In this document: one piece after another, positions 1 through 36,382 of the stretch
Position numbering within the stretch: position 1 is the stretch's first letter
Layout: every line of letters starts with the position of its first letter
Virus record (IMG/VR): IMGVR_UViG_3300037466_002047
DNA from: an uncultured virus (IMG/VR IMGVR_UViG_3300037466_002047)
Taxonomy: Duplodnaviria > Heunggongvirae > Uroviricota > Caudoviricetes
Length of the DNA stretch: 36,382 nucleotides
Strand: one strand, 5' to 3'
Position numbers and translations under genes: made by a program
The notes under the pieces: model-generated
Database searches by the model: none
Told to the model about the DNA's origin: nothing
The model's input: only the letters and a program-made list of their open reading frames with translations

Positions 1-2
1 AG

Positions 3-104
3 TTCAAAGAAACGCGAACCCATGTTGCGGTTATCGAGGCCGACGACGCCGAAATCAAGCGCGTGGTGTCCGCACGGATCGCCATGCATAACCTGTCGAG
101 ATAG
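3..104 (+). CDS. 3' end of a hypothetical gene truncated by the window edge
   Basis: Open frame FKETRTHVAVIEADDAEIKRVVSARIAMHNLSR* ending just before the next ATG. Confidence 0.45.
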   Translation, partial: FKETRTHVAVIEADDAEIKRVVSARIAMHNLSR

Positions 105-110
105 GCCGCC

Positions 111-311
111 ATGATCACAGATAATAATCGCAGCTTTTTGAAGCTACTCCTGCGGTCCCCCGACATCGGCGACGGCTGGCGTCAGGTTTCGGATGTCGTC
201 TGGCCGCTCGTATCGGGGTTTGACAAGAAAGAACTACTGGAATTGAACGAAGACGAGAAGCGGGTCCGATTGTCCCCTGACGGTCTAGTCGTAGCGAACT
301 ACTTGGTTTGA
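111..311 (+). CDS. Hypothetical phage protein (66 aa)
   Basis: ATG-started ORF with natural composition, convergent with the lysis cassette. Confidence 0.65.
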   Translation: MITDNNRSFLKLLLRSPDIGDGWRQVSDVVWPLVSGFDKKELLELNEDEKRVRLSPDGLVVANYLV

Positions 312-323
312 AGGAATATGCCG

Positions 324-767
324 CTAACCGAGCGTCCCAGGCGCGAAGCAATATGTCTGCCTACCGCCGCCGACACCTACCCACCACCAAACCGCATGTC
401 CTGTCGGATTCGGGCCAGTGAGAACCTTGTACTTCTCGATTTTCTCGCCTTCGACTATCACGCTGCCGTCTTGGTTGAGCGTGTAGTCGCCATAGTACGG
501 ATGCCCGTCTGCTTCGTCACAGCACCATAGGCCAGCTGCGTTGTGCTGTGACCTATACCACTGCGCATGAGGGGCATTGGCGTATTTGCCGGAGGGATCG
601 CGGGCATGAGCGGTTGCCAGACCAATCAAACATGCGATGATGATCAGTGCACCATAAATGGCTTTCGTCTGCCAGTCGCCAAATCTGCTATAGTCGGACG
701 TCTCCGGCGAATAGATTTTGCCGCTCAGCCTGAAAGCTTCGGAGAGCGGATCGTCCAGATCGCTCAT
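324..767 (-). CDS. Exported or membrane-anchored Cys-containing protein at the end of the lysis cassette
   Basis: Hydrophobic segment ending AHA, then WCCDEADG and YCFAPG motifs; ATGA overlap with upstream gene. Confidence 0.7.
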   Translation of the reverse strand: MSDLDDPLSEAFRLSGKIYSPETSDYSRFGDWQTKAIYGALIIIACLIGLATAHARDPSGKYANAPHAQWYRSQHNAAGLWCCDEADGHPYYGDYTLNQDGSVIVEGEKIEKYKVLTGPNPTGHAVWWWVGVGGGRQTYCFAPGTLG

Positions 768-1099
768 CCTGTATATTCCCGGTCGATGCCACGTGCGCCG
801 CGCACAAACCCCTCACCGTGACGCAACTCGTCATAGCGGCGATCAAGGGTATCCATGCGAGCGTCCATCGTATCGAGGCGCTGCTTTTGAACGGCCACGT
901 CGGTCAGAAGTGTATTGACGACCTTCATTTCATCCTTCAGACCTTTGATCTCGTCTGCTTGTTGCTTCATGGCCAATTCTACCCGCCCGGTAGTGCGACC
1001 GAGTCGGATCAAAATAAGGCCGCCGCCGCCGACGATGCCGATAACTTCGATTAGCTTTAGCCCTGTATCGAGTGCAGCGAGTGCATCGGCCCCTGTCAC
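764..1099 (-). CDS. Single-TM coiled-coil protein, holin- or spanin-like
   Basis: N-terminal TM followed by a heptad-rich helix; GTG at 1099 overlaps the upstream peptide stop (alternative start 1105). Confidence 0.6.
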   Translation of the reverse strand: MTGADALAALDTGLKLIEVIGIVGGGGLILIRLGRTTGRVELAMKQQADEIKGLKDEMKVVNTLLTDVAVQKQRLDTMDARMDTLDRRYDELRHGEGFVRGARGIDREYTG

Positions 1100-1149
1100 T
1101 GCCACGACCTTTCATTAACGTTTATTGGTTCAAGATCGTCGGCGGTCAT
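1096..1149 (-). CDS. Putative 17-aa leader peptide MTADDLEPINVNERSWQ
   Basis: Strong AAAGGAGG RBS; stop overlaps the next gene as GTGA. Confidence 0.4.
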   Translation of the reverse strand: MTADDLEPINVNERSWQ

Positions 1150-1215
1150 TCGGGCCTCCTTTCAGGCTCGGGTGGTCAGGGTCGGGCGAGCGTTGCCGCG
1201 CTCGTTCGGCCCGCT

Positions 1216-1611
1216 CTACTTTCGTCCGAAAATGGCAATCGCGGCCTGGGAAAGCCCTTGACCTATGCCGACAGCGGCACCGGACGGAAACACGTTGGCG
1301 ATGATGAGCCTCGCCCATTCGAGCGTTTCGCCTTCCAGGTGGGGCGTATGGCCCAGGCCGAGCGCGGAATCCCACGCCACGGACTTGCCGAAGTAGAAGG
1401 CGAGAGGCAGCGTGAATGCGAGCCACGCGACCCAAAAGGCCCGATAGGCCATCGCCGCTTTGGTTTGGCTAAGGCGTGCCTCCAGCGTCTTAATGCGGGC
1501 GTCCCACAGGATTCGCTCTTGATCGGTCTGCGCGTTCTCATGCGCTGTGTAGGCCGCCGTCATATCCTTTAGAATTGCGCCGATCGGATTGAGCCAAGCA
1601 AGGAAGCCCAT
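1216..1611 (-). CDS. Putative holin (multi-TM, 3TM-holin-like)
   Basis: Amphipathic N-terminus plus two hydrophobic segments, downstream of the endolysin. Confidence 0.6.
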   Translation of the reverse strand: MGFLAWLNPIGAILKDMTAAYTAHENAQTDQERILWDARIKTLEARLSQTKAAMAYRAFWVAWLAFTLPLAFYFGKSVAWDSALGLGHTPHLEGETLEWARLIIANVFPSGAAVGIGQGLSQAAIAIFGRK

Positions 1612-1614
1612 GGC

Positions 1615-1971
1615 TCACGCCTTTTTCAGCGTGCGAGCGCGTGCCCAAGCAACGACGGCGGCAAAGAGAGCTAGGGCAATGCCGACATCCGTGGGCGTCA
1701 CCCACGCCTGGATAACCTGCTTGAATGCGTCTGCTGCGCCGGGATCATTCAGCAGACCGCAAACCCAATCTGTGACTTGGCTGCTAACCGCGACGAGAAG
1801 TCCGGAAAGCACCCCGAGCTGCGCCACAACCATCGTGGCCGATCCCCTCCCCGCATCGATCCATCTGCCGAATCCGGTTGAGGTCGATTTCAGGTACGAG
1901 GAAACGAAGTCATAGAGGACGACCGCGAAGATCGCGAGCGCGACAAAAGTGGTGATAGCTTTGAACGACAT
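1615..1971 (-). CDS. Membrane protein with about 3 TM segments, lysis cassette
   Basis: Three hydrophobic segments and a basic C-terminus. Confidence 0.65.
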   Translation of the reverse strand: MSFKAITTFVALAIFAVVLYDFVSSYLKSTSTGFGRWIDAGRGSATMVVAQLGVLSGLLVAVSSQVTDWVCGLLNDPGAADAFKQVIQAWVTPTDVGIALALFAAVVAWARARTLKKA

Positions 1972-1974
1972 AGC

Positions 1975-2586
1975 TCAGCCCTTTTTGTGGAAATATCGAA
2001 TGATGGCAATCACGGCGATTGCCGCGACAACAACCCCAAGCACGACTGACCACCACGGCAATCCCGCCTGTACGCTGGAGGCCGCAGCAGCCGCGCCGAC
2101 CGTAACGGCGGCTGGCATTTCGGCCGGGTGCTGTTTCGGCTTGGCGATGACGGGAACGGGCTTTGGCGGGAAGACGAGCTTCCGCGCTTCCTCCCATTCC
2201 GCATTGGTCATGGGATAGGGCTCGCCAGCTTCCCATTGCGCCTGCGCCTGCATCAGCGCGAGGCCCTTGGGGCCGGCAAGCAGCGCGTCGGTGACTTGAT
2301 CGTTCTGCGCAATGCCCGTGCGCTTTTTGAGGAACGTCATATAGGCCGTGGAGCTATTGCCGCCCGACCATTTGCGCACGGCTGCGGAGAGAGACATTCC
2401 GGTATAGGCACGACGCCATAGATCGAGTTGCGCAGCCGCGCCTTTGACCTTTGTCGGAAAGACGGCAATGTGGTTGCTCTGCCCGTCTTTCAGAACGAGA
2501 TCGTCAATAGCACCCCATTTCTTGGCGTGCGCGCCGCCCCACATTGCGCCGGGGTTATTCGTCCTAATGGATGCCGGCTCTGTCAT
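1975..2586 (-). CDS. Putative endolysin (lysozyme-like) with C-terminal TM segment
   Basis: SIRTNNPGAM resembles the RNNNPGN motif of phage lysozyme-like proteins; Pro-rich linker then hydrophobic tail; first gene of the lysis block. Confidence 0.7.
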   Translation of the reverse strand: MTEPASIRTNNPGAMWGGAHAKKWGAIDDLVLKDGQSNHIAVFPTKVKGAAAQLDLWRRAYTGMSLSAAVRKWSGGNSSTAYMTFLKKRTGIAQNDQVTDALLAGPKGLALMQAQAQWEAGEPYPMTNAEWEEARKLVFPPKPVPVIAKPKQHPAEMPAAVTVGAAAAASSVQAGLPWWSVVLGVVVAAIAVIAIIRYFHKKG

Positions 2587-2598
2587 GCTTCACCCAAT

Positions 2599-2626
2599 AA
2601 AAAAGCCGCCCTGAGGCGGCGATTTT
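2599..2626 (-). terminator. Intrinsic terminator, possibly bidirectional
   Basis: GCCGCC-ctga-GGCGGC stem with A6 on the left and GATTTT on the right. Confidence 0.7.
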
Positions 2627-2640
2627 GATTCTCTCTGCGG

Positions 2641-2669
2641 TTGCATTCGCATGAAACGATAGCTACGAT
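2641..2669 (+). promoter_or_regulatory. Sigma70-like promoter of the moron gene
   Basis: TTGCAT-N17-TACGAT, then GGAGGT RBS at 2691-2696. Confidence 0.55.
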
Positions 2670-2702
2670 TGACTCTGCCGCGCGGCAATCGGAGGTATCC
2701 CC

Positions 2703-2924
2703 ATGATCGCCCTTCTCGCTACAGCGGTTATCTCAGTTGGCACCCATGGCGGCCTATGCCCGCCGCCTGCTCATCTCCTCAATGCTCCTGTCCCAATAAT
2801 CGAGCACTGCCCTGAGAAGGCCGTGCAAGACACTCAGAACGGTCGATACAAGCAGGACGATAAGAAATCAGGACGCGACCGCCTTGAAGACCGCAAAGTT
2901 AATCACGATGGCCTCGCTCAATGA
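2703..2924 (+). CDS. Moron-like small exported protein (73 aa)
   Basis: Own promoter and RBS, hydrophobic N-terminus, two Cys; opposite to the late operon and overlapping the tail fibre 3' end. Confidence 0.5.
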   Translation: MIALLATAVISVGTHGGLCPPPAHLLNAPVPIIEHCPEKAVQDTQNGRYKQDDKKSGRDRLEDRKVNHDGLAQ

Positions 2925-5570
2925 GCCGCCAGACGTGTTGGTGATCTTCAGCCTGAAGCTGCCCGCGCTAACAGCAACGACATCAATTCTATAGCTGCCT
3001 ACCGTTCCGCCCGATGCGTGGTTTGCAATAACAACGTCTGTGGCCGCAGCCGCGCCGTTGTTCACTGTGAACATAGCGGATGCGCCAGCCGCGAGCGCAT
3101 CGTTCATCGTAGTGATAGCGCCGCTCGCTGCCGTCAGCGAGACGTTGGTAGACTTGCTGACAGTTTGCGTGACCGCCCCGCCCGCGCCGATGGCATAGCC
3201 CACACCAGCAGTCGCATGACTGGATTTGATGGAGCTTGTCGCAGCAACTGGCCCGCTTGGAACGAGCGTTCCGCCGACTTGCAAGCCCTGATTGATAGAA
3301 ACCGAGCCATCGCTGTTGATCGTCATGCGATCTGTAAAATTTGTAGCAAACCGCAATTTCGTCAGCGAGTGAATGCGCCAGCCGTCAGTACCAATCCCAG
3401 CCGCAACAATACCGCGCGGGCCGTAATATACACTGCCGGTGCCTACAGGATCAGGTTCGTCGTTGTCGTATGGAACCTCCATGAGAACGTAGTCGCTGTT
3501 CTCTTGGGCTATAACGGCAGTGACATACCCTTCGGTTTGGACAGTTCCGCCGTAGTTTCCACGGAAGACCGTACCAAGCTGTGAGCCTTTGACGTAGGAT
3601 AGGTTGTTCGGGTTATTAAACGCACCACCGAGAACGGTGTCCCCGAGTATGGGCGGCGTCAGATTTATTACGTCAACTTCATCGCCCCTAAAGCTTTGCG
3701 TAGCCCGTACAACAAGTCCAGCATAGAGACCTGAGTAAATGGCAGACGAAATCAGTTTGCAGTCGCGACACCCATGGAAGCCGGAAGGCGCATCACCGAG
3801 CAGGTATGACGGATCGTCTGTCGTGTTGCCGCCCGTGCTCTTGGACCCGTCAAAAATTGCCGAAGCCCACCAATAGGGTGTTCCTGAAACAGTGCTCGTG
3901 GAAACAAATATATTATTCATACGGGTGTTGTAGGTGCAGCCAAAATGACCACGCAGACTGCCAGAGGCGTTTCCCGCTGGTAGCGCGTTGCCTTTCGATA
4001 AATCGTATGAGCCGCCCCAGATACCAACGCCGCCAACAGACGTTCCGCCAGCAAGCACGGTCACATTGAGGAGCGTAATATTCAACGGATACGCATCGCC
4101 GTCCTGGGTCGGGCCGAGCTTAATGAACGGATCGAGCGGCTTATCGAGCAGCGTTCCGCCGCTGACATAAGCATTGGTGAATGTTGACCCTACAAGATCA
4201 ACAAAATTGAACCCACGGTGCCCAACCGCCCATTGTCCATTCGACTCAGTCGTTCCCACGGTTCCGTAAACGCCGACCGCATCGCCGTGATTGAGGTAAG
4301 TGAAATCGTGGCTTCCACCAGTCTGCACCCGCACGGGAATTGAAATTGAGATATTTCCGTCAGGGTCAGTTTCGGTGACGCCAACTGTACCAAGATTTGA
4401 GGTCGGACTGACAACACCAAAGCAGTTGTCATCCCAATTCATCTTGACGGCGGTAATACTATTCGCAGCTAGCGTTGCGTTCGCATTAATCGCCGTAACA
4501 AGCTTATCAACCACGGTCCCGAGTGTGTCTCCGCTCTGAACCGTGTAGGTCACAGTGACGGACAATGACGTAAATCCGACGCCGAGAGTGTGCCCCGTCG
4601 TGAGCGCCCCCGTGAGAAACACCGTGCGGCCCGACGAACTGGCCCCGATAGCTCCAGTCAGAGCGATCACATTCCCAGGCTGATAATTACGGACAAAAAC
4701 GGCCGGATCAGCAGGTGTACCTTGAATAGTGACATATGACGGGATTTGCTTCGGCGGATTTTTGAAATACCACGTGCCGGATAGGTCAAGGATAGGACGA
4801 ACAACCGCACCGGACGTAACGCTGTCCATAAAGGTATTCCACGCAGCCGAATTGTCCGCAGTGCCGCTACTGTCAAACCCAATATCGGACGCGGTATAAA
4901 CGCCGTTGACTCTCTTGAGCTGAGAGGCGTCAACAGCCGGAAGCCTGGCTGTGCCATCCAGTTGAACGACTTGATTTGCGGACGTGCCGACATCGAGAAC
5001 GGCGGATGTGCCAAGGCCCAGATTTTCCCGAGCATCAGAGGCATTGGCAAGATCACTCAGGTCGTTGGCAGATAAAAGCGTGCCCGATGCCACTGCCGAG
5101 GTCGTGCGAATCGTCCAATCCGCATGCGTTCCGGAACCGCTAGTAAGTACAAAATCAATGGTGATGGACGTTCCTGAATAGTCCGTCACCTGCCCGGTCA
5201 TATAGTTTGTCGTGTCGGCGTCGCTTGTTGCGACAACCCATTGCCCAATGGCGATGTCGCGCCCGGTTTGCACCGTGAATGTTTTTGAACCTGTGCCGAT
5301 CGTTTGGCTGGTTGTTGACGTGAGTTTATGCAGGGCGTCGGACAGGCCCGTCAGGGTCAATACATTGTACTGCCCCGTAACTGGATCAAATATCCACAAT
5401 TGCTTAGATGATGGGTCTGGAATGTTGTCCGGCGTTGCCTCGGAGATGGATGCAAAGTCCGGCTGAATGGTGAAGACACCGTTTGCCTTTGATACTTTGA
5501 TCCCGCCCGAGCCTACAACTGAGGCGGGGAAATTAACAGGCACGCGGAGCTTAAGATTTTGCACAGTCAT
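2868..5570 (-). CDS. Tail fibre / tailspike receptor-binding protein (~900 aa)
   Basis: Start reassigned to ATG 5570 (ATGA overlap); G/S/T/V-rich; LSDLANASDARENLGLG fibre motif; beta-helix-like entry IGFDSSGTADNSAAWN. Confidence 0.85.
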   Translation of the reverse strand: MTVQNLKLRVPVNFPASVVGSGGIKVSKANGVFTIQPDFASISEATPDNIPDPSSKQLWIFDPVTGQYNVLTLTGLSDALHKLTSTTSQTIGTGSKTFTVQTGRDIAIGQWVVATSDADTTNYMTGQVTDYSGTSITIDFVLTSGSGTHADWTIRTTSAVASGTLLSANDLSDLANASDARENLGLGTSAVLDVGTSANQVVQLDGTARLPAVDASQLKRVNGVYTASDIGFDSSGTADNSAAWNTFMDSVTSGAVVRPILDLSGTWYFKNPPKQIPSYVTIQGTPADPAVFVRNYQPGNVIALTGAIGASSSGRTVFLTGALTTGHTLGVGFTSLSVTVTYTVQSGDTLGTVVDKLVTAINANATLAANSITAVKMNWDDNCFGVVSPTSNLGTVGVTETDPDGNISISIPVRVQTGGSHDFTYLNHGDAVGVYGTVGTTESNGQWAVGHRGFNFVDLVGSTFTNAYVSGGTLLDKPLDPFIKLGPTQDGDAYPLNITLLNVTVLAGGTSVGGVGIWGGSYDLSKGNALPAGNASGSLRGHFGCTYNTRMNNIFVSTSTVSGTPYWWASAIFDGSKSTGGNTTDDPSYLLGDAPSGFHGCRDCKLISSAIYSGLYAGLVVRATQSFRGDEVDVINLTPPILGDTVLGGAFNNPNNLSYVKGSQLGTVFRGNYGGTVQTEGYVTAVIAQENSDYVLMEVPYDNDEPDPVGTGSVYYGPRGIVAAGIGTDGWRIHSLTKLRFATNFTDRMTINSDGSVSINQGLQVGGTLVPSGPVAATSSIKSSHATAGVGYAIGAGGAVTQTVSKSTNVSLTAASGAITTMNDALAAGASAMFTVNNGAAAATDVVIANHASGGTVGSYRIDVVAVSAGSFRLKITNTSGGSLSEAIVINFAVFKAVAS

Positions 5571-5911
5571 CGCGATACGACTCCGTCGAGCACCGGCAGC
5601 GTGCCGATGATGAATTGGGTCACGTCGTCCCCGTCGCTGATGGTCACGCCAACGTCGTAGGTGTCGGCGCAGAGGGCCGCCATTTCGTCGCGCGTGAATA
5701 ACGCCGTGAACAAGCCGGTTGATGGATTTGTGATCTTCCCGTTGTCTGTCGATGCCGACAGAACAATGCATCCCTGGCGCGTGTCGCGAACTTCAAGCGT
5801 GAACGACAGCGCAGAAATATCGACAAGTTCACCCGTGTCATCGTCAACGACCTCGCGCGAGAATGACCAACTTGCGCGATTGGACACCGGAGGAAGGGGG
5901 CCGACATACAT
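5567..5911 (-). CDS. Tail-associated small protein
   Basis: Beta-rich 114 aa protein translationally coupled between two tail genes. Confidence 0.7.
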   Translation of the reverse strand: MYVGPLPPVSNRASWSFSREVVDDDTGELVDISALSFTLEVRDTRQGCIVLSASTDNGKITNPSTGLFTALFTRDEMAALCADTYDVGVTISDGDDVTQFIIGTLPVLDGVVSR

Positions 5912-5913
5912 GG

Positions 5914-6858
5914 TCAGAGTTTCCGGAAGAACGTGCCGAGCACGGTGCGCTGCACGTTGTTGTGCGCGATGTCGCCGCCTGCGGTATCGATCGTGATGCC
6001 TGTCTCGGCAGTTTCGCTCGCGACGTTCACGTTCGAGCCTGGACCGGTAAGGCCGACGTTGCCGCCGCCGCCGAGTTGAGTCAGCGAACCAAATTGGGTG
6101 ACATGGGGATGGCCAGGGTCGTGCAGGGTGTGAGGGTGTTTCGCCAGTTCCGAGACTGTGAGCTGGTGTGTCGTCTCACCGATCAGCGAGCCGGCCGCCG
6201 TCACCGTTCCGAGTATCAGCGGGACGTTCGCAAGCCTGCCGGCCGCGCTGTTGCCCATGTCGTCCAGGCCGCCCGGCACATAGCCGCGCTTGTCTGGAAG
6301 CGTGATTTGCTTATTGGCCGCCCAGTCTGCCGCCGCGTTCGCACCGCGGCCGCCCACGACCGGACAGATAGAATCCGAGTATGTCGTCCAGAGGAAAGTA
6401 AACAGCGCCTCACAATCTGCGTTCGCTCGCTCGCTTGCGCCCGATGTTGCAGAGCCAATCGTGCGGCCGTTGTCCCTCACCCATCCGGCGCGTGTGCCGG
6501 ACTGATCGAGCCACATCAGGTCGCCGGTCTGGAATATGGTGGTGCTATCGACGGTCGAGCCCCCACCCGAGCCGGAGGATGGTCCCAGAATCTGCGTTGA
6601 CGTGGAGGAAATCTGCACCACGCCGCTCTTGTCGGTCAGGACGAACTTGATATTACCGTCCGCGAGCCAGAATTCCGGTACTCGACCCGATGAGTCCAGA
6701 ATGATAGGATTGGGATGTGGGAGCGTTAACGCCGTGTCCTTATAGGCATTTTGGGGCGTTGTGGTCGCAGCCTGGAAGAAGGAAAGCCTGCCGCCTGACA
6801 ACGGCTTTCCCGTGTTGTCGAATTGCTGCGAGAGGCTGAGGTTGATTGTGCCGCTCAT
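5914..6858 (-). CDS. Tail protein with a head-binding-like N-terminus and a tail-collar-like C-terminus
   Basis: FDNTGKPLSGGRLSFF...NPIILDSSGR N-terminus; GWVRDNGRTIG, LPDKRG, GETTHQLTVSEL and HNNVQ collar motifs. Confidence 0.8.
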   Translation of the reverse strand: MSGTINLSLSQQFDNTGKPLSGGRLSFFQAATTTPQNAYKDTALTLPHPNPIILDSSGRVPEFWLADGNIKFVLTDKSGVVQISSTSTQILGPSSGSGGGSTVDSTTIFQTGDLMWLDQSGTRAGWVRDNGRTIGSATSGASERANADCEALFTFLWTTYSDSICPVVGGRGANAAADWAANKQITLPDKRGYVPGGLDDMGNSAAGRLANVPLILGTVTAAGSLIGETTHQLTVSELAKHPHTLHDPGHPHVTQFGSLTQLGGGGNVGLTGPGSNVNVASETAETGITIDTAGGDIAHNNVQRTVLGTFFRKL

Positions 6859-7367
6859 TATGAGGCCCTCGCGAAGCTACCGAAATATCTTTGAGCCGCC
6901 TCGTAGTAGGCCGCGCTTGCATCGTCGCCGGACCCGTATGTTCCTAGTGATATCGAACGACCATGAACCTCAATCTCTGCTCGCCATCTGTCGCCTCGCT
7001 TGCGCACCCCTTTGAATCCGCTTGTATTGGTTTTAGGGGTCTTACGATTGGCACCGTTCTGATGTGCAGAAGCCAAGCGCAAGTTGGATAGTCGGTTGTT
7101 GAGTCTGTCCCCATCCGCATGATCGATCTGCCCAGAGGGCACTACACCGTAGGCAAAAAGCCAAATCAGACGATGCACGAGATATTGGTGTCCATAAATT
7201 TTGGTTCCCAAATAGCCGCCAGACACAACGGTTCCGGCCTTCTGGCCAGCCGCCACCTTAGGAGACATACGCCTGCGCCATCTCAGCACTCCAGTTGATG
7301 GCTCGTAGTCGAATAAGGCCCTTAACTCGGCCTGGGAAATCGGGTATATTTTTTTCATGCCGGCCAT
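6858..7367 (-). CDS. HNH homing endonuclease with C-terminal AP2 domain
   Basis: HRLIW...IDHADGDRLNNRLSNLR followed by NTSGFKGV...WRAEI...LGTY. Confidence 0.92.
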   Translation of the reverse strand: MAGMKKIYPISQAELRALFDYEPSTGVLRWRRRMSPKVAAGQKAGTVVSGGYLGTKIYGHQYLVHRLIWLFAYGVVPSGQIDHADGDRLNNRLSNLRLASAHQNGANRKTPKTNTSGFKGVRKRGDRWRAEIEVHGRSISLGTYGSGDDASAAYYEAAQRYFGSFARAS

Positions 7368-7377
7368 GAGGTTCTTT

Positions 7378-7406
7378 CAAAGAAAAAGCCGCCCGTTGGG
7401 GCGGCT
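7378..7406 (-). terminator. Intrinsic terminator
   Basis: AGCCGCCC-gttg-GGGCGGCT stem with a U-tract on the minus strand. Confidence 0.7.
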
Positions 7407-7455
7407 GCTTTGGACTTCCTATTTTGCGATAGTCTGGTCTGGTGTCTTCGGCCCG

Positions 7456-9657
7456 CTAACGACCGTTTGGCTGTTCCTGATCGGCGTGGCCTATCATCTG
7501 CGGAGCCACGTTCCCGACGAGGTTTGGCGAGGAGACGTTGACAGTCCGAGCAATCAAGGCATCGGCCCTACGGATCACGTCCATCAGCTTGGGGTCGCGC
7601 GAGACAAATTCGGCGGCCTTACGGACTGCCTCCGGGTCATTGCTGGCGAGCAGATCCCCGACCTTTTGCGCCAATCGCAAATTGATGCGGCCTTGACCGG
7701 CTTTGAGGATCGCGCCCGTAATCCCGGCGTATGACAGATGCTTCGGGTCCCAATCGCCGGTCGCAAGACCATAGATTGCGCTCGAACCCGCGGCCGAGCC
7801 GCCCGCCATGCCGACCTCTTGCAAGAATTTGGTGGTGGGCGAGCCTGACATAACCGCTGCTCGCGTCGTCTCCATCATCGTCTCAAGACGAACGCGGGCC
7901 TCTAATCTGCGGGCAGCGTCGGGTCCGAGCGCCATCGAAATGCGCTCTTTGGCGGCCGGAGAGTTCAGGAATGCCTTGCTAGCGATGGTCGATCGGTCCT
8001 TGAGCGGAATTTCGCGGATCATCTTGAGCAATTGCGAGGCAAAGCCGTAGGCGAATGCCTTGCGCTCCTCGGGAGTCATCTTTGCGATGGCTCGTCGTGC
8101 CTCTGCGTTTTCCATCCTTGAACCGACAAACTCCTCGCCGGCTGTCATTGCGTCGTCGGCACCAAAGAAACGGGCGGCACCTGCCCGCGCCTCTTTGTAC
8201 CCAGGCGCAACACTATCAAGGTGCGCGACAAGAGCTTTTTTAGCATCTAGCAGACCTTGGAGGTCCGCCTTCTCCTTGCTGTCGAGCTCATCGATCCCGC
8301 CCTTGCGCATCATGCCGTTGATGCGTGTGTCCAACGCCTTTTTGACGTAATCCCAATAGCGCAGGCTCGTCTTGCCCCTGTTCGGCACATCCTCTGCAAT
8401 GTGGTAGCCGTCGCCTGATAGAATCGTCTTGGTTTCTGACTCGCCGGCCAGTTTCTCGCCCCTGTTCTTGGCCAAAGACACCGCGTCTTTCATCGCTTGG
8501 GCGACAACTGGACGATCGGTGATCGATGACGGCACGTTGACGACGGGATGCGCAGCCATCAGGGGCGTGTAGCGCCTGTCATTCGCCTCTTGTGCAGCCT
8601 TACGGATGTCCTCTCTTGCGCCAACTGATTCCGGGTTGCCGCCGATGATCGAGACAACATCATCCTTAAAGCGTTGCCCCTGATCCTGAAACCGCTTGCT
8701 GCTGGCTTCGGCCAAGACAGTGTTGCGCGAGGAATTTGCAGCAGACCGGGCTAATGCTTGCGTGCGGCCTTTGCCCAGGTCAGCAACGATAACCGGCTCG
8801 CCTGCATTCTTGGCCGCCGTGATGGCGTTGACTACATGCTGCGGCGTCGTGCCGGGGCGATCGAGAGCAATGCCGCCGAACACGCGCCGCGCCGCCTCTG
8901 TGTCCTGATTGACCGCTTGGCGGATTGGGGCGGTCAGTGCGCCCAAACCCTTACCGGCCGCCGCAATGACAGGAGACGCAACCGCGCCACCGGCCGCACC
9001 AAGCAGCGCGCCGTTGGTCGCCTGATTGACCGTATCGGCAGCTCCGTTGCCAGAGCCAGCACCGAATAGCGCGCCATACAGACCGCCAGTCGCGCCCATG
9101 TTGAGCGTGCGGGCAAGCAAGCCGCCGCCCTTCGCGACCGTCGCCTCCGGCATGATCGGCAACGTGGCGAGCGCGCCGCCGAGATCGCCAGCGAGATAGG
9201 CCCCGGGCTGTTGCGCCTGCGCCGCCGCCTGAAATGCGCGAACCTTGTCCCGGCCGGCTTGGTATGCCTTCTGCGCGTCGTCGGTGCCCAACAGCGCGTC
9301 AATGCCGATGCGAGCCGCACCAATCGGAGCGCGGAAGCCACCAAGAAAATCAGGCAGACCAGACGCATCAGACAAGCCCTTGATCTCGTCGCGGAAGCCT
9401 GCCGACGCACCCGAAAGCGCGCCCTCTAGCGCAGCTTGGCCGCCAGTGACATGTGGTGCCGGCTCTTGAATATCAAACGGCTTGCTCGGATCGAACTGCG
9501 GCGCAGCCTGTGCAGGTGCAGCGTTCGGCGATACGAGGCCCGATTGCGGAGCGACTGCTGGCGGCTCAACCTGAAACGGCGCACTCGGATCAAAGCTCGG
9601 CGTTTCGGGCTGTGCGCCAGGAAACCGAAACTGGATGTCGAGCTGCGGCGTTCCCAT
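7456..9657 (-). CDS. Internal virion / DNA ejection protein (gp16-like position, 733 aa)
   Basis: Ala/Gly-rich helical protein, third gene after the tail hub block. Confidence 0.75.
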   Translation of the reverse strand: MGTPQLDIQFRFPGAQPETPSFDPSAPFQVEPPAVAPQSGLVSPNAAPAQAAPQFDPSKPFDIQEPAPHVTGGQAALEGALSGASAGFRDEIKGLSDASGLPDFLGGFRAPIGAARIGIDALLGTDDAQKAYQAGRDKVRAFQAAAQAQQPGAYLAGDLGGALATLPIMPEATVAKGGGLLARTLNMGATGGLYGALFGAGSGNGAADTVNQATNGALLGAAGGAVASPVIAAAGKGLGALTAPIRQAVNQDTEAARRVFGGIALDRPGTTPQHVVNAITAAKNAGEPVIVADLGKGRTQALARSAANSSRNTVLAEASSKRFQDQGQRFKDDVVSIIGGNPESVGAREDIRKAAQEANDRRYTPLMAAHPVVNVPSSITDRPVVAQAMKDAVSLAKNRGEKLAGESETKTILSGDGYHIAEDVPNRGKTSLRYWDYVKKALDTRINGMMRKGGIDELDSKEKADLQGLLDAKKALVAHLDSVAPGYKEARAGAARFFGADDAMTAGEEFVGSRMENAEARRAIAKMTPEERKAFAYGFASQLLKMIREIPLKDRSTIASKAFLNSPAAKERISMALGPDAARRLEARVRLETMMETTRAAVMSGSPTTKFLQEVGMAGGSAAGSSAIYGLATGDWDPKHLSYAGITGAILKAGQGRINLRLAQKVGDLLASNDPEAVRKAAEFVSRDPKLMDVIRRADALIARTVNVSSPNLVGNVAPQMIGHADQEQPNGR

Positions 9658-11396
9658 TACTGGAGCGCCTTTGCGGTTCCGTCAGGCTGAATCTGGAAGC
9701 GCACGCCGTTCTGAACGACAATGCTACCCGCAGGCGGCAATTTCGGAGCGCCCGCATTTGCTTGCGGAGCGGGTTGCTGGCCGCCAATGCTCTTGACCGC
9801 CGCCGTAACGTACTGCTGCACCGGATGCAGCCGATTGAACGCGATATCCGCCCCCACCTGCCCAGGATGCTGACCCAGGAACTCGTAATAATCCTGTTGG
9901 CGTTGCGCGGCCTGCCTGAGAGATGCGGAAACTAGTTTCGAGCCAAGATAGGTCTGCTGCGCACCAGGAACCGAGGCAATCGACTGCTGGACGATCATCT
10001 GCGCTTCGCGAGAGCCGAGCGTCTTGGCCAATTCAAAGCCGAGATTGGTCGTCTGCTTGTTGATGTCCTCCCACGTCGCCACCTTGTTCGGATCAATCTG
10101 GAATTTCGAGGCGATGCTATCCGGCAGAAGCTGCGCAACGCTATTCCACGATTTCGCGACGTTCGCTTTGAGGTTTGCACCGGCCCCCATCCAGTTCGGG
10201 CCGAGAGCATCAATCGCGTGATCGATGATGCCCAAACGGTAGAGCGTGGATTGTGCCGCCTGATAGTTCTCGCCGGCCTTCTTGTATTGCTCGCCTGCGA
10301 TATTGGCGAACGTCTTGGCGGTTTCAGTCTGTCCGGCCACGCGAGCCTGATAGTCGGCCATAGACTCGCCGGGAAGATGTCCGACCATGAAGTCGCTGAC
10401 ATTGCGCGACGGCGCGAACGTCTTGGCTGCCGCGTCCATGAGAGACTTTGCTTGGTCGATCATGGCCGTGCCAGCGCCGGGACGAACGAGGTTAAGTGCA
10501 GTTCCTTTCTGGAATAGCGCCTGCGCCTGCGCCTGCGCCTGCTGCGGCGTGTACTGGCCCATAATGAGCGGGCCTGCGCTTGTCTGCTGCTCTCCCATGC
10601 CGGGAGACGCTTGACCGCCGAATCCTTGCGTCACGCGCGCATAGAACTCCTGCGCAGTGACGGGCCGACCGCCGGGACCAAAGAACAAGGATTGATTGGC
10701 CTTGACCGCCGCGGGGCCGACCATTGACGCGGCAGGCGCATTCGGGTTTTGCGCCATGGAGGTCAGGAAGCCAGTTGCGCCCTGCGCGCCGAGGAGATGC
10801 GCCATACGCAAATTCGCATCGGTCGGCTGAATGCCAGCGCCTTGTAGAACCGTCGCGTTCTCTTGCGTAAATACCGGAAGCGCACGCGTTACCTGATTTG
10901 GATCGTACTGGCCGCCCGGCGTGAGTTTCAGTTCTGGATGGCGTTGGGCAAGATCGGCCCACGTCCCATCCGTGAACTGCGCAAGGCCACCCGCAGTCGA
11001 GTTCGGGTTTTTGGCGTTCGGGTTGTTGCCGCTTTCTGCCGCATATGTGTTTGCGGCATACGAGCCTGCTGGGGCGGCCTGTCCTTGCGGTGCGGGATGC
11101 CCCTGCGGCTGCAACGCGCCGATGGCGGAATTGAACAACTGCCGCTGCAAGCCGAGATTGGCGAGGCTCACGCCATTTGTAGTATCGCCGTTCTGGATGT
11201 ATTTATTACCGACCGCGCTGTAGTCAGGGGAACCATCCGGGAGCGTCGGCAGTCCGCCTTTGAAGGCGTTTATGAGATTCATCTGCTGGCCAAGCTTTGC
11301 TCCGCCAACATAATCACCGAGCAGCCCGCTTAGCGGCGAGAAGTCAAACTTCTTGTCACTATTGGCAATTGCCAGATCAAGTGCGTCAGCGGGCAT
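9657..11396 (-). CDS. Ejection protein with a lytic transglycosylase domain
   Basis: AESGNNPNAKNPNSTAGGLAQFTDGTW SLT-type motif and MAHLLGAQGA. Confidence 0.85.
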   Translation of the reverse strand: MPADALDLAIANSDKKFDFSPLSGLLGDYVGGAKLGQQMNLINAFKGGLPTLPDGSPDYSAVGNKYIQNGDTTNGVSLANLGLQRQLFNSAIGALQPQGHPAPQGQAAPAGSYAANTYAAESGNNPNAKNPNSTAGGLAQFTDGTWADLAQRHPELKLTPGGQYDPNQVTRALPVFTQENATVLQGAGIQPTDANLRMAHLLGAQGATGFLTSMAQNPNAPAASMVGPAAVKANQSLFFGPGGRPVTAQEFYARVTQGFGGQASPGMGEQQTSAGPLIMGQYTPQQAQAQAQALFQKGTALNLVRPGAGTAMIDQAKSLMDAAAKTFAPSRNVSDFMVGHLPGESMADYQARVAGQTETAKTFANIAGEQYKKAGENYQAAQSTLYRLGIIDHAIDALGPNWMGAGANLKANVAKSWNSVAQLLPDSIASKFQIDPNKVATWEDINKQTTNLGFELAKTLGSREAQMIVQQSIASVPGAQQTYLGSKLVSASLRQAAQRQQDYYEFLGQHPGQVGADIAFNRLHPVQQYVTAAVKSIGGQQPAPQANAGAPKLPPAGSIVVQNGVRFQIQPDGTAKALQ

Positions 11397-11407
11397 TTAG
11401 CGAACCC

Positions 11408-12088
11408 CTAGAAGCCGAGCAGTTGGGCACCGAGTTTGGCACCGCTAAAAATAGCACCAAGCCCGTTTGCTGAGACGTTGTAACGATTGAGATCAGCCGC
11501 GGCGTTTGCGTTGCCGATGCCCTGCTGCGCGGCATTGGCAGCGGCGCCCTGCCCCTGGAAACTAGCACCCAACTGATTGCCGAGACCGGCAGACAGCGTG
11601 GAGTTGGCGTTCCCTTCGCCATAAGCAGAAGTCACAGCCTGATTGCCGAACGGCGCGAGATTCGTGACGTATTGGTTGAATGCCTGGTTTGCCAAGCCAG
11701 TGCCATACGCCTGTTCGGCCGCCGCTGTACCGCCTCCGGACAGCATGCCGCGCGAAGCCGCGCCGCGATCGATTGCCTGCAAGCCTTGCCCGAGTTGGAA
11801 TTGATAACCGGGACCGGCATGGAAACTGTCTAACGCGCGCTGGTAGCCAGCCGCACCATTCGCGCCCGTCGCGTCGCCATAGGCTTGATAGCCTGCGTTC
11901 GCCTGCGTCGTCACGGGACTATAGATGCTCGAAAGCTTATCCATGCCGCCTTGATAGGCATTCGTCGTCGCCGTGCGGCCTTGGTTATAGAGATCGGAGA
12001 GCTGCTGATAGCCCTGTGTGTAGCCGTTGGCGCGGTCACGTGCCGCATCTTCTGCGGCACTGTTAGAGAAGATGTCAAAAAGGCTCAT
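11408..12088 (-). CDS. DNA transfer / ejection protein (gp7-like)
   Basis: PGYQFQLGQGLQAIDRGAASRGMLSGG motif; Gly/Ala/Gln-rich. Confidence 0.8.
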   Translation of the reverse strand: MSLFDIFSNSAAEDAARDRANGYTQGYQQLSDLYNQGRTATTNAYQGGMDKLSSIYSPVTTQANAGYQAYGDATGANGAAGYQRALDSFHAGPGYQFQLGQGLQAIDRGAASRGMLSGGGTAAAEQAYGTGLANQAFNQYVTNLAPFGNQAVTSAYGEGNANSTLSAGLGNQLGASFQGQGAAANAAQQGIGNANAAADLNRYNVSANGLGAIFSGAKLGAQLLGF

Positions 12089-12101
12089 TTTATCTACCTT
12101 T

Positions 12102-12383
12102 TTAGAACACGGGCACGTAGCCGATGTTGCCGGCGTCGTCCGTGATCGTCAGCCACTTTTGAATGGTCGTATGCGCCCCGGTTGGACCAAGGCTCGACAT
12201 CGCCGTTGCAACGGTGCCGTTTGCGGTGAAGTCGCCTGCCGCACCTGCCCGCGTCAGGCGGTTGATGCGGTCCCACGACAGAAAGTATTTGTACCAATCG
12301 ACGTTCATAATCCCGGTTTTTGGATCAATCACTGCAACGCCGATATTCGGCAGCGCAGGAGGGAGCGGTGCTCTTGTGCTCAT
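12102..12383 (-). CDS. Hypothetical virion protein
   Basis: Coupled to the hub gene; position of the P22 tail needle region. Confidence 0.7.
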   Translation of the reverse strand: MSTRAPLPPALPNIGVAVIDPKTGIMNVDWYKYFLSWDRINRLTRAGAAGDFTANGTVATAMSSLGPTGAHTTIQKWLTITDDAGNIGYVPVF

Positions 12384-13804
12384 CGGCGCACCTCAGCCGA
12401 CATATCCCCTCCGGTCAGGATGCAGTCCACATCGTCAGTGACACGCAAACGCCAGCGGCGACCGACATTCTTGGTCATGCCGGTTTTATTGACACGGATC
12501 GGGCCATTGACGGTCGATTGGACGCCCAATTTGCGAGGAAGCGGATTTCCCCACGACACCCCGCCATCGTCCGACCACGAGATTTCCACGGTCGGATTGG
12601 TCTGCATCGGGTCTGTGCCCTCCGCGTCACCGACGCCTTGCGCAATCGCGAATGACGCTTCAGGGCATGCCGTCCGATGCGGAAACGCTGAAACAGGACC
12701 GCTCTCGACATGGAAGGCCAGCGGATCGCCGGCCTCATTGCCGACAGCGCCGGAAATCTCGACAAGCTTATTCGTCGCGCTATCGTCGCCTGCAATCCAC
12801 TTGTTGAACGCAAACAGCGAGCGGGTCGCGCGCCAGTTCAACACCCCATAGCTCTGCCGCTCGTGCCAGTGCAGGGTGTCGAGATCGAACACCCAAGTCC
12901 AATCCGGCGATTTGACCGCAACGCAGGAATGCCCCCGGATCGAATATGGGAACATCTCAAGATTGTTCACGTCGCCGCCCGCTTCCATGAAAGAAGCGAT
13001 TGAGCGATCAACGTCCGGCGTCGAGACGGCTTGCGGCGCATATCCATTCAGCGCATAGACGCGCTTGTCATCCCCCACAAACAAGACGCCTTTGCCCATC
13101 CCATCTTCAAAACCTGAGATGGCATAAGGGCCGAGAATGCCTTTCGGAATGACCGTGACGCGGCTGTACGGGAAACCAGTTGCCTCCGCCGTGTCGTGGT
13201 AGACCTCAATCGAGAGTTGCCCGCACAGATAAAGGTCCGAGAATGCGACAACCCGGATAAGCCCGTCTCGCCTGCCCTGCGCGCCGACCTCATCCAGTGC
13301 GTTGATGGCGGTATCGTTCAACGCAGAGGCAAAGCAGCGCCCGTCACCTGTGGTGAAGAATAAATAGCCGTCTTGACAATCGACGCTATTGACCGCTGGC
13401 AGATCAGGATCGGAATAGCTCGTGACCGTCGTACTAGTGACTTGAAACGCGCCGTTGTCGGGATCGACCACGACCATATCGGGCGTCGGGCTTTTGTTGT
13501 TGACAGCCCAAAATACCTTTTTCGTGCCAGTCAGGGCCGCGACATCCGTTTCCGTGCCGGAGGAGTTAAAGCGTGTGACCCGGCTTCCCCATGCCGTGTA
13601 GAGGTCATTGCCGTTAAGAATGCCGCCCCTGAAACCTGTCCGCGCCGATGTCGCAAAAGCCTTTAGCCCAGGCGCACGCCGCCATGAGTCCTTGGACGAT
13701 GCCCCGGCCGCCAACCGCTCATGATATGCATTGATGAGACGCCCTGCGCTTTCGTGCGGCCTTTGTCCTGGAGCCGATGTGCGCGGAAACGGAATGGCCG
13801 TCAT
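12380..13804 (-). CDS. Tail hub / packaged DNA stabilization protein (P22 gp10-like)
   Basis: Beta-rich ~474 aa; TWVFDLDTLHWHER and ISWSDDGGVSW motifs; start at 13804 by TGATG overlap. Confidence 0.85.
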   Translation of the reverse strand: MTAIPFPRTSAPGQRPHESAGRLINAYHERLAAGASSKDSWRRAPGLKAFATSARTGFRGGILNGNDLYTAWGSRVTRFNSSGTETDVAALTGTKKVFWAVNNKSPTPDMVVVDPDNGAFQVTSTTVTSYSDPDLPAVNSVDCQDGYLFFTTGDGRCFASALNDTAINALDEVGAQGRRDGLIRVVAFSDLYLCGQLSIEVYHDTAEATGFPYSRVTVIPKGILGPYAISGFEDGMGKGVLFVGDDKRVYALNGYAPQAVSTPDVDRSIASFMEAGGDVNNLEMFPYSIRGHSCVAVKSPDWTWVFDLDTLHWHERQSYGVLNWRATRSLFAFNKWIAGDDSATNKLVEISGAVGNEAGDPLAFHVESGPVSAFPHRTACPEASFAIAQGVGDAEGTDPMQTNPTVEISWSDDGGVSWGNPLPRKLGVQSTVNGPIRVNKTGMTKNVGRRWRLRVTDDVDCILTGGDMSAEVRR

Positions 13805-14187
13805 CAGCAGTTCCAATAACTGCGCAAGATCGGCCTGACGCCCTGACGCAGCACGCTATCGGTGCGGAGTGTCTTGCGCGGTGCAGCGGCGCGCGTGACC
13901 TCCTTCATGCGGTCTTCAATGAGCGACAGCGTGACCGGATCGAGTGCACCGCGGCCGTAGCCTGGACCCGCCTTGGCAATAATGAATTCGACCAGAGGTT
14001 CAAACAGCGCATCATCGATATTATCGAGATCGATATTCACGATATCGCGGGCATTCAATTCCGCAACGATGGTATCGAGCCTGTTATCGATGTCGGAATA
14101 CACGTCATCAGGCGCGATCTGACCGACGCCAATAACGTCCATGTCCAAGAGAACACGGTTGACCAAATCGGCGCGGAGTTGCGTCAT
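13804..14187 (-). CDS. Head-to-tail adaptor (gp4-like position)
   Basis: Helical 127 aa protein between coat and hub. Confidence 0.7.
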   Translation of the reverse strand: MTQLRADLVNRVLLDMDVIGVGQIAPDDVYSDIDNRLDTIVAELNARDIVNIDLDNIDDALFEPLVEFIIAKAGPGYGRGALDPVTLSLIEDRMKEVTRAAAPRKTLRTDSVLRQGVRPILRSYWNC

Positions 14188-14198
14188 TGCGGCCTCAT

Positions 14199-14229
14199 AA
14201 GAAAAAGGACGGGGCCGAAGCCCCGCCCT
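14199..14229 (-). terminator. Terminator after the coat gene
   Basis: GGGCGGGGC-TTCG-GCCCCGTCC followed by TTTTTCTT on the minus strand. Confidence 0.85.
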
Positions 14230-14237
14230 CAGTTTCG

Positions 14238-15473
14238 TTACGCGCCGCTCAGGCGAGTGGCCAGATCAGGATATATGGCGCGAACCCCATACAGAATGTC
14301 GAGACGCCAGTTACCCAGGTCGTTGGTGCCGTCGTAGTACGGGACCACGCGAACGCTGAGGCCCTTGTAGGTCTCGCGCGCCGGGTTGACCGCGCCCTGC
14401 GGCAGCTCCATCGGCACCATCGCGAGCGCGAACGCATCGCGGTGGAACACAAGGTTGCTCACGTAGCCGGTCGATGCCGTGCCCTTGAACGTAAGGGTAG
14501 CATTATCGGCAGGAGCCGCCGAGACGGTCTGATACGCGCCGGACGTGATGATGGCCGGCGAGATATTGAGCGTCAGGGCACCAGTCCCGTCCGAGGAGCC
14601 GTCGGTATTGACGACGAACTGCTGCAAGTAGGGCAGCACAGCTTTCGTCACAGGATTGACGGCAAACACGCCAGAAAGCGTGAACACGTCACCAGCCTTG
14701 ACGCGAGACGCAGCCGCTGCCGTCCATCCATCCGTGATGAGCGACTGAGCATTCGTGCCGTCGTAAGTGACGTTTTGGTTGGCACCGTTGACCAGCGGCG
14801 TGCCGCCCAGCGGGCCGACCGTGTGCGTCTGCACATTCTGCGTCGAATAGGCGTCCACTCCCGCAATCATCGGGAGTTTGGCCTTTTCAACGGCAGACTT
14901 GGCGATGCCCTGCACGAACATGTTGCTCGTGAAGGCACCCGCGAGTGCGTACTGATCGGCGGGGCTCAGCGCAGCGACACGATCGCCGGCCGGGACCGCC
15001 ATTTCGTCAAGACGCTGCGGGGCAGCCGCAAAACCAGCGAACGTCGAGACGTTGTTGCCGGCAGTGCCGACCCAGTTCCAGACGTTGTTCGCCAGCGCGG
15101 CCAAGTCGGTATCGACCTGGTTGGCGAGTTGGATCATGGCCGACTTCATGTAGCGGTCGGAGAAGTCGGAGATTTTCAGAGTGAGGTCGCTCGACGCAAA
15201 CTGGAGATCGACACCCTTCTGCTTGTTGACCTGAATGGTCGTCGTCTTTTCCGTGGTGTTCTGCGGCGAGGCCACAGCGCCATCACGAACCGTGTAGCGC
15301 ACCGGTTTGCGGATCGAGATGGTATCGCCCGGCTTGTTGCCGTTCGACTTCTTGGCGAATTCGTCCTCATAGGAACGGTTCACCAGCGACCCGAACACCA
15401 GGTTGTTGTCGAGAAGGCGGAGCGCCTCCTTGGCAATGATGGACGGATTAATGAGGGTATTCGTGGCGGTCAT
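14238..15473 (-). CDS. Major capsid protein, P22 gp5 family
   Basis: IIAKEALRLLDNNLVF, GDTISIRKP and RLDILYGV motifs; 411 aa. Confidence 0.93.
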   Translation of the reverse strand: MTATNTLINPSIIAKEALRLLDNNLVFGSLVNRSYEDEFAKKSNGNKPGDTISIRKPVRYTVRDGAVASPQNTTEKTTTIQVNKQKGVDLQFASSDLTLKISDFSDRYMKSAMIQLANQVDTDLAALANNVWNWVGTAGNNVSTFAGFAAAPQRLDEMAVPAGDRVAALSPADQYALAGAFTSNMFVQGIAKSAVEKAKLPMIAGVDAYSTQNVQTHTVGPLGGTPLVNGANQNVTYDGTNAQSLITDGWTAAAASRVKAGDVFTLSGVFAVNPVTKAVLPYLQQFVVNTDGSSDGTGALTLNISPAIITSGAYQTVSAAPADNATLTFKGTASTGYVSNLVFHRDAFALAMVPMELPQGAVNPARETYKGLSVRVVPYYDGTNDLGNWRLDILYGVRAIYPDLATRLSGA

Positions 15474-15492
15474 TTAAGTGACCCTTTCATGC

Positions 15493-15519
15493 AAAAGGGC
15501 CACCCGAAGGCGGCCCTTG
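15493..15519 (-). terminator. Terminator-like hairpin between scaffold and coat genes
   Basis: AAGGGCCGCC-TTCG-GGTGGCCCTT followed by TT on the minus strand. Confidence 0.6.
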
Positions 15520-15543
15520 TGATTGGCGTCACGTTGGCGTCGG

Positions 15544-16392
15544 CTATTTGAAGCCGCTGTCTGCCCAAGCCGTGTATTCCTCCATGCTCATCGCGGAGGG
15601 GTCTTTACGGCTCGTTACCGTTCCGGTCCCTCGTGGGACACTGAGCGGGGGCTTTGCCTTTGTGACTGTTTTGGCTTGTGGACCGCGAATGCGCGCCGAC
15701 AGCTTGCCGATTTCTCGGGCCGCTTCGATCAGCGTCATGCGGTTTAGGGCGTCGAGCTTCTCCGGATTCTTGGCCAGGTGGTACGCAATCAGCGGCCCCT
15801 TGCCGTCATCCAGTATCATGTCTCGAACATCATCGCGGATTGGAACGTCGTTCGCCTGCTTCAAAGTCGCATCGAAATCGGGGATGCGATCCTTCACGTC
15901 CTCAAGACGGGCGTTGTAGGCGTTCAATCGGGCGCGATGTGCCCTTTGCGCGTTTGCTTGCTCCTGTTCGCTTGCGACACGCGCATTTTCTTCCCGGATC
16001 GCCTTTCTCGTCTCATAAGCGCGCAACGCGCGGTCATAGGCGAGATAATCGTTCGGGAAGTCCGACTCTTTCGGCTCTTTGAGGTCGTCACCGTCCTCAT
16101 CGGTTTTCGCCAGCCGCGGGGCCAGCGTGCGCCGATATTCGGCCAGTTCCTCCTCAGCAGCGCGGAGTCGTGCTTTCAGTTTTGCAGAACCGGACGGCTT
16201 TTTGGGCTTTTCCGGTTCGGCTTCCTGTTCTCCTTCACCCTCACCATCTGCGGCTTCTTCGCCATCGCCTTCGGACTGTTCCTCGTCCTCATCGGCAAGA
16301 GTTACAAAGTCTTTGGTGGTTTCGGATTCTGGAGTTTTTACAACTTCACCTTCGGCCAGCGTTTCCGCCGTCCCTTGGTTTTCGTCTGACAT
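15544..16392 (-). CDS. Scaffolding protein
   Basis: Acidic N-terminus, coiled coil, IAYHLAKNPE...AREIGKL, C-terminal MSMEEY; directly before the coat gene. Confidence 0.85.
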   Translation of the reverse strand: MSDENQGTAETLAEGEVVKTPESETTKDFVTLADEDEEQSEGDGEEAADGEGEGEQEAEPEKPKKPSGSAKLKARLRAAEEELAEYRRTLAPRLAKTDEDGDDLKEPKESDFPNDYLAYDRALRAYETRKAIREENARVASEQEQANAQRAHRARLNAYNARLEDVKDRIPDFDATLKQANDVPIRDDVRDMILDDGKGPLIAYHLAKNPEKLDALNRMTLIEAAREIGKLSARIRGPQAKTVTKAKPPLSVPRGTGTVTSRKDPSAMSMEEYTAWADSGFK

Positions 16393-16404
16393 GGTTCCTC
16401 AAAC

Positions 16405-16427
16405 AAAAATGCCGCCCGAGGGCGGCG
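16405..16427 (-). terminator. Terminator-like hairpin upstream of the scaffold gene
   Basis: GCCGCC-ctcg-GGCGGC followed by ATTTTT on the minus strand. Confidence 0.55.
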
Positions 16428-16521
16428 ATCATCGCGTTAGCCAGCCGGACGGCCAGCCTGCGGCGAAGCTACTGAATTTCTACCCCGCCCCGAACGGATA
16501 CAGCGGCCCGGGAAAGAGGGA

Positions 16522-17688
16522 TCACAGTCCGAGCACTGCGCGCACTTGCGTATCAACCCATGCACCGAGCGTGGCGTGGCCAGCAGTGTCAGGATGCGTT
16601 GTGTCGAACTTTGTGTAGGACACCCCGGTCGGGTCGAGAAAGAACACGCCAGGAATGCCCTGACATGCCGCCATCACGGCATCGCGGCAGGCAACCTGAT
16701 TTGCGGAGGGCGCAGAAGGCGCGTTCGTATCCCATGGGCCGATGACGAAAATTACGGCAGTGCGCAATGCGTTCCGAATGGTGAGCAAATCGCTTCTGGC
16801 CGCGACCGAAATACCCGACAGACCGAGATCGTTGATCCCCATCTCGACAACCACGACATCCGCTGCGCTCGTCGTGACGTCCGTAATTCGCTGACCGAGA
16901 TTATACCGCGTCCCGCTAGCGGTCGCGACGTAACCTGTCGAACCGACACCGCTGCCCCACGCATCTCGGATTCCGAGCGCGTCGGCGGCAACCATCCAGA
17001 ATCCGTCGCCTACGATCGAGGCCCCGGTTGAACCACCAATAAAGCTGTCTCCTGCGAATATGGCCCTGACTGGGGTACCATTAGGCCGCGCGATCGTGTC
17101 GGTGCCAGCCACGAAAAAACCAGCCCACAACTGGTTGTCCTGGCATTCAATCGAAATCTTGCGGCTGGCTTTTCCTCCGACGCTGGTGAAATCAAGCAAT
17201 ACATAGGAAGCGCCGGATGCTCCAGCAGGAGCGGTGCCAGTCAGCGACACATAAACATCATCCACAAGAAATCGGAAATTGATCCCCGCACTATTCCCGT
17301 TAATCTGTATGCCGACCTTCGCTGCGTTGATCTGTGCTTCGTTGCGCCAAGCCGTATTCTGTTCCAACGTCCCGGTAAACCTGGTAGCATTCTTTACCGA
17401 ACGATACGTCGAACCGACATCGAAACTTGGACCGCCGAGCAAATTCAAATTGCCTAGATTGGTCGAAGGCCACTTGGCCTGAACCGACGTAAGACCATTC
17501 AATAGCGTACTGCTCGTAGATGTCGTCACGGTCGGCGGCGACGCCATCGCCGCCGAGTGCGATACGTTGTAAAGCCCGCTATCCGCAGCGCCCTTAAGTT
17601 TGTTAAACCCGACCCGCCATGGGTAGCCACCAACCCCAAAACTCCCCGGCATTCCCGGCGCGACCAAATGTGCAGGACAGGCGACCAT
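16522..17688 (-). CDS. SGNH/GDSL esterase with an N-terminal beta-rich domain
   Basis: Blocks FAGDSF, GVGSTGY, MGIND and DTTHP. Confidence 0.88.
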   Translation of the reverse strand: MVACPAHLVAPGMPGSFGVGGYPWRVGFNKLKGAADSGLYNVSHSAAMASPPTVTTSTSSTLLNGLTSVQAKWPSTNLGNLNLLGGPSFDVGSTYRSVKNATRFTGTLEQNTAWRNEAQINAAKVGIQINGNSAGINFRFLVDDVYVSLTGTAPAGASGASYVLLDFTSVGGKASRKISIECQDNQLWAGFFVAGTDTIARPNGTPVRAIFAGDSFIGGSTGASIVGDGFWMVAADALGIRDAWGSGVGSTGYVATASGTRYNLGQRITDVTTSAADVVVVEMGINDLGLSGISVAARSDLLTIRNALRTAVIFVIGPWDTNAPSAPSANQVACRDAVMAACQGIPGVFFLDPTGVSYTKFDTTHPDTAGHATLGAWVDTQVRAVLGL

Positions 17689-17694
17689 TTCAGA

Positions 17695-18012
17695 TCACGT
17701 CCCGTAGGTGAAGCGGACGCCTTCGCCGTTGACCGTGGCGTCAAGCCAGAAGTCGGATAGGTCGTCGCAGGGGAAGGTCACGTTATCGCCTGCCGCAAGA
17801 GACAGACCCGTGCCTGTCCCGGCAGTCGTGGACGCACTGACTGTGTTAGAGCCGCCGATGGCGATGTAGCCGGTGTTCGATCGATAAGCCTGGACCGTCA
17901 CCCACTTTGCAGCCGTGAGCGTTGACGCGAGCGGCACAGGCGTTCCAGCCGCCGTCACTTCCTTATGGCCATGATTAATCGATGTGGTGGCGTGATTGGC
18001 AACGACGGGCAT
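17695..18012 (-). CDS. Hypothetical beta-rich protein, possibly structural
   Basis: 105 aa, Thr/Ala/Gly-rich, between portal and SGNH genes. Confidence 0.7.
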   Translation of the reverse strand: MPVVANHATTSINHGHKEVTAAGTPVPLASTLTAAKWVTVQAYRSNTGYIAIGGSNTVSASTTAGTGTGLSLAAGDNVTFPCDDLSDFWLDATVNGEGVRFTYGT

Positions 18013-18021
18013 TTGAATATC

Positions 18022-20445
18022 CTATTGTATCGGTTGCTGCGGAGGCATGGGCGCGCCGAGTTGCGGGCGTGCATGAACCTGCGACATCAATTCCTCGATC
18101 ATGCCGCGCTGATGCGCGAGTTCGGCAGCCATCGCCTGCACCACGCCTGGATCGACGCCCTGCGGCTCGGTCTGCTTGGCGGCCGGCTTGGCCGCTGGCT
18201 GTGCCGGTTGTTCTGGCTGCATTGACTGACGCGCTTGCGCCGCGTGCTGCATCCCCTGCGCATGAGCGTCCATCATGTCGCTGTGCGCGTCGAACACGTC
18301 ACTGCGCGCCTTGGAATGGACTTCTAGTCGCTTCGCTTCAAGCTCAAGCTCTTTGATCTGCAAATTGATCTTGGCAACCTCTACCTGCGCATTGGCCTTC
18401 GCCACATCGGCCTGCTGCGCCGCGACCTCACCCGGAGGTGGCGGCGGCGGCCCTTGCGGCGGCGGCATCGGTGGTCCCGGCTCGGGCGGTTGCTGGATTT
18501 CACCAACGCCGGTCTGCTTGTGGGCAATGAGCGCCTGAATCGGCGGCGGCAGCATGACCTTGAGACGATCACCGATTTCCTGCGCCAACGGCCAGTCCTG
18601 CGCCTTGGCGTACAAATCAAGAATGAGCGGGGCGACCTCGGGAGCCGCCTGGATGAACTGCGCCATCCCCTCGCGGGCTTCATCGCGCTTAGTCGAATAG
18701 TCAGGTCCCGTGTGAACGATCACGTCATAGGCACCGACCGTCACGTCATTGAGCGTCATGCCCTGCGGCTTGGACTTGGCCGATACCTTCCGATCATCGT
18801 CCTGATAATCGGGGTCGATATCCAACCCTGAATTATCAACCGGCGCGCGGTCGTTTTCCGCCTCGTCCCCGATCACATCGTCCGGCAGGTCGGGAGAGAC
18901 GGTCGCCTTGTTGATTTGGACCGTCTGCACGGTCCCGTCCTCGCCGAGAACCTGCACCATGCGTTCGGTGTCGTAAACGTGCGGGATCAGATCGACCAGG
19001 ATGCGCCCGGTATGCCGCACCGCACGAGAGAAGTTGTGCGCGTAAGCGACCGTGCCAACATCGCCCTCCTGCTGGCGTGCCTTGATCGCAACCCCGGATG
19101 TTTCATTCGAGCGGGCACCGAGCGAAGCGTCATAAAGCCCAGTGATCTGCTTGATCGCCATTTGAGCGAGCTGAATGCCCTCGCTCAAGCCTGGGTTGGT
19201 CGAAACAGCCTGGTTGCGCTGCGGTGGGGCGTTGCCATTCTTCGGGTCGGGCGTATAGCGCAGATACGGCCAGTTAACCTCGTTGGCCTGCGACCACTCG
19301 TTCTCGAATTCCTCGAAATTCTTTTCCGTACCGAGCCATGGCGCTTTCGGAGCAAGGGCGTCCAATTCCGTCTTGGTCGAGACGTTGTAGTTGAACATCC
19401 GCTGAGCGTCTTTCGCTTTGCGGATAATGCCCTGCCGGACGATCTTGCGGCCGATCCTGATTTCCTCGCCCACCACAGGCACGATCGGGAACATGCGGCC
19501 CGACCATTCTTCCGGCTCCTCCAGAATATTGCCGATGGTAATGACAGAGCGGTAAATCTTATGCCCGTCGCGCATCTCCACGCGGGCACCTTTCGCCTTG
19601 AGTTCTGCAATCTCATCGTCGGTCGCGTCGGTCAGATCATCGATCGATCCGTCCGGCAGGCATGCAAGCCTGCGCTTGGCCGGCTTCTTCTCCCAGTACT
19701 CGCCAATCCGGATTGTATCGCCCGTGAACCAATACTCGTGAAAGCGTCGGTCGAACGAGGTAAATTCCTCAACGGGAACGTTTGGATATTGCTTCTTGAA
19801 CTTCTCTCGGCTGATGTCGATGGGGACAAAGCACCACATCGCGTCTTCTTTTGTCGGCAGCTTCGCGTCCGGGTCCCACAGCACCGCAACCCCGTCATCG
19901 ATCTGGGTAATGCGGATTTCCTGATTGAACGTGGTTTCCTCGGCATATTCGGTCGTAACGCGCCAATGGCCAATGCCGCATGAGACTTGGCTGTCCGCTC
20001 CGATGGCGTAGGCGGACTGTGCTTCCGACCTGTTCTCGATGTAGCGGATCATACCGCTGATGAGTTCGGCAACGGGCTTTTTACCACGCGCATCGACCGG
20101 GATCACCTTGATCGCCGGATGCATGAGCCGCATGTCGCCCGTCACCTGACGAACGAACTGGCCCATCATGTCGATGGTCAGGATCGGTCGCTTTTGGGCC
20201 TCTCGCTGCTGCTTGGCGTAGGCTGGCCATTGGTCGCCTGCCAGAAATTCCAAATCCTCGTAGGCGGCCTCAATGTTTGGCCGCTCGACCTGATAGGCCG
20301 AATGCACGCGCTCCATCGCGTCCGACAGGAATTCGCTGTCGATCTTCTTGGCCGACTTGGCCTCTGTGGCCTTCGGCAGTTCTTTCTTGAAGATGCCGCC
20401 GAGAAAGCCCTTGGGCTTTTTCTTGGGCGTGTCGTCGTCGGCCAT
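18022..20445 (-). CDS. Portal protein, P22-like
   Basis: DLEFLAGDQW, KDAQRMFNY and SNETSGVAIKARQQEG motifs; start at 20445 by TAATG overlap. Confidence 0.93.
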   Translation of the reverse strand: MADDDTPKKKPKGFLGGIFKKELPKATEAKSAKKIDSEFLSDAMERVHSAYQVERPNIEAAYEDLEFLAGDQWPAYAKQQREAQKRPILTIDMMGQFVRQVTGDMRLMHPAIKVIPVDARGKKPVAELISGMIRYIENRSEAQSAYAIGADSQVSCGIGHWRVTTEYAEETTFNQEIRITQIDDGVAVLWDPDAKLPTKEDAMWCFVPIDISREKFKKQYPNVPVEEFTSFDRRFHEYWFTGDTIRIGEYWEKKPAKRRLACLPDGSIDDLTDATDDEIAELKAKGARVEMRDGHKIYRSVITIGNILEEPEEWSGRMFPIVPVVGEEIRIGRKIVRQGIIRKAKDAQRMFNYNVSTKTELDALAPKAPWLGTEKNFEEFENEWSQANEVNWPYLRYTPDPKNGNAPPQRNQAVSTNPGLSEGIQLAQMAIKQITGLYDASLGARSNETSGVAIKARQQEGDVGTVAYAHNFSRAVRHTGRILVDLIPHVYDTERMVQVLGEDGTVQTVQINKATVSPDLPDDVIGDEAENDRAPVDNSGLDIDPDYQDDDRKVSAKSKPQGMTLNDVTVGAYDVIVHTGPDYSTKRDEAREGMAQFIQAAPEVAPLILDLYAKAQDWPLAQEIGDRLKVMLPPPIQALIAHKQTGVGEIQQPPEPGPPMPPPQGPPPPPPGEVAAQQADVAKANAQVEVAKINLQIKELELEAKRLEVHSKARSDVFDAHSDMMDAHAQGMQHAAQARQSMQPEQPAQPAAKPAAKQTEPQGVDPGVVQAMAAELAHQRGMIEELMSQVHARPQLGAPMPPQQPIQ

Positions 20446-21755
20446 TATGAGCCCATCCAAGAAACAGCCATGCCGCCATTCATGTTGATCGATCGGCTGC
20501 GCTTCGGCATGACGTTGGCGACCTGATCCAATCCCATGGCGATATAGCGGAATGAGTCGGCCCCGTGGCTCGTCCAGTCGTGAACCGGATGAGCACGCAG
20601 GGCTTGCAGCTTGTCGTCAAAGTCGGCGTGGTAGAGTTTCAGCGCCTCGATGCCGCGCGCACACTTGGCCGCGTCAAACCAGCATTTCGGCAGAAACACG
20701 CGAACCGCGTTAATCCCATCCTCAACACGGTGCATCGCCGCCACAGTGAGATTCTTGAGTCCGAGGCTTTCCAGAACCTCAAGGCGACTCTTTCCCGTCC
20801 CCAACTCTTTGGCTTGTGCGTCGTGTGGAACGATGTGGCCGCCGTAGTTGTACGGCTTGTTATTGATCTCACGAGCATAATGGCCAAGATCAACGCCACT
20901 GGCCTCGTAATAGTCGATAATGCGAACCTCGCGGCCGACCACCTGAGCGAACCAGATTGCCGTGGCATCGCGAATGCCTAAGTCCCACGATGTCCAGACC
21001 AGCGAGACCGGATCGTATGGCACGCCAGTGATGCGCTTGTCCGTCTCGGCCTGCTGCATCAGCTTGCCGTAGTAGGCACCGACGACAGCGGCCTCGAACG
21101 AGCACTCGAATTCCTGCGCGTACTGTTCCTCGCTTAAGCCCTTGCGGAGGTCTGCCAACTCGGCGTCGGGAATAACCCCGGTCTCGCTCGCCTTGAGCGT
21201 AAGCCGAAAGAACGTGGGATCGAGCGACCCATCCTCTAGCCGGTCAATCTTGTAGAACCAGTCCCGGCCCCGCGGCGTGCCGATGAAGGTTGCGCCGCCA
21301 TTGAAATCCGCCAGCGTCGGCCTGATGACTTCCGGCCATGCCCGAGGATCAATCTGCGCTGGCTCGTCTATCGTCACGTCGTCGTTGTAAAGGCCGCGCA
21401 TGCGCTCGTAGTTGTCGGCACCGTACAGCCTGACCCGAGCGGCGTTCGGGTACTCAATCCAGAGCTCGGATTCACTGACCTTGATGCCGGGGATCGGGGC
21501 CGAATAGTGCTTGAGGTATGCCCACGCCACGTCCTTGGCCTGGCTGTAGGTTGGCGCGATATAGGAATAACGCGGCGGCGGGTGCTGCCGATTGTTTTGC
21601 AGCGCGGCCCGAATCTTGTCGTTGAGGCAGCCGACTGTCTTACCGAAACGGCGATGGGCTACGATCTTGGCGAAACGTTCGGTACGGTTGTGGTACGGCG
21701 TGAACTGAGGCCGCGGCGTGTACGGGATTACGATGCGCTTGGCGGTCCCGCCCAT
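20445..21755 (-). CDS. terL: Terminase large subunit
   Basis: HRRFGKT Walker A, TIDE Walker B, FIGTPRG, WDLG and HGADSFRY nuclease motifs. Confidence 0.95.
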   Translation of the reverse strand: MGGTAKRIVIPYTPRPQFTPYHNRTERFAKIVAHRRFGKTVGCLNDKIRAALQNNRQHPPPRYSYIAPTYSQAKDVAWAYLKHYSAPIPGIKVSESELWIEYPNAARVRLYGADNYERMRGLYNDDVTIDEPAQIDPRAWPEVIRPTLADFNGGATFIGTPRGRDWFYKIDRLEDGSLDPTFFRLTLKASETGVIPDAELADLRKGLSEEQYAQEFECSFEAAVVGAYYGKLMQQAETDKRITGVPYDPVSLVWTSWDLGIRDATAIWFAQVVGREVRIIDYYEASGVDLGHYAREINNKPYNYGGHIVPHDAQAKELGTGKSRLEVLESLGLKNLTVAAMHRVEDGINAVRVFLPKCWFDAAKCARGIEALKLYHADFDDKLQALRAHPVHDWTSHGADSFRYIAMGLDQVANVMPKRSRSINMNGGMAVSWMGS

Positions 21756-22171
21756 GTAACCTCAAGTTTCACAGGGCCGTCGCCGTCAGCGCCAGCATGT
21801 TGAATCTTATCGCCGTACTTCTTCGGCGCGAGCTTGGACATCAGCCATTTCCGAGTATCAACCCGGAGCCTGGAGCGCCCGATGACCTCTTGATCCGTCC
21901 GCACGTTCCCGTTGTCATCGGTGTACGTGTCGCTGCTGCCATCGTCGGCAATCTCGACTATTTCCTCGGCCCAGTAATCGGCCTGCGCCTCACGCGCACG
22001 CGCGTATTGGTCGCGGAATTCCTGGCGAGCAGCCAACCACCTGAATACAGTGGCCTTATCCGGCATATCGTCGGCATTGCAGATTGATCGCAGCGATTGG
22101 CCGTCAGCCAGTTTGGAGCAGATCGTATCCGCCACGTCCTGGGTGAACTCAGACGGCCGACCCGCAGTCAC
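21728..22171 (-). CDS. terS: Terminase small subunit (Sf6-like)
   Basis: GRPSEFT...ICSKLADGQSLRSIC...RVDTRKWLMSKLAPKKYGD. Confidence 0.9.
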   Translation of the reverse strand: MTAGRPSEFTQDVADTICSKLADGQSLRSICNADDMPDKATVFRWLAARQEFRDQYARAREAQADYWAEEIVEIADDGSSDTYTDDNGNVRTDQEVIGRSRLRVDTRKWLMSKLAPKKYGDKIQHAGADGDGPVKLEVTWAGPPSAS

Positions 22172-22380
22172 TTGCCGAGCTTCCTGTCCGCCTTGGCATC
22201 AATCTTCGCCTTGGCTGAGGCCGACAGCCTGCCCCTGTTGAACATCTCAGAGGCGCGGGCCTTCGCATTTCGGGCGTGAGATTTGTCGGGCATTGGATAC
22301 TTGCGCGAGCCGGGCAGGCCGAAGTCGGAGGCCGGCAGTTGCTTTCGGCCCATTGAGGAGAGAACGGCCATTGGATTCAC
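22168..22380 (-). CDS. Small basic hypothetical protein
   Basis: RKYPMPDKSHARNAKARAS; coupled to terS. Confidence 0.75.
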   Translation of the reverse strand: MNPMAVLSSMGRKQLPASDFGLPGSRKYPMPDKSHARNAKARASEMFNRGRLSASAKAKIDAKADRKLGK

Positions 22381-22550
22381 CTTGGGTTTGGTGGCCTGCC
22401 TACAGGGCGCGTTTTGGGCAGCTTGTGGGTCTCCTTCGCTAACCGAGCGATGAGACGTAGCGCCCTGACGAGATCGGCGCGACTGATTGGGCCTTGCGGT
22501 TCGGCGGCCATTGTCTCGGCAGCCTGGACGATGGATTCAAATTCGCTCAT
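22377..22550 (-). CDS. Hypothetical protein
   Basis: Start MSEFES at 22550; overlapping start/stop junctions at both ends. Confidence 0.55.
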   Translation of the reverse strand: MSEFESIVQAAETMAAEPQGPISRADLVRALRLIARLAKETHKLPKTRPVGRPPNPR

Positions 22551-22645
22551 TTTGCCTTCGGCCGATCGAACAGGACCGATCTCAGCACCCACGGCTTGCC
22601 GTTGATGATGACGTGCTCGACGGTTTCAGATGCGACGGGCGGCAT
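22547..22645 (-). CDS. 32-aa first late-operon ORF (MPPVASETVEHVIINGKPWVLRSVLFDRPKAK)
   Basis: GAGG RBS; ATGA overlap with the next gene; below the ORF track cutoff. Confidence 0.4.
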   Translation of the reverse strand: MPPVASETVEHVIINGKPWVLRSVLFDRPKAK

Positions 22646-22732
22646 GCTGGCCTCGGAAATGAAAAACCCAGCCGGGCGGGGCGGGGCGCAAATCACTTGA
22701 TTGTAGCGATTTGACCATATTCTGCCCGCGCG

Positions 22733-23284
22733 TCAATAGCGCAATCGCTTCGGCGGCGCATATCCCCAATGAATTGCCATCCGCTCCAGACACTCCCGAA
22801 AGCGCGTGCCGAGATATTCAGTTTCCCGCTTTGTGGTCACCCCCCATGCTTGTGCGACCTGCGTCACCATCAGTCCGCGACCGAGCACAGCACGGATTAA
22901 GGCCCCGCCATCCTCGCCAAGTACGCGATAGACGGCATTCAGCGAGCGGAATGCATGTATCTGCTCATCCGTGATTGGCTCAGGGAATTTGCCGCCATCA
23001 ACTGCTTCCTTGCCGGGGTCGATCGCGCTCGCCGCGCCAATTTCGGCGGCCTCATATAATCTCTGCCAATGCCGGCCGGCGGCTAGTTGAGCCGTGTCGA
23101 TCTTGCTGCGGATGTATAGACGGGCCAAAGGGTCGTCACGGATGGAGCGCGTGACACGCAGCATCGCCCCTCGCTCTAGAGGATCGGCAACCGTATCAGG
23201 CGCGACCTGCGCGTTGATCGGGAGGTCGATCGACTGCCGGTCGTATACTTTCTCCTGCACCTGCATTCGCTTTGCCCTTGGCAT
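22733..23284 (-). CDS. Putative late transcription regulator (Q-position, C-terminal HTH)
   Basis: Last early gene before the packaging genes; C-terminal HTH-like GLMVTQVAQAWG...RFRECLERMA. Confidence 0.65.
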   Translation of the reverse strand: MPRAKRMQVQEKVYDRQSIDLPINAQVAPDTVADPLERGAMLRVTRSIRDDPLARLYIRSKIDTAQLAAGRHWQRLYEAAEIGAASAIDPGKEAVDGGKFPEPITDEQIHAFRSLNAVYRVLGEDGGALIRAVLGRGLMVTQVAQAWGVTTKRETEYLGTRFRECLERMAIHWGYAPPKRLRY

Positions 23285-23473
23285 TTATGGCCTCTGCTTT
23301 CGTGTCTCGGCTGCTTTCGCGCGCGAGAGCTGACGCTTCCATAAAGGTCGTTCAAAGGTCTTTTGACGGGCCGTTTTCAACCGCTTTCCGGCGCAGCGGG
23401 AACGGCGCGCAGAAGCGCCCTCTTTGCTCGAACCGAGGTCGATTTCCTCCAAATCGTCAAACTCGCTCATCAT
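23285..23473 (-). CDS. Small basic hypothetical protein
   Basis: GGAGG RBS and ATGA overlap with the replication gene. Confidence 0.5.
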   Translation of the reverse strand: MMSEFDDLEEIDLGSSKEGASARRSRCAGKRLKTARQKTFERPLWKRQLSRAKAAETRKQRP

Positions 23474-24126
23474 GCGGCCTCCCCTAGCGCGGAAAACCAT
23501 TTCCCTCCGTGCGCATTCGGTTGAGGCTCTTGTTTGTGGACAGATCGATAGTCAGCCGCGTAAGCCTCCCACTCCGAAGTGTTTTTTTCGATGTACACCC
23601 ACTTCTTGTCGCTCGACACAGCGCAATGCTTGGGTGGGGTCCAACCCTTAGACTTCACATCTTCACAAAATTTCCTCTGTGAAGATGTATTAGGTAAATG
23701 GGTTGAGGAGGGTTGGTCTGCCTCTGCTTCTGTCTCTGTCTCTGCTTCTGCTTCTGTCTCTGGAGGTGTTACAGTAACGGCCTCTGTAACGTTACACTCG
23801 GCGTTACGCTTGCGTTCCCGATGGCGTTTCACGCGGTCATTTGAAATGTCACTCTTATACTGGCGTTCGTCCCAGTCGTGCGGGCGGAAGTAACCGCCAT
23901 CGACCGGATCAAGTAACGCTCTCTTTGAGAGGGCCGCGATAATCAAAGCCGCCTTTGCATCCGTCATCCGCAAGCAAAAGGACACCTCCGCAAGGCTTGG
24001 AATCACGCCGCCGTGCTTCGACGCAATGCAAAGGATGTTCACCCAATGCTTAAACAGATCGGGAGGGAGAGATTGCACCTTCCGATTGTTTAAGGAGTCG
24101 TCGTAGAAGCGAAACCAGCGGCTCAT
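23470..24126 (-). CDS. Phage replication initiator / replisome organizer
   Basis: MSRWFRFYDD N-terminus, HDWDERQ..S.DRVKRHRERK motif, ETEAE linker. Confidence 0.75.
   Translation of the reverse strand: MSRWFRFYDDSLNNRKVQSLPPDLFKHWVNILCIASKHGGVIPSLAEVSFCLRMTDAKAALIIAALSKRALLDPVDGGYFRPHDWDERQYKSDISNDRVKRHRERKRNAECNVTEAVTVTPPETEAEAETETEAEADQPSSTHLPNTSSQRKFCEDVKSKGWTPPKHCAVSSDKKWVYIEKNTSEWEAYAADYRSVHKQEPQPNAHGGKWFSALGEAA
23653..23807. repeat. Probable replication origin repeats inside the replication gene
   Basis: 11-bp inverted repeat ACATCTTCACA/TGTGAAGATGT (23657-23688), TCTGYY hexamer run, five GTTAC/GTAAC including the palindrome TGTAACGTTACA. Confidence 0.5.
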
Positions 24127-24133
24127 AGTCCCC

Positions 24134-24379
24134 TCAGATCATCCCGAGTGCGTGCATGTAGGTTTCAAGGACGGATTCTTCCGCGCGCCGCTTTTCATCG
24201 TCCTGCGAACGCATTCGGACAATCGCGCGGAGGGCCTTCACGTCGAAGCCGTTGCTCTTAGCTTCGGCGTACACATCGCGAATGTCGGATACCGTCGCCT
24301 TCTTCTCCTCCTCAAGCCGTTCGACGCGCTCCACAATCGACTTGAGTTGTTCGCGGCTGTTGTTTCCAATTTCAGTCAT
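24134..24379 (-). CDS. gapR: GapR-like nucleoid-associated protein (DUF2312)
   Basis: QLKSIVERVERLEEEKK...IRDVYAEAKSNGFDVKALRAIVRMR...LETYMHALGM; GGAGG RBS. Confidence 0.92.
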   Translation of the reverse strand: MTEIGNNSREQLKSIVERVERLEEEKKATVSDIRDVYAEAKSNGFDVKALRAIVRMRSQDDEKRRAEESVLETYMHALGMI

Positions 24380-25031
24380 GTGACCTCCGATTCCTTCCCT
24401 TGAGTTCACCCTTTGGAAATTCGCGATAGACCGCCAGCGCCTCGTTGACCCATTGAAGGAGCGTCGCGTCTGCCGGCAGTTTGGCGCGCACGGCATCCTC
24501 GACCGGCTTCATCTTGCGCAGGGCGTGCAGGACAGTCGTATGGTCCCTGCCGGCGAAGTGTCGTCCGATGCTGGGAAGGCTTTCGAGGGTCAGCGCCTTA
24601 CACAGCATCATGCAGAGCTGACGCGGGACAACGATGTCAGGTGTGCGGCGATGTGAGAGCAGGTCAAGCCGCCGAACGCCTGAGACAGCGCAAAAAACGG
24701 ACTGAACTTCCCTGATCGGGATGCCCTTTTTCTCGACCGCGGCAGCGCGCGTGTCGTTTTGATAGGTGACGATAAGCGTGCTGCGAATTTCGGCTAGACG
24801 GTCCTCCAGGCTTTTCTCTGGTGGCTCCGCCAGATGCTTCGCGCGCTCCTTGCGCTCTTTTTCACGGAGGGCCTTAGCCATGGGGCCGTCAACGCCGAAT
24901 GTCGGACGCTGAATGCTGATACCGCGATCTGGCACCGCGCGCGCTCCTAGCCTGCGCAGCCGTTCCATGCGCTCCCTATGCGCCTGGATTTGCATCGGCG
25001 ACTGATATTCAATGGCTTCCACGTAGCTCAT
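24372..25031 (-). CDS. Protein with a DnaA C-terminal (domain IV) DNA-binding domain
   Basis: RRTPDIVVPRQLCMMLCK...SLPSIGRHFAGRDHTTVLHALRK signature; no AAA+ domain. Confidence 0.88.
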   Translation of the reverse strand: MSYVEAIEYQSPMQIQAHRERMERLRRLGARAVPDRGISIQRPTFGVDGPMAKALREKERKERAKHLAEPPEKSLEDRLAEIRSTLIVTYQNDTRAAAVEKKGIPIREVQSVFCAVSGVRRLDLLSHRRTPDIVVPRQLCMMLCKALTLESLPSIGRHFAGRDHTTVLHALRKMKPVEDAVRAKLPADATLLQWVNEALAVYREFPKGELKGRNRRSHD

Positions 25032-25054
25032 TCCTTACCCCTGTGCTTGCGTAG

Positions 25055-25762
25055 TCACAGCATGGCCTCTTGTTTGAGAGGCTTTGGCTGTTCGATGAAC
25101 ATGTCCGGCTGTTTTAGCGCGTCGGAAATGCGCCAGCACGCGATGTCGAAATACTTGGGCTCGATCTCTATGCCGATGAACTTGCGGCCGAGCTTGACGG
25201 CGGCAACGCCGGTTGTGCCGGAGCCCATGAAGGGGTCGAGGATGGCCTGTTCCGGCTCCGTCGTCTCTCCAAGAACCCACTCCATGACTGCGATTGGCTT
25301 TTGGGTGGGATGGACGCGCGGGATGCCCTTTTCCGAGTCCCGCATCATCCCGTTCCAGTAGTGATTTATCAGCCGCGCCACTCCGCCCTTGTTCGTCCAA
25401 ACCAGCTCGCAATCCGCGAAGTCGTTGCGCGTGAATCCCTTGCGCTTGTCCCAAACAAGCCATTTCGACGCTGCAGGAAGTTTGTCGGCAAAATGGTTCG
25501 CACCGAAAAGAACAGCCACGTGTGCTAAGCCGAGCAACGGGCGTGGATCAAATGGCTCGTCGTCGCCCCTGATCGGCACGCCGTTGAACTTTGAGACGTA
25601 TCGCCCGCCCCCAATGCCATCCCCGCCTTCACCATGCACAAATCCGATTCCGTACGGCGGATCGGTCACGACTGCATCGACCTTGCCGAGCGTCGGCAAA
25701 ATCTCCCTGCAATCGCCCAAATGTAGGGTCACGCCTTCGGCTAGTGTTTCGACGCGACTCAT
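25055..25762 (-). CDS. Orphan N6/N4 DNA methyltransferase, beta-class motif order
   Basis: TDPPYG precedes HPTQKP and LDPFMGSGTT. Confidence 0.93.
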   Translation of the reverse strand: MSRVETLAEGVTLHLGDCREILPTLGKVDAVVTDPPYGIGFVHGEGGDGIGGGRYVSKFNGVPIRGDDEPFDPRPLLGLAHVAVLFGANHFADKLPAASKWLVWDKRKGFTRNDFADCELVWTNKGGVARLINHYWNGMMRDSEKGIPRVHPTQKPIAVMEWVLGETTEPEQAILDPFMGSGTTGVAAVKLGRKFIGIEIEPKYFDIACWRISDALKQPDMFIEQPKPLKQEAML

Positions 25763-25893
25763 CGAGCCTCGCAGCATTTGAATGTCGCCACGAAGCAGAT
25801 CACGTTGTCGCCGCGGATAGCGTGAAACGAGCATTGCCAGCCGCAGCGCATGTAATCCTCAACCTCGTGCTGGGTGATGTATCGAGCGATCAT
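25759..25893 (-). CDS. 44-aa Cys-rich hypothetical protein
   Basis: MIARYITQHEVEDYMRCGWQCSF...; ATGA overlaps at both ends. Confidence 0.5.
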   Translation of the reverse strand: MIARYITQHEVEDYMRCGWQCSFHAIRGDNVICFVATFKCCEAR

Positions 25894-26177
25894 TTCACGA
25901 CCTCCGCACTATTCGACACGACCAACTCCAATTTCGGCTTGTCGCTCGGAACGACACCCGATTTCAGGAGTTCGTTGACATAGGCGAGCGCGGCCATGTG
26001 CCCTTCAAAGCACGACAAAGCCGTCATGTTCGCGGCAATGCGCCCGCGCAAAATCTCGCCCGCTTTTTCAGCGTTGAGATTAATGGCCGTCTTGGCGCGG
26101 TAAGCCTCCAGGCTCGCCGCTGCTTCGCGTGTGTGTTGGGCCATCGTTTGCGCGCCCCACCCGTCGCGCAGACGCAT
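25890..26177 (-). CDS. Hypothetical protein
   Basis: ORF fitting the operon; start uncertain. Confidence 0.55.
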   Translation of the reverse strand: MRLRDGWGAQTMAQHTREAAASLEAYRAKTAINLNAEKAGEILRGRIAANMTALSCFEGHMAALAYVNELLKSGVVPSDKPKLELVVSNSAEVVK

Positions 26178-26240
26178 TACATTCTTACAGTTGCCGCTCG
26201 ATCTCAGGCGGCTTGAGACGCAGGGAGGTACAAAGAGCTG

Positions 26241-26408
26241 TTAGTCGAGTATGAGAAGTTTGACGGCTGAGACTGTCCAGAAGAACGCGACAACCCACCA
26301 AAGCCAAACCGAGTCCGGGAAGAACAAATCCTGCGGCTGATTGCCGACCGCCTTGTTTGCGCAGTCGAGCGCGACGATCCCGCAGGCAATGGCCCCAGTC
26401 AGCCGCAT
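26241..26408 (-). CDS. 55-aa membrane protein
   Basis: MRLTGAIACGIVALDC...VWLWWVVAFFWTVSAVKLLILD; fills the operon gap. Confidence 0.5.
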   Translation of the reverse strand: MRLTGAIACGIVALDCANKAVGNQPQDLFFPDSVWLWWVVAFFWTVSAVKLLILD

Positions 26409-26416
26409 TTCATTTT

Positions 26417-26611
26417 CTATTCCGGCTTTGCTTCTTCAGCGCCGTCGTCCAGGGTGACGGTGAAGGCGGGGCCGTCATAGCTGTTCGGATCGTTCGCAAC
26501 GTCCATGACGATGTGGCTCTCCTTAAATGTCGCATCAAGGTACATTTGGAGAGCGGCGATCACGGTCGCCTTGTTCAGTTTCAGTGTCGTTTTTCCCTTC
26601 AGCATTTCCAT
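26417..26611 (-). CDS. Hypothetical protein
   Basis: AGGGGG RBS; operon context. Confidence 0.65.
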   Translation of the reverse strand: MEMLKGKTTLKLNKATVIAALQMYLDATFKESHIVMDVANDPNSYDGPAFTVTLDDGAEEAKPE

Positions 26612-26616
26612 TCCCC

Positions 26617-27096
26617 CTATTCCGTCATTGCGTATTGGCCGGAGTTCGCCAGACGCGGTGAAGGATCAACAATTTTGAATCCAGCAATCGAGCGCACGTG
26701 CTCGCGCGTCTTGTGGCCGCCCGAATTGCCGTCATGCACAAACCAGAGCTTGCCCTTGATGTGGCGTAGCAAAACCATGACGTGATGATTGCGAGCTGCG
26801 ACCATGTGCGGCCCAGGTTTCGCGCGCGGGAATTTGCGCAGCCAATTTGCGGCAAGATTCAGATCGGGGAATATCCTGCCAAACAGGAATAGCGATGCCT
26901 CGCAGCCGCAGAAAGCGTGCGGGCATCCTTCCGGCCGACCGTCGACAACCTCATTTCCACTCGCGTCGGGAACGAAACGATGTGCATGCGCTTTGTGATG
27001 CAGGAGAGGTTTGGCCTGCGAGCCTGCGCAGCCGAAAAGACTGACGCCAACCGCCAGTGCAAGGCCGATCAGGAATTGCTTGCGATGTGGGGTCAC
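26617..27096 (-). CDS. Exported CHAP-like Cys/His protein
   Basis: Signal peptide, FCGCEAS...HHVMV...HDGNSG; GTG start overlaps the upstream stop. Confidence 0.6.
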   Translation of the reverse strand: MTPHRKQFLIGLALAVGVSLFGCAGSQAKPLLHHKAHAHRFVPDASGNEVVDGRPEGCPHAFCGCEASLFLFGRIFPDLNLAANWLRKFPRAKPGPHMVAARNHHVMVLLRHIKGKLWFVHDGNSGGHKTREHVRSIAGFKIVDPSPRLANSGQYAMTE

Positions 27097-27287
27097 TTTG
27101 TCTGCGCCTCCTCGTCCTTGAGGCACATTGCGGCTCCTGCCGCGAACAGAAGCGATGTTGCTAGGATGACGGCGCTGGACTGGGCCCAGCGCCAATCGCC
27201 TGTCCAAATTCCCACAAGAGTTGCCGCCACTAAGGCGAACAAAGAGATCACGACGGCGCTCATGCAGGATGAGTAAAACTCTCTCAA
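27093..27287 (-). CDS. Two-TM small membrane protein
   Basis: Two hydrophobic segments. Confidence 0.55.
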   Translation of the reverse strand: MREFYSSCMSAVVISLFALVAATLVGIWTGDWRWAQSSAVILATSLLFAAGAAMCLKDEEAQTK

Positions 27288-27434
27288 GCCGCCTCTCCCA
27301 TTCTCATGCTGTGCTTACTGATGGTGCGGGCCTGTCTCCGCAGCGAGAATAGTCCCCGGCTTTCTCCCACCCGTGCCGGGAACGGGGTGATAGCCCACAG
27401 CGCGGGTGATGCGGGGCACGCCGTGGGAGGAAGC

Positions 27435-27827
27435 TCACAAAGCGAGTTCAAGCTGTCCACGCGCTTGCTCATATGCCGCTGCGCAGACGCGGGCGCGCTG
27501 TAGATCGAGCCACCAAGGCTGCTTCGATCCGCGCAGGATGTATTCAAGAACCGTCCAGCCGACAGGCGAGTCCAGCAATTTGAGAAGCGTCCGCGCTGGC
27601 GGATCGACCTTGCCCTTGCACCAGTCGTAACAGGTGCGTTCGGGCGCATCTGTGAGGTGGTGAACGGCCGCTGCTGGCTTGTCGCGCGACAGCCGTTTTG
27701 CAAGTCCTGGAAACCATTTAGCGTCATTGCGAGAAGTCGCAATGATTTCGAGGACCGGCTTTTCTTCGCGAAGTTCCGCAACGGCTTTACTCGCGCTTTC
27801 CGGCGCGGCGTGTACGCTGATACGCAT
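27435..27827 (-). CDS. Putative DNA-binding protein in the CII position
   Basis: HTH-like AAAVHHLTDAPERTCYDWCKG; first minus-strand gene after cro. Confidence 0.55.
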   Translation of the reverse strand: MRISVHAAPESASKAVAELREEKPVLEIIATSRNDAKWFPGLAKRLSRDKPAAAVHHLTDAPERTCYDWCKGKVDPPARTLLKLLDSPVGWTVLEYILRGSKQPWWLDLQRARVCAAAYEQARGQLELAL

Positions 27828-27981
27828 GAAAGGCTCCCCAGCCCATTACACAACAGAACTGAATCGCAGCCCGTCCCGGCGGCTTGCGGAGTGTCGATCG
27901 CTACCGTGGGCCGTGAGCGAGACCGGCCAAGGACACTCACTGCGAACTGAGAATTGGAATTTCTGGCTGGCCCCTCTGCCA

Positions 27982-28026
27982 GAAAGAGCGGGCCGACTGG
28001 GTGTTGCGTTAGTACAGTCGGCCCGC
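27982..28026 (-). terminator. Strong hairpin, tR1-like
   Basis: Perfect 12-bp stem GCGGGCCGACTG/CAGTCGGCCCGC, 15-nt loop, then TCTTTCT on the minus strand. Confidence 0.5.
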
Positions 28027-28231
28027 CAGTCAGGGAGGTTACGCACGCGGAAATTGCATAACGAGAATGTGGAATCGTGGTTGATTTTGTTGCGCGGCGG
28101 TAACGCTCGGAAGTTGCACGAAAATCTGCGCAATGTGTCAAATTGCGCGCAAGTTGGTATTCCGATGCGGTCGTTTGTCCACAGAGCCGGTCATACCCTG
28201 CTGTCGTGCATAAGACAGTGGGGTATGAAGC

Positions 28232-28495
28232 ATGGCTACCCTGACAACAAACAGAGAAATTTACGAAACTGGGAACGAACCCGAATACGTCGTCAACGAT
28301 CTCAGCAGATGGGAGGATGCCGGCGATGGGATGATCCGAGTGTTCGTCGTGTCCCATCGCGGGAAAATCGATCGAGTCGAGTACTCTGTCGTCTGCTCGC
28401 CGGAGCGCTTGGACTACATCTGTCGGAAAGGGCACATGTTCGCCGCGGAGGCGCAAAGCAGCATTGCGATGCGAGCGGCGAAGGCGGGGCATTAA
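28232..28495 (+). CDS. Hypothetical protein convergent with cro
   Basis: 87 aa natural-looking ORF; stop overlaps the cro stop (TTAA). Confidence 0.6.
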   Translation: MATLTTNREIYETGNEPEYVVNDLSRWEDAGDGMIRVFVVSHRGKIDRVEYSVVCSPERLDYICRKGHMFAAEAQSSIAMRAAKAGH

Positions 28496-28698
28496 ACCGT
28501 CTCCGCCGGATACAGATCAGACCGAAGCTCGTGGCGTGAAATGCCGGTCTTGCGCTCGATTTCCAGCACGCGCTCAGCAGGCACGCGGCCGTCTTCCCAG
28601 CGCATGGCCGTCGTTTTGACGATTCCGAACATCCCCCCGAATTGCTCTAGGGTGAGCCCGTGGCTGGTCCGGTAGGCTTTGATCGGGTTGTCGTGCAT
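28492..28698 (-). CDS. Cro-like HTH regulator (YdaS-like)
   Basis: LTLEQFGGMFGIVKTTAMRWE...VPAERVLEIERKTGISRHELRSDLY. Confidence 0.88.
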   Translation of the reverse strand: MHDNPIKAYRTSHGLTLEQFGGMFGIVKTTAMRWEDGRVPAERVLEIERKTGISRHELRSDLYPAETV

Positions 28699-28702
28699 GA
28701 CC

Positions 28703-28733
28703 CTATAGTTGCCGATAACGCAACTATAGTCAA
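28703..28733 (-). promoter_or_regulatory. PR-like promoter with overlapping operator
   Basis: Minus strand TTGACT-N17-AACTAT; palindrome CTATAGTTG-N9-CAACTATAG; predicted +1 is the A of the cro ATG. Confidence 0.7.
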
Positions 28734-28791
28734 GGCCGTCGTTCCGTTTTCCGCTAACGACTGCGGAACTGGGCAAGGGGTATTGTTGCGC

Positions 28792-29142
28792 ATGGCGCAA
28801 CGCAAAACGAGAGCCGATCAGATCCATCGCGGGAAAACGCCGACCCGGCGTCACTTCCTGCCGGAATGGGCCGTCGCGCGCGGATTGAGCCAGGCAGACA
28901 TTTCCAGAGAGCTGGAAGTCGAGAAATCGACCGTTTCCCGCTGGTTCGGCGGCGTCATCCCCGACGATCGAAACCTAGACCGGCTGGTCGGCCTGCTGCA
29001 CATTGAAGTGCTGGACCTGTTCCGGCATCCCGACGAGGACTGGCTGGCCAAGTTCTTCCGGGGCCGGGATGAGAAGGAGCGCGAACGGATCAAAGCGACG
29101 CTGGAAACGGCGTTTCCGCGCCGAAGCGGCACGGAGGGGTAG
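28792..29142 (+). CDS. CI-like XRE-family repressor without a peptidase domain
   Basis: GLSQADISRELEVEKSTVSRWFGG HTH; divergent from cro; 116 aa. Confidence 0.85.
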   Translation: MAQRKTRADQIHRGKTPTRRHFLPEWAVARGLSQADISRELEVEKSTVSRWFGGVIPDDRNLDRLVGLLHIEVLDLFRHPDEDWLAKFFRGRDEKERERIKATLETAFPRRSGTEG

Positions 29143-29143
29143 T

Positions 29144-29392
29144 TTGGGCTGCCCCGTCCTGAAAATCGCGTCAGTGACATTCCTATTGGCGCTGGGCGGC
29201 CCGTCCTTGGCTCTGGACCGCCCTTCCCCTCCTCGGCCCACTTGGCACAAGGCTGGTGCCAATATCGAAGATTTCCAACGCGCCCGCGCCGGGTGCTTTG
29301 CCTCCGCGTCGGCCTACGCCGAGATGACCGACACCCGATGGACTATGATATTCATCGGCTGTATGCGCGCGAGCGGTTGGACCTACCGCTAA
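29144..29392 (+). CDS. Small exported protein downstream of the repressor
   Basis: GGAGGG RBS with TTG start; signal-like N-terminus; C...CMRASGW motif. Confidence 0.6.
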   Translation: MGCPVLKIASVTFLLALGGPSLALDRPSPPRPTWHKAGANIEDFQRARAGCFASASAYAEMTDTRWTMIFIGCMRASGWTYR

Positions 29393-29443
29393 TCTCTCAC
29401 AGTTAAGCCTTTCGACTGACAGCGGAATTATTGCGCTCGAAAA

Positions 29444-29500
29444 ATAGTTGCGTTTTTAGCCACTGACCCTATTGACCATTGTTGCGTTTTGCGCAACTAT
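29444..29500 (+). promoter_or_regulatory. PL-like promoter with two operator copies
   Basis: ATAGTTGCGTTTTTAGCCACT and ATTGTTGCGTTTTGCGCAACTAT match the PR operator; TTGACC-N17-AACTAT. Confidence 0.7.
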
Positions 29501-29549
29501 CCTTCCCACATTCGATGACGCCCCGAGCGGGCAAGTGGGAGAGACGGAA

Positions 29550-29723
29550 ATGGCCACCTGGAAACAAAACCCCGATCTGATGGATCGCCTCGCCACCGCG
29601 CAGAACCATCCGGCCAACGTCAATCAAGACATCATGACCTTCGCTGGCTTCTGCGACAGCCGCGAAGAACTTGAACGTCACGTCCTCCACTACGAAGCGC
29701 GCGCAAACAAAGCCGCGGCGTGA
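29550..29723 (+). CDS. Hypothetical protein, first gene of the left operon
   Basis: GGAGAG RBS; ATG at 29550. Confidence 0.65.
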   Translation: MATWKQNPDLMDRLATAQNHPANVNQDIMTFAGFCDSREELERHVLHYEARANKAAA

Positions 29724-29747
29724 GCCGCGAGTGGACATAACGCCGCT

Positions 29748-29897
29748 ATGAAACCGTGCCCGCGAAAGTGCGCTGATTGCGAAGGCGACGATCATCACTG
29801 GATGGTCGATTGCGACGACGAAACCGGCGAGCCTGTCGTTATCTGCAAGCACTGTGACGCCACGCGCGAATTTCAAGACGGAGATTTAGAGCCGTGA
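29748..29897 (+). CDS. 49-aa zinc-finger-like protein
   Basis: CADC...HHW...CKHC; GTGA overlap with the next gene. Confidence 0.55.
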   Translation: MKPCPRKCADCEGDDHHWMVDCDDETGEPVVICKHCDATREFQDGDLEP

Positions 29898-30142
29898 CCA
29901 ACCGCGAGTTCTCGTTTCCAGGCCAAGTCTACGAACCCGACTTACCGAGCCGTGGCGTCAGCAACGCCATGCGCCACTTCGATGCCGGGCTGCGCATCCG
30001 CCGGCTAGAAGAAGCCCTGCGCGAGATCAAGGCGCACATGGGGGCCTGCATCATCCAGCGGGCACCATCCGACGACGCGGTTATCTTCGACCACATCACG
30101 GCAGCCGAACGGCTCGCGTCAGACATTCTAAAATCCGAGTAG
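29894..30142 (+). CDS. Hypothetical protein
   Basis: Coupled ORF. Confidence 0.6.
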   Translation: MTNREFSFPGQVYEPDLPSRGVSNAMRHFDAGLRIRRLEEALREIKAHMGACIIQRAPSDDAVIFDHITAAERLASDILKSE

Positions 30143-30179
30143 CAAAATGCCCCGAGCGGGCGGGAATGGGGAGATGAGG

Positions 30180-30557
30180 ATGACTAGTCTCGCTTCTACC
30201 CGGGCATCTTCCATCAGTACGAACCGCTCTCAGGTGGGAGAGCACACGCCGGGGCCTTGGCAGGTTGGCGACGGACAAGGCAACGGTCATCGCGATTACA
30301 TCTATTGCGACGACGCGACGGGCTCCGCAGTCGCTACGGTCGAATTGCAATATGCCCCGCGCAATCCATTAGAGCAGCAAGCCAACGCGCGCCTAATCGC
30401 CGCCGCCCCCGACATGCTCGCGGCACTGAAAAAGCACGAGCGCGTCCTTTCCATGCGAACGACTTACGGCGCGAAGGCCAAGCCCACAGTCCAAGAACTT
30501 AACGACATGCTTGACGACTTCCGCGCCGCCATCGCCAAGGCCACAGCCGAACGTTGA
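30180..30557 (+). CDS. Phage accessory protein (HTPGPW...ANARLIAAAPD type)
   Basis: Recurrent phage motif pair; GGGGAG RBS. Confidence 0.75.
   Translation: MTSLASTRASSISTNRSQVGEHTPGPWQVGDGQGNGHRDYIYCDDATGSAVATVELQYAPRNPLEQQANARLIAAAPDMLAALKKHERVLSMRTTYGAKAKPTVQELNDMLDDFRAAIAKATAER
30182..30219 (+). repeat. Cassette left motif, copy A
   Basis: GACTAGTCTCGC-N13-TCTTCCATCAGTA. Confidence 0.75.
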
Positions 30558-30566
30558 CCGATGCTG
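30535..30566 (+). repeat. Cassette right motif, copy A
   Basis: CCAAGGCCACAGCCGAACGTTGACCGATGCTG. Confidence 0.75.
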
Positions 30567-30590
30567 ACTTTCAAAATGGGAGGGGATCAC

Positions 30591-30938
30591 ATGAACAAGC
30601 CAATCACCCTCGAACAAATGGCACAGCGCGATTTGGAACGCGCACTCCAGCACGCGAAAATCTGGGACGACATCTTCTCCAAGCTGTTCGATCCAAAGCC
30701 CGGGCCAGTCGTCAAGGCCCCTCCCCGCATCTCCATCCATGTCATGGGCGGCAGAGAGATCGCACACAACATCTACTGCGCAGACGGCGTGAACGCCCGC
30801 AACCAATGGGGATGGATTGTCGATCACGTCAAAGAGCACTTCGGCTGCGATGCGGATGACGTGGAGTGCATCGAATGCCCAGAGGGGGACATGATCGCGG
30901 TGTGCGGGAAGATTTGCGCATACGTGGAGATCGAGTGA
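30591..30938 (+). CDS. Hypothetical protein
   Basis: GGAGGGG RBS; Cys-containing C-terminus. Confidence 0.65.
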   Translation: MNKPITLEQMAQRDLERALQHAKIWDDIFSKLFDPKPGPVVKAPPRISIHVMGGREIAHNIYCADGVNARNQWGWIVDHVKEHFGCDADDVECIECPEGDMIAVCGKICAYVEIE

Positions 30939-31294
30939 TGGGCTTCAACACCGTCTTGGTCCTCCTTAACGATACTGTTGATTACGGCGCGAAGGACTCG
31001 CAAATCGGACAGCGCATCCTTGACGCGGTGCGCGCTTATCCGGCCCGTGATCGGGACAGGGGAAGGCTTGATATTTTCGCTCGTCCGGATGCTGGCGGCG
31101 GCGCTTCCTATGGCTCTGTCATTTCGCAGGCCCACGCCGACTATTCTCAGATTGTTGTCGTCGGCAGGAACTACGGTCGTCCTCTGCACGAATGCGCAGA
31201 TCTTGATTGGTACGCCGTAGATCAACTCAAGACGGCTCTTGAGAAGAACGGCTACCGCGTCACCAAACGGCGCAAGCCAAAGGAGGCCGCATGA
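30938..31294 (+). CDS. Hypothetical protein
   Basis: TGATG coupling; MGFNTVLVLLND start. Confidence 0.7.
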   Translation: MGFNTVLVLLNDTVDYGAKDSQIGQRILDAVRAYPARDRDRGRLDIFARPDAGGGASYGSVISQAHADYSQIVVVGRNYGRPLHECADLDWYAVDQLKTALEKNGYRVTKRRKPKEAA

Positions 31295-31393
31295 CCTCTC
31301 GCCCCTCCACCTACCTTCCCGAAGCTGTCGCCACAGTATCAGTTGCGTTGCTCCTTGCGTGCGGAATCGCTTGGCACTCAATCGGAGACGCAA

Positions 31394-31510
31394 ATGCTCG
31401 GATCGCTGATCGCAGTAGCAGTAGCGTTGGCGTTCATTGGGTTTCTGTTCTGGATTGTGCTGCGGATCGCGTTCAACGGCGTGCCTCTCGCTGAGAGGGA
31501 ATCGCAATGA
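31394..31510 (+). CDS. 38-aa single-TM peptide
   Basis: GGAG RBS; MLGSLIAVAVALAFIGFLFWIVLRIAFNG... Confidence 0.5.
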   Translation: MLGSLIAVAVALAFIGFLFWIVLRIAFNGVPLAERESQ

Positions 31511-31671
31511 CGCGCCGCGAGGAGATCGTGGTGTTGCAGGCCGAATATGCGCTGATGATGAACAAGCGCAAGTTCGCAGAAGCATCACGGGTATTCGGCC
31601 GGTTGAAGTCGCTAATGATGAGAGAGCTGAACGACGAAACGAAAACCAGTGGGAGCGTAGCAAGTGCTTAG
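31507..31671 (+). CDS. 54-aa hypothetical protein
   Basis: ATGA overlap; MTRREEIVVLQAEY... Confidence 0.5.
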   Translation: MTRREEIVVLQAEYALMMNKRKFAEASRVFGRLKSLMMRELNDETKTSGSVASA

Positions 31672-32452
31672 TCCGACACAGATTGCACAGAGAGACGGAA
31701 AGCTCACGGCGAGCCGCGTTGCTTGTTTGATGACCGGCGATGCCGAGAAAATCCTTAACCTCTGGCGCGAATTGACCGGCGACCCGTCTTTTGTGCCAGA
31801 GGACTTGTCAGACGTTTGGGCCGTGCAGCTCGGTTCCCATACCGAGGTTCTAAACCTTGATTGGTACGAGCGCCGCACGGGCAAGCCGGTTTCCCGGCGC
31901 GGCGATGTCGTCGTTCATCCGAACGATTGGGCGGCTTGCACGCTGGACGGTTGGGACGACGATTTGAACGCGCCTATCGAGTGCAAACACGTTGGCGGCT
32001 TTGAAAAGACGAGCGCGATCCTAGAGCGGTACGCGCCGCAAGCCCACTGGCAAATGATGATGACTGGAGCGGACAAGTGCATCTTTTCGCTCATCGAAGG
32101 CGCGCGAGAGCCGATTATCGAGATCGTCCCCTACGACCCGGCATATGCGGAGGAACTCTGGAAGCGCGCGGAATCCTTCATGCGCTGCGTCTTTGATCTG
32201 ACACCGCCGGTCGCGCTCGCGCCCATCGCTGCCCCAGTGAAGGCAGAGAAGATTTACGACATGACCGGGCAAAACGAGTGGGCCAGTGAAGCCGTGACTT
32301 GGCTGACGACTCGGCAGGCTCGCAAGGACAACGAAGCCGCCGACAAGGCGATCAAGAAACTCATTCCACCCGACGCGGCCAAATGCTTCGGACACGGCAT
32401 CCAAGTGTCCCGCAGCAAGGCCGGATCACTCAGCATCAGGGAGCTTGCGTAA
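31664..32452 (+). CDS. YqaJ / lambda-exonuclease-family recombination nuclease
   Basis: RDGKLTASRV, GSHTE, CTLDG, IECK and YAPQAHWQM motifs. Confidence 0.9.
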   Translation: MLSPTQIAQRDGKLTASRVACLMTGDAEKILNLWRELTGDPSFVPEDLSDVWAVQLGSHTEVLNLDWYERRTGKPVSRRGDVVVHPNDWAACTLDGWDDDLNAPIECKHVGGFEKTSAILERYAPQAHWQMMMTGADKCIFSLIEGAREPIIEIVPYDPAYAEELWKRAESFMRCVFDLTPPVALAPIAAPVKAEKIYDMTGQNEWASEAVTWLTTRQARKDNEAADKAIKKLIPPDAAKCFGHGIQVSRSKAGSLSIRELA

Positions 32453-32453
32453 T

Positions 32454-33137
32454 ATGCAGTCCGAACAGGTCAATGATCTATATGCCGCCTTGGCCAAGGC
32501 GCAGGCCAAAATTGAGAACGCAAAGCTGAACAAGGTCAATCCGCATTTCCGGTCCAAATATGCGGACCTGGCGGCCATCATCGACGCTACGCGCAAGCCG
32601 CTGGCTGAGCAGGGATTGTCTATCATTCAGACGAGCGAAGTTCGCGAAGGCAGCATGGTTCTGATTACCACGCTCGCGCATTCGTCGGGCCAATGGATTC
32701 GCAGCGAATACCCACTCCCTGTCGGGAAGCCGCAGGAAATGGGAAGTGCTCGCACCTATGCCCGCCGCTACGAGTGGAGCTCTATTACCGGCATCGCGGC
32801 CGATGAGGACGACGACGCCAACGCCGCACAAGCGAGCGGGCAGAAGATCGAGCCGACAAAGGTTGCCCCGCGCAAGGTGGAAGCCCCGATCAGCCCAGAC
32901 GGAGAGGTTTCCCCGCATGCGATCGCCTATGACGGCAACGCAATCGACTGGGGAGCACGTTACGTCGCGGCGCTGAAAGCGTCCTATCTCCCGACCGATC
33001 TCGCGGAATGGTCTTCTGCCAACCAAGCCACGTTGAGACAGATCAAAGACGAAGCCCCGAAGGTGTTTGCGCGTATCGAGGCGGCGGCAAAAGGCCGCCT
33101 GAACGAACTCACGCAAACACTGGAAGCGGCTGAATGA
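32454..33137 (+). CDS. erf: ERF-family single-strand annealing protein
   Basis: ALAKAQ...NPHFRSKYADL...HSSGQW...GSARTYARRY...DDDAN. Confidence 0.93.
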   Translation: MQSEQVNDLYAALAKAQAKIENAKLNKVNPHFRSKYADLAAIIDATRKPLAEQGLSIIQTSEVREGSMVLITTLAHSSGQWIRSEYPLPVGKPQEMGSARTYARRYEWSSITGIAADEDDDANAAQASGQKIEPTKVAPRKVEAPISPDGEVSPHAIAYDGNAIDWGARYVAALKASYLPTDLAEWSSANQATLRQIKDEAPKVFARIEAAAKGRLNELTQTLEAAE

Positions 33138-33463
33138 TCGTCAACGACGACAAGGCTGAAATCGCGCTGAGCTACCTCAACATGGACCCTCATCCGTTGG
33201 CTCTTGCGCGCAAGGACGTGACGGACGCGGAGAACAAGGCGCGGCAAGCCTATGCCCGCGCCTTCCTCGGCGCAGAGGGCTCGGTCGAGGCGCGAAAAGC
33301 TATGGCGGAAGTCTCATCGGAATACATGGCCGCGAAGAACGACGAGTCTCACGCCGCGCTGGAATTTGAGCGGCATCGCGCCCGCGTCAAAGGAGCGGAA
33401 ATGCTCCTGGAGATTTGGCGCAGCGAGCAGGCCAACGTGAGAGCTGCGGAGAGGGTTAGGTGA
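33134..33463 (+). CDS. Helical hypothetical protein of the recombination module
   Basis: Coupled ORF ending IWRSEQANVR. Confidence 0.75.
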   Translation: MIVNDDKAEIALSYLNMDPHPLALARKDVTDAENKARQAYARAFLGAEGSVEARKAMAEVSSEYMAAKNDESHAALEFERHRARVKGAEMLLEIWRSEQANVRAAERVR

Positions 33464-33819
33464 GGACGGTCCCCGAATGGATTGGCGCAACGCCAGACAC
33501 GCCCGTTCCAGATCGGGTGCGGGTGCGCGTGTTCGATGCCAAGGGCGGGCGCTGCCACAAGTGCAAGCGCAAGATCATGGCCGGCGAGCGGTGGACCTGC
33601 GAGCACGTTCAAGCCCTCATCAACAAGGGCGAGAATCGCGAGCGGAATCTCGACGTGACCTGCGATTGGTGCCTGCCGGTCAAGAACGCTGAGGACGTTG
33701 CGATCAAGTCCAGGAACTACCGCGTTCGCAAGGCACATCTTGGGGTGAAGAAGAAGCGCACCATTACCCGCTGGCGTCGCATGAACGGGGAGCCAGTCTA
33801 CGCGAACAGAGAACGATGA
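33460..33819 (+). CDS. HNH endonuclease-like protein
   Basis: CHKC...EHVQALINKG...NL..TCDWC. Confidence 0.85.
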   Translation: MRTVPEWIGATPDTPVPDRVRVRVFDAKGGRCHKCKRKIMAGERWTCEHVQALINKGENRERNLDVTCDWCLPVKNAEDVAIKSRNYRVRKAHLGVKKKRTITRWRRMNGEPVYANRER

Positions 33820-33836
33820 CGCACACAGATTTGGAA

Positions 33837-33881
33837 GACTAGTCACGCTGCGGAGCGTCGTTCTTCCATCAGTAAGAGAGG
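33837..33881 (+). repeat. Cassette left motif, copy B
   Basis: GACTAGTCACGC-N13-TCTTCCATCAGTA-AGAGAGG. Confidence 0.75.
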
Positions 33882-33888
33882 CCCTTAA

Positions 33889-34122
33889 ATGCCGGTCATG
33901 ACCGCCGTGTTCGACGTTTCAGACGAAGTTTGGAAGCGCAACCCGTTCGACATTGAGACGCCGTTCGGGAAGGCCGTTACCATCGCCCTAGGCGATTTGG
34001 CAGACCAAAACGACACGCTCAAGCAGGCCGTTGTCGGAATCAACATCGCCTTAGTGCGAGACGAAAATCCAGACGCGGCCGCACGCCTCGCAATTGAGGT
34101 CCGCGATGAACTCCAATTCTGA
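33889..34122 (+). CDS. Hypothetical accessory protein
   Basis: GAGG RBS supplied by the left motif. Confidence 0.7.
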   Translation: MPVMTAVFDVSDEVWKRNPFDIETPFGKAVTIALGDLADQNDTLKQAVVGINIALVRDENPDAAARLAIEVRDELQF

Positions 34123-34125
34123 CTC

Positions 34126-34189
34126 CCATGGCACCTCCGACCGTTGACCGATGCTGCCTCTCCCACGCGCTCCGGGTTGCATGAATTAA
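34126..34189 (+). repeat. Cassette right motif, copy B, with tail
   Basis: CCATGGCACCTCCGACCGTTGACCGATGCTG then CCTCTCCC..CGCTCCG..CATGAATTAA. Confidence 0.75.
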
Positions 34190-34193
34190 AATA

Positions 34194-34239
34194 GACTATT
34201 CCCGCCCTACATCTAGGATTCTTCCTTCGGTAAGAGAGG
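34194..34239 (+). repeat. Cassette left motif, copy C
   Basis: GACTATTCCCGC-N14-TCTTCCTTCGGTA-AGAGAGG. Confidence 0.7.
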
Positions 34240-34246
34240 ATAGAGA

Positions 34247-34483
34247 ATGGCGATCATCAATGCACACGGGAACCCGCATCGGCGCTTAGTCTATGCGTGG
34301 GAAGGTGAGATTGAGGCGCTACAGGCCGAAAACGCACGGCTACGGGCCGCTCTCACGCAATTCGTCGCCGCATGTGACACGGCCCCTCCCGTTTCTCTAA
34401 TGACGGAAATCGCGATGGCCCGCAAAGCGGCGGGTGAAGCCCTTGGCTTGGAGACCAAGGCACGCCCGAACGATGACCGATGA
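34247..34483 (+). CDS. Hypothetical accessory protein
   Basis: RBS from the left motif; EIEALQAENARLRAAL coiled coil. Confidence 0.7.
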   Translation: MAIINAHGNPHRRLVYAWEGEIEALQAENARLRAALTQFVAACDTAPPVSLMTEIAMARKAAGEALGLETKARPNDDR

Positions 34484-34516
34484 CCCTCTCCCGTCCGCTC
34501 CGCCCTCATGAATTAA
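34455..34516 (+). repeat. Cassette right motif, copy C, with tail
   Basis: CCAAGGCACGCCCGAACGATGACCGATG then CCTCTCCC..CGCTCCG..CATGAATTAA. Confidence 0.7.
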
Positions 34517-34519
34517 CCC

Positions 34520-34726
34520 ATGACCTCCCGCGTTCCAGCAACTCAAGCATCCATCAAGCGGCACATAGAGGCCGCTAGAAAGGCAGGCCTGACCGTCATC
34601 GGCATCAGGCCGGATGGAACCGTGCTTGTGAGCGACGGGGAAAATCCCGTCCTGGAGGCTTTACGTGACGACGTAACCCGGCATGATCCCGAGGCAGAAA
34701 AGTGGGCCATTCGCGAGCGCGCCTAG
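34520..34726 (+). CDS. Small integrase-associated protein, possible excisionase/RDF
   Basis: TQASIKRHIEAARKAG..IRPDGTV; immediately upstream of int. Confidence 0.55.
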   Translation: MTSRVPATQASIKRHIEAARKAGLTVIGIRPDGTVLVSDGENPVLEALRDDVTRHDPEAEKWAIRERA

Positions 34727-35826
34727 TGGACGTTGACCTGCCTTATTTGAGCGCGGAAAAATCCCGCCACGGGAAGGCGCGGCTCTATGTCCGCAAGAAC
34801 GGCCGGCGGATTCTGGTCAAATCGCCCAAAGGAAGCCCAGGATTCGCGCGGGAGTACGCAGCGGCTATCGAGGCCCTCGACAAGCTGAAAACGCAGCCAG
34901 TGAAGCCCCTGCCGTCCCTGCCCGCCCCGAAAAGCTTGGGCGCGCTGGCAATGCAGTATTTCGCCTCCTCCGAGTTTCGCGGCCTCGACGCGACCATGCA
35001 AAAGCGCCGCAGGTCGGTCATCGAGGAGTGCCTACGGGAAAAGCTCAACGACGACGCCCCCGAGGTATTCCGTGATTGCCCCTATGCCGTCATGGGGCCG
35101 GAGCACATCAGGCGGTTGCGTGACCTAAAAGCGGCAGAGATCGGAAAAAACGGCAAGGAAAAGGCAGGCGCGGCCAACAACCGACGCAAGTACCTGTCCT
35201 CCATGTTCGGGTGGGCTATCGAGGTCGGCAAGGCTCGTGCGAATCCCTGCCGGGAAGTTCGCAGGGTAAAATACGCCTCAGAGGGCTTCCATACTTGGAC
35301 GCTAGCTGAGGTCCGCAAGTTCACGGCGAAATGGCCGATTGGGACCAAGCCCCGTTTGGCGCTCGAACTCCTGCTCCTGACTGGCGCGCGCCGCGGCGAT
35401 ATGGTCACGCTTGGCCGCCAGCACGTCGAAGACGGCTGGATTCGGTACGTCCCGCAGAAAACACGCTACAAGCGCATGGAGCCGACCTATAAGCCGCTCC
35501 TGCCGCAACTCGCGGAAGTCATCGCGCAAAGCCCATGCGGCGATCTGACGTTTCTTGTCACGAGCTTCGGCAAGCCGTTCACGCCAGCCGGGTTCTCGAA
35601 CTGGTTTCGCGAGCGATGCAATGAGGCTGGCTTACCGCACTGTTCAGCGCATGGGCTGCGCAAGGCCGGGGCGACGATCGCGGCCGAATCCGGGGCGACG
35701 GAACAGCAGCTTATGGCGATATTCGACTGGACGACGCCTGCGCAGGCGGCGGTCTATACGAGGAAGGCAAACCGGAAAAAGCTGGCCGGCGGCGGGATGA
35801 AGCTGCTCGCCAGTGGATCGGACTGA
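34726..35826 (+). CDS. int: Tyrosine integrase
   Basis: LLTGARRGD (R), HGLRK (HxxR) and VYTR (Y); start GTG 34726 or 34702. Confidence 0.95.
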   Translation: MDVDLPYLSAEKSRHGKARLYVRKNGRRILVKSPKGSPGFAREYAAAIEALDKLKTQPVKPLPSLPAPKSLGALAMQYFASSEFRGLDATMQKRRRSVIEECLREKLNDDAPEVFRDCPYAVMGPEHIRRLRDLKAAEIGKNGKEKAGAANNRRKYLSSMFGWAIEVGKARANPCREVRRVKYASEGFHTWTLAEVRKFTAKWPIGTKPRLALELLLLTGARRGDMVTLGRQHVEDGWIRYVPQKTRYKRMEPTYKPLLPQLAEVIAQSPCGDLTFLVTSFGKPFTPAGFSNWFRERCNEAGLPHCSAHGLRKAGATIAAESGATEQQLMAIFDWTTPAQAAVYTRKANRKKLAGGGMKLLASGSD

Positions 35827-35836
35827 GAACGGATTT

Positions 35837-36017
35837 TGTCGCACCTTGGGCGCGGGTGACTGTCGCACCCACAAAAACCCAAATAAAATCAGTCTCTTGG
35901 AAATGTGGTGGCGGGAGCGACGGGGCTGCAAGTCCATGTCCCCGCCTAGACTTAGCTCTGTCGCACATGAACGTGAGACCGACGAAAACCCTTTGCATCC
36001 AGTTGGCATTGTCGCAC
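35837..36017. other. attP-like site: tRNA 3'-end core with arm repeats and an IHF-like site
   Basis: Core 35909-35927 reads AGCCCCGTCGCTCCCGCCA on the minus strand (tRNA-Asp-like 3' end); TGTCGCAC at 35837, 35861, 35959 and 36010; AATCAGTCTCTTG at 35887. Confidence 0.8.
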
Positions 36018-36030
36018 CTGGGGGCGCTCC

Positions 36031-36276
36031 TTATCGAGAAACGGGTGCGGACGAATTACGCAGCGCCGGGTGCAATCCGTCCTCGCTCTCAGAGCGGAAC
36101 ACTTCCAATCCGGCCGCGTCGAATGCTTTGGCGACTTGATCTTTCGGAAGAACGTCGGTTACCTGACCGCCGAACCGCGAGACGATGCAATAGGTGTCGT
36201 GAACCTGCACGACCTTCACGCTCTCATAGCCGCCGAAGTATCGCGTCGTGACCCGTTGGCCTTCGCTCACGTCCAT
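36031..36276 (-). CDS. Hypothetical protein (81 aa)
   Basis: GAGGA RBS; ATG at 36276. Confidence 0.6.
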   Translation of the reverse strand: MDVSEGQRVTTRYFGGYESVKVVQVHDTYCIVSRFGGQVTDVLPKDQVAKAFDAAGLEVFRSESEDGLHPALRNSSAPVSR

Positions 36277-36286
36277 AAAATTTTCC

Positions 36287-36382
36287 TCACCTGATACCGG
36301 GTTGGTGAACAATGTGCCGGTTAATCTCCGCGATCCGGCGTTTTGCATCGTCGCTCAGTTGCCAGTCGTAGAGACTGCCGGA
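36287..36382 (-). CDS. 3' end of a gene truncated by the window edge
   Basis: Open frame SGSLYDWQLSDDAKRRIAEINRHIVHQPGIR*. Confidence 0.45.
   Translation of the reverse strand, partial: SGSLYDWQLSDDAKRRIAEINRHIVHQPGIR

Follow-up and report, generated by a model that had tools for sequence, protein, structure and literature searches.

The window, i.e., the complete stretch of 36,382 nucleotides of an uncultured tailed phage, a soil prophage, that was analyzed, contains three slots (A, B and C) in which a small gene lies between a left and a right motif, a fourth slot (E) with a left motif, and a gene (D) that follows the right motif of slot C. It was compared with G001, a genome of 44,216 bp and the sole complete relative in IMG/VR; two complete genomes are known. 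The features are as follows:

27093..27287, minus strand: cargo E, a 64-aa hydrophobic ORF
27294..27354, minus strand: left motif of slot E (fourth copy), GACTATTCTCGCTGCGG...CCATCAGTAAG, within the 3' end of a 402-aa gene
30149..30242, plus strand: left junction of slot A, with the 13-nt repeat GCCCCGAGCGGGC, an SD motif, ATG at 30180, box 1 (30182-30193), box 2 (30207-30219) and GGGAGAG
30243..30532, plus strand: cargo-specific part of gene A (ORF 30180-30557, family phrog_1273)
30533..30590, plus strand: right junction of slot A, with a coding tail, the core GAACGTTGACCGATG (stop TGA at 30555, ATG at 30561) and a strong SD motif for the next gene (ATG at 30591)
31664..33137, plus strand: phage recombination genes, YqaJ-type exonuclease (31664-32452) and ERF annealing protein (32454-33137)
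33460..33819, plus strand: HNH endonuclease gene (phrog_333), located immediately upstream of slot B in the window as well as in G001, with 55% identity between the two
33827..33888, plus strand: left junction of slot B, untranslated, with box 1 at 33837, box 2 at 33862 and the SD motif AGAGAGG (nhmmer E 1.7e-19)
33889..34122, plus strand: cargo B, 77 aa
34123..34246, plus strand: complete right-left junction between B and C, with the right core (34137-34153), a CTCTCCC tract, CATGAATTAA at 34180, box 1 at 34194, box 2 at 34220 and an SD motif
34247..34483, plus strand: cargo C, 78 aa
34455..34519, plus strand: right junction of slot C, with the core (34466-34482), a CTCTCCC tract and CATGAATTAA at 34507, followed by the ATG of the next gene (nhmmer E 9.9e-16)
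34520..34726, plus strand: gene D, which adjoins the integrase gene; its first 60 nt are common with G001 and the remainder is swapped
34702..35826, plus strand: tyrosine integrase (PF00589, phrog_1), 27% identical to the G001 integrase

The left motif, GACTAKTCNCGC-N13/14-TCTTCCWTCRGTA, is present as exact copies at 30182-30219, 33837-33874 and 34194-34232, all on the plus strand, as the earlier note had described, and no match was found in any of 100 dinucleotide shuffles of the window. It is the combination of the two boxes, and neither box alone, that is significant: with up to two mismatches, box 2 has three matches (1.66 expected; 26 of 100 shuffles reached three) and box 1 has 21 (20.8 expected). 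A fourth copy, which contains an exact box 1, was added on the minus strand (27354-27294; nhmmer E 0.0016, and E 0.00053 for the orthologous copy of G001); the profile search found no match at gene D. In the eight left copies of the two phages, 10 of the 12 columns of box 1 and 8 of the 11 columns of box 2 are invariant, and none of the 18 columns of the spacer (p = 4e-6, an upper bound). The left half is a bipartite box, composed of GACTAKTCNCGC, about 18 variable bases and CCWTCRGTA; next to it are an SD motif (AGAGAGG or GGGAGAG) and then the variable gene's start. In B and C the left motif supplies the ribosome binding site, as had been proposed, with AGAGAGG 7 nt ahead of the ATG, and in both box 2 is separated from the start codon by a fixed 14 nt. 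The sequence is kept in coding DNA (slot A, where it is translated as a 21-codon leader), in 5'-untranslated regions (B and C) and at the 3' end of the upstream gene (E), where GGGAGAGG comes next, along with a TTG start overlapping the stop of the 402-aa gene. This persistence in coding and intergenic DNA, also remarked on in the earlier note, points to a constraint on the DNA or RNA itself.

The right motif, CCGAMCGWTGACCGATG, recurs three times as had been noted, without mismatches at 30547, 34137 and 34466; allowing up to three mismatches returned the same three matches (0.59 expected; 1 of 100 shuffles reached three). The reported exact 15-bp repeat, CGTTGACCGATGCTG, is present at 30551 and 34141. 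The right half, GAMCGWTGACCGATG, gives a stop codon and then an ATG 3 nt later, and in B and C it runs on via the C-rich CTCTCCC tract to CATGAATTAA. The placement of the stops of A and C within the right motif holds for A, which ends at the TGA of the motif, whereas C ends at a TGA 7 nt further on that overlaps the ATG of the motif; the stop of B lies 22 nt ahead of it. Similarly, the description of the two cores as imperfect inverted repeats applies to one 7-mer (CWTCRGT versus the complement ACYGAWG) and does not extend beyond it. The copies inside one genome are 63-79% alike and have at most 13-15 bp of exact identity.

G001 carries the motifs at the same four positions and in the same order. 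The gene that follows the motif or lies between the motifs is unrelated in each of the four slots, including all three with paired motifs, and homology breaks at the motif edges, with breakpoints at 30242/30533 (A), 33891/34139 (B), 34251/34463 (C) and 27284/27095 (E). Ordered motif pairs around varied cargo and synteny breakpoints at the motifs had been named as checks of a cassette interpretation, and both were found; in addition, metagenome contigs from the rhizosphere contain at least one further slot allele. Within the window, the three enclosed ORFs (30180-30557, 33889-34122 and 34247-34483) have no significant mutual similarity, in agreement with the earlier note (best blastp pair A/C, E 0.07), and cargoes B and C matched no known family. 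The slot A cargoes of the two phages have neither DNA nor protein similarity, and the match of the gene A product to phrog_1273 is restricted to residues 21-124. The left junction of slot A is 86% identical to G001 33862-33955 (nhmmer E 2.4e-18), homology ends at 30242 and restarts at 30533 (right junction, nhmmer E 1.5e-18), and the two unrelated proteins end alike, in AKATAER and AKATGER; throughout, similarity between cargo proteins of the two phages is confined to the motif-encoded ends. In place of cargo B, G001 has about 1.37 kb with two ORFs, in place of cargo C an unrelated 82-aa ORF, and in place of cargo E about 584 bp of unrelated DNA, after which homology restarts where a conserved lipoprotein-like gene begins (27096). 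At gene D homology ends at 34579, and the G001 version is excisionase-like and matches phrog_66.

The junctions themselves are highly conserved. From box 1 through the SD motif, the left junction of slot B is identical in both phages. The B-C junction is 99.1% identical over 34139-34251, which makes it the best-conserved patch of both genomes, above any gene common to both, and the C-D junction is 94.9% identical over 34463-34579; the rest of the shared DNA of these two very mosaic genomes is 70-94% identical. Phages of this lineage have junctions with 86-100% identity over 50-115 bp around unrelated genes; therefore, homologous recombination within these junctions would exchange the gene that they enclose as one unit, ready for translation.

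With a probability of about 55%, the two motifs are halves of one conserved junction sequence, a marker of hypervariable accessory-gene slots in temperate P22-like phages and prophages that form a narrow lineage in rhizosphere communities and whose host is probably an alphaproteobacterium. On this reading they are gene-junction linkers with translation signals that also provide anchors for homologous exchange, acting like the PeSLs of T4 but lying outside that class. The junctions contain SD motifs and start codons, and the boxes would have been kept for a function in expression, namely translation start and coupling. The exchange would proceed by homologous recombination, and the enzymes could be the annealing proteins of the phage or the host RecA; the recombination genes of the two phages are ERF and YqaJ or AAA_24, plus HNH. 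New genes would enter the slots rarely, via illegitimate or microhomology joining, and would then spread through the lineage by way of the junctions. The left copies of slots A and B are identical over the first 19 bases in G001 and agree in 13 of 19 in the window, a sign of exchange between copies. One metagenome run (X4) holds both variants, with a depth of about 51 for the G001 type and of 2-4 for that of the window, and a contig of another run (X2) joins a B-type left motif to right junction A across at most 177 unplaced bases.

The nearest precedent is offered by the PeSLs (promoter-early stem-loop cassettes) of T4-type phages, as portrayed in the sections of Arbiol et al. 2010 (PMC2839356) and Comeau et al. 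2014 (PMC4122927) that describe them. PeSL-mediated shuffling is a case of gene swapping at repeats (PMC2839356): the repeated composites of about 100 bp reach from one gene's stop to the SD motif and start of the next and are concentrated at small genes of unknown function, and close relatives differ by insertion, deletion or replacement of the flanked genes, which is attributed to homologous recombination within the repeats. In contrast to the junctions described here, PeSLs have a strong sigma-70 promoter and a terminator stem-loop as their defining elements, number about 50 copies per genome compared with four left and three right copies, and occur in virulent T4-like myoviruses, whereas the present slots lie inside early operons of a temperate P22-like phage. 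The boundary sequences (linkers) proposed for module exchange in lambdoid phages, as summarized in part of PMC3029335, also are short conserved module junctions with non-homologous modules between them, exchanged by general or phage-encoded homologous recombination, and this model is a precedent for linker exchange. According to that summary, they could not be recognized at the majority of mosaic boundaries; here, by contrast, the same pair recurs at several slots per genome with box-like invariant cores.

It should be noted that several points speak against the linker interpretation. Exact identity of 13-15 bp between copies of one genome is a poor substrate for exchange from slot to slot, slot E is devoid of a right motif, and the proposed exchange is deduced from the comparison of two complete genomes. 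Other swaps between the window and G001, at 30941-31286 and 31642-33700, are devoid of such motifs; therefore, the motifs are not required for mosaicism. Furthermore, homology arms alone do not need sharply conserved blocks, which suggests a sequence-specific reader. It is conceivable, although unlikely, that the boxes are recognized by a sequence-specific protein or RNA in control of the variable early genes, e.g., as a translational operator by the SD motif, a transcription factor site or a signal for RNA processing or stability. Their coincidence with the breakpoints would then be incidental, viable recombinants simply arising at repeats located where genes begin and end. This would fit the block-wise conservation around a free spacer, the fixed 14-nt spacing in B and C, the retention of the motif in three contexts, and box 1, an 8-bp palindrome with the tetramer CTAG, which is avoided in this genome (35 occurrences versus 133 expected). 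The SAS/ESAS repeats of Cluster K mycobacteriophages, in the account given in sections of Pope et al. 2011 (PMC3203893), are a precedent, being conserved just upstream of start codons in one orientation, with a second conserved element across a variable spacer and a role thought to be expression-related. They have no sequence relation to the present motifs, the ESAS being a 17 bp inverted repeat; each SAS remains associated with particular gene families in different genomes, in contrast to the changing downstream gene here, and SAS have no 3' partner motif. However, no candidate reader of the boxes was found in the two phages, whose immunity operators, integrases and recombinases differ; neither a sigma-70-type promoter or terminator nor an Rfam family was detected at the motifs, and no motif RNA folded better than its shuffles (z -0.41 to +2.09). 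Moreover, binding sites would leave the swapping of every motif-marked slot unexplained.

The motifs are, as judged from the databases searched, restricted to one narrow lineage: no real match was found in GTDB genomes (a relaxed left motif gave 33 chance-like single matches in representatives), none in JGI metagenome contigs, and in IMG/VR they occur in G001 only. Homologues of the G001 slot A cargo are present at 15 other loci, where they match only G001 33965-34192 and no motif is found; members of this family elsewhere begin with MPKGRHT at a start codon of their own. The motifs therefore belong to the slot and not to the gene. Both slot A cargoes meet the leader at a common CACAC, which is typical of microhomology joins. 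Metagenome contigs match 30241-30541 of gene A with other flanks and then read a similar ending, so that the right junction may partly derive from that family. These findings, together with the translated leader and the coding tail common to unrelated cargoes, would also be compatible with the motifs being scars, i.e., remains of an ancestral small gene that was duplicated with its ends to several places and whose body was later replaced by illegitimate recombination within the gene ends, remnants without a present function that look conserved only due to recent exchange between the two phages. We regard this as still less probable than binding sites, since neutral remnants should decay evenly and not keep two invariant boxes around a free spacer over eight copies and in three different coding contexts, or a B-C junction conserved beyond any common gene.

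Hypervariable internal-protein loci of T-even phages have a conserved capsid-targeting leader, and their alleles are exchanged through conserved flanks. Slot A resembles them in that unrelated genes have a common conserved 5' coding leader; unlike in these loci, the left motif lies outside the cargo reading frame in slots B, C and E, which means that the conserved element does not represent a peptide signal.

The least probable explanation, and one that we consider very unlikely, is a dedicated cassette-exchange system. An enzyme specific for the box sequences would cut or recombine there, and excision, insertion or replacement of cassettes would take place at defined points, in the manner of integrons or dif modules, or via targeted breaks repaired from a co-infecting phage. 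Candidates would be a host Xer-type recombinase, an unrecognized recombinase, or the HNH endonuclease encoded next to slot B in both phages. As in integron cassettes, stop codons lie within the right site and start codons a short distance past the left site, and the slots resemble such cassettes and their attC sites in comprising single promoterless genes in one orientation, a conserved site across the junction of successive genes, a stop in or near the 3' site and 7-base inverted cores at both junction ends; the sharp invariant boxes and the palindromic box 1 would also fit such a system. Nevertheless, the B-C junction does not form an attC-like hairpin on either strand (z +1.65 and +0.56), no IntI was found (best integron-integrase model 21.9 bits versus a cut-off of 220), the cores do not fit RYYYAAC/GTTRRRY, the left part exceeds 40 nt instead of 6, and left and right sites are alike over 7 bases only. 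The HNH gene is placed in the recombination module, as it is in a Bradyrhizobium phage without the motif, and neither empty sites nor circular junctions were seen in contigs, which cannot reveal rare forms.

Of the cassette interpretation in the earlier note, the cargo swaps at the motifs thus stand. Its general, self-contained character is not supported, as the motifs were found in no genome beyond the lineage, nor is mobility of a gene together with its ends, given the motif-free cargo homologues. Support is likewise lacking for site-specific recombination by Int, in view of integrases that are 27% identical compared with sites that are 95-100% identical and of the hairpin and integrase results, for a specific role of ERF, in view of the AAA_24 (Sak4-type) protein that G001 carries in its place, and for obligatory pairing, in view of the unpaired fourth left copy. 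If the linker interpretation is true, these phages would possess plug-in gene slots, the contents of which are exchanged by recombination.

Conserved junctions (linkers) at the borders of hypervariable slots for accessory genes are the best explanation of the motifs; they would carry translation signals and anchor homologous exchange. The slots are embedded in the genome of a temperate P22-like phage with the following layout:

Minus strand, structural genes: terminase, portal, scaffold, P22-type coat, head-closure, tail
Minus strand, early-right operon: HTH regulator, DnaA-C-type HTH protein, GapR-like protein, methyltransferase, replication initiator
~29470 to 35826, plus strand, early-left operon: small ORFs, gene A, YqaJ exonuclease, ERF, HNH endonuclease, genes B, C and D, tyrosine integrase

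No GenBank phage has a coat protein more than 40% identical to that of the window. A protein of the window is recorded on a 98,382-bp contig, and therefore the window is probably an integrated prophage. An alphaproteobacterial host would fit the GapR-type domain; GapR is not known outside the Alphaproteobacteria. The GapR-like DNA-binding domain protein (PF10073, E 7e-31) adjoins the DnaA C-terminal HTH protein (PF08299, E 2e-22) in the early-right operon (24134-25031, minus strand), and their ORFs, as listed, overlap by ~125 nt, so one start is probably located further downstream. The tail genes are interrupted by another HNH endonuclease gene (phrog_99, E 1e-60; 6858-7367, minus strand). A search for tRNAs in the window found none.

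The pairing of left and right motifs around three accessory genes, noted earlier by eye, is borne out by the counts. The left pattern (box 1, a variable spacer and box 2) has three exact plus-strand matches in the window and zero in 100 shuffles, and the right 17-mer has three mismatch-free matches and no extra copies at up to three mismatches (0.59 expected); box 1 or box 2 taken singly is not significant. Alignments confirmed and extended the description of the motifs, in that the right motif of slots B and C runs on through CTCTCCC and CATGAATTAA. Therefore, 34123-34246 is one complete right-left junction, and each remaining motif copy forms half a junction. With profiles that combine the window and G001, its only complete relative (six left copies, six right copies), nhmmer recovered all input copies (E 1e-16 to 1e-20) and also detected a fourth left copy on the minus strand (window 27354-27294, E 0.0016; G001 31267-31205, E 0.00053). 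This copy, which marks slot E, sits in the 3'-terminal part of an early-right gene of 402 aa; GGGAGAGG comes next, and then a start codon overlapping the stop of that gene. No right motif was found beside it. The 5' end of gene D, the ORF ahead of the integrase, resembles by eye a degenerate fifth left motif, a reading that was discarded because the nhmmer profile has no match there.

Over all eight left copies, 10 of the 12 columns of box 1 (GACTA.TC.CGC) and 8 of the 11 columns of box 2 (CC.TC.GTA.G) are invariant, compared with 0 of the 18 spacer columns, and the chance of such a spacer gap has an analytic upper bound of 4e-6. In the right motif, 13 of the 15 columns of GA.CG.TGACCGATG are invariant over six copies. 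The left motif is kept in three contexts, that is, untranslated in B and C, translated as a 21-codon leader in A, and in E inside another gene's 3' end, with the boxes in different frames, which argues for a constraint that acts on the nucleic acid and not on the peptide. The motifs might be scars only; this would agree with the leader and tail coded in slot A, but leaves the block-wise invariance unaccounted for. Sharp boxes with a free spacer are, in turn, unexplained by homology arms alone; they would be expected if the boxes were read by a sequence-specific regulatory factor, a rival to the junction reading, or, less likely, if they were targets of a dedicated site-specific or nuclease-targeted exchange. 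As a separate observation, CTAG is strongly avoided in both genomes (35 occurrences vs 133 expected in the window; 42 vs 164 in G001), and yet every plus-strand left motif contains one.

As for the translation signals that conserved junctions would carry, the left junction terminates in an SD motif, which is AGAGAGG located 7 nt ahead of the start in B and C, and GGGAGAG(G) ahead of the cargo in A, in E and in slot B of G001. The right core has the order stop-CCG-ATG. In slot A, its ATG shares the frame of the next gene; in slot B, it opens a 13-codon reading frame closed by the TAA of CATGAATTAA; in slot C, it is overlapped by the cargo stop as ATGA. Judged from the sequence, this arrangement bears the usual signs of close translational coupling. 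A masking of the SD by pairing of CCUCUC (after the right core) with GAGAGG (of the next slot) was considered and discarded: it appears in one centroid fold, but 199 of 200 shuffles fold better than the stretch itself. The same motif TGA closes four of the six cargo ORFs, which is no significant excess over the 1/3 expected by chance, and no claim is drawn from it.

The central prediction of the earlier note, namely that relatives would show cargo swaps at the motifs, holds for G001. The strict left pattern retrieved this one contig from IMG/VR (IMGVR_UViG_3300037312_000640; 44,216 bp, direct terminal repeats, rated complete), and it contains three plus-strand left and three right copies in the same order as the window. 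The two genomes are highly mosaic, and their structural genes have almost no DNA similarity. In the early-left region, patchy homology remains, and the patches start and stop at the motifs:

Homology patches between the window and G001
Left junction A: window 30149-30242, G001 33862-33955, 86% identity
Right junction A and next gene: window 30533-30941, G001 34192-34597, 85% identity
HNH end and left junction B: window 33700-33891, G001 37543-37745, 75% identity
Junction B-C: window 34139-34251, G001 39112-39225, 99.1% identity
Right junction C and start of gene D: window 34463-34579, G001 39456-39572, 94.9% identity

The DNA between these patches is unrelated, and the slots hold unrelated genes:

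Contents of the plus-strand slots
Slot A: ~290 bp in the window, 237 bp in G001
Slot B: ~250 bp in the window, 1,367 bp with two ORFs in G001
Slot C: ~212 bp in the window, 231 bp in G001

The cargo proteins are alike solely in motif-encoded parts (blastp), which are the 21-residue slot-A leader and the short tails AKATAER, AKATGER, KSNSAADR, KSKSAAER and KARPNDDR. In slot E, homology stops at the start codon after the motif and returns at the start of a conserved lipoprotein-like gene, with a 64-aa ORF in the window and ~584 bp of other sequence in G001. Gene D (34520-34726) is swapped too: the first 60 nt (20 codons) are common to both phages and divergence is complete from 34579, a mosaic joint within a reading frame; the G001 version is excisionase-like (phrog_66).

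It should be noted that swaps without motifs also exist between the same two genomes (30941-31286 and 31642-33700). The second of these comprises the recombination module, which is wholly exchanged: the window (31664-33463) encodes YqaJ exonuclease, ERF and a 109-aa ORF, and G001 (15868-17306 in the coordinates of its locus, L054) a 376-aa AAA_24 (Sak4-type) protein, in place of YqaJ and ERF, and a 103-aa ORF. Further upstream, a 13-nt direct repeat, GCCCCGAGCGGGC, at 29520-29532 and 30149-30161 flanks ~616 bp of small ORFs that G001 lacks, its early-left promoter region leading straight into slot A. This block, which again starts with GTGGGAGAG ahead of an ATG, looks like an insertion or deletion via microhomology.

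The motifs belong to the phage lineage and not to the cargo. The family of the G001 slot-A cargo has 10 other members in a large protein set; members outside the lineage have their own MPKGRHT-type N-terminus and different C-termini. At 15 viral or metagenome loci with DNA homologues of this cargo, similarity is limited to G001 33965-34192, i.e. the cargo between the junctions, and neither the left nor the right motif was found at any of these loci. Both slot-A cargoes meet the leader at CACAC, and no shared flank was found at the capture joints of the G001 cargo. Homologues without motifs and joints without a shared flank argue that new genes would enter the slots by illegitimate or microhomology joining. 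PADLOC and NCBIfam searches with the cargo proteins gave nothing significant, the sole listed match (TIGR02501 vs the G001 slot-A cargo; E 0.0057, 17 bits) being far under the cut-off of 38.25.

The lineage is rare. The gene after slot A (30591-30938), which G001 retains (84% identical) as it does few other early-left genes, encodes a 115-aa cysteine-rich protein of no family, and only four such proteins are present among 5.8 billion, i.e. the window's own, that of G001 and two others on short contigs (70% and 56% identical); in IMG/VR it was found in G001 only. The right 17-mer has 11 loci in IMG/VR, of which 10 are lone, with no right core past the match and no left box 2 (one has an isolated box-1-like match ~1.8 kb off), so that the full motif set is found at the G001 locus only; the same is true for the slot-E-type left pattern. 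The left motif has no match in JGI metagenome contigs, and its relaxed form matches 33 loci of unrelated taxa in GTDB representative genomes, once each and in no case with a right core on either strand; for ~18 specified bases searched in 596 Gb, chance alone would give a number of this order. The phage GenBank collection gave weak HNH matches only; Bradyrhizobium phage ppBjS10J-1 has the same ERF-YqaJ-NinB-HNH layout, yet no motif and no comparable repeats.

Four rhizosphere metagenome runs contain parts of the stretch, as contigs in which rare forms (circles, empty sites) are invisible. In run X4, the G001-type arrangement is present at a depth of ~51, with joints at 30242>30533, 33888>34139 (1,369 letters between) and 34247>34466 (sides 94-109), together with window-type contigs at a depth of 2-4; therefore, the two variants co-occur. 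In run X2, a contig of 1,071 bp matches 30553-31404; further upstream, beyond no more than 177 unplaced letters, it has 42 letters that match the B-type left motif as far as 33874. It is a third allele in the slot-A position, preceded by a left copy of the B type. Other contigs of X2 and of a further run, X3, begin to match the window at 30241 or cease to match it at 30541 and are flanked by different sequence; they contain gene A's family in motif-less contexts. Joints of X2/X3 with sides of 20-21 letters (30260>30522, 30262>30521, 30421>30524) were left out as unreliable. In run X1, four of seven breaks of Logan contigs are at motif positions, only a hint of branching at the motifs. In addition, the A-left copy of G001 is chimeric. 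This chimera, the X2 contig that leads from B-left towards A-right and the co-occurrence in X4 are indirect signs that exchange may occur by homologous recombination within the junctions.

A site-specific, integron-like mechanism is not supported here. Single-stranded DNA folds of the right-left junction (34120-34250) contain no hairpin on either strand (z +1.65 for the plus strand, +0.56 for the minus strand), and therefore the junction is not attC-like. IntI beside the array is missing: the integrase is a generic tyrosine recombinase with a best NCBIfam score of 21.9 bits vs a cut-off of 220, and no integron-integrase model comes near its cut-off. The inverted 7-mer of the junctions (ACCGATG ... 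CWTCRGT) is off the RYYYAAC / GTTRRRY consensus of the integron cores. The motifs are also not tied to the phages' own integrases, which are 27% identical vs 95-100% identity of the sites, nor to ERF, given the AAA_24 protein at its place in G001, and an ERF-specific mechanism is likewise not supported. A role as immunity operators is excluded by the different operator regions of the two phages. In the window, a promoter-like site (CTGACA-18-AAAAAT) and, after it, a 21-nt sequence present twice (ATWGTTGCGTTTT..., at 29444 and 29478) probably represent the early-left promoter and the operators (29416-29500); G001 has a different palindrome there, so the two phages should be heteroimmune. Of integrase, operators, ERF and HNH, only the HNH endonuclease beside slot B, encoded downstream of the recombination module, is common to both phages (55% identical).

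The best-worked case of such junctions are the PeSLs, which occur in virulent T4-like phages and are made of promoters and terminators. Like them, the motifs extend from one gene's stop to the SD and start of the following gene and flank genes that vary between relatives: the B-C junction (34123-34246) contains stop, core, boxes and SD, and every motif-marked slot is swapped in G001. However, a sigma-70-type promoter (-35/-10) within the repeat and a stem-loop as terminator or attenuator are both missing, which places the motifs outside the PeSL class. A promoter consensus scan of 29000-36382 yielded two promoter-like sites (1.8 expected), at 29416 and 34733, neither in a motif; terminator-like sites on the plus strand were not found at the motifs, RNA folds of five junction stretches were no better than those of shuffles (z -0.41 to +2.09), and Rfam gave no match at E up to 1. 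Morons, inserted genes with their own promoter and terminator, differ as well, the cargo genes here being co-oriented inside early operons with flanks that have neither. In contrast to the 13-bp SAS/ESAS of Cluster K mycobacteriophages, which are located upstream of many starts and tied to gene families, there are only four copies, the downstream gene differs between genomes and the slot-A motif is within a reading frame. The arrangement agrees with the linker model of phage mosaicism, in which short sequences are conserved exactly at the junctions of non-homologous modules.

Because the junctions are near-identical over 50-115 bp in co-circulating relatives, they would anchor homologous exchange of the enclosed DNA. 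Two reports ascribe a similar action to the PeSLs of T4-type phages (PMC2839356, PMC4122927), and the boundary-sequence model proposes such exchange at conserved junctions (PMC3029335). A more specialized possibility, which we regard as unlikely, is that the boxes are sites of a dedicated and so far undescribed cassette replacement of temperate phages, in which a sequence-specific enzyme, perhaps the HNH endonuclease beside slot B, would break or synapse both sites and the phage annealing proteins would carry out repair with a co-infecting relative as template. If so, accessory genes would be exchanged at fixed points and arrive in frame with translation signals already in place, and the system would be a phage counterpart of integron or dif-module cassettes.

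The trade of modules via short conserved linkers is an old idea, but most mosaic boundaries are reported to lack such linkers (PMC3029335). Junction repeats through which modules are shuffled are known in kind, and are found here in a temperate P22-like lineage that is rare and uncultured and in which the mechanism is inferred. Its small set of sharply defined junctions has neither promoter nor terminator, and no motif-marked slot has the same gene in the only complete relative. Slots of this kind tend to house anti-defence and host-takeover genes, so the junctions could be handles for fishing new accessory genes from metagenomes. With four slots and defined boxes, the lineage offers a compact system for asking whether junctions direct exchange and what keeps the boxes invariant.
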